DNA of 64,000 bases. It comes from an uncultured bacterium. Lineage in GTDB: Bacteria > Chloroflexota > UBA5177 > JANWHV01. Below the pieces are notes generated by a model. That model was not told the origin of the DNA. It searched no databases and saw only the letters and a program-made list of their open reading frames with translations. This document shows positions 1 to 64,000 of the stretch, in pieces; positions within the stretch are counted from its first letter, which is position 1; every line of letters begins with the position of its first letter. The stretch is taken from assembly GCA_963729625.1 (NCBI GenBank), contig CAVSOU010000007.1, positions 288,001 to 352,000 on the forward strand, in the 5' to 3' direction. A program made the position numbers and the translations under genes.

Positions 1-674
1 ATCGGCACCAGCATATCGGCACCCTCGATCGAGAAGCGTTTCTGGCCCGGCAGCGCCCGATGCAGAAAAGCCTCAAAGGCCTCGATCTCCGTGAGCCTGT
101 GCAGCAACTCTATTCGAGCCTCCGCATTGAGCGGCTGGCGGAATCGTCCGGACTCGATAGCGTCGCGAATCCAGGTCCGTTCCGCGTGAACCTGAATGTG
201 GGCAATGTCGTAACCGGTGGTGCCGCAGTATATCTCGCGCAACGCAGTGATGACGTCCCCCGCGTTACGAGCCGAAAACGACACTGGGCCCTTGATCACC
301 GAAGCTGGCATCTCGACCAGGTCGGCAGGCTCCACGCCGGAACCTTCGAGGTCCATGGTGGGATCGCCGGGCGGCTCGCTGCCGAGTGGATCGAGGTGAG
401 CGGCAAGGTGCCCGCGGCTGCGAATCGTGCGCGCAATATGCGAGAGTCGGGTAATCCGGGCGATATCCCGTGGATCGGCGATCGACAGCGCGTGCCCGTT
501 TGTTGCGGCATGGCCGTTGCCACTTGCTTGCTCGGTTGGCGCGTCGAGTGGGCTCCAATGGGCGAAGAGACTGCGATCGGCACTGTCTACCGACGAAGGA
601 TCCGCGAGATAGCGATCGTAGAGCTCGAGCACATAGCCGGCATTTGGGCCGTGGAAGGATTCAAGTTTGTCCAT
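1..674 (-). CDS. sucA: 2-oxoglutarate dehydrogenase E1, N-terminal part (runs off the left edge)
   Basis: Not in the ORF track. Manual translation from ATG at 674 gives MDKLESFHGPNAGYVLELYDRYLADPSSVD...EAFLHRALPGQKRFSIEGADMLVP, the typical SucA N-terminus and KRFSxEG motif. Confidence 0.93.
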   Translation of the reverse strand, partial: MDKLESFHGPNAGYVLELYDRYLADPSSVDSADRSLFAHWSPLDAPTEQASGNGHAATNGHALSIADPRDIARITRLSHIARTIRSRGHLAAHLDPLGSEPPGDPTMDLEGSGVEPADLVEMPASVIKGPVSFSARNAGDVITALREIYCGTTGYDIAHIQVHAERTWIRDAIESGRFRQPLNAEARIELLHRLTEIEAFEAFLHRALPGQKRFSIEGADMLVP

Positions 675-969
675 GCATTATCTACCGATCTCGGCAGCGA
701 GACTGGAACCATCGCGGCATCTCCGTACGCCGTCGAACTGCATCCATTCTACCAAGCATCATGCCACACAACCTGCGCGTTTGGGGCAGGAGTTGCCGAG
801 CGCCCGCCAAATGCTGCATCATGTCGTGTGGAGCCGGGAAGTCTGTCTGTGCGCACTACATACGCGGAGCTCTCACAAGCCGGCGAGGGAGATCCGTGGC
901 GCTGAGCGCCGCGGACTCACCGAGAATTGTTCTGTTTTTGCGGAGACGTTTTAGAAGGAGCAGTGTATC

Positions 970-1983
970 ATGTCGACTCGCATTGGTATTAACGGATTTG
1001 GCCGCATCGGGCGTCAGACGCTTCGCGCGGTTCTCGAGCGTCACCCAGAAGAGCTCGAGATCGTTGCGCTCAACGACCTGACCGACACCAAGACCAACGC
1101 GCATCTTTTCAAGTATGACACCACGTACGGAACGTTCCCTGGCCATGTCGCCGCCGAGGAAAGCTCCATCAGCGTCGACGGCAAGAGCATCGCGGTGTTG
1201 GCTCATCGCGATCCGGCTGAGATCCCGTGGAGCAAGTACGGGGTGGAGATCGTCGTCGAGTCCACTGGCCTGTTTACCGCTGCCGACAAGGCCAGGGCGC
1301 ACTTGCATGATGGCGTCAAGAAGGTGATCATCTCGGCGCCCGCCAAGGGCGAGGACCTCACCGTCGTGCTCGGCGTCAACGAAAACACCTATGATCCGGC
1401 GAAGCACAACATCATCTCCAACGCCAGCTGCACCACGAATTGCCTCGCGCCCGCCGCCAAGGTAGTGAACGACAACTTCACGATCGTTCGCGGCCTGATG
1501 AACACGATCCACTCGTACACGAACGACCAGAAGATTCTCGATCAGGTGCACCGCGATCTTCGCCGTGCCCGCGCGGCGGCCGCCAACATTATTCCCACGT
1601 CGACTGGAGCCGCGAAGGCTCTGGCCCTGGTGATTCCGGAGCTGAAAGGCAAGTTCGACGGCTTCTCGCTGCGCGTTCCTACGCTGACCGTGTCGGTTGT
1701 CGACTTCACCGCTGAGATCGAGAAGAGCGCGACGGTCGCGGATCTCAACGCCGCCTTCAAGGCAGCTGCCGAGGGCTCCCTCAAGGGTTATCTCGGCTAC
1801 AGCGACGAGCCGCTTGTGTCTTCCGACTTCCGTGGCGACTCGCGCAGCTCGATCATCGACGCCCTGTCGACCATGTCTCTCGGCGGCAATTTCATCAAGG
1901 TCATCGCCTGGTACGACAACGAGTGGGGCTATGCCTGCCGCGTCAGCGACCTCGCTTCGTTCATAGCCGGCAAGGGACTCTAG
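970..1983 (+). CDS. gap: Glyceraldehyde-3-phosphate dehydrogenase, type I
   Basis: [18 protein letters not shown] and WYDNEWGY motifs; AAGGAG RBS. Confidence 0.99.
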
Positions 1984-2025
1984 GCATACCCTTCGAGTGA
2001 ATTCAGTTCAGAAGGGATCCTGATC

Positions 2026-3213
2026 ATGGCAAAGAAGAGCGTTCGCGATGTGGACGTGAGCGGCAAGCGTGTTCTCGTGCGCGCCGACCTCAATGCTCCC
2101 CAGCGCGAAGATGGCTCGGTATCAGACGATACCCGGCTGCGCGCCACGAGGCCCACGCTGCAGTACCTCCGCACGCACGGCGCGCGTATAGTTCTCATGT
2201 CCCATCTTGGCCGGCCGAAGGGCAAGGTAGACGAAAGATTCCGTATGGCGCCGATTGCCGCCAGGCTTTCCGAGATTCTCGGACAGGCAGTTATCACCGC
2301 GCCAGACTGTGTTGGACCTGAGGTCGAAGCTCTTGCCGCAAAGCTAGAGCCGGGCCAGGTGCTGCTACTGGAGAACCTGCGCTTCCATAAGGAAGAAGAG
2401 GCCAACGATCCTGAGTTCGCCAGGTCCCTTGCCAGGCTGGGCGACATCTATGTCAACGACGCGTTTGGCACCGCGCATCGCGCCCATGCGTCGACCGAAG
2501 GCGTGACGCACTATTTACCCTCCGTAGCAGGGCTGCTCATGCAGAAGGAGCTCGACGCGCTCGGCAATCTTGTCGAGAATCCTGCTCGACCGTTCGCGGC
2601 GGTCATCGGAGGCGCGAAGGTATCCTCGAAGCTGGCCGTCCTGAAGAATCTCCTCCAAAAGGTCGATATCTTGATCATCGGCGGCGGCATGGCCGGCACG
2701 TTCCTGAAGGCGAGGGGCCTCGAGATCGGCAACTCACTGCTCGAATCCGATCTCGTCGAGGAAGCAAGAGCCATTGAAGCGGCGGCGGCGGCGCGGGGAG
2801 TGAAGTTCTTGCTTCCGGTGGACACCGTGATTGGCAACAAGTTCGCTGCCGATGCTGAGTCGAAAGTTGTCCCCGCCGGTGAGGTGCCCGCGGGCTGGCA
2901 ACAGCTCGACATCGGACCTGAGACGATCCGGCTGTTCGAAGAAGCCCTTGCCGGGTGCAAGACCATTCTGTGGAACGGGCCGCTAGGTGTCTTCGAGTTT
3001 GCGCCGTTCGCCGTCGGCACCAACGCCATCGCGGCCTTTCTGGCACGGAGCAGCGCCGTGACGGTCGTTGGCGGTGGCGATTCGGTAGCAGCTCTGGAAG
3101 GTCAGGGGCTTGCCTCCAAGATGACGCATGTCTCCACGGGGGGCGGCGCCAGCCTGGAGTTCCTGGAAGGCCGGGTGCTGCCCGGCGTGGCGGCATTGGA
3201 GGACCACTCATGA
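2026..3213 (+). CDS. pgk: Phosphoglycerate kinase
   Basis: [34 protein letters not shown]. Confidence 0.99.
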
Positions 3214-3974
3214 GTGCTTCCACGCGGCGGCCGATCGTGGCTGCAAACTGGAAGATGAATACGTCACCGGCAGACGCGGGTGACCTCGCGAAGAAAATCG
3301 TGGAGGCAACCGCGGCTACCCGGCAGGTCGAGGTAGTCATCTGCCCGCCCGCCATCTCGCTTGTCGCCGTTCGCGACGCCGTCAATGGCGCCGTCGGGGT
3401 CGGCGCGCAGAACATACATTGGAAGGATTCTGGCGCCTTCACGGGCGAGATCTCCGCTCCGATGCTCAAGGGAGTAGCGACCTATACGATCATCGGCCAC
3501 TCCGAGCGGCGACAGTACTTTGGAGAGACAGACGAGACCGTGCACGACAAAGTGCGCGCCGCACTCACACACGGGATCAAGCCCATCGTGTGCGTCGGCG
3601 AAACTCTCAAGCAGCGCGAGGCCGGGATCACTGCCGACCTGGTCGCCTTGCAGGTGCGCAGCGCACTCCATGGCGTAACTTCTGAGGAGCTCGTAAGTAT
3701 CGTCGTCGCCTACGAGCCCGTATGGGCCATCGGCACGGGCCTCGCGGCCACCAGTACCGATGCGAATGCTGTGGCCATGGTCATCCGCAACGTCCTTGCC
3801 GACCTCGGGGGAAGTGCGGCTGCCGCGGCTGTCCGCATTCAGTATGGCGGCAGTGTGACTGCCGCTAATGGCCCGGATTACTTGCAGACGTCTGACATCG
3901 ACGGCGCCTTGGTCGGTGGCGCCAGCCTCAAACCCCTCGACTTCGCTGGCATTGTGAAGTCGGCCGCTCGCTAG
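3210..3974 (+). CDS. tpiA: Triosephosphate isomerase
   Basis: [24 protein letters not shown]; ATG overlaps the pgk stop (ATGA). Confidence 0.99.
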
Positions 3975-4012
3975 GACCTCAGAGTATCACGCATGCGGAG
4001 CGTGGGCTCCGC

Positions 4013-4873
4013 ATGCGTGATGGCCATTCACCGGTGAGACGCATGACACCCAATTCAGGCCATGTCTCCGGCCGTCCTGGAGACGTTTCGGCGCAACCAT
4101 GGCAGGCGCCCATGCTTGCCGACGCTCAAATCAGGCAGTCGTTAGCGGCCGGCGCCGTGCCGCGTACGTCTGGGGCCGCAGTACAGGGACGACCGGCTTC
4201 CCGCGATCTGGGCGTGATCTGGGACCTCGACGGCACGCTCGCGGATACCGAATATACTCATTTCCTGGCCTGGCAGGCGATATGCCGCAAGTACGGCCAG
4301 GTCCTGACCTGGGAGACCTTCAAGCCGACATTTGGTCTGGGCAATCCGGATGCCCTGCGCCTGCTGATCGCCGGAGATCTGACGGACGACGACGTGCAGC
4401 GTCTGAGCGACGAGAAGGAAGCATTGTTCAGGGACAATGCCGGTGCCCTCGGGTCGATGCCGGGAGCCCTCGAATTGGCGCGACACCTGCACGCTCTCTC
4501 GATCCCTCAGGCCATCGGTTCGTCGGCCCCGCCCGAGAACATCCCGCACGTGTTGGGGATTCTCGAGGTTTCCGATCTCTTTGAGGCAACTGTCTCGCGC
4601 TGGGACGTTGAGAGAGGCAAGCCGGCGCCGGACATCTTTCTAGCTGCGGCCGATAAGATCGGCGTGCCGCCGATGGGATGCATCGTACTGGAGGATGCTC
4701 CGGCCGGTATAGCAGCAGCCCGCGCCGGCGGCATGCACTCTATTGCACTTGTAGGCACGTGGCCGGAAGACGCGCTGCACGCCGCCGACTACATGGTTCG
4801 TACGCTTGCGGATGTACTCTGGGACCGCGAGATGTACGCCAGGTTTGCAGCGGGGACCTGGAAGCCGTCGTAA
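4013..4873 (+). CDS. HAD-family phosphatase (beta-PGM/CbbY-like); start uncertain
   Basis: WDLDGTL motif I, GKPAPDIF, LEDAPAGI. Confidence 0.9.
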   Translation: MRDGHSPVRRMTPNSGHVSGRPGDVSAQPWQAPMLADAQIRQSLAAGAVPRTSGAAVQGRPASRDLGVIWDLDGTLADTEYTHFLAWQAICRKYGQVLTWETFKPTFGLGNPDALRLLIAGDLTDDDVQRLSDEKEALFRDNAGALGSMPGALELARHLHALSIPQAIGSSAPPENIPHVLGILEVSDLFEATVSRWDVERGKPAPDIFLAAADKIGVPPMGCIVLEDAPAGIAAARAGGMHSIALVGTWPEDALHAADYMVRTLADVLWDREMYARFAAGTWKPS

Positions 4874-4961
4874 CCCCAAACCTGAAGCTGCAGTAGGGAG
4901 TCGCAGGCTCGACTGCTTCCAGATCGCGTGAGCGCTGACCGGCTGCTCGTGACGGACGCGA

Positions 4962-5573
4962 CTACTTCAAGCCCGCATAGCTGGGCTGATGCATGAGCGT
5001 TATGTCCGGCAACGGCCAGTACGAAAGCCATGCTCGGCCAATCACATTGCCGATCGGGAGAAGGCCCCACTCGTGCGAGTCGCTGGAGTTATTGCGATTA
5101 TCGCCCATCACGTAGAGGTCGCCCTTGGGCACCTGAACGTCGCAGTAATTGCACTCCGACATCGAGTAGTCGGGCTCGGCCGCGACATACGGTTCGCTCA
5201 GCTGCACGTTGTTCACGTAGACATGTGCGTTGCGGATCACCACATGATCTCCGGCGACGCCTATCACTCGCTTTATGTAGTCGAGGCTGGGGTCCCGCGG
5301 ATACTCAAATACCACGACGTCGCCGCGTTCCGGAGAGTGGAATCGGTAGGTCACCTTGTCGACGAGAATGTATTCACCATTGTGAAAGGTCGGCTCCATG
5401 CTCTGTCCTTCAACCGTGAAGGGCTGCAGCGAGAAGCGGGCGGCGAGAAACAAAGCCACCGTGATAAGCACGGTCTCGAGAAGTTCCACCACGATCTTCC
5501 GTCTTGGGGCACGCGAAGGAGGCGTGGCGGCGGGCTGGCTGGGGTAGGCGGGTGGCACGGGTACTATCGTCAA
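4962..5573 (-). CDS. lepB: Signal peptidase I
   Basis: GQSMEPT (Ser), YIKRVIG (Lys), GDNRNNSSDS; N-terminal TM helix. Confidence 0.96.
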   Translation of the reverse strand: MTIVPVPPAYPSQPAATPPSRAPRRKIVVELLETVLITVALFLAARFSLQPFTVEGQSMEPTFHNGEYILVDKVTYRFHSPERGDVVVFEYPRDPSLDYIKRVIGVAGDHVVIRNAHVYVNNVQLSEPYVAAEPDYSMSECNYCDVQVPKGDLYVMGDNRNNSSDSHEWGLLPIGNVIGRAWLSYWPLPDITLMHQPSYAGLK

Positions 5574-5653
5574 TCTCCTCGCAGCGTCAATCGGGCAGCT
5601 TGCGCGCTACCGTACGTTCGGGCCGGGCGCCAGCACAAGATCGATCCAGGCGG

Positions 5654-5726
5654 TGCTCCGGAAGGGACTCGAACCCCTGGCACACGGTTCCGAAGACCGT
5701 TGCTCTATCCACTGAGCTACCGGAGC
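5654..5726 (-). tRNA. tRNA-Arg, anticodon UCG; CCA not encoded
   Basis: GCTCCGG acceptor stem, TAGCTCAGTGGATAGAGC D-arm, ACGGT-CTTCGGA-ACCGT anticodon arm, GGTTCGAGTCC T-loop; followed by CCG. Confidence 0.95.
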
Positions 5727-6133
5727 ATGATGGAAGTATACTTGGCAAAAGGCCCACGGTCCACCACGCTCGTCTCTCCCTCAACGCTCCTCCGGAGGCC
5801 GAAGGGCACGTAGTCGACTCTTAATCATTCAAACGCTACCTGTGCGAACCCCATCGTTTCGGCGATTCGGCCCTCTGCCGCATACACCAGGTTGTATTGG
5901 TAGTCTGTCTCATAGAGTGCCGGGATCGGTCACACCTGAGACCGCGGCCCCGTGGCAGCCGCTGTGGCACTGCGGTGCCGGGCGTGGAGGCCGACCGCAG
6001 CCGCGGATTGAGGTCAATTCTTTGGACGTCCGGAGCAGTCACCGCAGAGTGCCGGCGTTGCCATCCGCGAGCCGCTGGTGCAGGTTCCCCAATCGGGTGG
6101 CTGCCAAACAATCATAGCACCGACCACGGATAC

Positions 6134-6661
6134 CTAGTGCAGAAGTGTGACGTCTGGCACGGGCCAGTATGCGAACATCGCCCGTCCCTCGACGTTGCTT
6201 ATAGGCACGAAACCCCAGACGTGGGAATCACTCGAGTTGTCACGGTTGTCGCCGAGGACATACAGATAACCCTTGGGCACGCGAACGTCGCAGAAGCTGC
6301 ACTGCGACTGCGCGTAGTCAGGTGGGTTGGCGATATACGTTTCGGAAAGCTGTCGCCCGTTGACGTACACGTGGCCTCCGGAGACCACGACGTGGTCGCC
6401 GGCAATGCCAATCACGCGCTTGATATAATCCTGACTGGGATCCTTGGGGAACTTGAAGACGATGATGTCGCCGCGCTGCGGACTGTGCAGCATGTAGGAG
6501 ACCTTGTCGAGCATGACCCACTCGTTGTTATGCAGCGTTGGCTCCATACTCTGGCCGTCCACGATTCGGGGCGATATCGTGGAATGAACTCCCAGGTAGA
6601 TCAGCGTCGTGACAATCGCGATTTGCACAAGCTCTTTGATCGCCTTTGCGGATAATCTCAT
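6134..6661 (-). CDS. lepB: Signal peptidase I, second paralogue (start chosen at MRLSAK)
   Basis: GQSMEPT, YIKRVIG, GDNRDNSSDS; closely similar to 4962-5573. Confidence 0.95.
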   Translation of the reverse strand: MRLSAKAIKELVQIAIVTTLIYLGVHSTISPRIVDGQSMEPTLHNNEWVMLDKVSYMLHSPQRGDIIVFKFPKDPSQDYIKRVIGIAGDHVVVSGGHVYVNGRQLSETYIANPPDYAQSQCSFCDVRVPKGYLYVLGDNRDNSSDSHVWGFVPISNVEGRAMFAYWPVPDVTLLH

Positions 6662-6996
6662 CGGTGTCAGCCCTCGTTTCGGTTTCGCGCCACCGTCAGA
6701 CGCGATAGTACCGCACCTTCCACTCTCAGACCGTAGCCCAATCGTCCGCATGCATCAAGCCGCGCAGGTTACCGTCTTGTTAAGCTTTGGCAATCTCAGG
6801 CCGCCACCTGGTTGCGAGCGGCACAGGCAAGAAGGCCGAACACCACAAACCGAGCTGTCCAACCGATGATGCCGAGCCACCCCAACTGTGCTGTACACTC
6901 CATAGAGGCTAATAGCCGACCGCGGGCGTCGCCACGCGCACGGTTATCGAGATCGTCGAGCTGCCGGTTCTTCAGGCAAATACGGAGCACGCCTAG

Positions 6997-8034
6997 ATGG
7001 CTCAGCGCATTTATCGCGTCCTCATTGCAGATGATTCCGCCGTGATGCGGCGCCTCTTGCTGACCACGCTCGAGGTCGAGCCGGACTTGCGTGTGGTCGG
7101 CGCCGCGCGTGATGGGGCGGAAGCTGTCCGCTTGTGTCTGTCGCTTCGCCCCGATGTGGTGATCATGGACATCAACATGCCTATCATGGACGGGCTGCAG
7201 GCCACGCAGAAGATCATGGAGACAGTGGCTGTACCGATTGTCGTTCTCAGTGGCTATGTCGGAGATCCGTCCTCGCAAATGGCATTCGAAGCGATACGCG
7301 CGGGAGCGCTCGCCGTGGTCGCAAAACCGACAGGCCCGGACGAGCCGGAGTATCGCCGCATGCACGATGAGCTGGTGCAGGCAGTGCGCAGCATGGCCGG
7401 GGTCAAAGTCGTTCAGCGCAAACCTGCGTCGACAAGCCCTATTGCCCCAATGGCGGCACACAGCACGCCAACTCACGTCCGAGCCGTCGGCGTCGTGGCT
7501 GCCACTGGAGGTCCTGCAGCCCTGCATTTCTTGCTTCGGAGGCTGCCGCACAATTTTCCGGCACCGATTCTCATCGTGCAGCACATCACCCTTGGGTTTG
7601 TACCCGGCCTCGTGGAGTGGCTTGGCAACGACACCAAGATGCAGGTGCGCCTGGGGCAAGCGGGAGTAGTTCCGCAACCCGGCCAGGTGCTGTTCGCACC
7701 CGACGACACGCACATGATTGTGGATAGTGGTGGGGTGCTCGCGTTTTCGGATGAGGGCCCGGTTGACGGGCACCGGCCTTCCGGGACAGTCTTGTTGCGC
7801 TCGCTGGCGCGTACCTACGGTGCGCAGGCGGTCGGTGTCGTACTTACGGGCATGGGCACCGATGGCGCCGACGGCTTGAACAGCATTCGCATTGCGGGCG
7901 GCCAGACTATTGCCCAGGATGAAGCTACCAGCGTAGTCTATGGCATGCCGCGTGAGGCCGTTGCGATTGGAGCGGCGCAGGAGATTCTGTCGCTCGAAAG
8001 AATTGTGGCACATCTGCTCTCCGTTGTTCCGTAA
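6997..8034 (+). CDS. cheB: CheB-family receiver plus methylesterase-fold protein, catalytic Ser replaced by Ala
   Basis: REC domain (IADDS...MDINMP), VQHI, LTGMGTDGA, QDEATSVVYGMP; AATGG in place of ASTGG. Confidence 0.92.
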   Translation: MAQRIYRVLIADDSAVMRRLLLTTLEVEPDLRVVGAARDGAEAVRLCLSLRPDVVIMDINMPIMDGLQATQKIMETVAVPIVVLSGYVGDPSSQMAFEAIRAGALAVVAKPTGPDEPEYRRMHDELVQAVRSMAGVKVVQRKPASTSPIAPMAAHSTPTHVRAVGVVAATGGPAALHFLLRRLPHNFPAPILIVQHITLGFVPGLVEWLGNDTKMQVRLGQAGVVPQPGQVLFAPDDTHMIVDSGGVLAFSDEGPVDGHRPSGTVLLRSLARTYGAQAVGVVLTGMGTDGADGLNSIRIAGGQTIAQDEATSVVYGMPREAVAIGAAQEILSLERIVAHLLSVVP

Positions 8035-8251
8035 CACGATTCTAAAGATTACAATGTATTCTCTAGCGAACGTGTCTAGGTCGTAGTCCCTATGTCCCAA
8101 CAGATCAGACGTCGCGAGATGGGCGCGGCAAGGCGTACTATGAGAGACTGCGGCTGCGCGCTCGCGCTGGTCATGTGCGGTGCGACGAACCGCAGCACGA
8201 CGGGCGCGGCAACCTGCCACGCTTGAGCCGCATGAGGGGGAGGATACAAGA

Positions 8252-9688
8252 TTGCAGCACGGCTCACTAATCTGGCAGCGGGTACTTGCCGAACTGCAGA
8301 GCTTCATCACCCCAGAGAACTTCAAACAGTGGCTACAGAATACACGTTGCGTCTCGTACGAGGGCTCGGTGATTACGGTCGGTGTCCCCAACGCTTTCAA
8401 CAAACTCTATCTGGAACAGCGGCTCGCCAAACATATCGACAAGGCGATGCAAACCCTCGATTTTGGCCACATCAAATTGCAGTACTCAATTGTCGCAGAC
8501 GAGGCCGTTGCGCAGGATGCACTGAACGGACACAGACAGCGCGCCGGTGGCCTGCGGGGAGACTATGGCACCCCTGCCCGAGTTAGCCGGGCCGCTCGTG
8601 GTGAGCCCTCTCCCGGCGCCCCGATGCTGGCGCCGTTCTTCACCAATCAGGCCTCACAGCTTAATCCTCGCTACGTGTTTGAAACGTTCATTCAGGGCAG
8701 TACCAATCGGTTCGCGTACGCGGCAAGCATGAGCGTTGCCGAAAATCCCGCGCATCGCTACAACCCACTGTTCATCTGGGGAAGTGTCGGCCTCGGCAAG
8801 ACTCACCTGCTACACGCCATCGGCCACGAGGCCCTGAGAACACATGGACACCTTGAAGTGCTGTACACCTCGTCCGAACAGTTCATGAATGAAATGATCG
8901 CGGCAATTCAGAAGAGCAGAACGGAAGAGTTCCGCAGCCGTTATCGATACGTAGACATTCTGCTCATCGACGACATCCAATTCATCGCCGGAAAGGAAAG
9001 CACGCAGGAGGAATTCTTTCATACCTTCAATGCGCTGCATGAAGCCCAGAAGCAGATCGTGATGACCAGTGACCGGCATCCGAAGGCAATGACGACGCTC
9101 GAGGATCGGCTGCGGTCTCGCTTTGAATGGGGGCTGATCGCCGACGTACAACCACCCGACCTCGAGCACCGCATCGCAATTCTGCAGGCAAAGGCCGAGC
9201 TGCAGTCGGTCCCAATCCCGAAGAGCGTCATCGACTACATCGCGAAGCGTGTGCAGAACAATGTGCGAGAACTCGAGGGTACGCTCACACGAATCACGCA
9301 TATGGCAAGTGTCCAGGACGTGCCCGTGACGCTCGAGCTGGCCTCCAGCGCGCTGGAAGCCGCGTCTGGCGGTGTCCGCCGGTCGGCCCCCACCCTCGAC
9401 GAAGTGATGGACGCCGTCCTCAACTACTACAAGGTCGACCGTCAGAGCATGCTCGGCGCGTCTCGAGAGCGAGCGATCGCGCTGCCGAGGCAAGTTGCAA
9501 TGTTCCTGATGCGCGAAGAATCCAATTGCTCGTTGCCGAGAATCGGCGCGTACCTGGGTAATCGCGACCATAGTACAGTTGTGCATGGCTGTGACAAAGT
9601 AGCAATTGAGCTGAAGAATGAAAATGTGCAGATCCGCAAGGATGTCGCCGCCATTCGCGGCCTGCTCTACGAGTCGCGCGAACGCTGA
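8252..9688 (+). CDS. dnaA: Chromosomal replication initiator DnaA (TTG start inferred from GGAGG)
   Basis: YNPLFIWGSVGLGKTHL, LLIDDIQF, QEEFFHTFN, RLRSRFEWGL, RDHSTV. Confidence 0.97.
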   Translation: MQHGSLIWQRVLAELQSFITPENFKQWLQNTRCVSYEGSVITVGVPNAFNKLYLEQRLAKHIDKAMQTLDFGHIKLQYSIVADEAVAQDALNGHRQRAGGLRGDYGTPARVSRAARGEPSPGAPMLAPFFTNQASQLNPRYVFETFIQGSTNRFAYAASMSVAENPAHRYNPLFIWGSVGLGKTHLLHAIGHEALRTHGHLEVLYTSSEQFMNEMIAAIQKSRTEEFRSRYRYVDILLIDDIQFIAGKESTQEEFFHTFNALHEAQKQIVMTSDRHPKAMTTLEDRLRSRFEWGLIADVQPPDLEHRIAILQAKAELQSVPIPKSVIDYIAKRVQNNVRELEGTLTRITHMASVQDVPVTLELASSALEAASGGVRRSAPTLDEVMDAVLNYYKVDRQSMLGASRERAIALPRQVAMFLMREESNCSLPRIGAYLGNRDHSTVVHGCDKVAIELKNENVQIRKDVAAIRGLLYESRER

Positions 9689-9693
9689 CGGTT

Positions 9694-10509
9694 ATGCCAG
9701 GCGAAATCGATGACCCGTATCGAGTTCTCGGCCTTTCGCGCACGGCAACGCCCGATGAGCTCAAGCGGGCTTATCGCCGTCTCGTTAAGGCATGGCATCC
9801 TGATCGTCACGCAAGTAGCCCCGACACGCAGCGCCGGGAAGCCGATCGCCGCTTCAAGCTAATCAACGCGGCCTATGTGGCTGTCGGGGAGATACTGCGC
9901 GAAAAGGCTCTTGTCGAGACTGCGGCCAGCCAAGAGGTGGCGGACCGATCGGATGTTCGGATCGAGGCTATCCGGTCGGTCGTAGCCAGCGCCGCGCTCC
10001 GCATTATCCCTAACGTGCCGCGACATACGTACCGTCGCATTGTCAGCGCTGTCGAAGCCCTGCTCATCGACACACTTGCAGTCGGTGACCGTGCGTTCGC
10101 CCAGGGTTTCGATCTCGCGGTTGCTGAGGCCATGGACTTCGTGGCGCTCGGCAGGCCTTCTCGCGACGAGGTGCTTCGCGTGCTCGACGCAGCCGCGGAC
10201 GACCTGCAGTGGCGGGGGAAAGGCGCCGACCCACAGACATGGCAGAGGTTGCTCCGGCCTCTCGAAGCGGCAATGCGGCCGCAAGCGTCTCGCTCCACGG
10301 ACGCTCAGGCGCCTGTCCCGACCGCATCGCCACCCGCGCATCTGGTTCGATCTGAGCCACAGCTACGAACGGCGCAGGCCGGACTGCTGGTCCTCTTCAT
10401 TCTGTGCATGATACCAGCGCTGCCACTGGGTGGACTGGAGCGCGGCATCGCGCTTGTTGTGGATCTTATCGCGCTTGGGTACGTCACCTTCGGCGTGAGT
10501 GTACCGTGA
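9694..10509 (+). CDS. J-domain protein with C-terminal membrane anchor
   Basis: DPYRVLGL...WHPD...FKLINAAY; two hydrophobic helices at the C-terminus. Confidence 0.88.
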   Translation: MPGEIDDPYRVLGLSRTATPDELKRAYRRLVKAWHPDRHASSPDTQRREADRRFKLINAAYVAVGEILREKALVETAASQEVADRSDVRIEAIRSVVASAALRIIPNVPRHTYRRIVSAVEALLIDTLAVGDRAFAQGFDLAVAEAMDFVALGRPSRDEVLRVLDAAADDLQWRGKGADPQTWQRLLRPLEAAMRPQASRSTDAQAPVPTASPPAHLVRSEPQLRTAQAGLLVLFILCMIPALPLGGLERGIALVVDLIALGYVTFGVSVP

Positions 10510-10563
10510 GCCAGTGCAACGTATGCGTCGATGCGCATGGCAACGGACCGGAACGACGAAGAC

Positions 10564-11562
10564 TCAGTCCAGGGAGGCGGCGGCTAGCGTAGACGCGCGC
10601 TGTTCCAGCAGCCCACTCGCGAGCTCAGCCGCACCTCGAAGATCATCGCCGAGATAGGTAGCAATGCCCTCGAGAGGATCGCGCAACTGGTGATCCGTTT
10701 TGAAGGGCAAGCCGCCGTAGGTCAGTATGACGGAGCCCGCTTCCGGCAAACAGCGTACCTGCAAGAGCACGTCGACCAGTCCCGACACTGAGCCTGCAAC
10801 ACTAGCTGACAGGCACACCAGCTGAGGACGCTTTCGCACGATAGCATCGGAAAGATCATCGAACGGCATGCCGGTGCCAAGGAACACAACGTGCCAACCG
10901 CGCCTCCGCAGCAGCATTGTCAGCGCGAGCGGCGGAATCTCGTGCTGGTCGTCAGGCGCCGCTCCCACCAGCGCAACTATTCTCGGGTCACTCTTGGTCG
11001 CGCTTTCAAGCAACGAAACGAGCCATGCCCGGATCATACCGCTGGCAAAGTGTTCGGCCGCGACCGACGCCCGCCCCTCTTCCCAAGCGGTGCCGATCTC
11101 GGCGAGTGCAGGCAGCAACACATCCACGAGGGCCACTTCCGGGCCTAGTAGTTGCGTCACCTCGGCAAGAATGCGCCCAGCGCTATCCTCATTCAGTTCG
11201 GTGAAGGCCCGGACGAGCGCCCCACAGAGCTCACAGCCACGGTCTGGCGCGGGCGGCGACTCGACCTCGACGGCAGCCTGAGCTTCCATGTCTTCGGCCA
11301 TCACGTACGCACATGCTCTGCCTGGTGTGAGACCGCTCATGGTCAACTCTTGGACGCGCCGGATCGTAGCGATGTCGCTCGCATCGTAGAGGCGATGCGT
11401 GCCCGCCGAACGCGACGGCCGCGGCACTCCGTACCGCCGCTCCCACGCCCGCAGCGTATGCACGTTGATTCCCGTCATCTTGGATACTACCCGGATAGGG
11501 TACAAGCCAAGCTTACCGTAACCGTCTATGCAACCGTCGGCCAGAGTACGCTCGTTTACCAT
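10564..11562 (-). CDS. CarH/LitR-like MerR regulator with cobalamin-binding domain; start uncertain
   Basis: TLRAWERRYG MerR HTH; W-x9-EH motif (WEEGRASVAAEH); DQHEI B12-binding His. Confidence 0.9.
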   Translation of the reverse strand: MVNERTLADGCIDGYGKLGLYPIRVVSKMTGINVHTLRAWERRYGVPRPSRSAGTHRLYDASDIATIRRVQELTMSGLTPGRACAYVMAEDMEAQAAVEVESPPAPDRGCELCGALVRAFTELNEDSAGRILAEVTQLLGPEVALVDVLLPALAEIGTAWEEGRASVAAEHFASGMIRAWLVSLLESATKSDPRIVALVGAAPDDQHEIPPLALTMLLRRRGWHVVFLGTGMPFDDLSDAIVRKRPQLVCLSASVAGSVSGLVDVLLQVRCLPEAGSVILTYGGLPFKTDHQLRDPLEGIATYLGDDLRGAAELASGLLEQRASTLAAASLD

Positions 11563-11685
11563 GCTGTTAAACAGATACCTGAGGGACGATCGTGAGTCAA
11601 CCTTGTGGCGTTCGGCAGAGGCAGCACGTCGCATCCAGGACAAGATCGTGCGGGTGCCGCTTGGCAACAGCGGCTCAGTCGAGCG

Positions 11686-12879
11686 CTACCCGAGCGTCGT
11701 TAGCGCGGCTTCGAGCGCCTTCGAGTCCTGCGCACGGCTATCCTCGTCGGAATCCTCCGCGAGGACGACCAGGTTGTCTCGATGGATGACTTCGTCCCCA
11801 TTATGGCGGCCGAGTATCGCTTGGATACATTCTGAATGGTTGCCTCTGATCTTGTGAGCGTCAAGCGACGAGTAGTTCGTCAAGCCGTAGGCAACCGTCT
11901 GCCCCTGTCGATCTCGTACTGCCACCGGATCGCCCTGGTCGAACTTTCCCAGCACCTGTGTCACGCCGATTGGCAGAAGGCTCCGTCCCAGGTATCGCAG
12001 AGCTCGCGATGCACCGTCGTCTACTACGACCGCACCTTTTCCACCCAGGTGGGCGCGCAGCCATCGCCGTCTCGCGTCCAGCCGATCAGCACTTGCCTGA
12101 AAGTACGTACCGATCTCTCGGGCAATCGCCCGCTGGATGGCTTGGACTTCTCTACCGTCGGCAATGACCGTGGGAATTCCGGCCGACGTTGCAAGGCGAG
12201 CAGCGCGCAGCTTGGTCACCATGCCACCGGTGCCGTGCCGCGAGCCGCTGCCACCGGCTTGGCGCTCCAGACGGGTCGTGAGGATGGGCACCTCGCGGAC
12301 CAGGGTCGCAGTGGGATCGCGTCTCGGGTCGGCGGTGTAAAGGCCGGCTATGTCGGTGAGTATCAGCAGAAGCTCCGCATCCACCAATCCAGCAACCACC
12401 GCGGAGAGCGTATCGTTGTCGCCGAATCTGAGTTCATCGGTAGCCACCACATCATTCTCGTTGATGATCGGTACAACGCGATTTCGGAGCAGTCCAAGGA
12501 GGGTGCTTCGGGCATTCAGGTATCCGTGGCGCCTACCCAGGTCCCCAGGAGACAGAAGAGCCTGTGCCACGGGAATGCGGTGATCGTTGAAAAATCGGTC
12601 GTACAGCTGCATGAGCCGGACCTGACCTATGGCCGCCAGCATCTGCCTCGCCGGAAGGTCGGGCCGATGGCGCAGGTCGGGGAATCTGGCCCGCGCCGCA
12701 GCTACGGCTCCAGACGAGACCACGACCACCTCGCTACCGGATCGATGCAGCTCAGCAAGCTGTTCCACGAGCTGGCGCATCGCTGAATGCACCAGCTCGC
12801 CCCGTTCGTTCGCCAGCAGGTTGCTGCCAAGCTTGACGACGAGGCGCTGGACGTTAATGTCCGATGCCACCGCGAGCAA
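11686..12879 (-). CDS. proB: Glutamate 5-kinase with PUA domain
   Basis: VVKLGS, VSSGAV, INENDVV, FGDNDTL, GTGGMVTKL, VIHRDNLV. Confidence 0.97.
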   Translation of the reverse strand: MLAVASDINVQRLVVKLGSNLLANERGELVHSAMRQLVEQLAELHRSGSEVVVVSSGAVAAARARFPDLRHRPDLPARQMLAAIGQVRLMQLYDRFFNDHRIPVAQALLSPGDLGRRHGYLNARSTLLGLLRNRVVPIINENDVVATDELRFGDNDTLSAVVAGLVDAELLLILTDIAGLYTADPRRDPTATLVREVPILTTRLERQAGGSGSRHGTGGMVTKLRAARLATSAGIPTVIADGREVQAIQRAIAREIGTYFQASADRLDARRRWLRAHLGGKGAVVVDDGASRALRYLGRSLLPIGVTQVLGKFDQGDPVAVRDRQGQTVAYGLTNYSSLDAHKIRGNHSECIQAILGRHNGDEVIHRDNLVVLAEDSDEDSRAQDSKALEAALTTLG

Positions 12880-12912
12880 CCTTTAGCAAGACTCGCGCAA
12901 CCAAACCAATCA

Positions 12913-14445
12913 CTATGAGATTCCAGGCCACATTGAAAGGTACGTCCAACATGCCGACCCAGCGAACAGAGCCAGGGCTAGAATACCCACGGTGAAGCAT
13001 AGCACGGCGACGTTGCCAAGCGGAACAAAGAACCGCTGCAGCGTCAGAGTATCCTGGTCGCGCACCGTCAGACTGACGGGCACGCTCCAGGTATTGCCGC
13101 CACCATGGACGCGCACCGCACCGTGATGGACCCCCGGCGGCGGGCTCTGCCACATCAGGCCAACGGTAAGGTCGAGCCTATCTCGCGGCTCTAGCCAGGC
13201 TGCCGGCCGATCCGGCCGAAGCCAGGGTACGTCGGCATCGAACGTGCAAAGCAGGCGCGTGGTGGTCCGGTTCTTTATGCGAACCGTGCGCCGATCGATG
13301 CTCGTGCGCACGACGTTATTCGAGCAGGCAATCACCAGGTCGCTTGGTCGCAGTCTGATGCTTCGATAGCCAACATGCACTGCGCTGCCGTCCGCCGAAT
13401 TCACGACCGCAGGCATCTGGCCCCTGAACGCGTGTCCAGCCATCACACCTGAACCGGTATGTGACCGCGCAAGCGAACCGGAGATGGTCAGCGGCGACGT
13501 ATCGGCAATTGGGGTCGCGTGGAGCACTCGACGCATGTCGGCGGCAGTGCCATGGCGACCTCGTGGGTCCAGCACCAGCGACCGGTCGATGGCGGATGCG
13601 ACCATAGGACTGATAGCAGGCGCGAGCGTACCCACTGGAGGAAAGTCGAAGGGGCGGTTCTTTCGCGGATCGCGACCGGTAAGCAAGTGGTGCATCGTGG
13701 CGCCCAGGGCGTACAAGTCGCTCGCCGGCTCGGCGAGACCCTGGTACTGCTCAGGAGGAGCGTAACCGGGAGTACCTATTGCCGTCCCTTGCGATTGCTG
13801 AGTGAATACGCGCGCGATACCAAAGTCAATAAGCCGGACCTGTCCCTGAGGCGTGAGCATAAGGTTCGCCGGTTTGAGGTCGCGAAAGATCAGCGGATCG
13901 GTTCGACCATGCAAGTAGCTCAGCACCTCGAGCACCTGATCCGCCCATCCGACGACCTGGCGTTCGGGCAGGCCGGGAGTGCCTTCATCCAGCATGACCT
14001 GTTCGAGTGAGCGTCCTTCGACGTAGTCCATCACCAGGTAGTGCCGCATACCTTCGCTAAAGGTATCGTGTATCTGCGGAATCGCCGGGTGCTGCAGGCT
14101 CATGAGAGTCTCGCCCTCGCGCTGAAACCACGTCTCTGCCTCGACGCGCTCCCGCGGCGTGCCCCAGTTCTGAAGAAGCTCCTTGAGCGCTCGCGGGCGT
14201 CCGCCGATCCGCATATCCTCGGCACGGTACACCGCGCCCATCGACCCGGCTGCAAGGGCTTCGACAATGCGATAGCGGCCACTGAGCACGGTCCCTGGCG
14301 GTAGGGGCACGAAACTTGGCGCGAGTGTCGCGCCTGGGGCCGGCGGCGGAACAGGTTGCTCGCGCACGAGGCGCATGCCGCAGTTGCCGCAAAACATCGC
14401 GGTAGCGGCCACGCTGCCACAGGAGGGGCACCGAATAGTGCTCAT
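12913..14445 (-). CDS. Hanks-type Ser/Thr kinase with N-terminal zinc ribbon, Ig-like segment and C-terminal TM
   Basis: CPSC...CGNC; FRDLKPAN, IDFGIAR, GTPGYAPPEQ. Confidence 0.93.
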   Translation of the reverse strand: MSTIRCPSCGSVAATAMFCGNCGMRLVREQPVPPPAPGATLAPSFVPLPPGTVLSGRYRIVEALAAGSMGAVYRAEDMRIGGRPRALKELLQNWGTPRERVEAETWFQREGETLMSLQHPAIPQIHDTFSEGMRHYLVMDYVEGRSLEQVMLDEGTPGLPERQVVGWADQVLEVLSYLHGRTDPLIFRDLKPANLMLTPQGQVRLIDFGIARVFTQQSQGTAIGTPGYAPPEQYQGLAEPASDLYALGATMHHLLTGRDPRKNRPFDFPPVGTLAPAISPMVASAIDRSLVLDPRGRHGTAADMRRVLHATPIADTSPLTISGSLARSHTGSGVMAGHAFRGQMPAVVNSADGSAVHVGYRSIRLRPSDLVIACSNNVVRTSIDRRTVRIKNRTTTRLLCTFDADVPWLRPDRPAAWLEPRDRLDLTVGLMWQSPPPGVHHGAVRVHGGGNTWSVPVSLTVRDQDTLTLQRFFVPLGNVAVLCFTVGILALALFAGSACWTYLSMWPGIS

Positions 14446-14918
14446 GTGACCGCCCTAGCCCAAGCACACCCGGTAACTGGAGTTACGCACATACCAAAGT
14501 AGCCCCACCAGTCCGTCAGATACCGTTTCCGATGAAATGCAGCCCAGGGCGCCCCGCGTCATTACCTGTCTGGTCTGTGCGATATGCTACGAATACCCTG
14601 ATTGCTTCTCCTGTTCTCTGATGGTACGACATCCACGCCTTCGTGCGAAGTACCCTCTAACCTCCCGTTACGGACGTCTTGCCTTGAGCGCGCGACTGAT
14701 ACAGACATGAACCTGCCGTCCACTTGGCGGCACGGAGACGCGTGGCCCGGTCGCCCGGTCCTTCGGCAGACGCGGATCCGTACGACGCCGTATGCTAGCA
14801 TGATCAGGGAAGCGTTGCACGGGGCCGCCTGTAGTCTGGGCGCGGCGCCACAAGCTGGGCTTCAGGTCCATGTGCAGGCATGCGCGTCACCTGAAACGGT
14901 CATCGTACGTTCACACTG

Positions 14919-15857
14919 ATGGTTCCCGGTTACTCGCGTGGTGCTTTCGCGCCACGCAGCGAGGAGAACGAATTGCGGCGATCCGCCTCAACGCTCCTGG
15001 CGGCAATCGCCGCTGCGTCCGTCATTGCCTGCTCCGCGCTACCCGGCCGATGGGTACGCGGAGCCGACGCGGCGAACGACGGCGTGCCGGTCTACGGCGC
15101 GATCGGCGAGCCGCTCAAGCTGCCGGTAGTCTTGCCGAATCGTGTGCTCGGCATCCCCATCTTGATGTATCACCATGTGAGCTCTGCTCCCGCGGCTACG
15201 GCACTCAATTATGGGCTGACGGTCACCGACGGAGATTTTGAGGCGCAGCTGGCGTATCTCCGCGCTCATGGGTTCCACACCATTTCGTTGGCTCAAGTGT
15301 TTGGCGCGCTCTATCGCGACCAGCGCCTCCCGAGCAGGCCGATCGTGCTTTCGTTTGACGATGGCTATCGCGATAACTACACGGATGCGTTGCCCCTAAT
15401 GCAGAAGTTTGGCGCCCGCGGGGAGTTCAACATCATCAGCAGCTACGTCGGGCTGACGCTCGGCGTGAACAGCTACATGGATTGGAGCCAGCTCAAAGCA
15501 CTTGTCGCCGCCGGGATGGAGATCGGCTCCCATACGGTCGACCATCAAGATCTCGGTCTGCTGCCGATCGTCAAGGTCCGGTTTGAGCTTCGCGACTCCC
15601 GCAATGTCCTGCAGCAGATGTTGTCAGTGCCTGTACAGTTCCTTGCGTACCCGTCCGGCCAGCCGTTCGCACGTGGCGATCGCGCTCAAGAACAGGTTGT
15701 GCTGTCCCTCCTGCCTCAATACGGCTACGTTGGGGCACTCCTGGACGGGCCGCTAGACACAGGCAGACAGGACGCGCGCCAGCCTTTCCAACTCCAGCGA
15801 ATCAGAGTAGCGGGTGGCGAGGGCCTCGCCGCTTTCGTCGCCTCCTTGCGGAGCTAG
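14919..15857 (+). CDS. Secreted polysaccharide deacetylase (NodB/CE4)
   Basis: PILMYHHV, LSFDDGY, GSHTVDH, LAYPSG. Confidence 0.92.
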   Translation: MVPGYSRGAFAPRSEENELRRSASTLLAAIAAASVIACSALPGRWVRGADAANDGVPVYGAIGEPLKLPVVLPNRVLGIPILMYHHVSSAPAATALNYGLTVTDGDFEAQLAYLRAHGFHTISLAQVFGALYRDQRLPSRPIVLSFDDGYRDNYTDALPLMQKFGARGEFNIISSYVGLTLGVNSYMDWSQLKALVAAGMEIGSHTVDHQDLGLLPIVKVRFELRDSRNVLQQMLSVPVQFLAYPSGQPFARGDRAQEQVVLSLLPQYGYVGALLDGPLDTGRQDARQPFQLQRIRVAGGEGLAAFVASLRS

Positions 15858-15896
15858 CGACAAGCTGCCGCGGGATTTCCAGGTTATCAGCAAGAA

Positions 15897-18350
15897 TTAC
15901 GCCCGCTGGGCCGGCTCGAGCACGAGTCGTCCTCCCAGTTCACGCCGCACGTCCCCAGGAGCAAGCGACATTGGGTGGTATCGACCTGCCTTCCACGCCA
16001 CGAGCATATCGTCGTAGTGCTCGCTTGCTACGTGCCCAGATTGCCCGGTTGCGTGCATCGAGATGCACCGCGGAAGGTCGCCCATGTCGACGATCTGCCT
16101 GTACGATGAGGCCCAGCCGTTGCTGTCGAACGGGCTGTGCAGGGGAAGACACGCGGCCGCGACCGTGTTGTCGTCCCCTCCCATCTCCACGGGACCCAGA
16201 TTAAGCCAGCGAGCGAGCAGCGGCCGTGTGCCGAGTACATGGGCGAAACCTAGCTGATTGAGGCGTCCCCATCGCCAGCCGGATATGTCCGGTCCCAAGC
16301 GCCTGGTCAGGAATGCAAGCGTACCGGTAAAAGATCGACGGATGACGGCGTCCCATGAGCAATCTTGCGCGCCAAGTCGTTTGAACCAGCCGTCTTCGTG
16401 TCTTCGCGCCAGGTCATAGACGAATGGGATCGCTCTCGTGAAGAACCCGTTGCGGGGGGTTTGCGGTGATGACCCCGAGCCAAGATAGGTTTCAGTAAGG
16501 TCGCCAAGTACAGGCTCGAACACCGCCCGCAGCAGGTGATGCTGAAACGCGAGTGCAATACACCCTCCAACGGAGTCGGCAGTGAGATAGCCGTCCCATT
16601 CTCGTACCCTGGCAAGCGCACTGATTTCCAGGACAGTGCCTGGAGTTATGGCTCCAAGAAGTTCGGTCGCGTCCCGACCGGGCAATGAATAGAGGTCGAG
16701 CTGGATCTGCTGGAAATCTTCCACCGTCAGGCCGGTCCGGCTGCCGAGCAAATCGGTGATGCGCCGGGCCCGATAGCCGGGTAGCCACTCGTAACCGAGG
16801 TGGTATGGATAATTGGCCCCGACCAGGCGGTTGTTGGCGGTGACTACCTGGTGGGTATTGGGATTATGCGAATGCGGCAGGGTGTCGAATGGCACGTACC
16901 CCGTCCATTCGTATTCGCCGGTCCAGCCCGGCACCGGAAGCGTCCCATCACCCTTAGATCGAATTGGAACAGTGCCCGCGGCATGGTAACCGATATCACC
17001 GTCGACGTGCGCGCAGATGAAGTTCATGCACGGAGCGGTCCACAGGCGTAGGGCGTCTACGAAGGCGTTCCAGGTCTCGGCCCGGTTTATAGCAAGCGCT
17101 GCATCCGCGACGTTCCCTGGCTCAAGCGCTGTCCAGCGCAGCGCTATACCGCGGTGGCCAGGGTCGATCACAGGACTAATGATCGGACCGTGGTGCGTGA
17201 CAAGCACGTTCTCGACAACTGGGAACGACCTCCCCTGCACCTCGATTCTCTCGCGGACTACTGTTCCATCGCGCCAGCCGCCCTCGAAAAGGTATTGTCC
17301 AGCGTGGTCCGGGTTGACCTGCTCGATAACAAGATCCTGGGTGTCGATGAATGACGCCGTGATACCCCAGCTGATGTGTTCATTGTGGCCGATGAGCACG
17401 CCAGGCGTACCAGCGAGTCCGGCACCTGTGACAACCATGCCCGGACCGGTCAGCTCGACCTCATACCAGACTGAGGGCACTTGAATGCCGAGATGCGGAT
17501 CGTTCGCTAGCATCGGCTTGCCGGAGGCAGTCCTGGTACCGTCGACCACCCAACTATTACTGAATCCGCCAAGACCGATACCGGTGCCGGCTAGAAACGG
17601 CTCCAGCTCGGCATAGGCGTCAAACAGTCCCGAGGTTAGCAACGGCGATGCGAGCTCCCCAGGAACCACCAGCGGATGCTTCGTGCCAGCCCATGGTTCC
17701 AGAGCCGCGGCTCGCACCGGCCCAACCTTTTCCACGAGTGACGCACGCACTACTTCGCTGGTCCAGTTTGAGCTGAGGCCGAAGGCCAGCACCTTTCCGA
17801 TCACCAGCGTGTCGACGACGTCCCAGGGCTCGGGTCGCCAGCGGAACAGTGCAGGCCGCAGGAGGCGTAACAGCTCAAACTCGACAGGCGACTTTCCTCG
17901 AGCATGCGACATGTGGAAATTTACCCCGCGCGTGTAGGCTTCAAGTGCGCCGCGGACGGCTGGCGCGAGAAGCGCGACCTCACGCTCGGCCACGCGACGC
18001 AACCCGATGCGACGCATGAACCTGTCGGCCCGGACCGTGGTCTCTCCAAATAGCTCGGAGAGCCTCCCCGAGCCGACGCGACGAAAGAGCTCCATCTGCC
18101 ACAAGCGGTCCTGGGCATGCACGAATCCATTTCCGAAAATGAGGTCATCCGCCTGCGATGCGACGATATGTGGAATGCCCCAAGCGTCGCGATCGATCGT
18201 GACGACACTTTGTAGGCCCGGTACAGAGACCGTACCCGCGGTGTCGGGCAGGGAGCCGGCAACCATTCGCTTGATACCTGCCGTGCCTAAGCCTGCCACC
18301 GTCGCCGCCGTGACAGCCACGGAACCCGCTGCTCGCACCCACGATGCCAT
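15897..18350 (-). CDS. Penicillin acylase family Ntn hydrolase (peptidase S45)
   Basis: RDAWGIPHI, HAQDRLWQM, SNSWVV nucleophile Ser, LANDPHL, GQSGH; GGAGG RBS. Confidence 0.95.
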   Translation of the reverse strand: MASWVRAAGSVAVTAATVAGLGTAGIKRMVAGSLPDTAGTVSVPGLQSVVTIDRDAWGIPHIVASQADDLIFGNGFVHAQDRLWQMELFRRVGSGRLSELFGETTVRADRFMRRIGLRRVAEREVALLAPAVRGALEAYTRGVNFHMSHARGKSPVEFELLRLLRPALFRWRPEPWDVVDTLVIGKVLAFGLSSNWTSEVVRASLVEKVGPVRAAALEPWAGTKHPLVVPGELASPLLTSGLFDAYAELEPFLAGTGIGLGGFSNSWVVDGTRTASGKPMLANDPHLGIQVPSVWYEVELTGPGMVVTGAGLAGTPGVLIGHNEHISWGITASFIDTQDLVIEQVNPDHAGQYLFEGGWRDGTVVRERIEVQGRSFPVVENVLVTHHGPIISPVIDPGHRGIALRWTALEPGNVADAALAINRAETWNAFVDALRLWTAPCMNFICAHVDGDIGYHAAGTVPIRSKGDGTLPVPGWTGEYEWTGYVPFDTLPHSHNPNTHQVVTANNRLVGANYPYHLGYEWLPGYRARRITDLLGSRTGLTVEDFQQIQLDLYSLPGRDATELLGAITPGTVLEISALARVREWDGYLTADSVGGCIALAFQHHLLRAVFEPVLGDLTETYLGSGSSPQTPRNGFFTRAIPFVYDLARRHEDGWFKRLGAQDCSWDAVIRRSFTGTLAFLTRRLGPDISGWRWGRLNQLGFAHVLGTRPLLARWLNLGPVEMGGDDNTVAAACLPLHSPFDSNGWASSYRQIVDMGDLPRCISMHATGQSGHVASEHYDDMLVAWKAGRYHPMSLAPGDVRRELGGRLVLEPAQRA

Positions 18351-18438
18351 GTGGACCTCCTTCTTCCCTTCCACGCTAATCGTTCATCCTGCCGTCAGTC
18401 AAGAGAGACACGCCACAAGGCTGTGTTACACTGAAGAT

Positions 18439-19173
18439 GTGAGCACAGTCACCACGACCGTCCCGATTCGAGAACGGCTCGATGCGGTTCAGCGGCGAAT
18501 CGATCGCGCGGCAAGTATCGCGGGCCGTAGTTCCGCCGGAGTGACGCTGATTGCGGTGACCAAGACGGTCGCTCTTGAAGGAGTCCGCGAAGCAATCCTG
18601 GCTGGAGTACACGACTTCGGGGAGAATCGAGTACAGGACCTGGTGCATCGGATGGCTGGCGCGCAGGACCTCGGGCCCTGCCGGTGGCATCTCATCGGGC
18701 ATCTGCAGCGTAACAAGGCAAAGAAGGCAGTACGCGTGGGCAGCATCATTCACTCGGTCGACTCGTTGGAACTGGCCCGCCTGGTCGGTTCGGAGGCAGC
18801 GCTCGTAGGGCGAACCGTCGACGTGTTCGCTCAGATAAACATCAGCGGTGAGCGGTCGAAGTTCGGGTTCAGTTCGAGTGAACTGATCGAGCACGCGGGC
18901 GATCTGGCGATGATTCCTTTCCTGCGCTGGCGAGGCCTGATGACGATCGCGCCGGAGCGTGCCGAGCAGCGCGAACTGCATTCGATGTTCGCGGACCTGC
19001 GTGTACTGCGGAACACATTGACAACGAAGTTCGACCCCGCGACATGGGACTCGCTGTCAATGGGCATGAGCAACGATTTCGAGATCGCCGTCGAAGAGGG
19101 CGCAACACACGTACGAGTCGGACGCGCGATCTTCGGCGACCGGCCCGCAGTACCGACTGGCGGATACCTATGA
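18439..19173 (+). CDS. yggS: PLP homeostasis protein, YggS family
   Basis: LIAVTK, FGENRVQ, WHLIGHLQRNK, LSMGMSNDFEIAVEEGATHVRVG. Confidence 0.96.
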   Translation: MSTVTTTVPIRERLDAVQRRIDRAASIAGRSSAGVTLIAVTKTVALEGVREAILAGVHDFGENRVQDLVHRMAGAQDLGPCRWHLIGHLQRNKAKKAVRVGSIIHSVDSLELARLVGSEAALVGRTVDVFAQINISGERSKFGFSSSELIEHAGDLAMIPFLRWRGLMTIAPERAEQRELHSMFADLRVLRNTLTTKFDPATWDSLSMGMSNDFEIAVEEGATHVRVGRAIFGDRPAVPTGGYL

Positions 19174-19445
19174 GCACCGTAACTATCGGGCAGTTCATTG
19201 GGCAGTTTGTTCTCGTCACAAGCCAGATCCTGTTTTGGGCCATTCTTCTTCGAGCGTGCCTGAGCTGGTTTGCCGTGGACACGCGCGCGTCGGGTGCGGG
19301 CCGCTTGCTGGACGATGTCACCGAGCCGATTATGGCTCCCCTGCGGCGCATTATTCCGCCCATAGGCAGTATCGACGTGTCGCCGCTGGTCGCGATGCTG
19401 CTGATCCAATTTGCCGGGAACATCATCGCCGGCCAGCTTCATTAA
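19170..19445 (+). CDS. yggT: YggT-family membrane protein
   Basis: VTEPIMAPLRRIIPPIGSIDVSPLVA; follows yggS. Confidence 0.92.
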   Translation: MSTVTIGQFIGQFVLVTSQILFWAILLRACLSWFAVDTRASGAGRLLDDVTEPIMAPLRRIIPPIGSIDVSPLVAMLLIQFAGNIIAGQLH

Positions 19446-19465
19446 CTCCTGTCAGGGTGTCATTT

Positions 19466-20737
19466 GTGAGCTTTCAGACCCTCAAGGGTATGCGGGACCT
19501 TCTGCCGGAAGCCTGGCCGGTCTGGGACAAGGTTCTGGACAACGCCCGGCATATTGCCGAGATCTACGGGTATCGCCGAGTCAGCACGCCAATCCTCGAG
19601 CCAACCGCGCTATTCGCGCGCGGGGTAGGCGAAATCACTGACATCGTACAAAAGGAGATGTACACCTTCGAGGATCGAGATCGGTCATCCGTGACGATGA
19701 AGCCGGAAGGCACTGCCGGTGTCGTGCGAGCCTACCTCGAGCACGGGATGTTCACCGCTCCCCAGCCCGTGAAGCTGTACTATCTCGCGGAGCCGACGTT
19801 CCGGCACGAGAAACCGCAAGAGGGGAGGTTGCGCCAGCACCACCAATTCGGCTGCGAGGCGCTGGGTGAGATGAGCCCGCAGGTCGACGCCGAGCTCATC
19901 GCCATGGCATCGCAGTTCTACCAGACAATCGGGCTCGGCCACCTCTCATTGCAGTTGAACAGCATCGGCGACCGCGACTGCCGCCCGGCGTACCTTGACC
20001 GCCTGCGCTCGTACTATCATCCGCTACACGACGAGCTTTGCGACGAGTGCAGGCAGCGCCTGGCACGCAACCCGATGCGCCTCCTGGACTGCAAGAAGCC
20101 GCGCTGCCAGGAGCTGGCTGCCCAAGCGCCGCATATGGTTGACTTCCTCTGCGACGCCTGTCGCGACCATTGGCAAACGTTGCTGGTCACGCTTGACTCC
20201 ATCGCCGAGCCATATGCCATCAACTACACCCTGGTGCGTGGATTCGACTACTATACCAAAACCGTCTTTGAGTTCTGGCCAGCCGTACAAGGTAGCCAGA
20301 GCACTGTCGGGGGCGGGGGACGCTACGATCTTCTCGCCGAGATGATCGGCGGCCGCGCTACCCCAGGTATAGGCTTTGCCACGGGCATCGAACGCATTAT
20401 CAAGACCATGCAGAACGAGGGCGTGGCGCAGCCTGCCCAATACACGTGCCAGGCATATGTGGTCGGGCTGGGCGATCAAGGGCATCGCGCTGCGTTTCTC
20501 CTGGCGCAACGTCTCCGCACCGCGGGCGTTGTCACCGGAGTGGGTACGCCTGGACGCAGTCTGAAGGCCCAGATGCGATCGGCAAACGAGAGCGGATCTC
20601 GCTTTGCCCTGATCGTCGGCGAGAATGAGATTGCAGCGGGCACCATACAGACCAAGGACCTCCTGAGCCACACGGAGGAGCCGGTGGCCGACTCTGCCAT
20701 TGTCTCCTATATGGCCAGACTGCTCGAGACAAAGTAG
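19466..20737 (+). CDS. hisS: Histidine--tRNA ligase
   Basis: KGMRD, KEMYTF, PEGTA, LVRGFDYY, GGGRYD, GFATGIER. Confidence 0.97.
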   Translation: MSFQTLKGMRDLLPEAWPVWDKVLDNARHIAEIYGYRRVSTPILEPTALFARGVGEITDIVQKEMYTFEDRDRSSVTMKPEGTAGVVRAYLEHGMFTAPQPVKLYYLAEPTFRHEKPQEGRLRQHHQFGCEALGEMSPQVDAELIAMASQFYQTIGLGHLSLQLNSIGDRDCRPAYLDRLRSYYHPLHDELCDECRQRLARNPMRLLDCKKPRCQELAAQAPHMVDFLCDACRDHWQTLLVTLDSIAEPYAINYTLVRGFDYYTKTVFEFWPAVQGSQSTVGGGGRYDLLAEMIGGRATPGIGFATGIERIIKTMQNEGVAQPAQYTCQAYVVGLGDQGHRAAFLLAQRLRTAGVVTGVGTPGRSLKAQMRSANESGSRFALIVGENEIAAGTIQTKDLLSHTEEPVADSAIVSYMARLLETK

Positions 20738-20744
20738 CCTGCCA

Positions 20745-21362
20745 GTGCTTGCCATCGTCGACTACGACGCAGGAAACCTTCGCAGCGTGGTGCGGGCGGT
20801 CGAGCACGCCGGCGGCGTGCCAACCATAGCTGTCGATCCGCGCGAGGTTCTGCGTGCCACAGCGGTCATCTTGCCTGGTGTGGGCTCGGCGCAGCAGGCC
20901 ATGGGGCGGCTCGCGCACCTCGGCATGGACGATGCCCTGAAGACAATCGCCGATCGCGGCGTGCCGCTGCTCGGCGTGTGCCTCGGACTGCAGGTTCTGC
21001 TCGGCCACAGCGATGAAGGCGGCCCGGACGGCACGCGGTGTCTGGACATCGTGCCAGGCACCGTGCAGCGCTTTCCCGAGGGCCGCAAGGTACCGCACAT
21101 GGGCTGGAATACTGTCGAGTTTCGCCGCCAATCGGCGCTGTTCGATGGAATCAGCGATGGCAGCTACTTCTACTTCGTGCACTCCTATTACGCCGTTCCC
21201 CCCGCCGACACGATCTATGGCGTGACCGAGTTCTTCGGCTCCTTCTGCTCCGTGCTTGCCCACAAGAACGTCGTCGCCACACAGTTTCATCCTGAAAAGA
21301 GCGGCGTGGATGGTCTGCGGATATACGCGAATTTTCTTCGCATGGCCGGCCAATGCTCCTGA
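20745..21362 (+). CDS. hisH: Imidazole glycerol phosphate synthase, glutaminase subunit
   Basis: DYDAGN, LPGVG, GVCLGLQ, VPHMGWN, QFHPEKS. Confidence 0.97.
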   Translation: MLAIVDYDAGNLRSVVRAVEHAGGVPTIAVDPREVLRATAVILPGVGSAQQAMGRLAHLGMDDALKTIADRGVPLLGVCLGLQVLLGHSDEGGPDGTRCLDIVPGTVQRFPEGRKVPHMGWNTVEFRRQSALFDGISDGSYFYFVHSYYAVPPADTIYGVTEFFGSFCSVLAHKNVVATQFHPEKSGVDGLRIYANFLRMAGQCS

Positions 21363-22063
21363 TACCGGCAATCGATCTTCGAGGCGGCAGCTGCGTCCGC
21401 CTGGAGCAGGGCGACTTTGAGCGGGATACGCTGTACTCCGCGGATCCCCTGGAGGTAGCGCGGCGTTTTGAGGCGAGCGGAGCAACCTGGCTGCACCTGG
21501 TCGACCTTGACGGTGCGCGCGAAGGCGAGCCGCGCCACATCGAGTCTCTGGAGTGGATTACAGCAGGCACCGCGTTGAAAGTCGAGTATGGCGGAGGTCT
21601 CCGCACGCTCGCTTCCATACACCGGGCCTTTTCCGCGGGCGCCGCACGCGTCGTGCTGGGAACCGCGGCGCTGGAGAGTCGCGACGTGCTAGAGCACGCG
21701 TTCGAGATGTTCGGTGAGACGATCGCCATTGGGATCGACGCGAAGAACGGGCTTGCGGCCGTCAGAGGATGGGTTGAGACGAGTTCAAGGCGTGCAGTCG
21801 ACGTCGCGGTGGATGTTGTGCGCGCCGGCGCTCGCCGAGTCATCTACACCGATATCGCCACGGACGGGATGCTAAGAGGGCCGAATGTCGGCGGGCTGCA
21901 GGACGTGATCGCCGCGGCGAATGTCCCCGTCGTTGCCTCTGGAGGCATCGCGAACGAATGCCACCTCGAAGCAGTAGCCGCCGCTGGAGCCGAAGCGGCT
22001 ATCGTCGGCAGGGCGCTCTATACGGGCGCTCTCCCCTTGAGCGCGATGGCGCGATGGAGATGA
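21353..22063 (+). CDS. hisA: ProFAR isomerase
   Basis: [25 protein letters not shown]. Confidence 0.97.
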
Positions 22064-22067
22064 TGCA

Positions 22068-22847
22068 ATGCTGACGAAGCGAGTCATCCCCTGTCTGGAC
22101 GTGACCGGTGGCCGCGTCGTCAAAGGCACGAATTTCGTCGGTCTTCGAGATGCAGGCGATCCGGTCGAACTGGCAAGGATGTATGACGTACAGGGGGCTG
22201 ACGAGCTAGCCTTCCTCGACATTACCGCGTCGAGTGATGGGCGGGAGACGATGATCGACGTCGTAGCGCGAACGGCAGACCAGGTGTTCATGCCGCTCAC
22301 GGTAGGTGGGGGCATCCGGTCTGTCGGCGACATGCGACGGATGCTGCGCGCTGGGGCGGACAAGATCGCGATCAATACCGCGGCGCTCTCCAATCCCATT
22401 CTCGTCGTGGAGGGAGCATATGCTTTTGGCAACCAGTGCATTGTCGTCGCCATCGACGCGCGTCGCCGGCAGGATGGATCCTACGAGGTCTATTCCCACG
22501 GCGGCAGACGAGCGACCGGGCGTGACGCGGTCGAGTGGGCCCGGGAAGTCGTCGAGCGCGGCGCTGGGGAGATTCTTCTCACCTCGATGGATGCGGATGG
22601 CACTAAAGATGGCTTCGAACTCGTGCTCACAGCGGCAGTCGCGGAAGCCGTGTCAGTGCCGGTGATTGCCTCCGGCGGAGCCGGAAATGCCGGCCACATG
22701 GCCGACGCCGTGTCCCAAGGTAAAGCCGATGCCGTGCTGGCCGCGAGCATCTTCCACTATGGCGAGCTCACGATTGGCGACGTGAAGCTCGAAATGAGCA
22801 GGCGCGGCATACCGGTGCGACTACCGAAGCACGGCGGTTCGTCATGA
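22068..22847 (+). CDS. hisF: Imidazole glycerol phosphate synthase, cyclase subunit
   Basis: [31 protein letters not shown]. Confidence 0.98.
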
Positions 22848-23518
22848 CGGCTGAAAGCCGGATTGAGGGGCTGAGATTTGACGACCGGGGACTGGTCCCG
22901 GCAATCGTGCAAGATGCGACTGACGGAACGGTGCTCATGCTCGGCTACATGAACGCAGACGCCGTCGAGCTCACGCTGTCCAGCGGAGACGTGTGGTTTT
23001 GGAGCCGAAGCCGAGCTGAGCTTTGGCACAAGGGCGACACTTCCGGCAACGTTCTTCGTGTCGTCGAGGTCAGGGCGGACTGCGATCGTGATGCGGTGTT
23101 GGTGCGCGCCGCGCCGGAAGGGCCAACTTGCCACACTGGAGCGCGTTCCTGCTTTTCGGCTGCGCTTCCAGCGAGCAACGTGCACCCAGCAGGCGATCGC
23201 AGCGGTGGGGTTGTGCTATCCGACCTGTTCGAGACCATCGAGGGACGGAGACATAACCCGGAACAGGGCTCGTACACGAATCATCTCCTGACACAGGGTG
23301 TTGACCGAATCGCGCGAAAGCTCGGCGAGGAGACCGCAGAAGTAATCATCGCCGCCAAGAACGGACATCCGGAAGAGCTTTCAGCTGAGGTGGCCGATCT
23401 GTTCTACCATGTGCTGGTGCTGCTCAGTGCGCAGGGCGTGTCACTGGACGATGTAGGCCGAGTGCTGCGGCTGCGCGAAGGTGCGCCGCGCCGCCACAAG
23501 GAGCCGGACGCCGGTTGA
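22844..23518 (+). CDS. hisIE: Bifunctional PR-AMP cyclohydrolase / PR-ATP pyrophosphatase
   Basis: [32 protein letters not shown]. Confidence 0.96.
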
Positions 23519-23586
23519 CAATCTCCGCTGTTCGGCGAGTGCATAGCACGCACCGTGCCGCGATGGGAAGCGCTGCGGCAACCGAG

Positions 23587-24210
23587 CTATTGCCTCAGAA
23601 AGTACTCGCGCACCTTGATTCGCAACGCTGGCCACACCGTGTCGTACCGAGCAAGCTCCTCGTCACTCAAGTCGCGGTAGAGCTTGCCGGCCAGCGGCTG
23701 TATGCGAATGCTTTCAGTCCAGAACTCGTCGTCCGCTTCGCCCGCGACATACCGCTCCACGATCGCTCCGCCATTGCCTGATGACATCCACGTGCGAAGC
23801 AGCGTTCCGCCACACGCCAGCGCCAGAGCTTCGCACCAAACGGTGGATCGCTGTTCGCCGGACAACCCATCCATGAGGGCGAGGAGATGGCTGATTCGCT
23901 GTGGCGCACCGACGCCCTCGCCAGCGTTTCGTTTCGTCAAGAGCTCGCTCCACTTCTGCCCCAGCGCAGGAATACGCAGCCCCCCATCGCTGGCAAGCAC
24001 GAGAATGCCTGGGGCCAGGTCGGACCAAGCAATTGCCTTTGCGGCTGCGTTCTCCACGAAGCTGGTGCCGCGTTCGTGTACGTCCGGCGATCGAAGGCCC
24101 AAGTCGACTGGTACGAGGCAGGTGAGGGGCAGGCCCGCTACAAGCCAGGCCAATCTCTCCGCCTTAGCGGCATTCGTCGTCGCAAGAAGGATAGTCCTGA
24201 CCTTTATCAC
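23587..24210 (-). CDS. Divergent Ham1/ITPase-like NTP pyrophosphatase
   Basis: LLATTNAAK, SFVENAAAKA, ASDGGL; no C-terminal SHR motif. Confidence 0.8.
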   Translation of the reverse strand: MIKVRTILLATTNAAKAERLAWLVAGLPLTCLVPVDLGLRSPDVHERGTSFVENAAAKAIAWSDLAPGILVLASDGGLRIPALGQKWSELLTKRNAGEGVGAPQRISHLLALMDGLSGEQRSTVWCEALALACGGTLLRTWMSSGNGGAIVERYVAGEADDEFWTESIRIQPLAGKLYRDLSDEELARYDTVWPALRIKVREYFLRQ

Positions 24211-24216
24211 CTCTTA

Positions 24217-24588
24217 CTACCTGGTATCGTCACGATCCGCCGAATCGTTCTCCATGTCGATGTACAGTTCAAGCGCATGATAATCGACCCCGAGCCGCTC
24301 GCGCCACCAACCGGTCTCGCCATGCATCTGCAGCTCGTGCATTTCCCATATCCATCGCGCGTACGCCCCGCGCTGGCGAAAGAGTTGGCAAAGCGCATGG
24401 CCGTCCACTCGCCACCACGGGCGCGCCGATGGCAACGACGGCATGTAGAGGCCGAATGTCTCCAACCTCCAACGCGCCAGCCCCTTGAAGAGCAGCAGAT
24501 AGCCGTGCCGAACAAGGACGGCAGTGCGACAAAGGGCACGCGCGCGGACTGCGCGGGCGAGAGTCGCGGAGCGGCGGCGACGGCTCAT
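24217..24588 (-). CDS. Hypothetical Trp/Arg-rich protein
   Basis: ATG overlaps the upstream stop; ends 6 nt before the Ham1-like start. Confidence 0.65.
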   Translation of the reverse strand: MSRRRRSATLARAVRARALCRTAVLVRHGYLLLFKGLARWRLETFGLYMPSLPSARPWWRVDGHALCQLFRQRGAYARWIWEMHELQMHGETGWWRERLGVDYHALELYIDMENDSADRDDTR

Positions 24589-25130
24589 CCGCGATAGTAG
24601 CGGTAATTTCGATTGCGCCTGGCTGCCTCGACCATGTCCACAAGCTGCTTGTGGCCAAACGCATCCTGCGCCATGTCGTGCGATTGGGCAAGCCGGAACA
24701 GATCTCGGCGAAGGTAGCCAGGGACCGGATACTGGTAGTTGATAATGAGGGTGTCGTCACGCTCAACCACAAGCACGGCCCGCGCCTTCATACGATCAAG
24801 GCGCGCTCCGATCGTGCGGAACGTTTCCTGATATCCATACGCACACACCGGGCGCCGCGGCGCGGACTTGGCTGGACGGGCCGCGCGGGTCGCGTGGCTC
24901 GGCAGGCGGTTCCGGCCTGTTCGCTCCGCTCTCAGTCGGCTTGACAGTCCGGCCAGATCCGCGTGCGATATCGTGTCACTCACCGGCCTGGTCAGATCGC
25001 CTCTGGCAAAGCAGTGCCAGATGTATCCCTCGTCTATCTCGCACAGAGTCACGTACGCGGCATGAATCGAGTCAAGGTGCCAACCAATCGTGCGGAGCAC
25101 TTCTCTGTATCGAGGCTCATCCTGTGTCAT
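24585..25130 (-). CDS. Hypothetical protein with internally duplicated YxxxxRxxGxxLD domain (paralogue B)
   Basis: YREVLRTIGWHLD and YQETFRTIGARLD; colinear similarity to 25402-25992. Confidence 0.8.
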   Translation of the reverse strand: MTQDEPRYREVLRTIGWHLDSIHAAYVTLCEIDEGYIWHCFARGDLTRPVSDTISHADLAGLSSRLRAERTGRNRLPSHATRAARPAKSAPRRPVCAYGYQETFRTIGARLDRMKARAVLVVERDDTLIINYQYPVPGYLRRDLFRLAQSHDMAQDAFGHKQLVDMVEAARRNRNYRYYRG

Positions 25131-25401
25131 GAAGCCGATCGCCGTGCTAGCCACTCAAGCATCCCTCGACCACCGATGAAGCGCAGGCCATGCGTACCAG
25201 TCCAGCATCGACCAAGCCGTGTCAGGGAAAATGCCCCAGCACAACAGCAGTGCGCGCGAACTCGGTCCCTCCCGCGTTCGTGACGGAACCAGAACAGCCT
25301 GCAGAAGATAGGTCAGGCCGCTCGCCAACGGCCCGATCCGCCGAGCAAACACCACAATCCCACAATGGCTGGCGAGCGCACCTATAGACTTCGACGGGCT
25401 C

Positions 25402-25992
25402 TCAACGGTAGAATTTCGTGCCACGGAAACTACGGACATGGCGGACCAGTGCAATGATGTCGTCCTGGTTCAATACATCCTCATGGAAGTAGGTGCTCGA
25501 GACGAACCGCTCCGGCTCCATTTGCACGTAGACAGGAACGGTCAGCGTAAACCTGATCAGAATCGAGTTGTCGTCTTCGTGGAGCACGAACGACGTTGCC
25601 GCTTCGCGATCGAGCCTGAAGCTCAGGGCCCGCAGCAACTCTTCATAGCCGAACGGACACACAGCGTCGCTGCGCACCTCGGGCGGAAGGGACGACTGAG
25701 TCGGACGCGATTGAAGAGCGCGGCCCAGCAGCCCTTGCCGCTCTACGACGGGCTCGTCAATAACCAGGTCCGGCACGCGGCCGATACGACTTGCTTTGAT
25801 CGACTCGATCATCTGCGGTATCTCGTCGTGGCCAATGACACCGTAGAGCAGCTGGGAGGGGTTTTCGCGTGCGAAGCACCGCCAGATGAAGCCCTGCTCG
25901 GTCTCGGCAAGCGTCAGGTTCCGCACGTTCAGGCTGTCAAGATATGCACCGATCGGACGAAGCAACGGTCGATATTTCGAATCTGTAGTCAT
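25402..25992 (-). CDS. Hypothetical protein with internally duplicated YxxxxRxxGxxLD domain (paralogue A)
   Basis: YRPLLRPIGAYLD and YEELLRALSFRLD. Confidence 0.8.
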   Translation of the reverse strand: MTTDSKYRPLLRPIGAYLDSLNVRNLTLAETEQGFIWRCFARENPSQLLYGVIGHDEIPQMIESIKASRIGRVPDLVIDEPVVERQGLLGRALQSRPTQSSLPPEVRSDAVCPFGYEELLRALSFRLDREAATSFVLHEDDNSILIRFTLTVPVYVQMEPERFVSSTYFHEDVLNQDDIIALVRHVRSFRGTKFYR

Positions 25993-26252
25993 ACTCGTGG
26001 CGCTCACTTGCTGCAGTCTAGTGATCACAGTCAACCTCACGAGGCTGTCAACCGCTGTCCGAGTCACACGCAGTATAGTCGACCATAGCAGAGTCGGCAA
26101 GAGAGATTGCTGGGCCAGAGCCGTAAGATTCGCGCATCCGAGATCGGGCAGCTCATGGCGAGCCTGGCTTGCGTGCGCCGGTGGCCAGCCTGACTTCAGG
26201 CGCTGAACGGCTCAGCCGCACCTGCCAACACGCCGGCTCGCAGAAGATGACC

Positions 26253-27437
26253 TTAGGGAAGAACCTGGAGGTCGAATTCGAACAACCGATGGTATTCGCG
26301 CACGGCTGCGCGGTCCGTCATCTCCGCAAGATAGTCACAGATTGCACGTCGCATGCTGCAATCCGATCCTACACGCTTCTGTACCGCGGGCGGAAGTTGA
26401 GCGGGGTTCGACACGTATGAGTCGAACAGCGCGCGAATCAGCCGCTGAGCCTTGACCCACATTGTTTCCACGAGATGGTGCCGGTACAGCGCGACGGTCA
26501 AGTAGTCGTGCAGCGAATCTCTCAGAGCTTGCATCCGCGGCGAAAACGCGACGACCGCCGACTCCTGTCTGCGAATCTCGTCCGGACAGGCAGGAGCCAG
26601 TTCGTCCAAATTCGCGGCAGTGATAGCCACGGCGTCGTTCACCAGGACGTTGACGAGGTAGCGTTTGAGGCTGCGGCGCGCGAGGTCTTGAGGGAGACCT
26701 GACGTGCGCCGCAGGATCTCATCCCGCACCGCCAGCCACCACGCAGGGCGCAACTCATCGAACGTCTCCCGGCGTATCAGGCCCGCGGCCAGCCCGTCGT
26801 CGATGTCGTGGCAACCATAGGCGATTCCGTCCGCCATATCGCTGATCTGCGCCTCGAGGCTTGGCTGACTGAACTCGATGAACTCTCGCTCAGGTCCGGC
26901 GAGACGGTGGCTGCCGTGTTTGGCGATACCTTCACGGACCTCCCAAGTCAGGTTCAGTCCAGCTATGTCGGGATACTCCTCCTCGAGCAGATCAACGGTG
27001 CGCAGTGTCTGGGCGTTATGTTCGAAACCGCCCTCCTCGGCCATACACTCGGCCAGCACAGTCTCGCCGGCGTGCCCGAATGGCGCGTGGCCGAGATCGT
27101 GCGCTCGGCAAATTGCTTCCGTCAGGTCCAGATTCAATCCGAGCGTCTTGGCCATGGTCAGCGCTATTTGCGTCGCTTCCTCAGTGTGGGTCAGACGTGT
27201 TCGAAAGTACTCGCCCTCCAGCGTAATGAAGACCTGCGTCTTGTTTCCCAACCGCCGGTAGGCAGACGAATGGACAATCCTGTCCCTGTCGCGACTGAAG
27301 TCGGTGCGAAGCGGATCGTTCGACTCGCGATTGCGGCGACCCCGCGAAGCAGCGGAGCGCTCAGCATAACGCGCCAGACTCCGATCTTCGGATCCTTCAA
27401 GGTCCTCACGGCGCAACAGCATTGGGGACGGAAGCAC
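26253..27437 (-). CDS. dgt: Deoxyguanosinetriphosphate triphosphohydrolase-like HD protein
   Basis: RDRDRIVHS, KTQVF, RTRLTH, HDLGHAPFGHAGE, FEHNAQ. Confidence 0.95.
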   Translation of the reverse strand: MLPSPMLLRREDLEGSEDRSLARYAERSAASRGRRNRESNDPLRTDFSRDRDRIVHSSAYRRLGNKTQVFITLEGEYFRTRLTHTEEATQIALTMAKTLGLNLDLTEAICRAHDLGHAPFGHAGETVLAECMAEEGGFEHNAQTLRTVDLLEEEYPDIAGLNLTWEVREGIAKHGSHRLAGPEREFIEFSQPSLEAQISDMADGIAYGCHDIDDGLAAGLIRRETFDELRPAWWLAVRDEILRRTSGLPQDLARRSLKRYLVNVLVNDAVAITAANLDELAPACPDEIRRQESAVVAFSPRMQALRDSLHDYLTVALYRHHLVETMWVKAQRLIRALFDSYVSNPAQLPPAVQKRVGSDCSMRRAICDYLAEMTDRAAVREYHRLFEFDLQVLP

Positions 27438-27494
27438 CCTCTTCGCTAGGACATCCGCGCGAACCGCGGAATCGCCATTGCGAAAGGTAGCAGG

Positions 27495-29180
27495 TTACTG
27501 TGTATAGCTGCGCAGAACCCAACCATCTATGCTTGACGCCGGCAGCGCCACTTGCGCCCAGTGCGATGTCAGGGCGATGACCTGCAGCGTTGTACCCTGC
27601 TTTACCCGCGCGATCACGTCATGTTCCCGGCCAGGACCGTTCCGGATGTTCAGGATCGATGCTCCGACCGTGACGAATTGGGCATGCACGATGAGCGCGG
27701 TACCATCAGCCGTCAATTGCGCCCCGCCGTGTGGTTTCTGCACCGCACTGGCAACCTGAGCCTGCGACGCCGTCAGCGGCCTTGCAACCCAGCCCGTCGT
27801 GCCTCCGGGCAACACTACCGCAAACCAATGCGGCGTACTGCGCACCAGTTGCATCCGCGTCCCGCTATACACCGACCCGCTGACGGGATACTGCAGACCC
27901 GGACCGCTTCTGACATGAAGGAGAGGCACGGTCGGCACCACATACGCCGCCTTCGGCTTGAGGACACTCCCAGCCACAGTAATGTACTCAAGCAATACCC
28001 ACCCCTCCGATCCGTCGCGCGCCCTGATCCGCGCCCAGTGCGTCGTGAGGGACAGAACCTGTACTTTGTCGTGCTGGTAGACGGACGTGACTACCGAGTG
28101 ATTCTGCCCTGGCCCGGATCGCACGTTTAGACCGAGCACATCCACCGTGCCGATCGTCGAGCCCTTTGGTGGCCAGGCTGCACGGCCGGAAGTCGTGTTG
28201 CTGGTGGCGCCCCAGTCCTGGTAACCGGTCACATATTTCGTGTCGACCCAGCCCATGACGTTCTGCGGCAACGCGACGTTGATCCATGTCCCCTGCGTCT
28301 TGACGTAACCAAGCTTGGCGCCACGCAGGACGGTGCCGAGAATATGAGCCTGCAACCCCGGGCCTGAACGCACGTGCAGTCCGTCGCTCACCGAAACCAC
28401 GACGTAGTGTGCATAGCTCTGCAGGAAGCGGCGCAGTATCGCGTCGGACTCGAGGGAGAAGACCGGGCCCTGCGTGCCCGAGCTGGAGATGTAGCTCGCG
28501 GGCTGCAGTTGGTGAGCAGCGACAAATGCGAGGGGATCGAGATAGCCAACTATGAGGCTGTTGTTTCCAAACGTGTACCCCCAACCGTCCTCGTCGACGC
28601 TCTTGATCTCAAAATGGAGATGCACGCCGGTAGCAAAGCCCGTAGCGCCAACGAGCCCCAGCTCTTGACCCTGGGCCACCGCCTCTCCCGCATAGACGGC
28701 AAGGCTGCCATACGCCAGGTGCTCGTACTGTGAATACATGACACTTCCATCGGGCATGAAGTGCCGAATTCGCACCATGACACCATAGCTGCCGTTGTAG
28801 CCTGCCACCACAACAATGCCACTTGCCGTGGCATGCACCACCTCGCTGGCGGTCGCAGTGGCGAGGTCCACGCCAGTATGTCCGCAGTAGTAGAGGCCGT
28901 ACATGTAGTACCCTTGGCCTGCCGATGGGTCGCATGAGGTGTTGAAGCCTTGAGCAATATAGTAGCCGTTGCCGTTGTCCTGGCTCCACGTCGGTTGGAT
29001 GGAGCCGACTCCCACCGGATAGATGAACGAGGTAGCTTGAGATGCTCCGCCTGTGCTAGTATTGTCAAGCGACGGGGATGCCAGGGAAGTCAGCGGACCA
29101 AACGGTAGTGCCGTTGCGCACGACAGTACAAGCACTGCGGAGAGGCTTCTCAATCGCGATCGCGAGATCTGAAGTTCTAT
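27495..29180 (-). CDS. Secreted M23 peptidase with four SH3b domains; start uncertain (ATA 29180 or TTG 29153)
   Basis: HTGVD and HLHFE M23 motifs; four L[HN][VI]R[SN]GPG SH3b repeats; signal-peptide-like N-terminus. Confidence 0.92.
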   Translation of the reverse strand: MELQISRSRLRSLSAVLVLSCATALPFGPLTSLASPSLDNTSTGGASQATSFIYPVGVGSIQPTWSQDNGNGYYIAQGFNTSCDPSAGQGYYMYGLYYCGHTGVDLATATASEVVHATASGIVVVAGYNGSYGVMVRIRHFMPDGSVMYSQYEHLAYGSLAVYAGEAVAQGQELGLVGATGFATGVHLHFEIKSVDEDGWGYTFGNNSLIVGYLDPLAFVAAHQLQPASYISSSGTQGPVFSLESDAILRRFLQSYAHYVVVSVSDGLHVRSGPGLQAHILGTVLRGAKLGYVKTQGTWINVALPQNVMGWVDTKYVTGYQDWGATSNTTSGRAAWPPKGSTIGTVDVLGLNVRSGPGQNHSVVTSVYQHDKVQVLSLTTHWARIRARDGSEGWVLLEYITVAGSVLKPKAAYVVPTVPLLHVRSGPGLQYPVSGSVYSGTRMQLVRSTPHWFAVVLPGGTTGWVARPLTASQAQVASAVQKPHGGAQLTADGTALIVHAQFVTVGASILNIRNGPGREHDVIARVKQGTTLQVIALTSHWAQVALPASSIDGWVLRSYTQ

Positions 29181-29297
29181 GGTGTCACCTCGCTCTGCCG
29201 TCGGAACGGGACGCTTTTTGCAAACCGTAACAGGCGGGGCCAGCAGTGTCAATGGGTGGTGGTTAACAACCCGCCGCATACAAGATGGAGGGATGGG

Positions 29298-29486
29298 GTG
29301 GCAAAAAAGGATCCCGGGGCGGTGCAGAGGTGCAAAGCATGTGGTTCGCAGATGATCGTCGACGAGACCTTGGTCGCCGCACCTGGGAACAGGACGATCA
29401 AGCGACTGTTCTTCCACTGCGTGAATGGGCAGTGCGGCCACATAGAGCGGATACAAGACGTGCTGGTCCAGCAGACCGTCCCGTAG
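29298..29486 (+). CDS. Small zinc-ribbon protein (62 aa)
   Basis: GGAGGG RBS then GTG; MAKKDPGAVQRCKACGSQM...FFHCVNGQCGH. Confidence 0.7.
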   Translation: MAKKDPGAVQRCKACGSQMIVDETLVAAPGNRTIKRLFFHCVNGQCGHIERIQDVLVQQTVP

Positions 29487-29566
29487 CGGGTGTATTCGAT
29501 CTCCGCGGCCACACGTAGGTCCGGCGCGAGGTCAAGCGGACCGGCGAGAGCAGTGTTGACCCGGTG

Positions 29567-31096
29567 TCAGGCAATCAGGTCGGGTTCTCTGTTCAGGGGC
29601 GGCGTCACTGGAAGCACGAAGCCGAATGTACTGCCCCCGCTCTCACTGCTACGAACCCACATCTGCCCGCCGTGCTCTCGCACGATCGTGTGGCTGATGT
29701 ATAGCCCGACGCCAAGGCCAGAGAACCGATGCGCGCGCGCGCGACCTCGGTAGAATCGCTGGAACAACTGGCCTTGTTCATCGTATGGAATGCCGACGCC
29801 ACTGTCGGTCACGGTAACCGCGACCTCTGTGGTCGTGCTTTCGACGGTCACTGTCACCGGCCCCCCGTCAGGTGAGTACTTGACCGCGTTGTCGAGGAGG
29901 TTCGTGAGTACCTGTTCCAAACGCTCCGCATCGCCGAGAATCACGGTTGCGCAGCCACGATAGTCGAGGATGAAGCATCTTTCAGGATGCACGGCCCGCT
30001 GATAGTCAACAGCGTCGCGCACGAGGTCTCCAGTCTGCACGGGCGCCACGCGAAGGCTCATGCGACCGGCATGAATGCGAGAGACGTCAAGCAAATCGTT
30101 CACAAGATGTGACAACCTGTCAGCCTGGCGCACGATCTTCTCCGCGTTAGCGACGACTTCGGCTGGATTCATCCGGTCGGCGTTGGTCTGGGACAACTGT
30201 GCATAGCCCCGAATCGTGCTGATCGGCGACTTGAGCTCGTGGGTCGCCATTGAGACAAACTCGTCTTTCTGGCGTTCGCGATCTCGGAGCATCGTCACAT
30301 CCCGAAAGATGATCAGACCTCCGGCAACGACGTCCTGGCGTATCAACTTGGCCGCAGTGAACATGCAATGCACTTCGCACGTGTCCTCGCCCAACTGCAT
30401 GATCATCTCACCGGCGAGGGTATAGGGACCGCCAAGCGGCCAACCAGCTGGAATGGGCTCTGCAGACTGAGGCCGCCCCGCCACGAGATGGACGTTGAGT
30501 CCGCTCGCGAGGTCAGACCAGGGCCTGCCGGCATACAGATGTATGGCCGAACCGAGTAGCTTGGCCGCGCCAGGATTGATCTCCACGATTCGTCCGTTGA
30601 TGTCGAGCGTGAAGACAGCCTCGGGAAGCGAACGCAACATTTCCTGAAGCGAACAGAGACCGGCCTCCGCCATGGCAACCGCCGCGCGCGCTCGTACCGC
30701 AACGGTTTCCTGCGTGCGCAAGCGCGCGCGATCCCGCTCGCGTATCTGCAGTTGCTGTATGACCACGACTGCGGCAAGTCCCTGAGCCATGAGCGCCAGA
30801 ACTCGGTTGGCAAGGGCCGCCGTCGCATCCGTCGGCGGCGCGCCGAAACCGGCAATTGCCACCGTCGCCACCGACGTGACTACAAACACGAAATACGTCG
30901 CGCGGGGCGTGCCAAGCGCCAGCGTCAGCACGATCGGAACCACATAGAGTGCTGAGAAGACGATATCAGCCGGATGCCAGGCGTCACACGCAAACACCAG
31001 CGCGACAAGGACTGCTGGCGTGTAGGCGAGAACCGCAGTCCCAAGACTACCGCCTGCCGACGCAAGTACTTTCGTGCGCACCGCGTTCTGCTGCAT
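29567..31096 (-). CDS. Membrane PAS sensor histidine kinase
   Basis: TM helices, PAS, THELKSP H-box, NLLDNAVKYS, GLGVGL. Confidence 0.93.
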   Translation of the reverse strand: MQQNAVRTKVLASAGGSLGTAVLAYTPAVLVALVFACDAWHPADIVFSALYVVPIVLTLALGTPRATYFVFVVTSVATVAIAGFGAPPTDATAALANRVLALMAQGLAAVVVIQQLQIRERDRARLRTQETVAVRARAAVAMAEAGLCSLQEMLRSLPEAVFTLDINGRIVEINPGAAKLLGSAIHLYAGRPWSDLASGLNVHLVAGRPQSAEPIPAGWPLGGPYTLAGEMIMQLGEDTCEVHCMFTAAKLIRQDVVAGGLIIFRDVTMLRDRERQKDEFVSMATHELKSPISTIRGYAQLSQTNADRMNPAEVVANAEKIVRQADRLSHLVNDLLDVSRIHAGRMSLRVAPVQTGDLVRDAVDYQRAVHPERCFILDYRGCATVILGDAERLEQVLTNLLDNAVKYSPDGGPVTVTVESTTTEVAVTVTDSGVGIPYDEQGQLFQRFYRGRARAHRFSGLGVGLYISHTIVREHGGQMWVRSSESGGSTFGFVLPVTPPLNREPDLIA

Positions 31097-31181
31097 TTCC
31101 CTGTCTGCGTTCGGTTCCGGGCATAGGACTCGCGCGATCAGCGTACTTCGTCCGCTGACAATCAGATATAGGCATCTTTGG

Positions 31182-31682
31182 CTAGCTAAGCTCACCGCGA
31201 AGGTAGAGCAACGGAGGAACAGGCGTTGCAGAGGCCACGTAGAGGGCGTGGCCGATAAACAGCGTGTGGTCGCCTGCCGGATGTATGTCGACGATGCGAC
31301 AATCGATATACGCAAGTGCTCCATGCAAGAGCGGAGCCCCAGTGCGTGCTCGACGACAAGGGAAATGCAGGAATGCTCGTGCGTCATGCGGCGTGGAAGG
31401 GTCCGCGAAGTACTCCGCTACGTCCTTCTGCGTCGCCGAGAGCACGCTCAGAGCGAAGTTGTCACTGTTCTTCAGTGCCGCATCCATTCGCGAGCCTGCC
31501 TGAATGCTCAACGCAACGAGTGCCGGCTGAAGCGACACCGACATGACCGCGTTCGCGGTTACCCCATGCACTCCGCGTGGAGACGCGGTCGTTGCGACCG
31601 TCACGCCCGTAGCGAAGCACCCAAGAGCCAGCTTGAAATCCGCGACCGCGACGTCGGTATCGACGAATTCATCTGTATCCAT
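31182..31682 (-). CDS. Flavin reductase family protein
   Basis: FATGVTV, SVSLQP, GDHTLFIG, PLLY. Confidence 0.92.
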   Translation of the reverse strand: MDTDEFVDTDVAVADFKLALGCFATGVTVATTASPRGVHGVTANAVMSVSLQPALVALSIQAGSRMDAALKNSDNFALSVLSATQKDVAEYFADPSTPHDARAFLHFPCRRARTGAPLLHGALAYIDCRIVDIHPAGDHTLFIGHALYVASATPVPPLLYLRGELS

Positions 31683-31691
31683 CGACTCCGG

Positions 31692-32510
31692 TCAACCCGC
31701 CATCGTAGCCGGTGTGACCTTGCGAATGACGAACTCCTTTGTACGATCCAATCGTTCGACCTCGCGTCCCGCAAACAGGGTGTCATACCAGGCAATCAGC
31801 TCTCGCAGGCACGCGTCGAACACGTCGTCAGGAAGACGCCACGTCTGCGACCATAGCCGCCTCCGAATCGAATCAAGCTCCTCCGCCAGCGAGACTGTCG
31901 ACTGCCACGATACCGGCCTGAGCTCTTGAACAGAAAGGTTCGGCATAGTCGATTGTAGACCGTCGATAAGGCGTGCTACGGCCTGAGACGAGTTCGGCAC
32001 GGCGAAACCCCGGCGGTTGACAATCTCACTCCATTTCTCCGTGACCGACGGCGTAGCGGCACCGTCAACCATGTCTCCACAGATCAGCAGTGTCCCACCC
32101 GGGCGAAGCACGCGAAAGGCTTCCTGAGCAGCACGCACAGGATCCGCCACAAGGTGAAAGACCTGAACGGCGATGACCGCATCGAATTCCGCGTCATGAA
32201 ACGGCATGTCGTGTATGTCGGCTTCCTCAGCGCGAATTCGTATGGAACGGCCCGCGCGGGCGAGCGCGGTCACCTTCTCATGGAGCCGTGCAAGCATCTC
32301 GCGAGAAATGTCGACACCTGTCACGTCGTATCCAAGCTCGGCCAGTGGAAGTGCAATTCGGCCTGTCCCGATGCCGATCTCGAGAAATCGCGTGTTCGGG
32401 TTGGCGTCAACGGCCGCTGCCAGACTCCGGCCGATTGCCGAGGCGACCTCGCCGTCATAGCCGCGCGTCGCATCATAATAGTCCGCGGCGCGGTCGAAGT
32501 TGATCGACAT
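31692..32510 (-). CDS. Class I SAM-dependent methyltransferase
   Basis: FDRAADYYD, LEIGIGTGR, GVDISREML, RVLRPGG. Confidence 0.92.
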   Translation of the reverse strand: MSINFDRAADYYDATRGYDGEVASAIGRSLAAAVDANPNTRFLEIGIGTGRIALPLAELGYDVTGVDISREMLARLHEKVTALARAGRSIRIRAEEADIHDMPFHDAEFDAVIAVQVFHLVADPVRAAQEAFRVLRPGGTLLICGDMVDGAATPSVTEKWSEIVNRRGFAVPNSSQAVARLIDGLQSTMPNLSVQELRPVSWQSTVSLAEELDSIRRRLWSQTWRLPDDVFDACLRELIAWYDTLFAGREVERLDRTKEFVIRKVTPATMAG

Positions 32511-32983
32511 GACACTTGCTTTCACTTGCGGAGGCGGCGAAGAGGCTGCACGGAACGGCATCCAGGTGCGGACTGCGATCGAGCGTCGTGCCCGCTGCAG
32601 CAACTGATCTTCATCGTACCCGAATTCGCTTCGCGGCCGGATAGAGTTGGCAACCCACGAGGGGCCCGCTCGCTCGGCGATCGATGGTGCGGTCGCGTGC
32701 TGACCTGCGCACCAGGGGACTTTGCGTTGCGAGCGGCGCAAATCAGCTCAGCAGACTCAGCCAGGCAGGGGACAAACAAGGGCCTGCCGCGCCGCCGCTC
32801 GAACGAGTCGATCCATCCTGCAATCCAGGCAGTCAGGAGCGGGATGGCTTCAATCGAGCAGCTTCAAGCTTGGCGTCGAGCAGGGAGACGTGACTCCAGG
32901 CCAACAGGCTGAGTCACCCGAAACGTCGAGATCGTGCGGAGGTGGATGCCACGCACGGCACGCTAAGAAAGCGTGGAGCAGAC

Positions 32984-33428
32984 CTACAGCCCGGTGCTGC
33001 CAAACCCACCGCGACTCGGTGCGTCCATAGTCTGGACTTCGTCCCACTCGGCTCGGTCGACGCGGACGAAGATGCCCTGGGCGACACGCTCGCCTCGGCG
33101 AACGCTTACAGGAGCCTGAGTAAAGTTGTAGACCTGACACAGAATCTCATCGCCATCACCGCAGTAATCCTGGTCGATAACACCGATTCCGTGCGGCACT
33201 GAGAGGCCTTTTCGGCGAGCCGTCGAGCTTCGGGCGGTCACCACGAGCATGTAGCCAACCGGCGTGGCTACAGCCACGCCCGTCGGGAGCAGAGCAACCT
33301 GTCCGGACCCGACAACCACATCCTCACGGCAATAAAGGTCGAAACCAACCGACCCTGGTGACGAGTATGCGGGCAGGGGCAGGTCAGGATCGAATCCGGC
33401 GGATGCGAACGACCAGGTTCTCAGCCAT
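32984..33428 (-). pseudogene. dut: dUTPase with a 1-nt insertion near 33393 (true frameshift or assembly error)
   Basis: MAENLVVRIRR in one frame; DPDLPLPAYSSPGSVGFDL...GVIDQDY...RGGFGSTG in the next. Confidence 0.88.
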
Positions 33429-34257
33429 GGGGCAGTATGATGCCACCGGAGCTAACGGGACCGCTGGATTGAGAGAGAGGACGGCCATAAGGATCGACGA
33501 GGCCGGATGGGCGCTGAACCGGCGGCGGCGGCGAATCTTCCGCTTGAGCACCAAGGCGCGTGGCGATCTCGATGAACCGCTCCGTAATTGCCTTCGCAGG
33601 GACGCCATACATTTCCGAAAGCTCATCGAGGTCCGGCTCAAGGCCGTCCAGAGCCAACACCGACATGTGCACGGCGGCGGCCCAGATCCGCACATCGCCT
33701 GCGAGGACCTGGTCTTCGCGAAGCGCTCTCCAGAAGCGGATACCTTGCTCGAGCATGTGCAAGCCAAGATGGTCGGACTGCAGACCACCGATGAGCAGCT
33801 TGTCCCCCGCTTCCAGCTGCTCAGGATGCAGGATATCGAGCTGAGCCTCGCCGTTATAGAACATCACTGTTGGCTCAAGAATGACGTCAACACTGAAATC
33901 GAGGTCCGCAGGCACGGGCCAGATATCGTCGATCTTCCAAGTGCCGCGCTCGGACGTCAAGACGACCGTGCTGACGGACACGTCGTCGCCATTCTCGTTA
34001 CGACCACGAACCTCGGCGACGGCCAAATCGTCCCCTATCTCCGCCATTGAGAGGCCAACTTGCTGGGGATTCGCAGCAAGGCCCAGGGGAATGCCGATAG
34101 CGCTCATGCCGAACAGCGAGAGCCCTTCACGTTTGAGGCTCTTCGCAGACAACAATTGGAGCACCGCGGGTACGTCGTCGTGCAGCACCGCGTCGATCAG
34201 GGCCGTAACCGGCGCAACGACCGGCGCGACTTGCGCCTCTTCCTGGCGTGAAGACAT
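33421..34257 (-). CDS. Hypothetical acidic protein
   Basis: 278-aa ORF overlapping the dut start; no motif recognised. Confidence 0.75.
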   Translation of the reverse strand: MSSRQEEAQVAPVVAPVTALIDAVLHDDVPAVLQLLSAKSLKREGLSLFGMSAIGIPLGLAANPQQVGLSMAEIGDDLAVAEVRGRNENGDDVSVSTVVLTSERGTWKIDDIWPVPADLDFSVDVILEPTVMFYNGEAQLDILHPEQLEAGDKLLIGGLQSDHLGLHMLEQGIRFWRALREDQVLAGDVRIWAAAVHMSVLALDGLEPDLDELSEMYGVPAKAITERFIEIATRLGAQAEDSPPPPVQRPSGLVDPYGRPLSQSSGPVSSGGIILPHG

Positions 34258-34418
34258 TTCAGCTGGTCCCTTCGCTCACGTGCCAGGCGCTCAGCGGTGG
34301 TTGCAGGCAGGCACTCGACCGATCCTAGCATCCTTGGGCCGTAGCACACAAATTGCGGTCGGCTGTCACGACAGGTCGTGCCACGCCCATTCGCACAGTT
34401 CAGCCAGCTTCCCGGTCT

Positions 34419-34455
34419 GCGAGCGAAGCGGGCCACGGCAGCTCGCTTCGCTCGC
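34419..34455. terminator. 15-bp GC-rich hairpin after the fumC stop (terminator or REP-like)
   Basis: GCGAGCGAAGCGGGC-cacggca-GCTCGCTTCGCTCGC; no U-tract. Confidence 0.55.
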
Positions 34456-34461
34456 GTGCGG

Positions 34462-35878
34462 CTACTTCGGACGGACCATCTTCTCCGGCCGCACCCAGCT
34501 GTCGAAGTCTTCAGGGCTAACCAGGGCAAGAGCGACGGCCGCTTCCTTCAACGTGCTGCCGTCATGATGTGCCTTCTTGGCAACCCGTGCGGCATTGTCG
34601 TATCCGATGTGCGGGTTCAGAGCAGTCACCAGCATCAGGCTGTCCGACACGTACGCAGCAATGCGCTTCGCGTCTGGCTCGATCCCCACAACACAGTGCA
34701 GGCGAAAACTCCTCGCCGAATCGGCCAGCAGTCGGACGGAATGCAAGAAGTTGTGAATGATCACTGTCTTGAATACATTCAGCTCGAAATTGCCGCTGGC
34801 TCCGCCTATATTGATCGCAACGTCGTTCCCGAGCACCTGCGCGCACACCATGGTCACGGCTTCACTCTGCGTGGGATTCACCTTCCCCGGCATGATCGAG
34901 CTTCCCGGCTCGTTCTCGGGAATGACCAGCTCTCCAATACCGCACCTCGGGCCACTGGCCAACCAGCGAATGTCGTTGGCAATCTTATTCATCGCGCATG
35001 CCAACGTCTTCAATGCGCCATGCGCTTCGACAATGGCATCATGGCTGGCCAGCGCCTCGAACTTGTTCTCGGCTGTGACAAAGGGGAGCCCGGTCAACTC
35101 GGCAATTCTGGCTGCGCTACGAGCGGCATACTCGCGGTGCGCGTTAAGGCCGGTGCCGACGGCCGTCCCTCCCAGCGCCAGCTCATAAAGATGCGGCAAG
35201 GAATGGTCGATGGCCCGAAGCGCGTGATCGAGCTGAGACGCGTATCCGGAGAATTCCTGGCCAAGGGTCAGCGGCGTCGCATCTTGCAGGTGCGTTCGAC
35301 CGATTTTCACCACGTCCTTGAACGCCTCGGCCTTATCACTCAACGCATCCCGCAACGCTGCGACCTCGGGCTTGAGCAGATGCTCAATCTGCTCGACGGC
35401 AGCAATGTGCATTGCCGTCGGAAACGTGTCGTTCGATGACTGGCTCTTGTTGACGTCGTCATTCGGATGGATGGGCTTCTTTGACCCGAGGACCCCGCCC
35501 GCGATCTCGATTGCTCGATTCGAGATCACTTCATTTGCGTTCATGTTCGTCTGGGTGCCGCTCCCCGTCTGCCACACGTGCAACGGAAAGTGTTCGTCCA
35601 GATTGCCCGCTATCACCTCGTCCGCCGCTCGTACGATCAGGTCCAGCTTCTCCTGTGACAAGAGCCCGAGATCGCCATTGGTGAGCGCTGCCGCCTTCTT
35701 GAGTATCCCCAGCGCCCAGATGACGGGGCGTGTAAATCGGTCCTCGCCAATGTCGAAATAGCGGAGGGAGCGCTGCGTTTGAGCACCCCAATATCGATCG
35801 GACTTGGACCTGGATCTCACCCATGCTGTCCGATTCAATGCGTGTCTTCTCCGCGCCAGTCTCCAAGGTCGTGGTCAT
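34462..35878 (-). pseudogene. fumC: Class II fumarate hydratase with a 1-nt frameshift near 35805
   Basis: [24 protein letters not shown] in one frame; [12 protein letters not shown]...[11 protein letters not shown] in another. Confidence 0.9.
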
Positions 35879-36101
35879 CGCTTCCTCCCATTGGTGGTGA
35901 GTAGCGCCAGGTGCTATCTCCTCTGAGGTACACGAAGCGACACCGGCATGTTGGCAGCCGCCGAAGAGATAGCCTGAGCGTGAACAGGATCATGGTTCAG
36001 TATAGCTGGGCAGCTGCGCTTCTCGAATACCTCGCCGCGAAGCAGCGCCCCGCCCGTTTTGCCTCGCGGGCCGAACGATCGAAAGCCGCAGGGTGAAGAT
36101 C

Positions 36102-37088
36102 CTAGCAGCCTATCTCGATGTCTCGTAAGACCATCAGCAGGAAGGCATGTGAGGGAGCGAACTGGCGCCCGACAGTCACCCTGAGCTCGGCAATAGCTTC
36201 GTCGGGATCTCGAGGCTCACGGTAGGGGCGGCCCGATCGAATTGCTTCATACGCGTCGGCAAGGCCGATCAGTTGAGCATGCAGCGGGATAGCGCCGCCG
36301 GAAAGGCGGTCAGGATATCCCGTGCCGTCCCATCGCTCGTGATGATGGCGGATGGCCGGGGCGAGGTGGGCAAGGCTCGCTACCCGCCGAATTATGCGAT
36401 CTCCGGCGGCCGGATGGATCCGCATGGAAGTCCACTCTCCGTCGGACAGGGCCGCGCGTTTGCGAAGCAACTGGTTGGATACACCTATCTTGCCTATGTC
36501 ATGCAGCATTGCCGCCGTCTCGAGCGCAAGCAGAGCAGGGGGTTGAAGGTCCATGGCGCCGCCAAGACTCGTGACGAGCCGCCGTACAGTGTAGCTGTGT
36601 CTGGCTGTGGCCGGCTCGTGAATTTCGAGCATTTGCATCATCGCGTCAGCCGCTTGCTGGACGCTTTCGAGACGCCCGAATGAAGCGAGCAGCAGCGCGC
36701 GCACATGCGCAGCGTACGCTCTCGCCAGCGACACGTACTCGTGCTGGCTGGCCACGTATCCATGGTCATACAACAGAACCAGCGCTCCGCGAACACCGTA
36801 CACGGGTCCAATTGGTGACGCTGCCAACCCGGGCTGGCTCACGCACTCACCGCGCTCGAGCGCGTGCAAGGCATGCGCCCGCCAAGCGCTCAGGTGACCG
36901 CGCCCAGCAGTCAGATCCGCGAGATCGCCCTCCTGGGAAGCGATCAGGACGCGTGCTCCTATCCCGGCATCCGATGCGTCATCAAGGATCGCTTGGAGAG
37001 CAGGCCGCAGCAGCGGGTCGCACTCCCAGAGCGATCTGCTTTCGTGTGTCGCCCGTCTAGCCGGCGACAGCCTCGCGACATGTGGCAT
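36102..37088 (-). CDS. HD-GYP cyclic dinucleotide phosphodiesterase with degenerate GAF-like N-terminus
   Basis: HSYTV, MLHDIGK, HHERWDGTGYP, ADAYEAI, RPYR; GGGAGGG RBS. Confidence 0.9.
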   Translation of the reverse strand: MPHVARLSPARRATHESRSLWECDPLLRPALQAILDDASDAGIGARVLIASQEGDLADLTAGRGHLSAWRAHALHALERGECVSQPGLAASPIGPVYGVRGALVLLYDHGYVASQHEYVSLARAYAAHVRALLLASFGRLESVQQAADAMMQMLEIHEPATARHSYTVRRLVTSLGGAMDLQPPALLALETAAMLHDIGKIGVSNQLLRKRAALSDGEWTSMRIHPAAGDRIIRRVASLAHLAPAIRHHHERWDGTGYPDRLSGGAIPLHAQLIGLADAYEAIRSGRPYREPRDPDEAIAELRVTVGRQFAPSHAFLLMVLRDIEIGC

Positions 37089-37311
37089 TGGTCGAAGCCC
37101 TCCCGTAAAGACGCGGCAACAAGATGGTTGCAAACGTGCGCAGATCGCGAGCCTGGATGTCAGCCACCATCGCTGCATCCTTGGGCGAGAGACCAAACTT
37201 CAGTGCCGTGGCACGGGGGTTGCCGAGCAGGTCTGCGCCAAAAGAATGATCGACCGCAGCGGTTCCAATGAGACGCTCAAACCCTGCGTGCAATGTTGGA
37301 TGAGGAGCCAT
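37057..37311 (-). CDS. Small NHLP/Nif11-leader-like protein (84 aa)
   Basis: ERLIGTAAVDHSFGADLLGNPRATALKFGLS resembles the A..D..F...LL.NP...L...GL leader pattern; GAAAGGG RBS. Confidence 0.72.
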   Translation of the reverse strand: MAPHPTLHAGFERLIGTAAVDHSFGADLLGNPRATALKFGLSPKDAAMVADIQARDLRTFATILLPRLYGRASTNATCREAVAG

Positions 37312-37339
37312 GTGTCAATGCCCTTTCAGTTCTCGCCGA

Positions 37340-37657
37340 TTACTGGTGCGCCACGTGAAGAGGCCGGCCGGTGATGCCGCTGGCGCTGCTGAGTTTGGCG
37401 TGCAGAGGTCGCCCGGTGATGCCGCTGGCGCTGCTGAGCTTGGCGTGCAGTGGGCCGCCGGTGAGGCCGCTGGCGTTGTTGAGCTTGACGCGCAGTGGGC
37501 CGCTGGTGATGCCGCTGGCGCTGTTGAGCTTGACGTGCAGTGGGCCGCTGGTGATGCCGCTGGCGGTCGCGTGGACCTGCGAATCGGCGTTGACGGCAAC
37601 GGTACAGCCCGCGGCGAGAACGATCGCGACGGCAAGACCTCGCATTGCGCGAATCAT
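37340..37657 (-). CDS. Secreted precursor with five tandem 15-aa repeats (105 aa)
   Basis: AGAGGAG RBS; signal peptide MIRAMRGLAVAIVLAAGCTVAVNA; repeats of type ASGITSGPLHVKLNS. Confidence 0.85.
   Translation of the reverse strand: MIRAMRGLAVAIVLAAGCTVAVNADSQVHATASGITSGPLHVKLNSASGITSGPLRVKLNNASGLTGGPLHAKLSSASGITGRPLHAKLSSASGITGRPLHVAHQ
37352..37565. repeat. 45-bp coding tandem repeat, about 4.7 copies
   Basis: GTGA(T/G)GCCGCTGGCG recurs at 37371, 37416, 37461, 37506 and 37551. Confidence 0.95.
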
Positions 37658-37868
37658 GGCAAGATACTCCTCTAGGACTAATGTTCCAAACCAAAGCAAA
37701 GTTCACTGCCTGAACATGGTCTGACAGACACGCCGTACCCACATCGGCTCACGTGTGACCGCCGCTAGCTGCAGCCACGGCCGGATAGCAAAACCAACCC
37801 GGAATGATACCAGGACACTACTCGTCTGTTCGCGCCCACAGACCCGCAATATCGGCGGCCAAGTGACA

Positions 37869-37874
37869 TATAAT
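37869..37874 (+). promoter_or_regulatory. Candidate -10 box for the STAND-BTAD gene
   Basis: TATAAT in GC-rich DNA about 110 nt upstream of 37987; no clear -35. Confidence 0.35.
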
Positions 37875-37986
37875 AGCTGTGGCCGTAACCGCGCCCTCGA
37901 AACCTGGTCTGGCCACTTGCCGCCGTAGGCAGGTTAGCACAGGGACCCTGAGCGCACCCTGAGACGGTTTCAGGAGAGAGTAGCCC

Positions 37987-40900
37987 GTGGCAGTCGGCGA
38001 CGTACCCGGCAATCCACCCTGGTCCACGGCAAAAACGCGCGTCCCCATGCCGCGAATCCTCGTGTCGCGGCCGCGGCTGATCCATCCGCTGAACCTCGCC
38101 GCGACGTCCGGACGCGTCACGCTGATCGTCGCCCCCGGCGGCTCCGGGAAGAGCTCCCTGGTGGCAGACTGGACGCGACAGGCGTCGATGCCGGTTGCAT
38201 GGTATACGGTGGATGCCGCGGACCGCGACATACGCCGGCTGGCCGCGGGACTCTGCGGCGCCATCGCCCGCGTGTTGCCGGGGGTCGCAGATGCCGCGTT
38301 TCGCGCGATCGACAGCGGAGCGACTGAAGTCGCCGCAATCGGCCTGCTTCTGGACCGGCTCGAAGATCACTCGATAACCCTCGTACTGGACGACTTCCAC
38401 CATCTTGACGGCTTACCAGAGGCCACGGCCCTGTGGGAACATTTCTTCCGCTTCAGGCCGCCGACCATGGCGCTCACCATTCTCTCGCGCACGGTGCCGA
38501 TCTTGGGCTTTGCCATGCTCGCCGCGATGGACGCCCTGCTGGGCTTGGGACGCACGGACCTGAGCTTCGCGCTTGACGAAGCAGCTGAGTTACTTGCTAA
38601 GCATGGATTGGATCCGGCGCCGGCCGCTCAGTTCGTGGCGCGCACCGACGGTTGGGCGACCGGTCTGCTCATGCTTGCGCGGTCCGCTCCGAGCGGGGTT
38701 CGCCAGCTCCACGTGAGTGTGGACACGCTCATGGATCAGCTCGGAGCCGAGCTCCTCAGCTCGTTGTCGCCCGACCTTCGCACGTTCCTGCTCGAAAGCG
38801 CGTCGCTGGGGCCTGTGACAGCCGATGAGGCAGACGAGATTATCCAACACACTCGCAGCCAGGCCCTGTTCGCGGACATATTGCAACGCGGGCTCTTCCT
38901 CACCAGGGACGGTACGACATATCGCTACCACGACCTCTTCGCCGATTACTTCATCGCAGTCCTGCGCGCCGAGGCGCCTACCAAGCTGCGTGCCATCCGC
39001 GAGCGCGCCTCCGCGTACTGGTGCGCTCAGGGAGACTTGCCTCGCGCGCTAGGCCTGCTGGCCGACGACGGCAACTGGCGGGCGCTTGCTTCCCTGCTCG
39101 AATCGCAGAGAGGTGCGCTGTGGGATCAGGCAATGTGGGGAACAGCCATAGACATGGTCGATCGCTTGCCGGAGAGCCAGCGAACGCCGCGCGTATTGGC
39201 GTTAAGTGCAGCGTGTCATGCCTCACGCGGTGAATATGCCCTCGCCCTGTCACGTGCCGACGCCGGAATGGCGGCCGCAAGAGACGAAAGCGAGTGGCTT
39301 AGCTGTGCCGTAACGCACGCAGATACGTTGCACGGCGAAGGCAGGCTCGAGGAATGTTCGCGGAGCGCCGAAGCCGCTCTTGCCGTCGCACGGCAGATTG
39401 GGCATGCTGCGGCGATAACCCGTCTCCTTAGCTTGCGGGGCCGCGCTCGGCTGGGTCTCGGTATGACGGAGGCAGGTATGGTTGACATGGCGGCGGCGCT
39501 GGACGCCCACGCTGCCGATCGAGACGTGGATGCGGAGGCCATCACGCTCTACAACCTGGCTTTGAGCCTAACCGAAGCCGGTCGCTGCACGGGATGCGAC
39601 GAGTATTTTGCACGTGCTGCGGCAATCTGGAGCCGGAAGGGTGACATGCAGCGGCTCGCGGCAGTGCTTAACCTTCGCGCAATCCATCAGTGGCAAACCG
39701 GCAACCTGCGGGCAGCCGAGGAGGATGCTCGCGCGGCGTTGTCGACACTCGGCGAGGCCGGTTCCCCACTCCGGGCCTGCGAGATCATGGCTACTTTGTG
39801 CATCGTCTGCGCCGAGAAGTCAGACATCACCGAGGCCGAGAATCTCGCTCCTAGAACCATCGAGCTGTGCGAGCGCGTCTATGCAGTTGCAGCCGCGAAT
39901 GAAGCGAGGCGGTCGCTCATTTGGTGCGCGCTGGTGCGACGCAATCGCTCCGGTACCAGGCAACTGATTGAGGACGCCCGACAACAACCCCTCACACCCA
40001 CGGACTCGGCGTTGCTTGACGTGCTCGAAGGTACGCTCGCGATCCGTGCGGGCGCTTATGCGCGAGCGGCCGACGTGCTTGGCGACGCCGCCCACAGACT
40101 CGAGGGGCTGCAGCGGCCTCAGTACGCGGCCCGTGCGCTGATACTTCGCGCCGAGGCGCTCTTGGCAGGTGGCTCGGTCAGTCGCGCCGAGGAGGCGTTG
40201 AATCACCTGGCGACGCTGGTCCTGCCATTGGGGTGCGACGGCTTCCTACGACCCGTAACGCGCATGACGCGCCAGGTCCTCGCCGAGCGGCAGATCTTGC
40301 GAAAGCTGCGGAGAGATACGCGGGATTTGCTGGAGCAGCTAGCCGCCGGGACACCAACGCTGACCGTTGTGACGCAGTCACGCAAGTCGGAAAGCGCGCC
40401 GCCGCTTCTACGTGTCTCACCATTTGGCCCGGGTAAGCTGTACTTCGACGGACGCACCATCGACGCAACCGCCTTGCCGCCGCGCGCACGTGAGGTACTA
40501 TGCTTTGTCACACACCAGAAGGGTTCGGCCGAGCGCAACACGCTCGTGGAGACCATCTGGGAGGGCGACGTGCGCGCGGCTCAGTCGCTCTGGGATGCGA
40601 GCCGGCACATTCGACGGCTGCTCGGGGAGCGGTACTGGACGACTCGCGGCGGGACGTATCGCTTGAACCTCGTGGTGAATGACGACGCGATCCAGGTTGA
40701 CGCAGACGTGGCTGCCATTCAGGGAACTGGTACCGACATCGAGAAGCTCGCCGCAGGCGAGCGTGTACTCGAGTTGATACAACCGGGCGCTTTCATGGAG
40801 TGGTGTGGAAGCCTCTGGGCAACGGCACTCCGCGCGCACTACGGTCAGCTTGCGCTATCGGCGGCCCTAGCGACCGCGGCGCTGTACGATCGGTTGGGGC

Positions 40901-41166
40901 GCGCGATGGAGGGTACCTCGACGCTGCGCCAGGCCATCGCTATCGACCCCCTTGACGAGCGTCCACGCGAAGCCCTGGTTCGCTGCCTGAGCGCCCAGGG
41001 GTTAGTGCAGCAGGCTGTCGATGAGTACCGTGCGTACCGCGCCCTGGTCCAGCAAGAGCTCGATGAAGAGCCTTCGCCGCAATTGCGGCGTTTGGTAGCG
41101 CGCCTGGGCAAGGCCATCGGGCAGGATGGCGACCCCGCGTCGGGCCCGCCTCGCCGGAGCCCATGA
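37987..41166 (+). CDS. MalT-like STAND NTPase - TPR - wHTH - BTAD transcriptional regulator
   Basis: APGGSGKS Walker A, LVLDDFH Walker B, TDGWATGL, YRYHDLF, TPR-like helices, C-terminal DPLDE...ELDEEPSP; GGAGAG RBS. Confidence 0.9.
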   Translation: MAVGDVPGNPPWSTAKTRVPMPRILVSRPRLIHPLNLAATSGRVTLIVAPGGSGKSSLVADWTRQASMPVAWYTVDAADRDIRRLAAGLCGAIARVLPGVADAAFRAIDSGATEVAAIGLLLDRLEDHSITLVLDDFHHLDGLPEATALWEHFFRFRPPTMALTILSRTVPILGFAMLAAMDALLGLGRTDLSFALDEAAELLAKHGLDPAPAAQFVARTDGWATGLLMLARSAPSGVRQLHVSVDTLMDQLGAELLSSLSPDLRTFLLESASLGPVTADEADEIIQHTRSQALFADILQRGLFLTRDGTTYRYHDLFADYFIAVLRAEAPTKLRAIRERASAYWCAQGDLPRALGLLADDGNWRALASLLESQRGALWDQAMWGTAIDMVDRLPESQRTPRVLALSAACHASRGEYALALSRADAGMAAARDESEWLSCAVTHADTLHGEGRLEECSRSAEAALAVARQIGHAAAITRLLSLRGRARLGLGMTEAGMVDMAAALDAHAADRDVDAEAITLYNLALSLTEAGRCTGCDEYFARAAAIWSRKGDMQRLAAVLNLRAIHQWQTGNLRAAEEDARAALSTLGEAGSPLRACEIMATLCIVCAEKSDITEAENLAPRTIELCERVYAVAAANEARRSLIWCALVRRNRSGTRQLIEDARQQPLTPTDSALLDVLEGTLAIRAGAYARAADVLGDAAHRLEGLQRPQYAARALILRAEALLAGGSVSRAEEALNHLATLVLPLGCDGFLRPVTRMTRQVLAERQILRKLRRDTRDLLEQLAAGTPTLTVVTQSRKSESAPPLLRVSPFGPGKLYFDGRTIDATALPPRAREVLCFVTHQKGSAERNTLVETIWEGDVRAAQSLWDASRHIRRLLGERYWTTRGGTYRLNLVVNDDAIQVDADVAAIQGTGTDIEKLAAGERVLELIQPGAFMEWCGSLWATALRAHYGQLALSAALATAALYDRLGRAMEGTSTLRQAIAIDPLDERPREALVRCLSAQGLVQQAVDEYRAYRALVQQELDEEPSPQLRRLVARLGKAIGQDGDPASGPPRRSP

Positions 41167-41354
41167 AGGGTGCAGGTCCACCCTTCCGAAAGTACTTTGG
41201 AGTGTGGGAGTACTGGGTGATTCCATGCAACGCGTAGGTCGAGTAACGTAGGTAGTAGAACGATGGCACGGCCGCGTCTTCGCACGTTTCGGCGAGCCGA
41301 ACATGAGGTATTGTGGTCGATTCAGGTTCAGGGTAGACTCGCGGGGGGCACACC

Positions 41355-41960
41355 ATGAAGCAGATCTCGGTATTGCTGGCGTTCTCCTCGCCTGCGCTTC
41401 ACGCGAGGATCCGATCGGAAGTGCTACTGCAGCCTGAGCTGGCCCTCCTGTACGATGCGAAAACCCCGGGAGAGGCTGTCGCCCAGACTGCGCACCACCA
41501 GCCCCAGGTCGTCTTGTGCGATCGCGGCATGCTTGCCGATGGCCAGATGAACGCGATCGCGCAACAGGCACGTGTCGTCTCGCTTCTTATTCTCGTGACC
41601 ATGGGTGTGGAAAGTGCTCCGGTGCGGGTACCTGTTCCGGTCGCAGGGGTCATCCCGTCGAATCATCAACCCGGTTCCCTGGCAGAGAAGCTCCAGGCAA
41701 TCATGGACGCGCCATCGTCGTTCATCGAACCGTCTGTTCGCCTATCCAAGCACCTTGCACCGCCATCCGAGCGCATCAAGCTTGAGCCAATGAGTTACGA
41801 TCCCGGTCGAATCCCCAGTCTGCCGCGCTCGGGCCGGCTTACGTGGCTCAGCGACCAGCAGCGTGCTTCGTCGCCTCCAGGGCCGACAGATGCTCAGGAG
41901 CTTGCGAAGAAGCCGTTCATGAAGTCCATCTTCGATCCGCCGACCGGCTCCCAAGATTAG
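41355..41960 (+). CDS. Atypical receiver-domain protein with Pro-rich tail
   Basis: ISVLLA...GEAVAQTAHHQPQVVLCD REC-like pattern; no HTH. Confidence 0.65.
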   Translation: MKQISVLLAFSSPALHARIRSEVLLQPELALLYDAKTPGEAVAQTAHHQPQVVLCDRGMLADGQMNAIAQQARVVSLLILVTMGVESAPVRVPVPVAGVIPSNHQPGSLAEKLQAIMDAPSSFIEPSVRLSKHLAPPSERIKLEPMSYDPGRIPSLPRSGRLTWLSDQQRASSPPGPTDAQELAKKPFMKSIFDPPTGSQD

Positions 41961-42135
41961 GGGAGTGCATCCTCAACCTCAACGCGGAACCAAGTCGCGC
42001 CCCACTGTGTGGCCGTCGATACGGCCGCTCCTGTATGTTGTCCCTTGAGGCACGTCGGCCGCGACTCACCTGTCGCAAGGCACCGCCACCAGGAGTTGGG
42101 AATACTTGCGCGGTCGCAGACCACGCTCGGGCGAA

Positions 42136-42699
42136 ATGGCAGCGTCTATGGTTCTGGGACACCCTGACAAGCCGGCCGAACCTGCAGCAAGTCGACCCAG
42201 CGAGATTCGGGTGGTGCGCAGCGAACGACGGCGACGCACGGCCACGGTTCGCGAGAAGGACGGTTACTACGAGGTATTGGCACCGGCGCACTGGCCGGAT
42301 GATGTCTTGCAGCCGATTATCGTCCGACTGGTTCGCCGCCTTGAGAGACGGCGAACGAAAGACGCGCTTGACGATAGTGCTCTGCAGCGACGGGCGGCAA
42401 CCCTGCATGAGCGTTACTTCGAGGGACGGCCTCGATTGAGCTCTATTATCTGGGTCTCCAACCAGGATCAGCGATGGGGAAGCTGCTCACCGCGCGAAGG
42501 CGCGGTCCGTGTGTCGCACCGTTTGGCCGGCTTCCCTTCGTGGGTGCTCGATTATGTCATCGTCCATGAATTGGCGCACCTCGTGGTCGCAGCGCACAAC
42601 AGACGCTTCTGGAACCTTGTCGCGAGGTATCCGCTCGCGGAGAGGGCACGGGGCTATCTCATAGCAAAGGCCAGCGAAAGCCTGGAAGACGAGATGTGA
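42136..42699 (+). CDS. DUF45/YgjP-like zinc metallohydrolase
   Basis: NQDQRWGSC, VLDYVIVHELAHL, HNRRFW. Confidence 0.9.
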   Translation: MAASMVLGHPDKPAEPAASRPSEIRVVRSERRRRTATVREKDGYYEVLAPAHWPDDVLQPIIVRLVRRLERRRTKDALDDSALQRRAATLHERYFEGRPRLSSIIWVSNQDQRWGSCSPREGAVRVSHRLAGFPSWVLDYVIVHELAHLVVAAHNRRFWNLVARYPLAERARGYLIAKASESLEDEM

Positions 42700-42714
42700 A
42701 ACCCTGGAAGGAGC

Positions 42715-42750
42715 GGCCCGCCGCCTCACTTCGTCATGAGACAGCGGGCC
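42715..42750. terminator. Hairpin between convergent genes
   Basis: GGCCCGC...CTCA..TGAG...GCGGGCC. Confidence 0.35.
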
Positions 42751-42777
42751 ATGGCCAGACCAGGCCAGCGCCGCCGG

Positions 42778-45435
42778 CTATCCTTCGCGGCTAAGGCGGA
42801 TGCGTGCGTCGATGGCGACGACACCACTTCCGGCCGCGCGAACGACCACCGGATTCAGATCCAACTCAACAATCTCGGGTACATCTTCCACTAGGTGCGA
42901 AATACGCAGAAGCAAGTCTCTGACAGCCGGTATGTCGGATGGCGGGGCGCCGCGGTAACCCTTGAGCAGCGTTGCGACCTTGCGGTGCGCAATCAGCTCG
43001 TCAGCGTCGACGTCCGTGAGCGGATGGATGCGGAACGACACGTCGCCGAGCACCTCGGCAGTGACTCCACCGGAGCCAAAGGCGATGAGCGGGCCGAAGA
43101 TCGGGTCGCGCACGACGCCGACCAGGCATTCTATGCCACCGGTCAGCATGGGTTGCACAAGCGCACCTTCCATCCCCTTTTCCAACCCGCGCTCGGCCAG
43201 AGCCGTGGCGATGGCGGCATACGCCTCTGATGCCGCCTCAGGCGACTCTATGTTCAGGCGCACGCCACCCACGTCGGACTTGTGGAGAATCGTGCTGGAG
43301 ACTAGCTTCACCACGACCGGCGCGCCGATCTCCCGGCAAGCGTCGGCCGCCTCCGCGGCTGATCGCACGATCTTGCCGGTTGGCAGCGAGATGCCATAGT
43401 TGGTGAGCAGCTTCTCGATCTCTACCGCCGTCAGCCAGGGCCGCTCTTCCCGCGACAGCGCTCCAGCGACGATGCTTTGCGCGACACCGCGGTCGATCTC
43501 GGCGTACTCCGGAATCGTGCCGGCAGGCCTGCGCAGCCAGGTCGCCCTGGCGGCGGCCTGGCCGAGCGCGCGGGCTGCGGACTCGGGGAATGGGTACGCA
43601 GGTATCATGGTCTTGCTCTTGCTCAGCGCCTCGGGTACCGGGCAACCGACGAAACAGGCCAGGACCGGCTTGTCCGGCTGCGGATCGCAGACCTTCACGA
43701 GCTCTGCCGCGATATCTTCCGGGCTCGTGACCATCACCGGAATGTAGAGCGCGATCACCGAGTCGATTCCAGGGTCGTCCAGCAGCGTCTTGACTACCGC
43801 GGCGTATGTAGGAGCGGGAATGGACGCGATCATATCAATTGGATTGTTGACCGACGCCTCCGGAGGCAGCATGGAACGAAGCGTCGCCTTCGTTTCGTCG
43901 CGCAGCTGCGGGACTTCAAGTCCATTTGCTTCGCAAGCGTCGGCGCAGAGGATGCCCAGACCACCGGCGTTCGTCAGAACCGCGACACGCTTGCCCTTCG
44001 GGAGCGGCTGGTTCGCGAACAGCGTCGAGATCTCGAACAACTCCTCGAGCGTCTCGGCGCGAATGACGCCGGCCTGCTTGAACAACGCGTCGACCGCGAC
44101 GTCCGATCCAGCGAGAGCGGCTGTGTGGGAGGCGGCGGCGCGGCGTCCAGAGGTGGTGCGTCCACCCTTCACGGCCAAAATCGGTTTGCGCGCGCCAACA
44201 CGTCGAGCGATGCGGGCGAATCGGCGCGGATTACCGAACGACTCGAGGTAGAGCACGATCACCTTGGTCGCCGGATCCTCCTCCCAGTATTCGATCAAGT
44301 CATTGGAAGACAGGTCAGCCTTGTTGCCGATCGAGACAAACGTTGAGACTCCCAGGCCCAGCGAGCGTGCAGTCTGCAGGATCGCGATACCGAGAGCGCC
44401 GGATTGCGATGAGATCGCGATGGAGCCACTGGGCGGCAACGTGGGGGTAAAGGTCGCGTTGATCGCCCCATGCTCGCTGCTGACCAGAACGCCAAGGCAG
44501 TTTGGTCCCACCATGCGAGCTCCGTACGTGCGGCAAAGATACAGCAATTCGTCTTGGTGCGCACGCCCTTCGGCGCCAACCTCGGCGAACCCTGCTGAAA
44601 TCACTACGAGAGCCTTCACGCCTGCTTCGAGACAATCGCGCGCTGCGTCGAGGACTCGGGATGAGGGCACGACGATAATCGCCAGATCCACAGTGTCCGT
44701 AATCGACTTGACGTTCGGAAACGCCTTGACTGAAGAGACGGAAGTGGCCAACGGGTTGACTGGATACACAGCGCCTTCATAACCGCCCTGGAGCAGGTTG
44801 CTGAACACGGCCTGGCCAATCGATCCTGGCCGTCGGGAAGCGCCGACAACCGCGATCGCCCGCGGGTGGAAGAGTGGATCGAGGGACTTGACGGCTGCCA
44901 CGTGCCTGCGTTCATCTGCGCGAGCATAATACCCTTGGTCCGTGTGCAGATCGACTTCTACCTGCACGGTGCCTTGCTCGTATACGCGCTTCTGCTTGAA
45001 GCCCAGGTCACCTAGCAAGGTGAGCATCTCGCTGTTTTGGGCGCTCACCTCGGCAATAATCCGGGTGATGCCCGCGTGGCGCGCGTCGTTCGAAAGATAC
45101 TCGAACATCACCGTACCAATACCGTTGCCCTGCTCGGGATCGTCGACTACAATCGCCATTTCAGCCGCGGTCGGGTCGACGAGGCGGTTGAACGATGCAA
45201 CTGCAATCACGCGGTTCTCGCGTTCGGCGACCAGAGCGTGCCCTGCGACGACGCTCTGAACTAGATCGTCACTGATGCGAACGCCGGCGGAGTGAAATCG
45301 TTGAGCTCGGCTCTCTGGGGACATACGATTGAGCAGGGCGGCGACGGCAGCATTGTCAGCCGGCAGGAACTCGCGAATCAGCGCCTGACTCCCGTCGCGG
45401 AGCAGGGCGAATTCGCCGGCGGGCATGGTTATCAT
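42778..45435 (-). CDS. GNAT / NDP-forming acyl-CoA synthetase-like fusion (Pat-type protein acetyltransferase)
   Basis: N-terminal GNAT (QGNGIGT), AVVGAS, GPNCLG, SQSGAL, GNKAD, ASHT, HKSDVGGV ATP-grasp. Confidence 0.93.
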   Translation of the reverse strand: MITMPAGEFALLRDGSQALIREFLPADNAAVAALLNRMSPESRAQRFHSAGVRISDDLVQSVVAGHALVAERENRVIAVASFNRLVDPTAAEMAIVVDDPEQGNGIGTVMFEYLSNDARHAGITRIIAEVSAQNSEMLTLLGDLGFKQKRVYEQGTVQVEVDLHTDQGYYARADERRHVAAVKSLDPLFHPRAIAVVGASRRPGSIGQAVFSNLLQGGYEGAVYPVNPLATSVSSVKAFPNVKSITDTVDLAIIVVPSSRVLDAARDCLEAGVKALVVISAGFAEVGAEGRAHQDELLYLCRTYGARMVGPNCLGVLVSSEHGAINATFTPTLPPSGSIAISSQSGALGIAILQTARSLGLGVSTFVSIGNKADLSSNDLIEYWEEDPATKVIVLYLESFGNPRRFARIARRVGARKPILAVKGGRTTSGRRAAASHTAALAGSDVAVDALFKQAGVIRAETLEELFEISTLFANQPLPKGKRVAVLTNAGGLGILCADACEANGLEVPQLRDETKATLRSMLPPEASVNNPIDMIASIPAPTYAAVVKTLLDDPGIDSVIALYIPVMVTSPEDIAAELVKVCDPQPDKPVLACFVGCPVPEALSKSKTMIPAYPFPESAARALGQAAARATWLRRPAGTIPEYAEIDRGVAQSIVAGALSREERPWLTAVEIEKLLTNYGISLPTGKIVRSAAEAADACREIGAPVVVKLVSSTILHKSDVGGVRLNIESPEAASEAYAAIATALAERGLEKGMEGALVQPMLTGGIECLVGVVRDPIFGPLIAFGSGGVTAEVLGDVSFRIHPLTDVDADELIAHRKVATLLKGYRGAPPSDIPAVRDLLLRISHLVEDVPEIVELDLNPVVVRAAGSGVVAIDARIRLSREG

Positions 45436-45643
45436 GGTTGAACTTACCTCCTGGTATCAGACTACGGTACGGGTCGCACGCCGGGGGAGAGTCATCTCAC
45501 CCATGGGGCCTCACCAAACGGCCCAGATCGGGCGGGACTAGCCGGCCATGAAAAGAGCTTCAACCGCATAGAGGTCATGCATGCACGCACCACGTGAGAA
45601 GTGTGGCGCCTGGCCCGGCCCGGATCGCATCGCAACTGGGTCC

Positions 45644-46888
45644 TCAGGGCAGATAGGACCTACCCGTGCGCAGCTTCCAGAGCACATAGTGATTCAGCCA
45701 GCTCTTCAGCCAATGAGCAAAGCGACCGCGAAGGTGGAACGCGAAACGGCGCAGATGCGCGCGCCCAACGCCAACAAGCAAGAGTCCGAAATCGCCCCCG
45801 TCAACCAAGCGCATGTCCATCAGGCGAGGCACTTCAGGCGTCCGAGGCTCGCGTCGATTGAACGCTGCCACGATACTTCGGGCTGCCGCTTTCGCCATTA
45901 ACGTGGCGACGTAGCCCGTCTTTGGCACAGCCGCCTGCGCCGAACTGGAAGATTCGAGATCCGCGGCCATGCCCGCGGCGAAGATCTCAGGATACCCGCG
46001 GTGGCGGTAGCGTTCATCGACCGGCACGTACCCACGATCATCGGCAAGCCCGGATGTCTTCCAAATACCGGCAGTCCCGCGGAACCCAGGAACGATCACG
46101 GTCAAGCGTGACGGATAGCGCGTTCCGCCTTGCAGTTCCACATAGTCACCGCCCACCCGAGCTATCTCGGCACCGGCATGCACGCCGATGCGTCTGGCAC
46201 GAAAGGCGGCTTCGAGTATCTCTCGCGCGCGTGCCGTTCCAGCGTCCAACTCACCGAGATACGGTTCGGGTGTGACGAAGAGCAGCGTTGCTCGTTCACG
46301 GCTGCCGCGCTTCCGGAGCGCACAATCGAGCTGCAAAACGAACTCATATGCTGGGCTCAGATAGCTGGCCCCTGGGGCCAGGCCTACGACGGCGGGGCCC
46401 GGATCGCCAAGATATCGCTCGACTGCTTCCGACATTTCCAGCGCGCCGACCTCCGTGTGGAGGAGGTGCGCGGCACTGAACTCCCCGCCAAGCCCGGGTA
46501 CGGTCGTGTCGATATCTGGGCCAGTGGCAATCAGCAGGAAGTCATACGGCACTTCATCACCCTGCGCGATCACAACCTGCCGAACCGGATCGACAAGGTC
46601 GACACGACCGACCCTGAAACCGATGCCCTTCCGCGTAAGCGTGGGACCGATGGTGAAACCGATTTCGTCAGGCCGCCTGCTGAATGGAACCGAAAGCAGA
46701 CCCATAGGCAGCACGAACTGCCCGCGGTCGGAAAGCACCAGTACGTCCGCTCGTCGGCCGAGATGCCTTCGAAGCTCATGCGCCGCCGTAAGGCCTACAA
46801 CACCTCCGCCGATGACGACGATGCGACGAGGCGCGCTGTCACCGGATCCCATAGCCGCATCCGCCGTATTCGTCGTACCGTTCCCCAC
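45644..46888 (-). CDS. Sulfide:quinone oxidoreductase-like flavoprotein lacking the redox Cys residues
   Basis: VIGGGVVG, YDFLLIATG, GASYLSPAYE, PKTGY, HWLK. Confidence 0.82.
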   Translation of the reverse strand: MGNGTTNTADAAMGSGDSAPRRIVVIGGGVVGLTAAHELRRHLGRRADVLVLSDRGQFVLPMGLLSVPFSRRPDEIGFTIGPTLTRKGIGFRVGRVDLVDPVRQVVIAQGDEVPYDFLLIATGPDIDTTVPGLGGEFSAAHLLHTEVGALEMSEAVERYLGDPGPAVVGLAPGASYLSPAYEFVLQLDCALRKRGSRERATLLFVTPEPYLGELDAGTARAREILEAAFRARRIGVHAGAEIARVGGDYVELQGGTRYPSRLTVIVPGFRGTAGIWKTSGLADDRGYVPVDERYRHRGYPEIFAAGMAADLESSSSAQAAVPKTGYVATLMAKAAARSIVAAFNRREPRTPEVPRLMDMRLVDGGDFGLLLVGVGRAHLRRFAFHLRGRFAHWLKSWLNHYVLWKLRTGRSYLP

Positions 46889-46965
46889 TGCCTGTTGCCT
46901 GCATCACGTACAGGGCACCCAAAGCGCGCTGAGTCGCCGCGCACGAGTTGTAGTCAGCCTCGGAT

Positions 46966-47619
46966 TCACTCGTGACCAAGGGCGCGTTGCTCCGCCAGGA
47001 ACGCAGCCGCCTGAGCACGCCGCTCCATACCCAGCTTGCTGAGAATGGTGCTCACGTAGTTCTTCACCGTCTTCTCGGACAAGTAGACGATAGTGGCGAT
47101 CTCACGATTCGTTTTCCCCTCCGCGATCAAGCCAAGAATGCGCCTCTCTTGTTCGGAGAGCTCAGACAGCTTGTCCTTGTGTCCACCACTTGCCATCTCG
47201 CGCATCCTCGTGAGCACCTTACCCATCACGCTCGGGTCTAGAAGAGATTCACCGCGCGCGACTGCCTCGATGGCACTTACAAGCTCGCGCCCTCGCGTCT
47301 GCTTGAGCAGATAGCCGGCCGCACCCGCGATGATCGCGGCGTAGACGGCCTCGTCGTCTGCGTAGCTCGTGAGCATGAGGACCTGGATCTCGGGATGGTC
47401 GGCCCGAATTTCCCTGCATGCCTCGATGCCCGTCCCGTCCGGCAAGCGCACGTCCATGACGATAACGTTTGGCAGTTCGCGCCCCGCTGCCTCGACGGCC
47501 TCCGCGACCGTCGCTGCCTCGGCAACCACGCGAATGTTCTCTCTCCGCTCCAGCAGCGACTTCAACCCTTGCCGCACGACCTCGTGATCGTCGACAAGCA
47601 TCACACGGATGTCAGCCAC
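46966..47619 (-). CDS. NarL/DosR-like response regulator
   Basis: LVDDHEVVR, MDVRLPDG, LTSYADDEA, TVKNYVSTILSKLGMERRAQAA. Confidence 0.93.
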   Translation of the reverse strand: MADIRVMLVDDHEVVRQGLKSLLERRENIRVVAEAATVAEAVEAAGRELPNVIVMDVRLPDGTGIEACREIRADHPEIQVLMLTSYADDEAVYAAIIAGAAGYLLKQTRGRELVSAIEAVARGESLLDPSVMGKVLTRMREMASGGHKDKLSELSEQERRILGLIAEGKTNREIATIVYLSEKTVKNYVSTILSKLGMERRAQAAAFLAEQRALGHE

Positions 47620-49027
47620 GGCCCTCCTCCAGTCCACCCACGGCCACGGGCACGCGTGCGCTTACCGTGGCGCCTCCGCCCGGCTCTGACTGGATCGTCA
47701 GGCAACCGCCAAGAGCGAGCGCGCGGTCGCTCATGTTGCGTAACCCCTGATGCTCAGGGGCATGCGCTGCGTTTGTGTCGAAGCCTGCACCGTTGTCCGT
47801 GATCTTCAGCTCAACGAATCCAGCCGCTCCTTGTAGTGTAATCCAGATGCACCCAGCGCGCGCGTGGCGCACAACGTTTGTCACTGCCTCGCGCGCGATC
47901 TGGAGCAGCTCATCCGCTGCTGCCTGGGGAAGACGGGCCATGGCCGGTCCACGAACGTCGAGCTCAGTCTCGAGCAGAGAATGAGCGTGCGTCCGTGCAA
48001 GCAGCGCAGCTAATGCCTCCGGAAGTGAATCGGCGTCATCCTCCGCCTTGAGGCCGAGCACATAGCTGCGCAACTCCTTGATGACCTGTTCGAGCCGCTC
48101 AATCGCGCCGGAAATGCGCGCTCGAGCATCGCCTGGTTTCGCCTCCAGATCGTCGTGCGCACATTCCAGCTCAAGGTTGACACCGAAGATCGCCTGGATC
48201 ACGCTGTCGTGCAAGTCCATGCGAATGCGTTCGCGTTCTGACGCCACCGCCAGCATACGGATACGCTCGGACATGCGCGCGTGCTCGATTACCACGGCCG
48301 CATAGCTTGCCAGCATGCTCAGCAGGCCCTCATCGTCTTCCGCGAACTCCGCCGCCCCAACTTTGTCTGCAAGATAGAGGTTGCCGACAATGTTGCCACC
48401 CTGAGAAACCGGCACGCCCAGCAACGTGCGCATTTCCGGATGGCCGGCGGGGAAACCGGAACGTCGCGGGTCAGTCGACAAATCGGCGATTCGGACCGGC
48501 GCACCTTGATGCAGCATGACGCCCAGGACACCATGGCCCGACGGGGGAGCCCCTATGCTTGTCCGATCCTCCCGAGAGATGCCGGAGGTGTAGAAGGCGT
48601 CGATCTCGCTGCCGATGCCCACTACCCCAAGCGCGGCGTACTTGGCGCCAATAAGGTCGCGTGCCAGATCGACCAGACGCTGCAATGTCTCATCCGTGTT
48701 TCGGGCAGCAGCGATTGCCAGCGAGGCCTGATGCAGTGCCTCCATCTGCGCGCGCAGCCGTCGCTCGGTGGCAAGACGCTGCTCGAGCTCAGCATACTGG
48801 CTCGCCAGATTTCGATCCTGACGGGCGATGATCCGGAACATGCCGGTCGAAAAACTCACCACGCCTACAGCGGTCACCCCGATCGCGAGAGCGCCCGTGG
48901 CGTAGCTTGGCCAATCCGAAAGCAGCCTGGTGATGAAGAGGTAGAAAAGACAAAGCAAGATGAGCGGCACGACAATGCTGAACAAGCGCAGACCTCTGCG
49001 CCGACTGCGCAATTCATTCCCATGCAT
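47612..49027 (-). CDS. Membrane-anchored GAF HisKA_3 kinase, DosS/T-like
   Basis: Two TM helices; GFPAGHPEMRTLLGVP; ERERIRMDLHDSVIQ. Confidence 0.9.
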   Translation of the reverse strand: MHGNELRSRRRGLRLFSIVVPLILLCLFYLFITRLLSDWPSYATGALAIGVTAVGVVSFSTGMFRIIARQDRNLASQYAELEQRLATERRLRAQMEALHQASLAIAAARNTDETLQRLVDLARDLIGAKYAALGVVGIGSEIDAFYTSGISREDRTSIGAPPSGHGVLGVMLHQGAPVRIADLSTDPRRSGFPAGHPEMRTLLGVPVSQGGNIVGNLYLADKVGAAEFAEDDEGLLSMLASYAAVVIEHARMSERIRMLAVASERERIRMDLHDSVIQAIFGVNLELECAHDDLEAKPGDARARISGAIERLEQVIKELRSYVLGLKAEDDADSLPEALAALLARTHAHSLLETELDVRGPAMARLPQAAADELLQIAREAVTNVVRHARAGCIWITLQGAAGFVELKITDNGAGFDTNAAHAPEHQGLRNMSDRALALGGCLTIQSEPGGGATVSARVPVAVGGLEEGRG

Positions 49028-49102
49028 TGCAGCGTAGTGCCCTCGTTGCCGCACACCCACCAACTCGTGATCTTACGCTAGCAACGAGTGAGCGTAATGC
49101 CG

Positions 49103-49142
49103 TAGGGCCATGGGTCATAACATATGCGGCACTTTGGCCCTG
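49103..49142. promoter_or_regulatory. Candidate paired DosR-type operator sites
   Basis: AGGGCCA(49104-49110)...TGGCCCT(49135-49141) inverted; partial match to GGGACTWWAGTCCC. Confidence 0.4.
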
Positions 49143-49249
49143 ACAGACATACGAGACGCCGGGAAACGGCAATGCCCTGACGTTTCGGCATCACTCAGGC
49201 GCAGTTGGTGCTGCACCGGGGTCCCCTGAATGCAAGGTTCGGGCGAACG

Positions 49250-50893
49250 CTACTCACCGAACGGCACAAACGCCGTGACGGTCGTACCGGCGTCGATCTT
49301 GCTCTGTAACGAAAGCGTTCCGCCTACCTCGTCGGTGCGCACCCGCATATTGCGGATGCCACGGTGCTCGTAGCCCCGAGCGGCCCTTGGATCGAAGCCT
49401 CGGCCGTCGTCCTGCACCACGAGCGTCGCGCCCGCTCCCTCATAGGTCAAGCGGACTTCGACGGTCGACGCGGCCGCGTACTTCACTACATTGGAGAGCG
49501 CCTCACGTGCTATCAGCATCAGGGTGTTGGCCTGGTCGTCGGGAAACTCATATGGCTGCCCTTCCAGGATGAAGCGCGCTCGAAGACCGCATTGTCCATC
49601 GCTGTCGCGAGTGATAGCCGAGATACCGTCGGCCAAGAGGTGGCCGTCGAGAGGGCGCGCGCGGAGGCCCTGAATGTAGGTCCGAATATCGGTAATCGTG
49701 CCTGAAAGCCTGTCCGTCACTCCAGTCAACCGATCGCGAAGCGGTTGCACCTCAACGTCCTCGGAAATGTCTTCGAGTTGCAGAGTTGCCGCGTAGATGT
49801 CCTGAATGATACCGTCATGCAGATCTCGACCGATACGCTCTCGCTCGTGCAGCAATGTCAGCTCACCCAGCTGTGTGTACAGCCGCGCGTTTTCTATCGC
49901 GATACCCGCGTGAGCTGCCAGCAGCTCGATCTGCCGTTGATCCTCTTCCAGGAATTCTGGGCCGCCGATCTTGTCGGTCAAGTAGAGATCGCCGACGACC
50001 TGGCCGTGTACGCGGATCGGGACACCCAACAAGCTTGTCATGTTTGGGTGTTGCGGTGGAAAGCCCACGCGACGGGGATCCTTGCTAATGTTGGCAACGC
50101 GTAATGAACGGCCGAGGCGAATCAGCACGCCCAGAAGTCCGTGGCCGCGGGGAACGCTGCCGATCTTCTCGCGTTCATCCTGCGTTATGCCGGTGGTGAT
50201 GAACTCGCTCAGGTAGCCGTCAGACCCGACGACTCCCAGGGCTCCATACTGCGCACCCGCAATACTGGCGGCAGCCGACACGATGCGCTGCAAAACCTGA
50301 TCGAGTGAGAGTTCCGAGGCCAGGCCCTTGCTGGCGTCGTCGAGCGCGAGCATGCGCTCACGCATAGCCTTGTCCTGTTGATGCACGAGCGCATTCGCCA
50401 GCCCCTGACCGGCGAGCTTGCCGAGCGCGCGAAGTGACTCGGTCTCCGAGGAAGATGGTCGATTCGCATAAAGCAGCACCAACGCCGCGACCAGCATGTC
50501 GTCGCCGTAGAGCGCGAGGACGCGAATCGTGCCTGGACGTCGCTTTCCTCTTAGCAACGGCGGGTCCAGGTCGGGATTCGAACCAGTATCAAATTCCAGG
50601 AGATCCGCAGTCTCCGCAGCCCTCTTCGCTACTGCTTGAATGCTCTCGTAGCCTTGGCGCTGCAGCCATCGCTCGTCGAGATCTCCGCTTGTGCCGGCGC
50701 CCGCTGGCAAAAAGTCACCTGCGTCGCGCTCGTACAGGAGGACCAGAGAGGCGTCTGCACCGCCAATCACCATCGCATGGGATGCAAGCCGGCCAACGAG
50801 GGTTGTTACATCGCGTGTCGCACACAGATCCTCCGCGATGTGCCACGCGTGAAACGTCATGCCAGCCCGGCTGTCAATATCTTGTGTCCGCAC
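49250..50893 (-). CDS. Soluble double-GAF HisKA_3 kinase, DosS/T-like
   Basis: GFPPQHPNMTSLLGVP; ERERIGRDLHDGIIQ. Confidence 0.9.
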   Translation of the reverse strand: MRTQDIDSRAGMTFHAWHIAEDLCATRDVTTLVGRLASHAMVIGGADASLVLLYERDAGDFLPAGAGTSGDLDERWLQRQGYESIQAVAKRAAETADLLEFDTGSNPDLDPPLLRGKRRPGTIRVLALYGDDMLVAALVLLYANRPSSSETESLRALGKLAGQGLANALVHQQDKAMRERMLALDDASKGLASELSLDQVLQRIVSAAASIAGAQYGALGVVGSDGYLSEFITTGITQDEREKIGSVPRGHGLLGVLIRLGRSLRVANISKDPRRVGFPPQHPNMTSLLGVPIRVHGQVVGDLYLTDKIGGPEFLEEDQRQIELLAAHAGIAIENARLYTQLGELTLLHERERIGRDLHDGIIQDIYAATLQLEDISEDVEVQPLRDRLTGVTDRLSGTITDIRTYIQGLRARPLDGHLLADGISAITRDSDGQCGLRARFILEGQPYEFPDDQANTLMLIAREALSNVVKYAAASTVEVRLTYEGAGATLVVQDDGRGFDPRAARGYEHRGIRNMRVRTDEVGGTLSLQSKIDAGTTVTAFVPFGE

Positions 50894-51083
50894 GTGCGTA
50901 TACGGCCCGCCTGCCCAACGATTGTCGCATCACTCCGGTGTCTCAAGCTAGCTGCCCGAGGGCAAGCGTAGAGCGAAGACCTCGACTTCAGCATACAGGG
51001 CCTTGGCGTGCCGATCAACGCTTGCCGTCCGGGTTGCCGGGGGCGTTGCGGATCCCGTTGCGCGCCTCCTGTAAGATGGAGTA

Positions 51084-52178
51084 ATGCAGACAGGTTATGC
51101 CGCCATCTACCCGCCATTGCGCCTCGATCACCTTGAACGGCTCACCGACGACACGGGAATCATGCAGCACGCCATATACGCAGTGCCCGATCGCCGGCAT
51201 GGCTACTCGATCGACGATCAGGCACGCGCGCTGATCGTCGTTCTCGCTCATGCGAACCTGGCCGGCTGCAAGCGCGCTCCAGAGCGTGCGTACGTTTACG
51301 CAGCCTATCTTCAACACGCGGCGAGTCCTTCCGGCGGATTTCACAATTTTCTCTCGTTCGGTCGCACCTGGCTTGACGAGCGTGGATCGGATGACTGCTA
51401 TGGACGTGCTATCTGGGCGCTCGGCTACGCCCAACGATTCGGGATGGATCGAGGGCTTACCGAACTTGCCGCGGAACTGTTCGCTTCCCAGGCAGACCAG
51501 CTCGAGGGGCTGTCGTATCCGAGATCGCAAGCATTCGCCCTGTTTGGACTCTACCACAGGCTCAAAGTCGAGCCGAATAGGTTCCTCCTGGCGACGGCAC
51601 GCCGGCTAGCGGACCGGATCGTACAACGATTCAATGCGACATCGTCACCCGACTGGCTATGGTTTGAAGACTCGCTCACCTACTGCAACGCAAAGCTCCC
51701 GGCAGCCCTGCTCCTGGCCTTTGAGCTTACTGGATATGCGGGCTATTTGAGCATCGCCACGACGGCTCTTCGCTGGCTCTTCAGCGTCGTGTTCAATGGT
51801 GATGGCGAACTGCGACTGGTCGGACAAGACGGATGGTATCCGCGCAATGGAGTGAAGGCTGCATTTGACGAGCAGTGCGTCGATGCGCAAGGAATCGTGG
51901 AGGCGGCGACCATAGCTGAGCGAATCACGGGAGAGGCTCATTGGCGGCGAGATGCCATGGCTGCCTTTGGCTGGTTCCTCGGCCGAAACGTGCGCCGCAT
52001 TCCCCTGGTCGACACTATCACCTGGGGTTGCTACGACGGGATTATGTCGGACCGCCTCAACGATAATATGGGCGCTGAGTCGACAGTGTGCTATCTCCTG
52101 GCCTACCTGTCACTTGTCGAAGCGGGCGCTCTCACGCTTGAGGGCACGATGCCACACGACGCGCCCTCGCCCACGTGA
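51084..52178 (+). CDS. Stand-alone six-hairpin glycosidase-like domain, usually fused C-terminal to GT4 glycosyltransferases
   Basis: LTDDTGIMQHA, GYSIDDQARAL, WFEDSLTY, NMGAEST. Confidence 0.78.
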   Translation: MQTGYAAIYPPLRLDHLERLTDDTGIMQHAIYAVPDRRHGYSIDDQARALIVVLAHANLAGCKRAPERAYVYAAYLQHAASPSGGFHNFLSFGRTWLDERGSDDCYGRAIWALGYAQRFGMDRGLTELAAELFASQADQLEGLSYPRSQAFALFGLYHRLKVEPNRFLLATARRLADRIVQRFNATSSPDWLWFEDSLTYCNAKLPAALLLAFELTGYAGYLSIATTALRWLFSVVFNGDGELRLVGQDGWYPRNGVKAAFDEQCVDAQGIVEAATIAERITGEAHWRRDAMAAFGWFLGRNVRRIPLVDTITWGCYDGIMSDRLNDNMGAESTVCYLLAYLSLVEAGALTLEGTMPHDAPSPT

Positions 52179-52221
52179 CGCGAGGCAAATGTCAGCGTGC
52201 CCAACCTGGAAATGCAAGCGA

Positions 52222-53364
52222 CTACAGGACTGTGGGCACCCATGCGATCTGGCGGTTGGTGCTTGGGTCGCCAAGGCTGCCGTTCAGGTCGATCCGTGCT
52301 GCTCCAATGCACGTATCGGCCATGCCGTAATACACGTCGAGGCAGTTGTCGCGCCGATCCAGCGCGGTTGGGAACACCACGTCACGAACAACGCCGGAAA
52401 TCTCCTCCGGGAGGTCAGGGACGAGCGTCGGCTCGGGAGAGCGATAGACGATGCGCCGCGGGTCGGCCGCATCGAGAACGAGCGCGGCCGACACGTATCG
52501 GAACCCGGGATGCAAACCCACTCGCGAGCCGGGACCAATACCATGATAGATGGTGAACCATCCCTCGGGCAGCCTGACCGGGGGCGTCCCACCGCCAATG
52601 CGGATTGACTCCCACGGTTGTTCCGGCAGCAGCAGTTCATGATGATGTGAAAATGTCGGCGCGTGAACCGCGCCGTTCGCCGATGGCGAAGCCCAGTCGG
52701 CCTCATCCAGCGGACAATACGAGAGCCACACCGTCCAGAAATCCCGAACGACGTATGGAGGCAGCGGCGCCGGCTGCGGACGCTCGAGCGTATTGCCGAC
52801 CCAGACCTCGAACATCGGTCGGTGCATCAGCACGAGTGAAAGGCGCCCGTCCGGCCCGGTTATTGGCTCCGGAAAAAGCATCGCGTCCTTGTTGCCGTAC
52901 TGAGTCATGTCGGAATCGTGATGTGGCGTCAACTTGATCAGCCCAACGCGCTTCCACTCATAGAGGTCTTTCGAGATTGCCAGGGCCGCGCGTGGCCCGG
53001 ATGAGCTGTATGCGACGTAGACCATGACGTAGATGCCCAGCGCTGCTATGTAGGTGACCCGTGCATCCTCACAGCCACCACCCGACCGCAAGTTCTTCTC
53101 GTATGGCTCGGTCGGCGCCAGGGCGATTCCCTGGCGCTCGACTCCAACGGGAATGCCGCTCCGATCGTACTGGACCTGCGCGATGCCAATGCGCGAGTAA
53201 TTGCCGGGCGCAACTAGCCGCGGAAACAACAGGAAATCGCCGTTCTTCGACCGCGCGCCCCCTGGGTTCAGGACGCCGCCTGCCTCGAGCGCGTTGCCTG
53301 GCTCCGCGCGCATCACGATAGCTAACCGCCGGAGCACATAGGCTTGGCTGGCGGACAAATGCAT
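52222..53364 (-). CDS. GH130-like glycoside phosphorylase/hydrolase; start uncertain
   Basis: GVLNPG, GCEDARVT, NKDAMLFP, IGGGTPP, YHG, VVFPT, YYGMAD. Confidence 0.88.
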   Translation of the reverse strand: MHLSASQAYVLRRLAIVMRAEPGNALEAGGVLNPGGARSKNGDFLLFPRLVAPGNYSRIGIAQVQYDRSGIPVGVERQGIALAPTEPYEKNLRSGGGCEDARVTYIAALGIYVMVYVAYSSSGPRAALAISKDLYEWKRVGLIKLTPHHDSDMTQYGNKDAMLFPEPITGPDGRLSLVLMHRPMFEVWVGNTLERPQPAPLPPYVVRDFWTVWLSYCPLDEADWASPSANGAVHAPTFSHHHELLLPEQPWESIRIGGGTPPVRLPEGWFTIYHGIGPGSRVGLHPGFRYVSAALVLDAADPRRIVYRSPEPTLVPDLPEEISGVVRDVVFPTALDRRDNCLDVYYGMADTCIGAARIDLNGSLGDPSTNRQIAWVPTVL

Positions 53365-53858
53365 GACGATACCTTCCGTCGCTTGCTGCATGGGTCTGAC
53401 TGTTTCTGCTGATCGACCGAGAGTCGCGTTCGCTGCACTACCCATGGTACGGGCAAATCGCTCACAGCAACACCCCCCAAATATGCGCCCTGCGGCTCCG
53501 GCAAGGTACCGGCGATGCAGGGCGAACGACAGCCAGGAACGCGCTCGCAATCATGCGAGGGGCCGCGCGGCGCCTGCAAATGGCTTGGGCGTGCCGAACG
53601 CGCTCCATGCCCGTAGCTAGCTCCGCGCCCCGCTGCGCACGACGACGAAGTGGCGCACGATTCGCAGGCAGGGCCCCGAAGGACCGGGGCACGCTGGCCC
53701 GTCCGGGTGAGCCGGCTAGAGTGAAGCCCCGAAGGGATCTCCATCGAGCCGCACGATTCTGGGGGAGCGGACGTCCTCGCCCGCTGTGGCGCGCCGGCTA
53801 TTCACTCCATCGCCAAGACGTGACCACCCTGCGGGTTCCGGAGTGGCATCACTGTAGC

Positions 53859-55502
53859 TCACGACGGAGAGCCTTTCTGATCCCGGTAGCGGCGAATAAG
53901 CGCGTTCGTGGAGCCGTCGTGCCCGAGAGCTGTCGAGCCAGAAGCCTCCAGCTCGGGCGCGATGCGAAGCGCAAGCGCCTTGCCCAGCTCGACACCCCAT
54001 TGGTCGAAGGAATTGATATGCCATATAGCGCCCTGAACAAAGATCTTGTGCTCGTAGAGCGCGATGAGAGAACCGAGAATGCCAGGTGTGAGCTGTTCCG
54101 CCAGAATCGTGTTGGTGGGCCGGTTGCCCTGGAACACGCGGTGAGGCACCTGGTACTCCGGAACACCGGCTGCTTCGACCTCCTCACGGTTCTTCCCGAA
54201 GGCAAGTGCTTCGGTCTGCGCGAGGAAGTTTGCCATAAGCAAATCGTGGTGCGTGCCGATCGGGTTCAGAGACCGAGTAAAAGCTATGAAGTCGCACGGA
54301 ATAAGCTTCGTTCCCTGGTGGATAAGCTGGTAGTATGCGTGCTGGCCGTTGGTGCCGGGCGTGCCCCAGAGTATCGGTCCCGTCTGGAAATCAACAGGTC
54401 TGCCCGAGAGGTCGACATGCTTCCCATTGCTCTCCATGTCGAGTTGCTGCAAATATGCGCTGAACGAGCCGAGGTAGTGGTCATACGGAAGTACGGCAAT
54501 TGATTCGGCGCCGAAGAAATCGACGTACCAGATGCCGATCAACGCCAGGAGCACCGGCAGATTGCGCTCGAACGGCGTGGTACGGAAGTGCACGTCCATT
54601 GCGCGAAAGCCGGCCAGAAACTCGCGGAAACGCTCGGGGCCAATCGCCACCATGAGCGAAAGACCGATTGCCGAATCCACCGAGTAGCGGCCGCCAATCC
54701 AATCCCAGAATCCAAACATGTTTTGCGTGTCGATGCCGAAACTTGCCACCTCCGTCGCATTCGTGGAGACTGCCACGAAGTGTCTGGCGATGGAAGATTC
54801 GTCCTTGAGCCCACGCAGGAGCCATTCACGCGCCGAACGCGCATTGGTGAGCGTTTCCAAGGTCGTGAACGTCTTAGAACAAACGATGAACAGCGTCTCG
54901 GCGGGATCCAGATCTCGCAGGGCCTCGGCAAGATCTGTTGCATCGATATTTGACACGAAGCGCAGCACCAGACGCCTATCGCTATAGAAGCGCAACGCCT
55001 GGTAGCACATAGCAGGGCCGAGGTCGGAACCCCCAATGCCGATGTTCACGACATTGCGTATACGCTTTCCCGTGTGACCGGTCCATTCGCCGGACCGAAC
55101 TTGCGCCGCGAACCGCGCCATCTTGTCGAGCACAGCGTGCACGCCCGGCACGATGTCCACTCCGTCGACCACGATTCTCGCGTCGCGAGGCGCGCGAAGC
55201 GCTGTATGCAGGACCGCGCGTCTTTCCGTCACGTTGATCTTCTCGCCGCTGAACATTGCCTCGATGCGCTCTCGCACACCGGCGTGTTCTGCTAAACGCA
55301 GCAGCAGTTCGAGCGTCTCATCCACGACTCGATTCTTCGAGTAGTCCAGGAACAGGCCGGCGCCCTCGGCTGTATACCGCATGCCGCGCTCAAGGTCACC
55401 AGCAAATATGGAACGCAAATGCAGATCGCGGACAGCTTCATAGTGCGCGGCTAGCGCCCGCCAGGCGTCGGTCTCCGAACGTGGAGTTGCATCGGCGGCC
55501 AT
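53859..55502 (-). CDS. pgi: Glucose-6-phosphate isomerase
   Basis: [30 protein letters not shown]. Confidence 0.98.
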
Positions 55503-55655
55503 AGGTGTCGTCTCCCTCTCTTAACCGTGCGAAACGATGACAACACGCGTGGTTGTCCCCAGCACGATCAAGCATAGCGCCATAGGTACTGTGGATGTCA
55601 CGGCTTGAGGGCATCGGCACGCGACGCCGTCCTCAGCGCCGAATCTCAGACCTAC

Positions 55656-56324
55656 CTATCGACGACGTAAGGCGCCTAGGGCCATCAACCGCCGTACTTC
55701 GTCGTCGTCAACCTGCTCGAAATCCACGTACCAATCGCCCACGGCGACGAACGGATCCGGAGTGTAGGCGCATATCACTTCGTCGGCATATTGCTCCATT
55801 TGTTTGCACCCGGTCGGCGAGCCAACCGGGGCCGCCACTACGACGCGCGCCGGGTGCCGTGCTCGTAGCGCAACAGCCGCGGCACGCATCGAGGCCCCGG
55901 TGGCAAGGCCATCGTCCACCAGAATAGCGATATGCCGGCTCACCAGCATGGCCGGACCGCCACGCCGATATGCCTCTTCTTTCCGCGCAAGCTCCGCACG
56001 CGCGCGACCGACGGCTGCCGAGAGCTTTTCCTGGGACACGTGAAGGTCTTCCAGGAGCAGGTCGTTCCACACGACAACCCCACCAGAGGCAATCGCGCCA
56101 AGAGCGAGCTCAGGGTTCCAGGGAGCTCCGATCTTGCGGACGAGGCAAATATCGAGCGGCGCAGCAAGCTCGCGAGCCACCGTTGCGGCCACCGGCACGC
56201 CTCCGCGCGGCAGTCCGAGAATAACAACGTCAGGGCGACGGGCATAATGCCCAAGCTTCTCTGAGAGAGCCCTACCAGCGGCCTCCCGATTGGCAAACGG
56301 CAGCGAATCGCCTCTGTGCGCCAT
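55656..56324 (-). CDS. Phosphoribosyltransferase-family protein
   Basis: LPRGGVPVA, VRKIGAP, LVDDGLATG. Confidence 0.92.
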   Translation of the reverse strand: MAHRGDSLPFANREAAGRALSEKLGHYARRPDVVILGLPRGGVPVAATVARELAAPLDICLVRKIGAPWNPELALGAIASGGVVVWNDLLLEDLHVSQEKLSAAVGRARAELARKEEAYRRGGPAMLVSRHIAILVDDGLATGASMRAAAVALRARHPARVVVAAPVGSPTGCKQMEQYADEVICAYTPDPFVAVGDWYVDFEQVDDDEVRRLMALGALRRR

Positions 56325-56633
56325 CCATCAACCCCGCCTGGCGCCGTTGTCGCCGTGCAAGCCGTCAGTCGCCGCCCGGAAACCCTCTGCTGGCCGGCGC
56401 CAGCGTCAGTCCTTCCTTCAAAATAGCATCGATCCAACTCGTCCTGGCAGCGATCGACAGCGGTGCTGCAGGCTTGCCGCATGGGCGGGCCCGTGGATGC
56501 CGAGACGCGCACGCCGTATGTCGAGCGAGGCGCGTGACGGCGGGGCCGAAGCTCGAAATCGTGGGCGTCCTCAGGCCATGGGCGCTAAGGGGTGCCTGGA
56601 GCCCGCAACGCTGGTCCGCCCGTACGTGGCGAT

Positions 56634-57095
56634 CTAGTTGAGGTTCCTGGACTTCCGGACCACGAGATGCGCCCACTCGTCTGCCTTCAGCTCTTCGCCA
56701 ACGTCGATCGGACCTTCTGGGCTCGAGACGACGAAGCTCATGGGACCGGCGACGAGAACCGCGCCCAAGCCTCGCACACGGCGTGCGACGCGATGCGCGG
56801 CCGAGCCGGTTCCCAGCCACGATCCGTGTTCGCGCGTGTCGAACACGGCTACGTGTTTCCCCAGCAGGCCGCTGGGCGGCACGTTGTCGAGGAATTCCCT
56901 GATTGCCGGCGTTAGGCCATGATCGTCTGGGGGCGCCCCAAGTACGAGCAGATCCGCTCTGGCTATGTCGCCGAGGGTGAGTGAACGGATAGGGATCATC
57001 TCGGCGTCCCCATGCTCCTTCAGCTTTTCCACAATCTCCTTTGCCAGATGTTCAGTCTGGCTATAATGCGCGTCGAACAGAACCAGCGTGTTCAT
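56634..57095 (-). CDS. Flavodoxin-like protein with degenerate FMN phosphate loop
   Basis: VLFDAHYSQT, LVLGAP, AVFDTR; GGAGG RBS. Confidence 0.75.
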   Translation of the reverse strand: MNTLVLFDAHYSQTEHLAKEIVEKLKEHGDAEMIPIRSLTLGDIARADLLVLGAPPDDHGLTPAIREFLDNVPPSGLLGKHVAVFDTREHGSWLGTGSAAHRVARRVRGLGAVLVAGPMSFVVSSPEGPIDVGEELKADEWAHLVVRKSRNLN

Positions 57096-57339
57096 CGTTG
57101 AACCTCCAAGGCGGTGGCGACATCATTGTCCCGCCTATCACATCCGCAGCTGACCTCGGGCAACTGCCTTCGCTACTATTCTCCTCCGAGCTAAGAATGC
57201 TAGCAAGAGCCAAATGTACGCTCATCCCACCCAAATGTCTGCCCGATCTGGCTAGCCGAGCAAAGCGCGCGCACAGTGCAATCGTGACTGGACGCGAGCC
57301 AGCTGCCATGGCACACTGTCCACGAATACGCTAGAGACC

Positions 57340-57355
57340 TGCAACAGTTGTTGCA
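57340..57355. promoter_or_regulatory. Palindromic operator, probably for the adjacent MarR protein
   Basis: TGCAACA-GT-TGTTGCA, 14 nt upstream of the MarR start. Confidence 0.65.
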
Positions 57356-57369
57356 ATCAAGGATTTGCC

Positions 57370-57828
57370 ATGGGTGGCCCGATTCCTGTATCGGTCGAGG
57401 TGGATGCGCTGCGATTGGCCGGCGGTCTACTGCAGTTTGTGCGGATCCTGGACCAGCAGGTTCGTCTTGCCAGGCCTGAAGACGGCCTGAATCTCGCGGA
57501 GCTCAGCGTCCTGGGTGCAGTTGAGCGCGGCGCTGACACGCCGTCGGCGGTCGCGCGCGCAGTGCACCTCGACCCGGCAAGAATAACGCACATTACCGAC
57601 CACCTGGTGTTGCTCGGTTACCTTTGCCGAGAGCTCGATCAGATCGACCGTCGCCGGTGGCGGATTCAATTGACTCCCTCGGGCACAGTGCGAGTCGAGA
57701 GCGGGCGTCTCGACATCGACCGCTGCATGCATCACCTGCTCGCGGGGCTCACGCCAGACGAAATGGACGGCATGTTGCGGGCTCTTGAGGGCATCCGCAG
57801 GGTGGTAGCCGCGCGCGAATCAACCTAA
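57370..57828 (+). CDS. MarR-family regulator
   Basis: wHTH pattern; DRRR..IQLTPSG. Confidence 0.88.
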   Translation: MGGPIPVSVEVDALRLAGGLLQFVRILDQQVRLARPEDGLNLAELSVLGAVERGADTPSAVARAVHLDPARITHITDHLVLLGYLCRELDQIDRRRWRIQLTPSGTVRVESGRLDIDRCMHHLLAGLTPDEMDGMLRALEGIRRVVAAREST

Positions 57829-57977
57829 ACGTGGCCCGGTCCGCGTCCGCGGCTATCCGGCCGTGAGCGGGCCGCGGCATTGCTACAATGCTTACTGCGG
57901 TGGCAACGTGTCGACCGGACGCGGCCCTGATCTGCCCATCGATACGCAGGGCGGACAACATGGTAGGAGAGTAGAGA

Positions 57978-58457
57978 ATGGCAGCGCCTGGGATGGACCT
58001 CACGGCGTACTCTTGGCTCAAAGACCTGACTCCGGCGCAGCAACGGCTGCTATCGGTGGGAAGCGCACTGGTAGAATTCCCGGCTGGACACACGATCACG
58101 CGCGCAGGCGAGCCGGCAACACGTTTCTTCCTCATCAATCAGGGTGCCGTGAAACTTGAAGTGTTCGTCTCGGAACGCGGTCCTGTGGCCATTGCCGTCG
58201 TGTCCACCGGTGAGCCGCTTGGTTGGTCGTCACTTGTGCCGCCGTTCCGTTCGCACTACGATGCCACCGCTCTTGATCCCGTGAAAGCAGTCGCGTTCGA
58301 AGCGTCGCGAATCCGTGAGTTATGCAACGCGGACCACGATCTCGGTTTCAAGCTTTTCGACAGACTGGCCGTACTGATCACGGAGAGGCTGAATGCAACG
58401 CGCCTGCAGCTGACAGGGTTATTCGTCGGCAATCAAGAAGGCACAGGCTGGGTATAG
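57978..58457 (+). CDS. Stand-alone cNMP-binding domain protein (no HTH)
   Basis: GEPATRFFLINQG, GEPLGWSSL, RLNATRLQL. Confidence 0.85.
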   Translation: MAAPGMDLTAYSWLKDLTPAQQRLLSVGSALVEFPAGHTITRAGEPATRFFLINQGAVKLEVFVSERGPVAIAVVSTGEPLGWSSLVPPFRSHYDATALDPVKAVAFEASRIRELCNADHDLGFKLFDRLAVLITERLNATRLQLTGLFVGNQEGTGWV

Positions 58458-58496
58458 AGGGTCGAGACGACCTCAGTGCGCGGCGGCGCGCCAGAT

Positions 58497-59828
58497 TCAC
58501 GATGCTGGGAGAGTCACTGTGAATACGGCGCCATGCGGCGCAGCATTCGCGACTTTGATCTGGCCGCCGTGAGCCTGGGCAATCCATCGTCCAATTGCCA
58601 GACCCAGACCACCCCCCTCGACCTTCCTGTCCCGTGCGCCGCGGTAGAATCGGTCGAACACCTGAGGCAGATCCTTTGCGTCGATTCCCGGACCAGAATC
58701 CTCGACCTGAAGTGTCACGCGGTTGCCATGGCGGGCCAAGCGCACGACGATCGTGCCACGTGGAGGTGTGTGCTTCAGGGCATTGTCGAGCAGTATGAGG
58801 AGCAGCTGGCGCAAACGGATCCAGTCGCCTGCAAGCCACAGCGTCTCCGGCGCGTCGACGGTGAGCCGCACGTCGCGTTCATCAGCCAGCAATTCGATTG
58901 CCGACACCGCGGCTCGGGCGAGCTCCGCCACGTCCAGAGGCTGCGTCTCGAGGCTCATGACACCGCTATCTGCGTGTGCCAGCAGAGCAAGATCGTCGAC
59001 CAATCTCGCCAGATGCACACTTTCGGCCAGGGCCTGCTCGAGCGAGGACTGCTGCTCGGCGCTGTCCGCGCTTTCGAGGCCAAGCTCTGCCGCTGTGCGC
59101 AAAATGGCGACAGGTGTACGCAGCTCATGCGCCGCATCGGCTACGAAATCGCGCTGGCGGCGAATGGCGCGCCGTATCGGTTGCATTGCCCTCCTGACCA
59201 CGATGAGTGTGATCGCCGCCGAGGCGAGAAGGCCCGCGGCACTGGCGATCAGTAGTTGGCGCAGAACGTCATTCACACTCTCGTCGTATTGTCGCATCGA
59301 GACGCCGAACTCCGCGACCCCAACCGTCGATCGCTCATCCACGAGCGGCTCGGTGAGGATAAGGAAATGGTCACCGCCTGGGCCCAGGCGGGTCGTGAAG
59401 CGGTCCCTATGGCTGGCAAGCACCGATCGCGCAGCCTCCGCGTCCGGTAATTTTCCGCCGAACACCGTGATCGCGCCGCCCCGTACGTGAAGATTGGTAT
59501 CGGCCACTGTGATGATCACGCCGCCGAGCGTCAGCTCGCTCTCCGTCGTATCCCTGATGCGCTCGTGCGTATCGATATCAGGCCTGATGGCTTCGACCAG
59601 TTGTGGCAGATTGATCGCCGCCCGGGCCGTCAACGTGTCTCGAAGCGACTGCTCCATCGCCGAGCGTGTGGTGATGAACACGACGGTCAGCATCGCCACG
59701 ACCAGCAGAACCAGAGAACCGACGGTCAGGAGAGCCAAGCGCCGGCTGACGCCACCAACTATGGCCCGATCTGGATCGGCGACAAGGTGACCCGACGGTG
59801 GCCGCTGAGGATCGGCGCGCTTTCCCAC
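58497..59828 (-). CDS. Membrane sensor histidine kinase (BaeS/CzcS-like)
   Basis: DAAHELRTP, LLDNALKH, GGGLGLAI; two TM helices. Confidence 0.93.
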   Translation of the reverse strand: MGKRADPQRPPSGHLVADPDRAIVGGVSRRLALLTVGSLVLLVVAMLTVVFITTRSAMEQSLRDTLTARAAINLPQLVEAIRPDIDTHERIRDTTESELTLGGVIITVADTNLHVRGGAITVFGGKLPDAEAARSVLASHRDRFTTRLGPGGDHFLILTEPLVDERSTVGVAEFGVSMRQYDESVNDVLRQLLIASAAGLLASAAITLIVVRRAMQPIRRAIRRQRDFVADAAHELRTPVAILRTAAELGLESADSAEQQSSLEQALAESVHLARLVDDLALLAHADSGVMSLETQPLDVAELARAAVSAIELLADERDVRLTVDAPETLWLAGDWIRLRQLLLILLDNALKHTPPRGTIVVRLARHGNRVTLQVEDSGPGIDAKDLPQVFDRFYRGARDRKVEGGGLGLAIGRWIAQAHGGQIKVANAAPHGAVFTVTLPAS

Positions 59829-59835
59829 CCTTCCG

Positions 59836-60504
59836 TCATCCCTTGATCATATAACCAACGCCGCGGACCGTGTGGATGAGCTGCTGCTCGAATCCCTGGT
59901 CAACTTCCTTGCGCAGCCGCAATATCGCGGCATCAACGACGTTCGTGAACGCTTCATAGCCGTAGTCCCAGACGCGCTCGAGAATCATCGTCCTGCTACG
60001 CACGCGGCCAGGGTTTCGCATGAGGTACTCGAGAAGAGCGTACTCGCGAGGTGCAAGCGTCAGCTCTCGGCCGCCGCGAGCAACCTGATGCGATACTCGA
60101 TCGAGCACCAGGTCGGCAACCACAAGTTTGTCCTCTTCCAGCAGAGCTCCGCGGCGAGTGATGGCTCGAAGACGCGCAAGCAGTTCTGCGAACGCGAAGG
60201 GCTTCGCTAGGAAATCGTCTGCCCCGGCGTTGAAGCCCTCCAGACGCTGGTGAAGTGCGTTCCTTGCAGTAAGCATAAGCACGGGGATCGTGGAGCCGTG
60301 CTCGCGCAGCCTCCGAGAGATTTCCAAACCATCCAGGCCCGGCAACGTGAGGTCCAGGATTATTGCGTCGTAGGCGTCGCCTTCCGCGTACTCCAGCCCT
60401 TGCACGCCATCTGCCACGTGGTCGACTACGTGGCCCTCCCCCTTCAAGCCCTTACGCAGCAGACCCGCCAAACGTTCGTCGTCTTCGACTATCAAGAGGT
60501 GCAA
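59836..60504 (-). CDS. OmpR-family response regulator
   Basis: LIVEDD, LDLTLPG, GADDFLAKPF, HTVRGVGY. Confidence 0.94.
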   Translation of the reverse strand: MHLLIVEDDERLAGLLRKGLKGEGHVVDHVADGVQGLEYAEGDAYDAIILDLTLPGLDGLEISRRLREHGSTIPVLMLTARNALHQRLEGFNAGADDFLAKPFAFAELLARLRAITRRGALLEEDKLVVADLVLDRVSHQVARGGRELTLAPREYALLEYLMRNPGRVRSRTMILERVWDYGYEAFTNVVDAAILRLRKEVDQGFEQQLIHTVRGVGYMIKG

Positions 60505-60605
60505 CGGATGCCATCCTCTCCCTGGCTCATAGGCGCAGGTATTCATTGACTTGATACAAAGCCTTCGAATACACCCGGATGGTAACGGCGATTGGGGGAT
60601 CGACG

Positions 60606-61664
60606 CTAGCAGATACGCGGGAGTTGCTCGCCGATCTGCATGGTCACCACTCGTGTAGCACCGATACCGGTCGTAGCGACCACCATCCCGGGATGGCGAT
60701 CAACAACCGTGCCTATCGCCACGGCGCGCGCGCCGAGCGGATGCGCGCGCATGCGCGCCAGCACTCTATCGGCGTCGGCAGGCGCTACGAAGGCCAGCAG
60801 TTTTCCCTCGTTCGCTACGTGAAGAGGATCCATTCCTAGTAACTCGCAGGCTGAGGCGACCGGCGGATTGACGGGAATGTCTTGCTCCCGAATGACGATA
60901 CCGACGTGCGAGGCCGACGCGATTTCGTTTAGCACCGCGGATACTCCGCCTCGTGTGGCATCACGAAGCACATGCACGGAAGGGCTCTCCGACAGCATCT
61001 CAGCCACCAGTCCGTTCAGCGGCGCGCAGTCCGATACGATGCGCGATTCGAACTCCAGCCCCTCGCGCACACTCATGATCGCCATCCCGTGGTCGCCGAT
61101 GGTACCGCTGACCATCACTACGTCTCCTGGTCGCGCGCGGCTGGGGCCGATCGTCACGCCATCGGGCACGATGCCGATTCCACTCGTGTTGATGAAGATC
61201 CCGTCGCCGTGGCCTCGTTCCACTACCTTGGTATCGCCCGTCACAAGACGCACTCCGGCAGCCAAGGCGGCAGCTGCCATCCGATCGATCACCTTTCCAA
61301 GGACCGAGATCGGGAGACCCTCTTCGAGAATGAACCCAACGCTCAAGTAGAGCGGCTGCGCGCCGCTCATTGCAATGTCGTTAACCGTGCCGTTGACGGC
61401 AAGCTCGCCTATGCTGCCCCCAGGGAAGAAGAGCGGCCGCACGACGAACGAGTCCGTGGAAAAGGCAAGTCGCCCTCCCAGCGCAGGCAGCACCGCCGTG
61501 TCGCCGAGATCCTCGAGGATCTCGTTGCGAAACGCAGGCAAGAACAGGTGCTCGATCAACTCCGCCGTGAGCTTCCCACCGCCGCCGTGGCCCAGAATGA
61601 TATTCGGGTGGTCACGCAACGGCAGGGGGCAAGTCCAGCCCTCGACGTTCAACGGCTCAGTCAT
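60606..61664 (-). CDS. hypE: Hydrogenase maturation protein HypE
   Basis: HGGGG, TDSFVV, GTVND, C-terminal PRIC. Confidence 0.97.
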
Positions 61665-62770
61665 GCCCCGGCATTCTCCTGTTCCACGAAGCGCCCGTAT
61701 TGATAGTACGCGGCGCACGCACCTTCGCTCGATACCATCGTGGCGCCAAGCGGTCTGCGCGGCGTGCACTCTTTACCAAACGCGGCACACTGGTTGGGCT
61801 TGATGAGGCCCTGCAGAACTTCGCCGCTCCGGCACAGGCCCGATTCCTTGGTGGCGATAGCCGCGACGCCATAGCGCTGCTCCGCGTCGAAGGTCGCGAA
61901 TTCGGGGCGCAGCCGCCAGCCGCTGCGCGGAATCACACCGATGCCGCGCCATGCGCGGTCGGTGACCTCGAACACCTGCCGCAGGATCCGCTGAGCTGGA
62001 ATGTTCCCCTCCTCCGTCACCGCGCGCTGATATGCATTCTCCACTTCGCCGCGGCTCTGCTCGAGCTGCAGCACGGCTCGACGAATGCCTTCCAGCACAT
62101 CGAGCGGCTCAAAGCCGGTCACGACAATGGGAACCTTATGGCGCTCCGCGATGCCGATGTACTCCCTGTATCCCATAACCGCGCACACATGCCCGGCGGC
62201 AAGGAATCCTTGAACCCTGTGAGCCGGCGAAGCAAGTATAGCTTCGATCGCCGGTGGCACGAGCACATGCGACACCAGCATCGAAAAGTTCGAAAGGCTT
62301 TGCTGGCGTGCTTGCAAAACAGCCATCGCATTTGCAGGAGCGGTCGTCTCGAAGCCAATTCCGAAGAACACGACACCTTTCGTGGGATTGTCGCGAGCGA
62401 TCTTGAGTGCATCGAGCGGTGAGTAGACAATGCGAACGTCTCCGCCCTCGCTCTTCACAGAAAAGAGATCCTTACCACTACCGGGAACGCGCAACATGTC
62501 GCCAAACGAACAGAAGATAACGCCAGGCATCGCGGCAATCGCCAAGGCCTTGTCGATCACATCCAGCGGAGTGACGCAGACCGGGCAGCCGGGACCGTGG
62601 ATAAGCTCAATCCTGGAAGGCAGCAACTGGTCGATCCCGTTTCGGATGATCGAGTGTGTCTGCCCTCCGCACACTTCCATGAGCGCCCAATCCCTGGTCG
62701 TCACACGGGCGATGTCGTCCAGAAGCGTCTTCGCCAGCTTGCCGTCGCGGAACTCAGCAAGGTACTTCAT
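61661..62770 (-). CDS. hypD: Hydrogenase maturation protein HypD
   Basis: [31 protein letters not shown]. Confidence 0.97.
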
Positions 62771-62794
62771 GCTCGTGACCCCTCAGACCGCGTG

Positions 62795-63049
62795 CTACGC
62801 CGATTCAGCCGCAAGATTCTCTTCGAGCACGCCCATCTCCCGGAACAGGGCAAGCGTTTCCTGAGCGGACTGTTCGTCGAGCCTCGTGATGGCGAAGCCA
62901 ACATGAACGATCGTGTAGTCACCGATCTCGGCCTCTGGCACGTAGGCCAAACATATGTCCTTCACAATGCCGCCAAAGTCGGCGCGTCCCATGCGCACGC
63001 CATTTTCCTCATGAATCTCAATGATCTGTCCCGGAATCCCAAGGCACAT
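62795..63049 (-). CDS. hypC: Hydrogenase chaperone HypC
   Basis: MCLGIPG, VHVGFAI. Confidence 0.97.
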   Translation of the reverse strand: MCLGIPGQIIEIHEENGVRMGRADFGGIVKDICLAYVPEAEIGDYTIVHVGFAITRLDEQSAQETLALFREMGVLEENLAAESA

Positions 63050-63124
63050 GCCGGCCGCCTCTCGTATCTGTGGTCATACCAAAAGTCTGAGTTTCCCAAC
63101 CCTTCGGGGCTGCACGCCTCCCTG

Positions 63125-64000
63125 CTAGTCTACTGCACGACGGCTTCCGACAATTGCCTGGCCCAGCGCGAGCCCGCCGTCGTTAGGCGGCACGACTCGA
63201 TGCGTCAACACGGTGAACCCGCTGGTCGTGCACGCCTGCACGGCATCGGACAGCAAATGGACGTTCTGAAACACGCCGCCGCTGAGCGCAACCGTACTCA
63301 GGCCTTCGTTGTCGCGGATTTGCTGGCAGATGGCAAGCACTACAGTGGCAACAGCCCGGTGGAACCCTGCCGCGATTACCGCGGGCGGGGTGCGGCGGCG
63401 CAGGTCCGCGACAATTGCCGCAAGCACCGGAGCCGGATCGATCAGGGCCGGCGCGGATGAATGCGGCGCGGCCAGAAGACCGAACGCGTAGGCTCCCGCT
63501 GGCCCGTCCGAGGCCTGCCCGCTTCGGTGCTCATCGTCGTACGCGTGCGGACCAGAAGAAAGCAGTGCCTCCATCTCGATCGCCGCCTGAGCCTCGTACG
63601 AGACAGAGTGCTTGATTCCGATCAGGGAAGCCACCGCGTCGAACAAGCGGCCCATACTGCTGCAGGGAACGCAGTTCAAGCCGTTCTCCAGCTGGCGACG
63701 GAGGACCTGGCGCTCCCATGGCCTGGCGGCTTGCACCGGCGCCAGGTCATCATCCCAGGGAATGCCAGCGGACCACAGGTGCGCGAATGCCGCACGATAG
63801 GGGTGCTTCACCGCTCCATCACCGCCCGGCATGGGAACGTACTTCAGGTGCGCAGCGCGACGGAAGTTATCGTAGTCGGCGATCAATACTTCGCCCCCCC
63901 AAATGGCGCCGTCCAGCCCATAGCCGGTGCCATCGAAGCTACAGCCGATCACGGGCCGGCCGCCATCGTGCTGGTGCTCGGCCATCACCGCGGCTATGTG
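63125..64000 (-). CDS. hypF: Carbamoyltransferase HypF, C-terminal part (start beyond the window)
   Basis: FDGTGYG, SSMGRLFDA, SGGVFQN, PPNDGGLALGQA. Confidence 0.96.
   Translation of the reverse strand, partial: HIAAVMAEHQHDGGRPVIGCSFDGTGYGLDGAIWGGEVLIADYDNFRRAAHLKYVPMPGGDGAVKHPYRAAFAHLWSAGIPWDDDLAPVQAARPWERQVLRRQLENGLNCVPCSSMGRLFDAVASLIGIKHSVSYEAQAAIEMEALLSSGPHAYDDEHRSGQASDGPAGAYAFGLLAAPHSSAPALIDPAPVLAAIVADLRRRTPPAVIAAGFHRAVATVVLAICQQIRDNEGLSTVALSGGVFQNVHLLSDAVQACTTSGFTVLTHRVVPPNDGGLALGQAIVGSRRAVD

Follow-up and report, generated by a model that had tools for sequence, protein, structure and literature searches.

A candidate peptide-signalling cassette with a STAND-type regulator in a small group of Chloroflexota

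The window (the whole stretch of DNA analysed, 64,000 nucleotides) contains three genes on the minus strand that diverge from one large gene on the plus strand. The architecture given in the preliminary description was confirmed, namely four genes with a 28-nt gap, a 32-nt overlap and a 329-nt divergent spacer:

36102-37088, minus strand: HD-GYP gene (328 aa, ATG start, GGGAGGG upstream of the ATG)
37057-37088: 32-nt overlap of the NHLP-like and HD-GYP genes
37057-37311, minus strand: NHLP-like gene (84 aa)
37312-37339: 28-nt gap between the precursor and NHLP-like genes
37340-37657, minus strand: repeat precursor gene (105 aa, ATG start, GAGGAG upstream of the ATG)
37658-37986: 329-nt divergent spacer between the precursor and STAND genes
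37658-37930, minus strand: leader of roughly 270 nt, from the proposed promoter to the precursor start
37931-37936, minus strand: -10-like hexamer TAACCT, with TGC before it, 9 nt past the second heptamer towards the peptide operon
37946-37963, minus strand: SARP-type box CTCAGGG-TGCG-CTCAGGG, direct heptamers with an 11-nt period, conserved across loci
37987-41166, plus strand: STAND gene (1059 aa, GTG start, AGGAGA upstream)
39214-39831, plus strand: hypervariable TPR patch, residues 410-615, proposed peptide-specificity region (from allele comparison)
40399-41121, plus strand: SARP module (OmpR-type wHTH and BTAD), proposed DNA-binding output (from phmmer, Foldseek and Pfam BTAD)

The STAND NTPase comprises a NOD (residues ~29-330), helical/TPR repeats (331-788), a disordered linker (788-803), a wHTH (807-912) and a BTAD (917-1045). 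Pfam detected the BTAD at residues 942-1039 (49.9 bits; cut-off 22.1), and the matches to AAA_16, AAA_22 and TPR_12 were all below cut-off. Residues 24-739 matched the MalT model NF003420 (NCBIfam) with an E-value of 8e-48, scoring 163 bits against an equivalog cut-off of 537. G52, G54 and K55 of Walker A and V133 and D135 of Walker B were invariant in 20 homologues. The top Foldseek matches of the AF2 model (mean pLDDT 84) were MalT (8bob_C, ranked first), the STAND-TPR protein 6mfv_A, Avs3 and the SARP domain of AfsR. The C-terminal fragment (residues 791-1059) matched the AfsR SARP 8hvr_I in phmmer (E-value 5e-4, fragment residues 15-251), and the SARP module aligned with 8k60_I and 8hvr_I at target-normalised Foldseek TM scores of 0.77-0.78 and 24% identity.

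Another 47 loci carry the cassette: four sister-species genomes contribute 9 and metagenome contigs 38. Its plan is a STAND ATPase resembling MalT, in which a TPR sensor is followed by a C-terminal SARP, divergent from an operon of precursor, NHLP-like and output genes, the last encoding HD-GYP, but a receiver domain in one paralogue type. The proposed linkage held: STAND homologues were flanked by short signal-peptide and NHLP-like ORFs wherever the contig had room, and HD-GYP came next in all but that one paralogue type. Within the genus, the divergent STAND gene was present at eight of the nine further loci, the ninth (L012) ending before the STAND position, and the gene after the NHLP-like one encoded HD-GYP in seven and a receiver domain in two. 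On the metagenome contigs, STAND was found at 35 of 38 loci (the other three truncated by the contig end), HD-GYP at 37 (one truncated likewise) and a signal-peptide ORF at 37, the remaining locus being too short to hold one; a second module on L137 showed no clear signal-peptide ORF. The genes beyond the four varied among the 11 loci and window flanks annotated, and thus the four genes form the unit; no protease, exporter or importer was linked to it in the same set. Its carriers are a small group of Chloroflexota bacteria: of 41 genomes searched, five had the NHLP-like subfamily (that of the window and those of all four sister species in the genus), and this subfamily had only 42 members in a collection of 5.8 billion proteins.

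The window's precursor has a 30-residue signal peptide ending in VHA, called by eye and from a hydrophobicity scan only, followed by five 15-residue units with the core S-G-[IL]-T-[SG]-[GR]-P-L-[HR]; a Cys within the hydrophobic stretch in the window's own lineage could alternatively indicate a lipoprotein signal. Tandem Repeats Finder reported a 45-nt unit repeated 4.5 times at 37362-37565. At the homologous position in the 47 loci, we retrieved 36 distinct precursors, 26 of which contained an exact internal repeat of at least 4 residues and 10 only a single core. The cores were 5-10 residues long, occurred, where repeated, in 2-7 identical copies per precursor and differed sharply between closely related loci (e.g., GGLYQD x4, GGILE x3, GIIYQD x3, AGTIVEL, AGNIFEL, TVVGPGPL x4 and AGIPGSGPL x5). 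Cores in the L100-L116 group and in its closest relatives follow a conserved ..TH.T[VI]Q-AG context. The final copy there often runs directly into the stop codon, and this sets the C-terminal end of the core.

A matching hypervariable element was found in the receptor. Among seven alleles that were 87-93% identical overall, amino-acid divergence reached 0.35 in residues 410-615 and was 0-0.04 in residues 133-308 and 617-790, and the patch was near-identical only between alleles with matching peptides. In 45 pairs of 10 alleles, which were not independent because the alleles are related and whose contigs, with closely similar accession prefixes, may stem from one sequencing project, the only same-core pair (GGLYQD) had 96.6% patch identity, followed by the GGLYQD/GIIYQD pairs (91.3%), AGTIVEL/AGTIYEF (84.0%) and AGGHYEFG/AGTIYEF (82.0%). 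The remaining 40 pairs were 65-79% identical in the patch and 92-99% in the rest of STAND. One pair (L100 and L105) had a patch identity of 76.7% (dS 0.88) against 99.1% (dS 0.06) for the remainder of the protein. More distant pairs with similar peptides had no excess patch divergence (L130/L131 and L126/L135), whereas those with different peptides did (L118/L123 and L133/L101); the NHLP-like and HD-GYP proteins remained conserved across these alleles. The anticipated peptide/TPR co-variation was visible: patch divergence tracks peptide identity, although the sole formal test, a Mantel test of crude peptide similarity against patch identity, was not significant (rho 0.23, p = 0.065). The dN/dS of the patch (about 0.1-0.2) equals that of the rest of the protein and thus gives no signal of positive selection; the pattern is that of old alleles shuffled by recombination.

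Control of the operon by the divergent regulator, as proposed earlier, is supported at the sequence level by the conserved SARP-type promoter ahead of the peptide operon. The box was kept as yCAGGr-N6-yCAGGr at loci whose STANDs are only 44-50% identical to that of the window, with TAnnnT at the same distance from it in other loci. In two paralogue types the 11-nt layout is retained but the heptamer itself differs; in a third, the repeats read CCCAAC and recur every 10 nt. The combined pattern of box and -10 hexamer has a single occurrence in the window, where 0.02 are expected, and a single one in the whole 5.4-Mb genome. This layout fits the SARP target rule described in PMC10936776, in which direct repeats lie 11 bp apart and the 3' repeat lies 8 bp from the -10 element. 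The leader contains a terminator-like hairpin at 37798-37814 and matched no Rfam family; in the L101 group it is only about 50 nt long.

The NHLP-like protein scored 36.1 bits against NF038399 (Os1348 family NHLP clan, NCBIfam), slightly below the cut-off of 40. A profile of 10 homologues matched nitrile hydratase alpha subunits and 6lk7_A (E-value 4e-4). The latter chain has 85 residues, carries the deposited name 'nitrile hydratase, alpha chain' and is probably the Os1348 crystal structure. No module found lacked the NHLP-like protein, and its conservation was about 95% where peptides differ. The C-terminus of the protein is AVAG, with the core absent; since it ends at the leader-cut position, it is not a normal precursor. 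The HD-GYP gene product (Pfam HD_5, 113.9 bits; cut-off 27.2) has a GAF-like N-terminal domain (about 20-110), a long helix and an HD-GYP phosphodiesterase domain. The catalytic motifs are intact: H164, HD196-197 and HHHE.W.G.GYPDRL (248-262) were conserved in 15 homologues, all invariant but D254 (at least 90%). Its AF2 model (pLDDT 86) had the HD-GYP protein 4mcw as the best full-length fold match, and GAF domains matched weakly.

We consider it improbable that the operon makes a secreted peptide product (bacteriocin-like or matrix), with the STAND-SARP protein as a pathway-specific activator sensing another ligand and the NHLP-like protein as precursor or helper. SARP regulators are described as typically cluster-situated activators (PMC10936776), Os1348 is described next to genes for an acetyltransferase, a peptidase and a SagB-like protein, with antibiotic activity reduced when it is lost (PMC7726476), and there was a weak Pfam match to Frankia_peptide. 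However, no maturase, peptidase-ABC exporter or immunity gene was found within about 4.5 kb at 11 loci, the NHLP-like protein ends in ..VAG without a core and does not change along with the peptides, and the joint variation of sensor patch and peptide core would be left unexplained. A product inducing its own synthesis via the STAND sensor would be signalling anyway.

Peptide signalling, the overall interpretation of the preliminary description, is supported by the conserved linkage, the co-variation pattern and the SARP-type promoter, and the cassette is probably a self-contained system for peptide cell-cell signalling. The propeptide from the first gene of the minus-strand operon would be exported via its signal peptide and cut outside the cell into several copies of one short peptide, of about 5-10 residues in the relatives that fix its limits and, in the window, presumably within the unit SASGITSGPLHVKLN. 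The peptide would re-enter the cell, probably through one of many oligopeptide permeases, and bind the N-terminal half of the TPR sensor in the cytoplasmic STAND ATPase. By analogy with MalT and other STAND switches, the bound peptide is expected to free the ATP-dependent switch, after which the SARP module would bind the two heptamers, which replace the -35 element, and recruit RNA polymerase to the operon promoter. The outcome would be positive feedback on the peptide and induction of the NHLP-like protein and of the GAF-HD-GYP enzyme, which would hydrolyse c-di-GMP or a related cyclic dinucleotide and may lower c-di-GMP. The genome holds the components that this mechanism requires, with 22 matches to SBP_bac_5 (a family of oligopeptide-binding proteins), 20 to GGDEF and 9 to HD-GYP.

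Activation is the likelier sign of this regulation. The sequence does not fix the sign, and among known cytoplasmic TPR receptors of peptides some are activated by their ligand and others inhibited (Phr inhibits Rap, and AimP inhibits AimR); still, STAND transcription factors that have been characterised, MalT for example, are activated by their sensor ligand, and auto-inducing loops are usually built with the precursor gene at the head of the operon that is activated. We therefore regard as unlikely the version in which the peptide switches STAND off, so that the operon is on at low density and off at high density. An Avs-like anti-phage STAND, whose TPR patch tracks phage proteins in an arms race and whose effectors are the small genes and HD-GYP, is very unlikely: Avs3 was among the Foldseek matches (8dgc_A, E-value 4e-8) and defence STANDs commonly have hypervariable sensor regions, but none of the four proteins matched a PADLOC system model (HD-GYP gave only weak Cas3-model matches, E-values 7e-5 to 2.5e-3), a transcription-activator domain forms the output, and its matching promoter lies ahead of the adjacent operon, patch dN/dS is low, and, besides the patch, what is hypervariable at the locus is the peptide that the cassette itself secretes.

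If the peptide-signalling reading is correct, the receptor would be a large ATPase switch of a kind better known from immune sensors and MalT/AfsR-type transcription factors. In the literature, we found no description of a system with this composition and no report of this receptor type for bacterial peptide signals. One close parallel is RRNPP(A)/Rap-Phr, described as a small secreted propeptide gene beside a gene for a cytoplasmic TPR receptor, with several copies of the short pheromone per propeptide in Rap-Phr systems with tandemly duplicated propeptides (PMC11343458); co-diversification of peptide and receptor into specificity types is likewise described for RRNPP(A). In contrast, the cassette receptor, at 1059 aa (250-500 aa in RRNPP), is a STAND ATPase that carries a SARP, the hosts are Chloroflexota rather than Bacillota, and the operon has two additional genes, NHLP-like and HD-GYP or receiver. 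The size window given for RRNPP_detector is 250-500 aa (PMC10075063), and such screens would therefore miss a receptor of this length.

MalT of Escherichia coli shares with the STAND protein the NOD and helical-repeat sensor (NF003420; Foldseek 8bob_C) and the expected logic, in which a sensor ligand frees an ATP-dependent switch and turns transcription on. MalT recognises maltotriose and has a LuxR-type HTH at its end, whereas the protein here ends in a wHTH and BTAD and is apparently paired with a genetically encoded peptide. AfsR and the large Streptomyces SARPs have the same three building blocks, ordered SARP-NOD-TPR in AfsR and NOD-TPR-SARP in the cassette. AfsR is modulated by phosphorylation, and we know of no peptide ligand for it. 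The cassette promoter shares its architecture with AfsR-type promoters, described in PMC10936776: 11-bp direct repeats overlap the -35 region and lie 8-9 bp away from the -10 element.

The arbitrium system (AimR-AimP-AimX) is likewise a compact unit of receptor, propeptide and effector. Its signal is a hexapeptide from the C-terminal end of the propeptide, with many specificity types. Unlike the STAND protein, AimR is a plain TPR-HTH protein inactivated by its peptide, and arbitrium has neither an ATPase nor a cyclic-dinucleotide enzyme. Os1348 of Pseudomonas sp. Os17 (NF038399) resembles the NHLP-like protein as an 84-85-residue member of the nitrile-hydratase-leader clan and is described as a six-helix homodimer (PMC7726476); the neighbours described for it are GNAT, peptidase and SagB-like genes, whereas the cassette surrounds its NHLP-like gene with genes for the secreted peptide, the STAND regulator and HD-GYP. 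Os1348-family members elsewhere in Chloroflexota have yet other genes around them. Finally, the DSF/RpfC/RpfG system of Xanthomonas also couples a cell-cell signal to an HD-GYP phosphodiesterase and hence to c-di-GMP. There, the signal is a fatty acid, the sensor a membrane kinase, and the HD-GYP protein is activated by phosphorylation. The HD-GYP enzyme of the cassette would be controlled by transcription, in contrast to the phosphorylation of RpfG.

The cassette comprises a STAND regulator gene facing a minus-strand operon that encodes a repeat precursor, an NHLP-like protein, and an HD-GYP protein. The four-gene arrangement given in the preliminary description was confirmed in its coordinates, in the 28-nt gap and 32-nt overlap within the operon, and in the 329-nt divergent spacer. 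A purine-rich ribosome-binding sequence precedes the start of all four genes:

36102-37088, minus strand: HD-GYP gene (328 aa)
37057-37311, minus strand: NHLP-like gene (84 aa)
37340-37657, minus strand: repeat precursor gene (105 aa)
37987-41166, plus strand: STAND gene (1059 aa)

The window genome (5.4 Mb, 21 contigs, 87% complete) holds a single copy each of the NHLP-like gene and this STAND gene. Nine further loci were found in four sister genomes of the genus, either orthologous (L011, L012, L004, and L005) or paralogous (L013, L014, L017, L015, and L016), and the predicted linkage was borne out there and on metagenome contigs, as a signal-peptide ORF and an NHLP-like ORF recurred beside STAND homologues. 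All nine sister-genome loci have a small ORF followed by the NHLP-like gene, and eight have a divergent STAND gene, the L012 contig stopping short of its position. A scan of metagenome contigs yielded 38 more loci, of which 35 include the STAND gene (the remaining three contigs begin 118–417 nt before the NHLP-like gene) and 37 a signal-peptide ORF (there is no space for one at L121). The precursor and STAND genes diverge in the window, as they do in the 8 further genus loci and 35 metagenome loci whose contigs extend to STAND. The HD-GYP gene, whose recurrence had also been anticipated, was present in 7/9 genus loci and 37/38 metagenome loci (the L110 contig stops 271 nt past the NHLP-like gene), and the expectation failed in the L015/L016 paralogue, in which a 180-residue single receiver domain abuts the NHLP-like gene (Response_reg, E 1.5e-22):

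L015, 6559-7098, minus strand: receiver gene, single receiver domain in the HD-GYP slot
L016, 3181-3723, plus strand: receiver gene, single receiver domain in the HD-GYP slot

Because the receiver domain replaces HD-GYP in these loci while the NHLP-like gene stays, the output slot is exchangeable; the constant core is the STAND regulator, the precursor, and the NHLP-like protein, and the output gene in fourth position can be swapped. The NHLP-like gene was present in every module found, directly before or overlapping the output gene. Fusion of the NHLP-like and HD-GYP genes in the paralogues was considered and rejected, as the frames are separate and either overlap or are adjacent.

Outside the four genes, the neighbours vary by locus, with fumarase in the window and ClpB, glycosyltransferases, glutamate-cysteine ligase, or a response regulator elsewhere, and annotation of the ORFs flanking the cassette at 11 loci and in the window revealed no protease, exporter, or importer. 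Two cassette-flanking ORFs of the window, 41355-41960 (plus strand, 201 aa) and 33421-34257 (minus strand, 278 aa), are kept in the orthologous locus of the related genome G001 (76 and 67% identity, respectively); they gave no Pfam family, and neither the paralogous nor the metagenome modules have them. One metagenome contig (L137) carries two tandem modules, and in its partial second module (L137:5539-8735) no signal-peptide ORF was evident between the STAND and NHLP-like genes. The STAND gene is split into two frames in L110:48-1900 and L132:1258-4303, as is the HD-GYP gene in L103:8224-9275; either frameshifts in these copies or errors of assembly account for the split.

The NHLP-like protein of the window scored 36.1 bits on NF038399 (Os1348 family NHLP clan protein), just below the cut-off of 40, and its G001 orthologue scored 41.7 bits. 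A profile of ten homologues matched 6lk7_A (E 4e-4), which has 85 residues and is named nitrile hydratase alpha chain, as well as true nitrile hydratase alpha subunits. According to PMC7726476, Pseudomonas sp. Os17 has the gene Os1348, whose 85-residue product is a six-helix homodimer and whose neighbours are acetyltransferase, peptidase, and SagB-like genes. The C-terminus reads ..AG in 7 of the 10 aligned proteins and ..AGS in an eighth, the position at which cleavage of a nitrile-hydratase-type leader would be expected. An NHLP/Nif11 RiPP precursor consists of a leader related to nitrile hydratase alpha, a Gly-Gly type cleavage motif, and a core; here, leader-like similarity was found with no core, and the ORFs flanking 11 loci and the window cassette included neither maturation enzymes nor a peptidase-domain ABC exporter. 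Thus, the NHLP-like protein is not an ordinary RiPP precursor.

Queries with the NHLP-like protein matched 5 of 41 related genomes, namely the window genome and all four other species of the genus, and none of the 36 genomes of other genera in the same class and phylum. A profile search of 5.8 billion proteins, with scoring limited to the 8000 candidates sharing most words, retrieved 42 relatives, with at least 38% identity in the 41 that had a reported value; their phylum rests on one source label, 'Chloroflexota bacterium'. With an E limit of 0.001, the wider Os1348 family was found in 167 of 401 genomes of the phylum, 82 of which exceeded the cut-off, and in 0 of 14 control genomes. This tally includes four unpublished genomes (G018, G055, G226, and G271), which contribute to none of the other conclusions. 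Linkage as a property of the entire family was ruled out, as HD-GYP and STAND neighbours were absent at its best 30 loci in the phylum (tblastn) and at 13 loci of the same class. A search with the STAND alignment across 185,579 species genomes gave 39 distant MalT-like loci (22–34% identity, mostly over the N-terminal part), all of which lacked the C-terminal module and had neither an HD-GYP nor an NHLP-like neighbour. Given the genus-only matches and the unlinked wider family, the cassette therefore belongs to a narrow lineage.

Pfam searches of 44 ORFs around the 13 class loci returned other neighbours, including an ABC1 kinase at 6 of the 13. Os1348-family genes of other genera in the class adjoin this ABC1 atypical kinase at L050, L052, L053, L055, L059, and L060, and PMT_2 glycosyltransferase and PAP2_3 genes are frequent in the vicinity. 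The ABC1-kinase neighbourhood is a different, recurring context of the family.

The STAND protein matched the NCBIfam MalT model NF003420 over residues 24-739 (E 8e-48), at 163 bits against an equivalog cut-off of 537. Pfam detected AAA_16, AAA_22, and TPR_12 (all below their cut-offs) and BTAD and no other families, with BTAD at residues 942-1039 (49.9 bits against a cut-off of 22.1), and residues 791-1059 aligned with the entire AfsR SARP domain, winged helix and BTAD (8hvr_I, E 5e-4). Walker A (GGSGKS, residues 51-56) and Walker B (LVLDD, 132-136) are present, with G52, G54, K55, V133, and D135 invariant, and the NOD is followed by a helical-repeat sensor as in MalT-clade STAND proteins; in place of the C-terminal LuxR-type HTH of that clade, the protein ends in a winged HTH and BTAD. 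This OmpR-type winged helix followed by BTAD is the SARP arrangement, located at residues 805-1045, after the NOD and TPRs, and not at the N-terminus as in small and large SARPs. An AlphaFold2 model built from 20 homologues (mean pLDDT 84) comprised a nucleotide-binding domain with a helical and winged-helix lid to approximately residue 330 and helical repeats at 331-788; past a disordered linker, the winged helix occupies residues 807-912 and the helical bundle residues 917-1045. The top Foldseek matches were MalT (8bob_C) and a STAND-TPR protein (6mfv_A), with Avs3 also among the matches, and the similarity to the AfsR SARP domain reached a TM score of 0.77–0.78, normalised to the target. 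From the domain matches and the model, the architecture is therefore NOD-TPR-SARP; AfsR has the same blocks in the opposite order.

In the precursor gene, Tandem Repeats Finder detected a 45-nt unit present in 4.5 copies. The 47 loci encode 36 distinct precursors, all with a basic N-terminal stretch, usually containing RR, followed by 12–20 hydrophobic residues, a putative signal peptide assigned by eye and hydrophobicity scan. In 26/36 precursors, a stretch of 4 or more residues recurs exactly, and the repeated core is identical or nearly so inside a precursor and sharply different between loci:

Repeated cores of the precursors, with copy numbers
GGLYQD, 4 copies; GGILE, 3; GIIYQD, 3; AGTIVEL/I, 3
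AGNIFEL, AGGITEY, AGTIYEF, AGGHYEFG, AGGVIDFGKV, 2 copies each
TVVGPGPL, 4 copies; TIVGPDPL, 2; AGIPGSGPL, 5; YPGGGPV, 3
SGITSGPLH-type, 5 copies (window); GGANGGPLA, 7

The window's peptide would lie within SASGITSGPLHVKLN. In the best-sampled group, a ..TH.T[VI]Q-AG context precedes each core. The functional unit is estimated at approximately 5–10 residues because the stop codon often follows immediately on the last core and some copies adjoin one another with nothing in between (GGLYQDGGLYQDGGLYQD). This anatomy is that of multi-copy pheromone propeptides, which PMC11343458 describes for some Rap-Phr systems. In the signal peptide of the window's lineage, a conserved Cys (Cys18, 37604-37606, minus strand) follows small residues (AAGC, SASC, TTGC, and VVSC), and its equivalent is absent from the paralogues and the L101 group of loci; the context is lipobox-like, and the propeptide may therefore be lipid-anchored before release.

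Seven full-length STAND alleles (L101–L115 group) share 87–93% identity overall, with unevenly spread differences: amino-acid divergence in 40-residue windows was 0–0.04 across residues 133-308 and 617-790 and peaked at 0.35 at 444-500. The raised zone, at residues ~410-615 (hereafter the patch), corresponds to eleven helices in the N-terminal half of the TPR array. Together with three partial alleles, these sequences gave 10 alleles and 45 pairs:

Identity between STAND alleles inside the patch and elsewhere, by precursor core
Same core GGLYQD (L102/L109): patch 96.6%, elsewhere 93.1%
GGLYQD vs GIIYQD (2 pairs): patch 91.3%, elsewhere about 93%
AGTIVEL vs AGTIYEF: patch 84.0%, elsewhere 93.9%
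AGGHYEFG vs AGTIYEF: patch 82.0%, elsewhere 93.9%
Remaining 40 pairs: patch 65–79%, elsewhere 92–99%

The sharpest pair was L100 and L105, with cores AGGHYEFG and AGTIVEL, respectively, which were 99.1% identical outside the patch (dS 0.06) and 76.7% inside (dS 0.88). The same trend was observed among distant pairs: those with similar peptides had no excess divergence in the patch (L130/L131, 90% vs 88–91%; L126/L135, 60% vs 50–63%), and those with different peptides did (L118/L123, 57% vs 74–80%; L133/L101, 59% vs 67–78%). The co-variation of peptide and TPR region that had been proposed was thus recovered in part: patch divergence follows core identity, but a Mantel test of crude peptide similarity against patch identity, on alleles that are few and related, was not significant (rho 0.23, p = 0.065; rho -0.14 for the same peptide score against the rest of the protein). 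The alleles may stem from one sequencing project, because their contig accession prefixes are closely similar.

Both dN and dS were elevated in the patch, and dN/dS was ~0.1–0.2 inside and outside alike, which gave no signal of positive selection in the patch and rules out a recent burst of it. The pattern is therefore one of old alleles that persist and are reshuffled through recombination, in the manner of pherotype loci. The NHLP-like protein, conserved where the peptides vary, and the HD-GYP protein remain ~90–95% identical across these alleles, the tail of the former included; because both stay conserved, specificity appears to reside in the peptide and the TPR patch alone. Co-folding of TPR residues 331-790 (20-row alignment) with precursor residues 75-105, the last two repeat units, gave ipSAE values of 0.15 and 0.22 against a mark of 0.32, a result that weighs neither way on binding.

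Among the closely related alleles, the receptor varies least at residues 617-790 (39835-40356, plus strand), with 0–4.5% amino-acid divergence and zero divergence in two windows at residues 672-731. This pattern suggests that the C-terminal TPRs form a conserved partner surface, for which the NHLP-like protein is a candidate; it might dock there or on the output protein.

All orthologous loci have a common promoter layout that adjoins the STAND start and is read in the orientation of the peptide operon: a heptamer directly repeated once at an 11-nt period, 9 nt, and a TAnnnT hexamer, often after TG. Relatives whose STAND proteins are 44–50% identical to the window's keep yCAGGr-N6-yCAGGr in the same place, and three paralogues have boxes of their own; no clear box was seen in the fourth, L013:

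37931-37963, minus strand: predicted SARP box and -10 element, CTCAGGG-TGCG-CTCAGGG-TCCCTGTGC-TAACCT
L014: GGAACGG twice, 9 nt, TAGTCT
L017: GGAACGT twice, 11-nt period, then TATTGT
L015/L016: CCCAAC twice, 10-nt period, then TGC-TACGCT

The pattern CAGGR-N6-CAGGR-N9-TANNNT has one match in the window against 0.02 expected from shuffles, and this is its one match in the entire genome; the reversed control gave none. According to PMC10936776, the repeats of SARP targets are direct and spaced by 11 or 22 bp, and 8 bp separate the 3' copy from the -10 element; the layout here follows this rule, with a spacing of 9 nt in the register used against the published 8. Because the promoter fits, the STAND regulator is very probably an activator of the neighbouring operon and, judging from the sequence pattern, of little else, which supports the earlier proposal that it controls the divergent genes. 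The STAND mRNA leader must cross the box because the latter lies 23 nt from the STAND start codon. The operon leader is ~270 nt in the window's lineage and ~50 nt in the L101 group. The longer form contains a terminator-like hairpin (37798-37814, minus strand) followed by a T-rich run, a region missing in relatives with 50-nt leaders; it could be an attenuator or chance, and Rfam on 37300-38100 returned nothing relevant. The sequencing datasets listed as containing 36102-41166 comprised five DNA sets, each with a small share, and no RNA set.

The HD-GYP assignment, judged on sequence, is firm. Pfam HD_5 scored 113.9 bits, and the motifs H164, HD196-197, H225, and HHHE.W.G.GYPDRL are conserved in 15 homologues, all invariant except D254 (at least 90%). 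The HD and HHExxDGxGYP motifs, which serve metal binding and catalysis, thus sit on an HD-GYP fold. In the model (pLDDT 86), a small alpha/beta domain at the N-terminus and a long helix precede the catalytic domain; structures matching the protein were 4mcw, 4r8z, and 9rbz, with the HD-GYP enzyme 4mcw the best full-length fold match and GAF domains weakly matching the N-terminal part. By sequence, the closest solved enzyme is the cGAMP-specific phosphodiesterase 5z7c, followed by c-di-GMP enzymes. Because the window genome has 20 GGDEF, 9 HD-GYP, and 22 SBP_bac_5 (oligopeptide-binding family) matches, it possesses a c-di-GMP network and peptide uptake capacity.

Overall, linkage, the co-variation pattern, and promoter anatomy support the interpretation in the preliminary description, in which an exported peptide would be re-imported and sensed by the STAND TPRs, which would control the operon and lower c-di-GMP. 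We consider the balance even on whether the cassette represents both the first ribosomal-peptide quorum-sensing family with an NLR-like STAND receptor and the first peptide signalling in Chloroflexota. In such a family, a Sec-exported multi-copy propeptide would yield a 5–10-residue pheromone, and a hypervariable TPR patch would read it and switch on SARP output. Many coexisting specificity types would persist as old alleles, signalling would be wired to cyclic-di-GMP turnover, and a core-less 'leader-only' NHLP protein would be an obligatory third component. If this is true, the logic of a propeptide and an intracellular TPR receptor evolved independently on the scaffold of plant, animal, and bacterial immune sensing, and MalT/AfsR-type STAND regulators gain a genetically encoded ligand. 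Ligand-induced STAND activation could then be studied easily with synthetic peptides and a natural allele series, a little-studied phylum would gain social signalling linked to c-di-GMP, and the matched peptide-receptor alleles would be a ready source of orthogonal induction modules.

Peptide quorum sensing through cytoplasmic receptors is generally attributed to RRNPP proteins of Bacillota and their phages, and screens for it limit receptor size and family. PADLOC detected no system in the cassette. The literature searched, which excluded subscription journals, described neither a STAND or SARP protein acting as the receptor of a peptide signal nor peptide quorum sensing in Chloroflexi, and the search returned nothing on NHLP with HD-GYP; within that literature, the earlier statement that no described system of this composition was known holds. 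RRNPP quorum sensing follows the same logic as the cassette, including a secreted-propeptide gene directly adjoining the receptor gene, and the closest case is Rap-Phr with duplicated pheromones. In RRNPP systems, the mature peptide is re-imported and binds the TPR groove, a step to which the 22 SBP_bac_5 matches and the co-varying TPR patch of the cassette speak only indirectly. RRNPP receptors are TPR proteins homologous to Rap, Rgg, NprR, PlcR, PrgX, or AimR, with a size window of 250–500 aa in the published detector (PMC10075063), whereas the STAND protein, which belongs to none of these families, is twice the upper size at 1059 aa and comes from another phylum. The receptor class of the cassette would thus be new to systems of a propeptide and an intracellular receptor, for which the other close parallel is the receptor-peptide-effector unit of arbitrium.

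Follow-up and report, generated by a model that had tools for sequence, protein, structure and literature searches.

A multi-copy precursor gene beside an NLR-like transcription factor suggests a previously undescribed peptide signalling cassette in Chloroflexota

Introduction

Peptide pheromones that are read by cytoplasmic TPR receptors are, to our knowledge, known almost only from Bacillota and their phages, and in RRNPP systems the peptide-receptor allele pairs differ between strains. Precursors with a comparable layout exist elsewhere: yeast alpha-factor and other Kex2-processed fungal precursors carry a signal peptide followed by tandem pheromone copies with basic spacers, these fungal repeat pheromones being eukaryotic and served by a dedicated dibasic protease and a membrane receptor; in cyanobactin PatE-type precursors, conserved recognition flanks bracket short hypervariable cores in variable copy number, and multi-core RiPP precursors likewise show conserved flanks around hypervariable repeated cores. 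As for the sensor domains of STAND/SARP regulators, we know of few ligands; most are unknown, a long-standing gap in Streptomyces antibiotic regulation. In the parts of the literature used here, Rap-Phr and related RRNPP(A) systems have a small exported propeptide gene adjoining a cytoplasmic TPR-receptor gene (PMC11343458, PMC9765709), and the pheromone propeptides of Rap-Phr are tandemly duplicated, with several pheromone copies each, and are processed outside the cell (PMC11343458). The part of PMC10936776 on which we draw describes AfsR-type "large" SARP regulators of Streptomyces, made of SARP (winged helix and BTAD), NOD and TPR domains, gives the SARP rule of direct repeats at a spacing of 11 or 22 bp, with 8 bp between the 3' copy and the -10 element, and for AfsR covers control by phosphorylation and ATP and no peptide ligand.

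The locus studied here lies in a window of 64,000 nucleotides, by which we mean the whole stretch of DNA analysed. As in Rap-Phr and the RRNPP systems, a small gene for a putatively exported propeptide adjoins the gene of a cytoplasmic TPR protein, the proposed pheromone is present in several copies per propeptide, and core-sensor allele pairs differ between strains. Unlike the RRNPP(A) systems of Bacillota, this one belongs to Chloroflexota; its candidate receptor, a STAND NTPase of 1059 aa that carries a SARP DNA-binding module at the C-terminus, showed no homology to Rap, NprR, PlcR, PrgX, Rgg or AimR in Pfam and NCBIfam searches; and an NHLP-like protein and an HD-GYP protein are fixed parts of the module. 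The domain set of the regulator and the spacing of its putative promoter repeats are those of the AfsR type, whereas the domain order is reversed (NOD and TPR first, SARP last) and the TPR sensor co-varies with a neighbouring putative secreted peptide. The likeness to alpha-factor consists in a signal peptide followed by tandem copies with basic spacers, and no relationship is implied.

Comparative analysis suggests that Chloroflexota have a peptide signalling cassette not described before, for which this locus encodes the pheromone and a neighbouring NLR-like transcription factor is the reader. We give a probability of roughly 0.55 to the reading that the gene product is an exported precursor holding several pheromone copies, matched by a cognate cytoplasmic receptor, in a system that works in the manner of Rap-Phr and is built from unrelated parts. 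That bacteria outside Bacillota have here a new class of cell-cell communication, with a Sec/Tat-exported multi-copy pheromone, a STAND sensor, long-lived pherotypes, and an output through HD-GYP and a coreless NHLP-like protein, is a more tentative proposal, which we place somewhat short of even odds.

Reading frame and gene calling

The precursor gene and its parts are as follows.

37340..37657, minus strand: precursor gene of 105 codons and a stop, with a signal-peptide-like N-terminus followed by five tandem 15-aa units
37667..37673, minus strand: ribosome-binding site AGAGGAG, 9 nt 5' of the precursor ATG, kept in the same-genus genome G001
37568..37657, minus strand: putative export signal (residues 1-30); by inspection, its n-region is basic (R3, R6), its hydrophobic core reads GLAVAIVLAAGCTVAV and its c-region closes with VHA
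37343..37564, minus strand: five repeat units (residues 32-105), the last one ending in HVAHQ directly before the stop

The ORF translates as MIRAMRGLAVAIVLAAGCTVAVNADSQVHAT, followed by the units ASGITSGPLHVKLNS, ASGITSGPLRVKLNN, ASGLTGGPLHAKLSS, ASGITGRPLHAKLSS and ASGITGRPLHVAHQ and the stop; this is identical to the translation in the preliminary description, so the layout proposed there, five variant 15-mers in a putatively secreted polyprotein, was recovered. The repeat array is not a product of chance, since Tandem Repeats Finder scored it at 301 with 88% matches (37362-37565, period 45, 4.5 copies). We consider the frame confirmed as a real coding gene because it has a ribosome-binding site, because its GC3 (0.83) exceeds GC1 (0.64) and GC2 (0.57), because homologues with the same N-terminus and repeat cassette occupy the same place in other genomes, because the two variant letters of a soil-metagenome relative (37568 and 37586) each fall on a third codon position of this frame, and because synonymous changes outnumber non-synonymous ones (75:7, see below).

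Five further frames are likewise open over the repeat, and a crude GC3-based caller chose an ORF on the opposite strand (37310-37675). Precursors of this kind are mostly overlooked by gene callers. The precursor query had no match in a word-indexed protein database of 5.8 billion clusters; phmmer against 1.84 billion representatives returned 10 matches at E <= 1e-3, and the seven that were inspected comprised two relatives (P0002 and P0005) and five unrelated repeat proteins. P0002 is annotated with what looks like a spurious N-terminal extension of 94 residues. A search of 61 related genomes gave one clear match, in G001; the rest, with E-values between about 5e-4 and a little below 1, we put down to noise, save the one in G002, which only its context shows to be real. 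Sequencing runs contributed only small shares: soil-metagenome DNA contigs match parts of the gene at about 98-99%, and none of them crosses the repeat. Neither Pfam nor NCBIfam has a match for the protein, which thus shows no recognisable RiPP leader family; in Rfam, the stretch 36000-38100 had a single match, far below threshold.

Repeat units and hypervariable cores

In the focal gene, each unit combines a proposed core, ASG(I/L)T(S/G)(G/R)PL, with a spacer of the form H/R-V/A-K-L-N/S-S/N; the core boundary was drawn from relatives whose cores abut directly or finish at the stop, an arrangement found at several loci, where the last copy often lies at or near the stop codon. The earlier remark that neighbouring copies are most alike is roughly right: per 45 nt, units 1 and 2 differ at 2 positions, units 1 and 3 at 4, units 3 and 4 at 6 and units 1 and 5 at 14. 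TSGPLH is reminiscent of plant CLE peptides, a likeness that we set aside since the orthologues do not keep the His.

We compiled 49 precursors, 38 of them distinct. Across these 38, the signal peptide and spacers are conserved and the core is hypervariable between loci; the number of core copies per precursor runs from 1 to 7, core length from 5 to 10 aa and the repeat period from about 6 to 16 residues. Two to seven exact copies of a word of at least 5 aa are present in 26 of the 38, the other 12 being single-copy forms. The contrast is sharpest in a set of 10 close loci, whose NHLP-like proteins share a mean identity of 95% and whose HD-GYP proteins share 88%: the signal peptide hardly varies, the spacer is conserved as ..SRQAG or ..HTT[VI]QAG, and the cores, which differ, read GGHYEFG, NIFEL, GGLYQD, GGILE, GGITEY, TIVEL, TIYEF, GVIDFGKV and IIYQD.

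Within a gene, the cores behave in the opposite way. Comparing core copies in 21 precursors, and including near-copies with up to one third mismatches, we counted 75 synonymous against 7 non-synonymous minimal changes, a ratio which shows that core copies within a precursor gene are under purifying selection. The focal gene, whose five cores are not identical, is the source of 3 of the 7 non-synonymous changes. The preliminary description had read the gene as a multi-core precursor, and this reading gains support from the conserved export signal and spacers, the hypervariable cores, the range of 1 to 7 copies and the co-variation with the regulator.

The four-gene module and the NHLP-like neighbour

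The precursor is the first gene of a module whose other members are:

37057..37311, minus strand: 84-aa NHLP/LigA-like (Os1348 / Frankia_peptide-like) protein, 29 nt downstream of the precursor
36102..37088, minus strand: 328-aa HD-GYP protein, with a C-terminal HD-GYP domain (HDIGK ... HHHERWDGTGYP) and an N-terminal domain without a family
37987..41166, plus strand: 1059-aa STAND regulator, divergent, with a MalT-like AAA+ NOD, a TPR sensor and a C-terminal winged helix and BTAD (SARP)

The HD-GYP gene begins inside the 84-aa gene and shares its last 32 nt, and 330 nt separate the precursor from the divergent regulator. We scanned for related loci with an alignment of five orthologues. Within the phylum, 26 of the 401 genomes were found to have the 84-aa neighbour, and so were the four further genomes of the genus, without exception; a metagenome scan added 38 further loci, and a scan of a genome collection gave only three, all already known. 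About 40 loci could be compared, and the four-gene module was found in every one with enough flank. In 36 of the 38 metagenome loci (one of the two exceptions sits at a contig start) and in 3/3 loci of the genome collection, the NHLP-like gene has, 33-123 nt upstream, a small ORF whose N-terminus is hydrophobic. HD-GYP follows the NHLP-like gene in 39/41 loci and the STAND regulator is upstream and divergent in 37/41, the remainder being cut by contig ends in both cases; precursor and regulator adjoin in this way in 37/37 loci with enough flank. Among the related loci, no protease or transporter gene is conserved with the module, and PADLOC returned no defence-system match beyond generic HD similarity.

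The RiPP-leader-like (NHLP clan) gene downstream of the precursor had been overlooked in the preliminary description. Its product scores below the curated cut-offs of both relevant families (NF038399, 36.1 bits for a cut-off of 40; PF14407, 20.8 bits for a cut-off of 48), and a profile search retrieved 6lk7 (E 7e-6), nitrile hydratase alpha chains and 8tb1, so that similarity to the NHLP / nitrile-hydratase-alpha sequences is supported at the level of the clan. With about 85 aa and its similarity to PDB 6lk7, it resembles Os1348, Frankia_peptide (PF14407) and the NHLP clan; it differs from Os1348 in those sub-threshold scores and in its partners, namely a repeat peptide that is putatively secreted, an HD-GYP protein and a STAND-SARP regulator. 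An NHLP-type precursor consists of a leader and then a core peptide after a Gly-Gly-type motif. The 84-aa protein does not have this layout: in 5/5 orthologues examined it ends in AVAG with no core beyond, and 23 of the 27 database clusters of the family are exactly 84 aa long. It is the most conserved gene of the module, and it is without a role in the pheromone model.

One has to consider, then, whether the locus makes a RiPP, with the repeated cores modified post-translationally, either ahead of export or following it, by enzymes encoded elsewhere, the NHLP/LigA-like protein acting as a stand-alone recognition or adaptor protein, and the product being an antimicrobial or a modified signal. 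The clan membership of the neighbour would suit such a role, since, according to the part of PMC12353581 used here, RiPP leaders and RiPP-recognition subunits are among the places where LigA-like domains are met; so would the repeated hypervariable cores between conserved flanks, as well as the C-terminal extension past the xxG motif of two distant members of the 84-aa family, L040 and L017. The resemblance to PatE-type precursors is of the same nature (repeated cassettes, conserved flanks, short hypervariable core, variable copy number), but here what reads as a secretion signal takes the place of a known leader, there is no maturation enzyme near the module, and copies within a gene are identical rather than different. 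Moreover, the 84-aa protein does not co-vary with the cores, being 92-100% identical in pairs of loci whose cores differ.

The search for maturation enzymes was also unfavourable to a RiPP. The earlier statement that no YcaO, LanM or radical SAM gene is in the window holds for the ORFs scanned (sets of 12 and 50, plus others), and among them there is no LanC, ATP-grasp maturase, SagB-type or similar gene beside the module either; across loci, no maturation enzyme is conserved and the four genes alone recur. In the Os1348 cluster of Pseudomonas sp. Os17, as described in part of PMC7726476, GNAT, HEXXH-protein and SagB-type genes lie directly downstream, and these are absent from this locus. A GNAT/acetyl-CoA-synthetase-type protein and a YgjP-like metallopeptidase (42106-45435) were considered as possible maturation genes; we discarded both, as their synteny does not reach beyond the genus and the paralogous cassette lacks them. 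We, thus, regard a RiPP as unlikely, if the best placed of the alternatives to a pheromone; the earlier opinion that an unmodified peptide is more likely fits the comparative data, in that the conserved four-gene module holds no modifying enzyme.

Export signal and cleavage sites

By inspection, the N-terminus of the precursor has a 16-residue hydrophobic core, and VHA occupies residues 28-30. The putative export signal is the best-conserved part of the precursor in the 10 close loci; its universal presence is partly by construction, as precursor ORFs were selected by their hydrophobic N-terminus. Of the 38 distinct precursors, 34 match a loose AxA pattern; an RR pair in the n-region, present in 34 of the 38, would allow a Tat as well as a Sec route. 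The preliminary description had suggested possible signal peptidase I cleavage at VNA/D. This site, with VNA at residue 24, survives as an alternative, VNA|D being the homologous position by alignment to a sister clade; the better-conserved candidate is the site after (V/A)HA, at residue 30, the (V/A)HA or ALA motif being kept in the orthologues. As to the weak lipobox (AAG/C) proposed at the same time, the pattern used here (PROSITE PS51257) has its Cys at the end of the h-region; it is matched at Cys18 in the focal clade, where hydrophobic residues carry on past Cys18 of the focal precursor, and this holds for only 8 of the 38 precursors, Cys being absent from the other 30.

Because the focal clade retains the lipobox-like Cys18, its product could stay lipid-anchored, and the gene could even encode an intact secreted or lipid-anchored surface repeat protein, structural or adhesive, that is never cut. 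A single-sequence AlphaFold2 model (mean pLDDT 55.8, no residue at 70 or above) gives a short strand in each spacer, a low-confidence feature that would agree weakly with such a protein. A structural role sits badly, however, with the existence of the 12 single-copy forms, with the change of repeat period between loci, with the absence of the Cys from most precursors and with cores that are identical within a gene yet wholly swapped between close strains; it also has no place for a co-variation with a cytoplasmic sensor domain. We find an uncut surface protein improbable and rank it behind the RiPP.

Promoter, regulator and core-sensor co-variation

Three further features concern the expression of the module and its putative sensing.

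37963-37956 and 37952-37945, minus strand: two SARP-box-like direct repeats CTCAGGGT, 11 nt start to start
37931..37939, minus strand: extended -10-like element TGCTAACCT (TGnTAnnnT), with hexamer TAACCT at 37936-37931, 8 nt after the 3' repeat
39244..39966 (approximate, residues about 420-660, the mapping to focal numbering being estimated), plus strand: variable TPR-sensor stretch of the STAND regulator

The first two form a putative SARP-type promoter ahead of the operon, with the spacing that the SARP rule describes. The CAGG-N7-CAGG pattern is present at the focal locus and in 29 of 36 related loci, for an expected 0.035 per 420 nt; the other 7 lack it, as do the paralogue L042 and the distant locus L043. 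Given the position of the -10-like element, from which the transcription start is deduced, the leader ahead of the precursor ATG would be about 265 nt long; a scan for generic sigma-70 promoters and terminators was uninformative about the operon promoter. RNA support comes from a single 154-nt metatranscriptome contig (37036-37189), which lies outside the precursor and may be DNA carry-over.

The regulator matches only AAA_16, AAA_22, TPR_12 and BTAD in Pfam, and only MalT, below cut-off, in NCBIfam. Its TPR sensor is not uniformly conserved: in the sister clade, identity is 72-76% over STAND alignment columns 420-600 and 96-99% in the columns that flank them, and between the focal G000 and G001 identity is lowest at residues 541-660. 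For the 10 close loci, which, by their contig names, apparently come from a few related assemblies and so are not independent, core similarity correlates with identity in the variable region (Mantel r = 0.61, p = 0.0007), a region delimited after the identity profile had been seen, and with neither the rest of the STAND protein (r = -0.05), compared over its first ~690 residues only, nor HD-GYP (r = 0.05); controlling for the rest of STAND leaves r = 0.62, p = 0.001. The signal leans on the GGLYQD/GIIYQD loci, since it is weaker without L057 (r = 0.48, p = 0.03) and without both L057 and L063 (r = 0.37, p = 0.10). In the variable region, the sole pair that shares its core reaches 96% identity, whereas some pairs with different cores, 94-98% identical elsewhere, are only 67-75% identical there. 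Other clades are consistent with this, the same or similar cores going with a variable-region identity equal to or above that of the rest, and different cores with one below it. These comparisons show, at the level of alleles, that core and TPR sensor co-vary, which would be indirect support for the mature peptide being bound by the TPR domain. In the variable region, dS is 1.28 against 0.35 elsewhere, and dN/dS (0.13 vs 0.11) is not raised; the high dS points to old alleles, as would be expected of pherotype loci. A complex prediction for STAND residues 400-860 with the mature peptide scored 0.14 against a mark of 0.32, and neither supports nor opposes binding.

For the pheromone reading, the steps that we infer, from export and cleavage through uptake, binding and activation to the role of HD-GYP, would run as follows. 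The 105-aa pre-protein would cross the membrane by its N-terminal signal peptide, signal peptidase I most likely cutting after VHA30; extracellular proteases would then free up to five cores of 8-9 aa (ASGITSGPL and two variants) from between the basic spacers. The released peptide would be taken back up, which is at least possible given the 22 matches in the genome to the oligopeptide-type binding protein family PF00496, an unspecific family in this respect. Inside the cell, the variable TPR-sensor stretch of the divergent STAND (NOD-TPR-SARP) regulator would recognise the peptide, and the SARP module would activate the promoter that lies upstream of the precursor and bears both CTCAGGGT repeats. 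The operon of precursor, 84-aa NHLP-like protein and HD-GYP would thereby be switched on, giving auto-induction, and HD-GYP may alter c-di-GMP signalling. Strains would differ in their pairs of core and sensor alleles, that is, in pherotype.

The co-variation speaks for a coupling of core and sensor and not for the place where they meet, and neither the receptor nor the NHLP-like protein has an export signal. The precursor or its cores could act on the STAND protein inside the producer, for example as a dose-dependent feedback, export being incidental or serving removal. We consider such an intracellular ligand very improbable, as it is precisely the export signal that is best conserved in the precursor, with its AxA-like site and RR pair each in 34/38. 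Finally, the idea that the locus is no gene at all and only a tandem DNA repeat that happens to be open in several frames, to which the five other open frames, the opposite-strand call and the lack of a protein-database copy might lead, is hardly worth retaining against a signal peptide, ribosome-binding site and cassette layout kept in frame across 38 forms and the 75:7 ratio.

Significance and occurrence in the genus

If the pheromone reading is true, peptide quorum sensing would extend to a poorly studied, mostly uncultured phylum, and this would be the first peptide pheromone system in Chloroflexota. It would also provide the first peptide ligand for "large SARP/LAL" regulators, and with it a natural ligand class for STAND/SARP proteins; the many natural pairs of core and sensor alleles would form a specificity panel for NLR-like ligand recognition, and an NHLP/LigA-like protein would be placed in a non-RiPP context. 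A full-text literature search, with subscription journals outside its scope, returned no paper tying SARP/STAND, NHLP or Chloroflexota to peptide pheromones.

It had been suggested that similar precursors might lie next to other BTAD genes of the same genome. None was found in this genome, which is 87% complete; precursors beside other BTAD genes do exist in all four other genomes of the genus, where four paralogous cassettes were identified, all with a STAND regulator.

Reality and reading frame of the precursor gene

Three features of the focal genome (G000) recur in what follows:
37340-37657, minus strand: precursor ORF, 105 codons
37057-37311, minus strand: ORF of the 84-aa NHLP-like protein, 29 bases downstream of the precursor
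37987-41166, plus strand: STAND, a 1059-aa regulator (NOD, TPR sensor, C-terminal SARP module)

Translation confirmed the precursor ORF and its five units, and the preliminary description had read the protein exactly: a hydrophobic N-terminus, DSQVHAT and then five 15-residue units. Tandem Repeats Finder gives a period of 45 (4.5 copies, 88% matches), AGAGGAG stands 9 nt 5' of the ATG, and the GC content at codon positions 1/2/3 (0.64/0.57/0.83) is in line with the 62% GC window. Further reading frames are likewise open across the repeat, so the frame must rest on comparison. The antisense frame 37310-37675 (plus strand) is open over 121 codons with a high GC3 as well; a simple GC3-based caller chooses it over the real gene, and this is a likely reason why such precursors are absent from databases or mis-called there.

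Within a gene, the copies of the core (the short repeated peptide) are alike as protein and not as DNA. Across 21 precursors, the changes between core copies come, as minimal counts, to 75 synonymous versus 7 non-synonymous; near-copies were counted at up to one third mismatches, so that diverged copies are not concealed. The precursor frame is thus translated, and selection acts to hold the copies within each gene alike. Among the 21, uniformity is lowest in the focal gene (4 synonymous and 3 non-synonymous changes), which bears out the "five variant 15-mers" originally described. Taken as a whole, the gene is very probably real and its core peptides under selection.

No relative of the precursor came out of a word-indexed protein database search, and phmmer returned two among 1.84 billion representatives: P0002, with five ASASGxSSGPL units, and P0005, with three VTADGASGAPYGPLK units. 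Among 61 related genomes, a clear match was present in one only (G001), as seven AGGA(N/S)GGPL units; between G000 and G001, the repeat protein is 46-50% identical and the flanking genes 74-90%.

A conserved module around the NHLP-like gene

The 84-aa protein scores just below the cut-off for the Os1348 NHLP-clan model (36.1 bits, cut-off 40) and below that for Frankia_peptide (20.8 bits, cut-off 48), and its profile matches PDB 6lk7 (E 7e-6), nitrile hydratase alpha chains and an NHLP leader chimera. Its fold class, LigA-like, is described for RiPP leaders as well as for the subunits that recognise RiPPs (PMC12353581). Exactly 84 aa is the length in 23 of the family's 27 database clusters, and all clusters that bear a name are "hypothetical". 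The protein terminates at an ..AVAG motif; NHLP precursors, by contrast, are not known to stop at such a motif. At two related loci (L040:1420-1707 and L017:1381-1692), the NHLP-like protein runs 15-30 residues past the xxG motif where the focal family stops, an extension that is possibly a remnant, possibly a true core.

Relatives of the 84-aa protein occur in 26/401 genomes of the phylum (Chloroflexota) and in 4/4 other genomes of the genus, and a metagenome scan with the family yielded 38 further loci. Directly 5' of the NHLP-like gene, a small same-strand ORF with a hydrophobic N-terminus is found in 36 of these 38 (one of the two others lies at a contig start), in 3/3 genome-collection loci and in each of the genus's nine cassettes, four paralogous ones included. 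An HD-GYP gene follows the NHLP-like gene in 39/41 loci and a divergent STAND regulator lies upstream in 37/41, every locus lacking the one (2/41) or the other (4/41) being truncated by contig ends; the paralogous cassettes of the genus also have the regulator, which joins a MalT-like NOD and TPR repeats to a C-terminal winged helix plus BTAD. The focal HD-GYP gene starts at 37088, inside the 3' end of the 84-aa gene, so that the two share 32 nt, and the focal genome holds a single STAND of this kind and a single such NHLP-like gene. In two genomes of another family (G058, G176), regulator, peptide and NHLP-like gene are followed by a different gene in the HD-GYP place.

More distant loci vary further. 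In three from other families of the phylum (L019, L023, L027), a polytopic membrane protein of 195-255 aa stands directly 5' of a distant NHLP-like gene, in place of the small secreted peptide. L032, which also has an HD-GYP gene, carries upstream of its distant NHLP-like gene ORFs of many KxNPESFGS units, broken by a masked stretch (1943-2413, minus strand), and possibly represents another version of the cassette. Where the 1059-aa regulator would be, L016, L033 and L034 have a small SARP-like ORF (246-339 aa) and L018 a SARP-module match; these four also contain short ORFs that combine a hydrophobic segment with a tail containing Pro.

Export signals and cores

We collected 49 precursors, 38 of them distinct, of which 26 hold 2-7 exact copies of a word of at least 5 aa and 12 are single-copy. 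A basic n-region and a hydrophobic core are present in 38/38, a count partly by construction as precursors were selected by these features; a loose AxA-type site and an RR pair are each found in 34/38. Export is predicted, by Sec or Tat and possibly with a lipid anchor. Of the two cleavage sites first proposed, VNA/D at residue 24 aligns with THA/G of the sister clade but is less conserved than the candidate site after (V/A)HA (residue 30 in G000) in the focal clade, and Cys18 fits a lipobox-like pattern in 8/38 forms, none of them outside the focal clade.

Ten close loci share a nearly invariant signal peptide, MRLTARRIVAIAALALTTFAATHA, and conserved pieces before each core (..SRQAG, ..HTT[VI]QAG); mean identity among them is 95% for the NHLP-like protein and 88% for HD-GYP. 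The cores differ widely: GGHYEFG, NIFEL, GGLYQD, GGILE, GGITEY, TIVEL, TIYEF, GVIDFGKV and IIYQD. Core boundaries are fixed by genes in which cores abut without spacer (GGLYQD or TVVGPGPL three times in a row) or in which the last copy reaches the stop. GP(L/V) closes every core of the focal clade, and by analogy the focal core would be ASG(I/L)T(S/G)(G/R)PL, with (H/R)(V/A)KL(N/S)(S/N) as spacer.

Association of cores with the STAND sensor

Over the available part of STAND in the ten close loci (about 690 residues), identity is 96-99% in most stretches and only 72-76% in alignment columns 420-600, which fall in the helical repeat (sensor) part. Core similarity follows identity in these columns (Mantel r = 0.61, p = 0.0007; partial Mantel r = 0.62, p = 0.001) and does not correlate with the remaining STAND (r = -0.05) or HD-GYP (r = 0.05). 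One has to keep in mind that the stretch was bounded after inspection of the identity profile, that the ten loci are non-independent samples, and that the correlation drops without the GGLYQD/GIIYQD loci (r = 0.48, p = 0.03, then r = 0.37, p = 0.10). The one same-core pair is 96% identical in the variable stretch, and three pairs with different cores (L050/L052, L048/L053, L048/L062) are 67-75% identical there versus 94-98% elsewhere. The trend has the same direction in three other clades; between G000 and G001, STAND diverges most at residues 541-660 and also at 901-960.

The variable stretch consists of old alleles maintained side by side (dS 1.28 vs 0.35 elsewhere). Recent positive selection on it was rejected, dS being high and dN/dS 0.13 versus 0.11 elsewhere. 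So was a single swapped block as the cause of the association: core and variable stretch are separated by the signal peptide, the promoter region and the conserved N-terminal half of STAND.

Putative promoter and leader

On the minus strand 5' of the precursor we found CTCAGGGT-gcg-CTCAGGGT-ccctgtgc-TAACCT, with the two repeats 11 nt apart and the 3' one 8 nt from the -10-like hexamer, itself preceded by TGn. In seven divergent loci, this island is the sole conserved part of an otherwise unalignable intergenic region. Within 420 nt upstream, CAGG-N7-CAGG occurs in the focal locus and in 29/36 loci (expected 0.035), and was not found in the other 7/36, in paralogue L042 or in distant L043. SARP targets are described with this repeat/-10 layout (PMC10936776); since the adjacent regulator carries a SARP module, its predicted binding here, with putative auto-regulation of the operon, is the straightforward interpretation.

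The distance from the motif to the precursor ATG is 268-304 nt in G000, G003, G004, L058, L066 and L071, and only 72-121 nt in other clades. Use of this promoter would give the focal clade a leader of about 265 nt (37658-37924, minus strand), without an Rfam match; a terminator-like hairpin with a T-run at 37814-37798 within it could be an attenuator. A perfect TATAAT (37869-37874, plus strand), 113 nt before the STAND GTG and within a 20-nt block kept between G000 and G001, is a candidate STAND promoter, back to back with that of the operon.

A proposed pheromone and its cytoplasmic receptor

A pheromone with a cognate receptor in the cytoplasm would be expected to leave this pattern: a small exported precursor with conserved processing flanks around a short core, one gene with many copies of one core held identical by selection, wholesale core replacement between close strains, an old polymorphism, in step with the core, in the sensor of the neighbouring transcription factor, and a promoter of the type which that factor should bind. 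The precursor would be exported and the core peptide would act on the adjacent STAND; the HD-GYP gene suggests an output on c-di-GMP. From sequence comparison, we put the full mechanism at slightly better than even odds (about 0.55); in outline, the multi-core secreted pheromone-type precursor of the preliminary description is supported.

The competing RiPP-type reading, with modification by enzymes encoded elsewhere, stays alive because the coreless NHLP-like protein has no place in the pheromone model, whose main gap it is. A scan of the window ORFs upheld the absence of YcaO, LanM, radical SAM or similar genes.

The pheromone model resembles an RRNPP pair in its working, with a secreted propeptide and a cognate cytoplasmic receptor; in Rap-Phr, propeptides with tandemly duplicated pheromones are described as cut outside the cell (PMC11343458). 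The system is nevertheless not an RRNPP member, since its receptor is unrelated and two additional genes are fixed parts of the module. It would be a new form of quorum sensing by peptides, one whose receptor is NLR-like; a full-text literature search found no account of such a system, and no defence match came from PADLOC. Matches to oligopeptide-type binding proteins number 22 in the genome. A relative with 98-99% identity is present in a soil metagenome, and one RNA-library contig spans the NHLP-like/HD-GYP gene junction, which is weak evidence of expression.

Other features of the window

A DnaA homologue (8180-9688, plus strand), a signal peptidase I (S26; 6134-6751) and a run of housekeeping genes nearby indicate that the window may be near the replication origin. 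An 825-aa penicillin-amidase family protein (PF01804), of a family that takes in acyl-homoserine-lactone acylases, is encoded at 15897-18374 (minus strand), and a tandem pair of paralogous GAF-HisKA_3 histidine kinases with a LuxR-type response regulator at 46966-50893 (minus strand).
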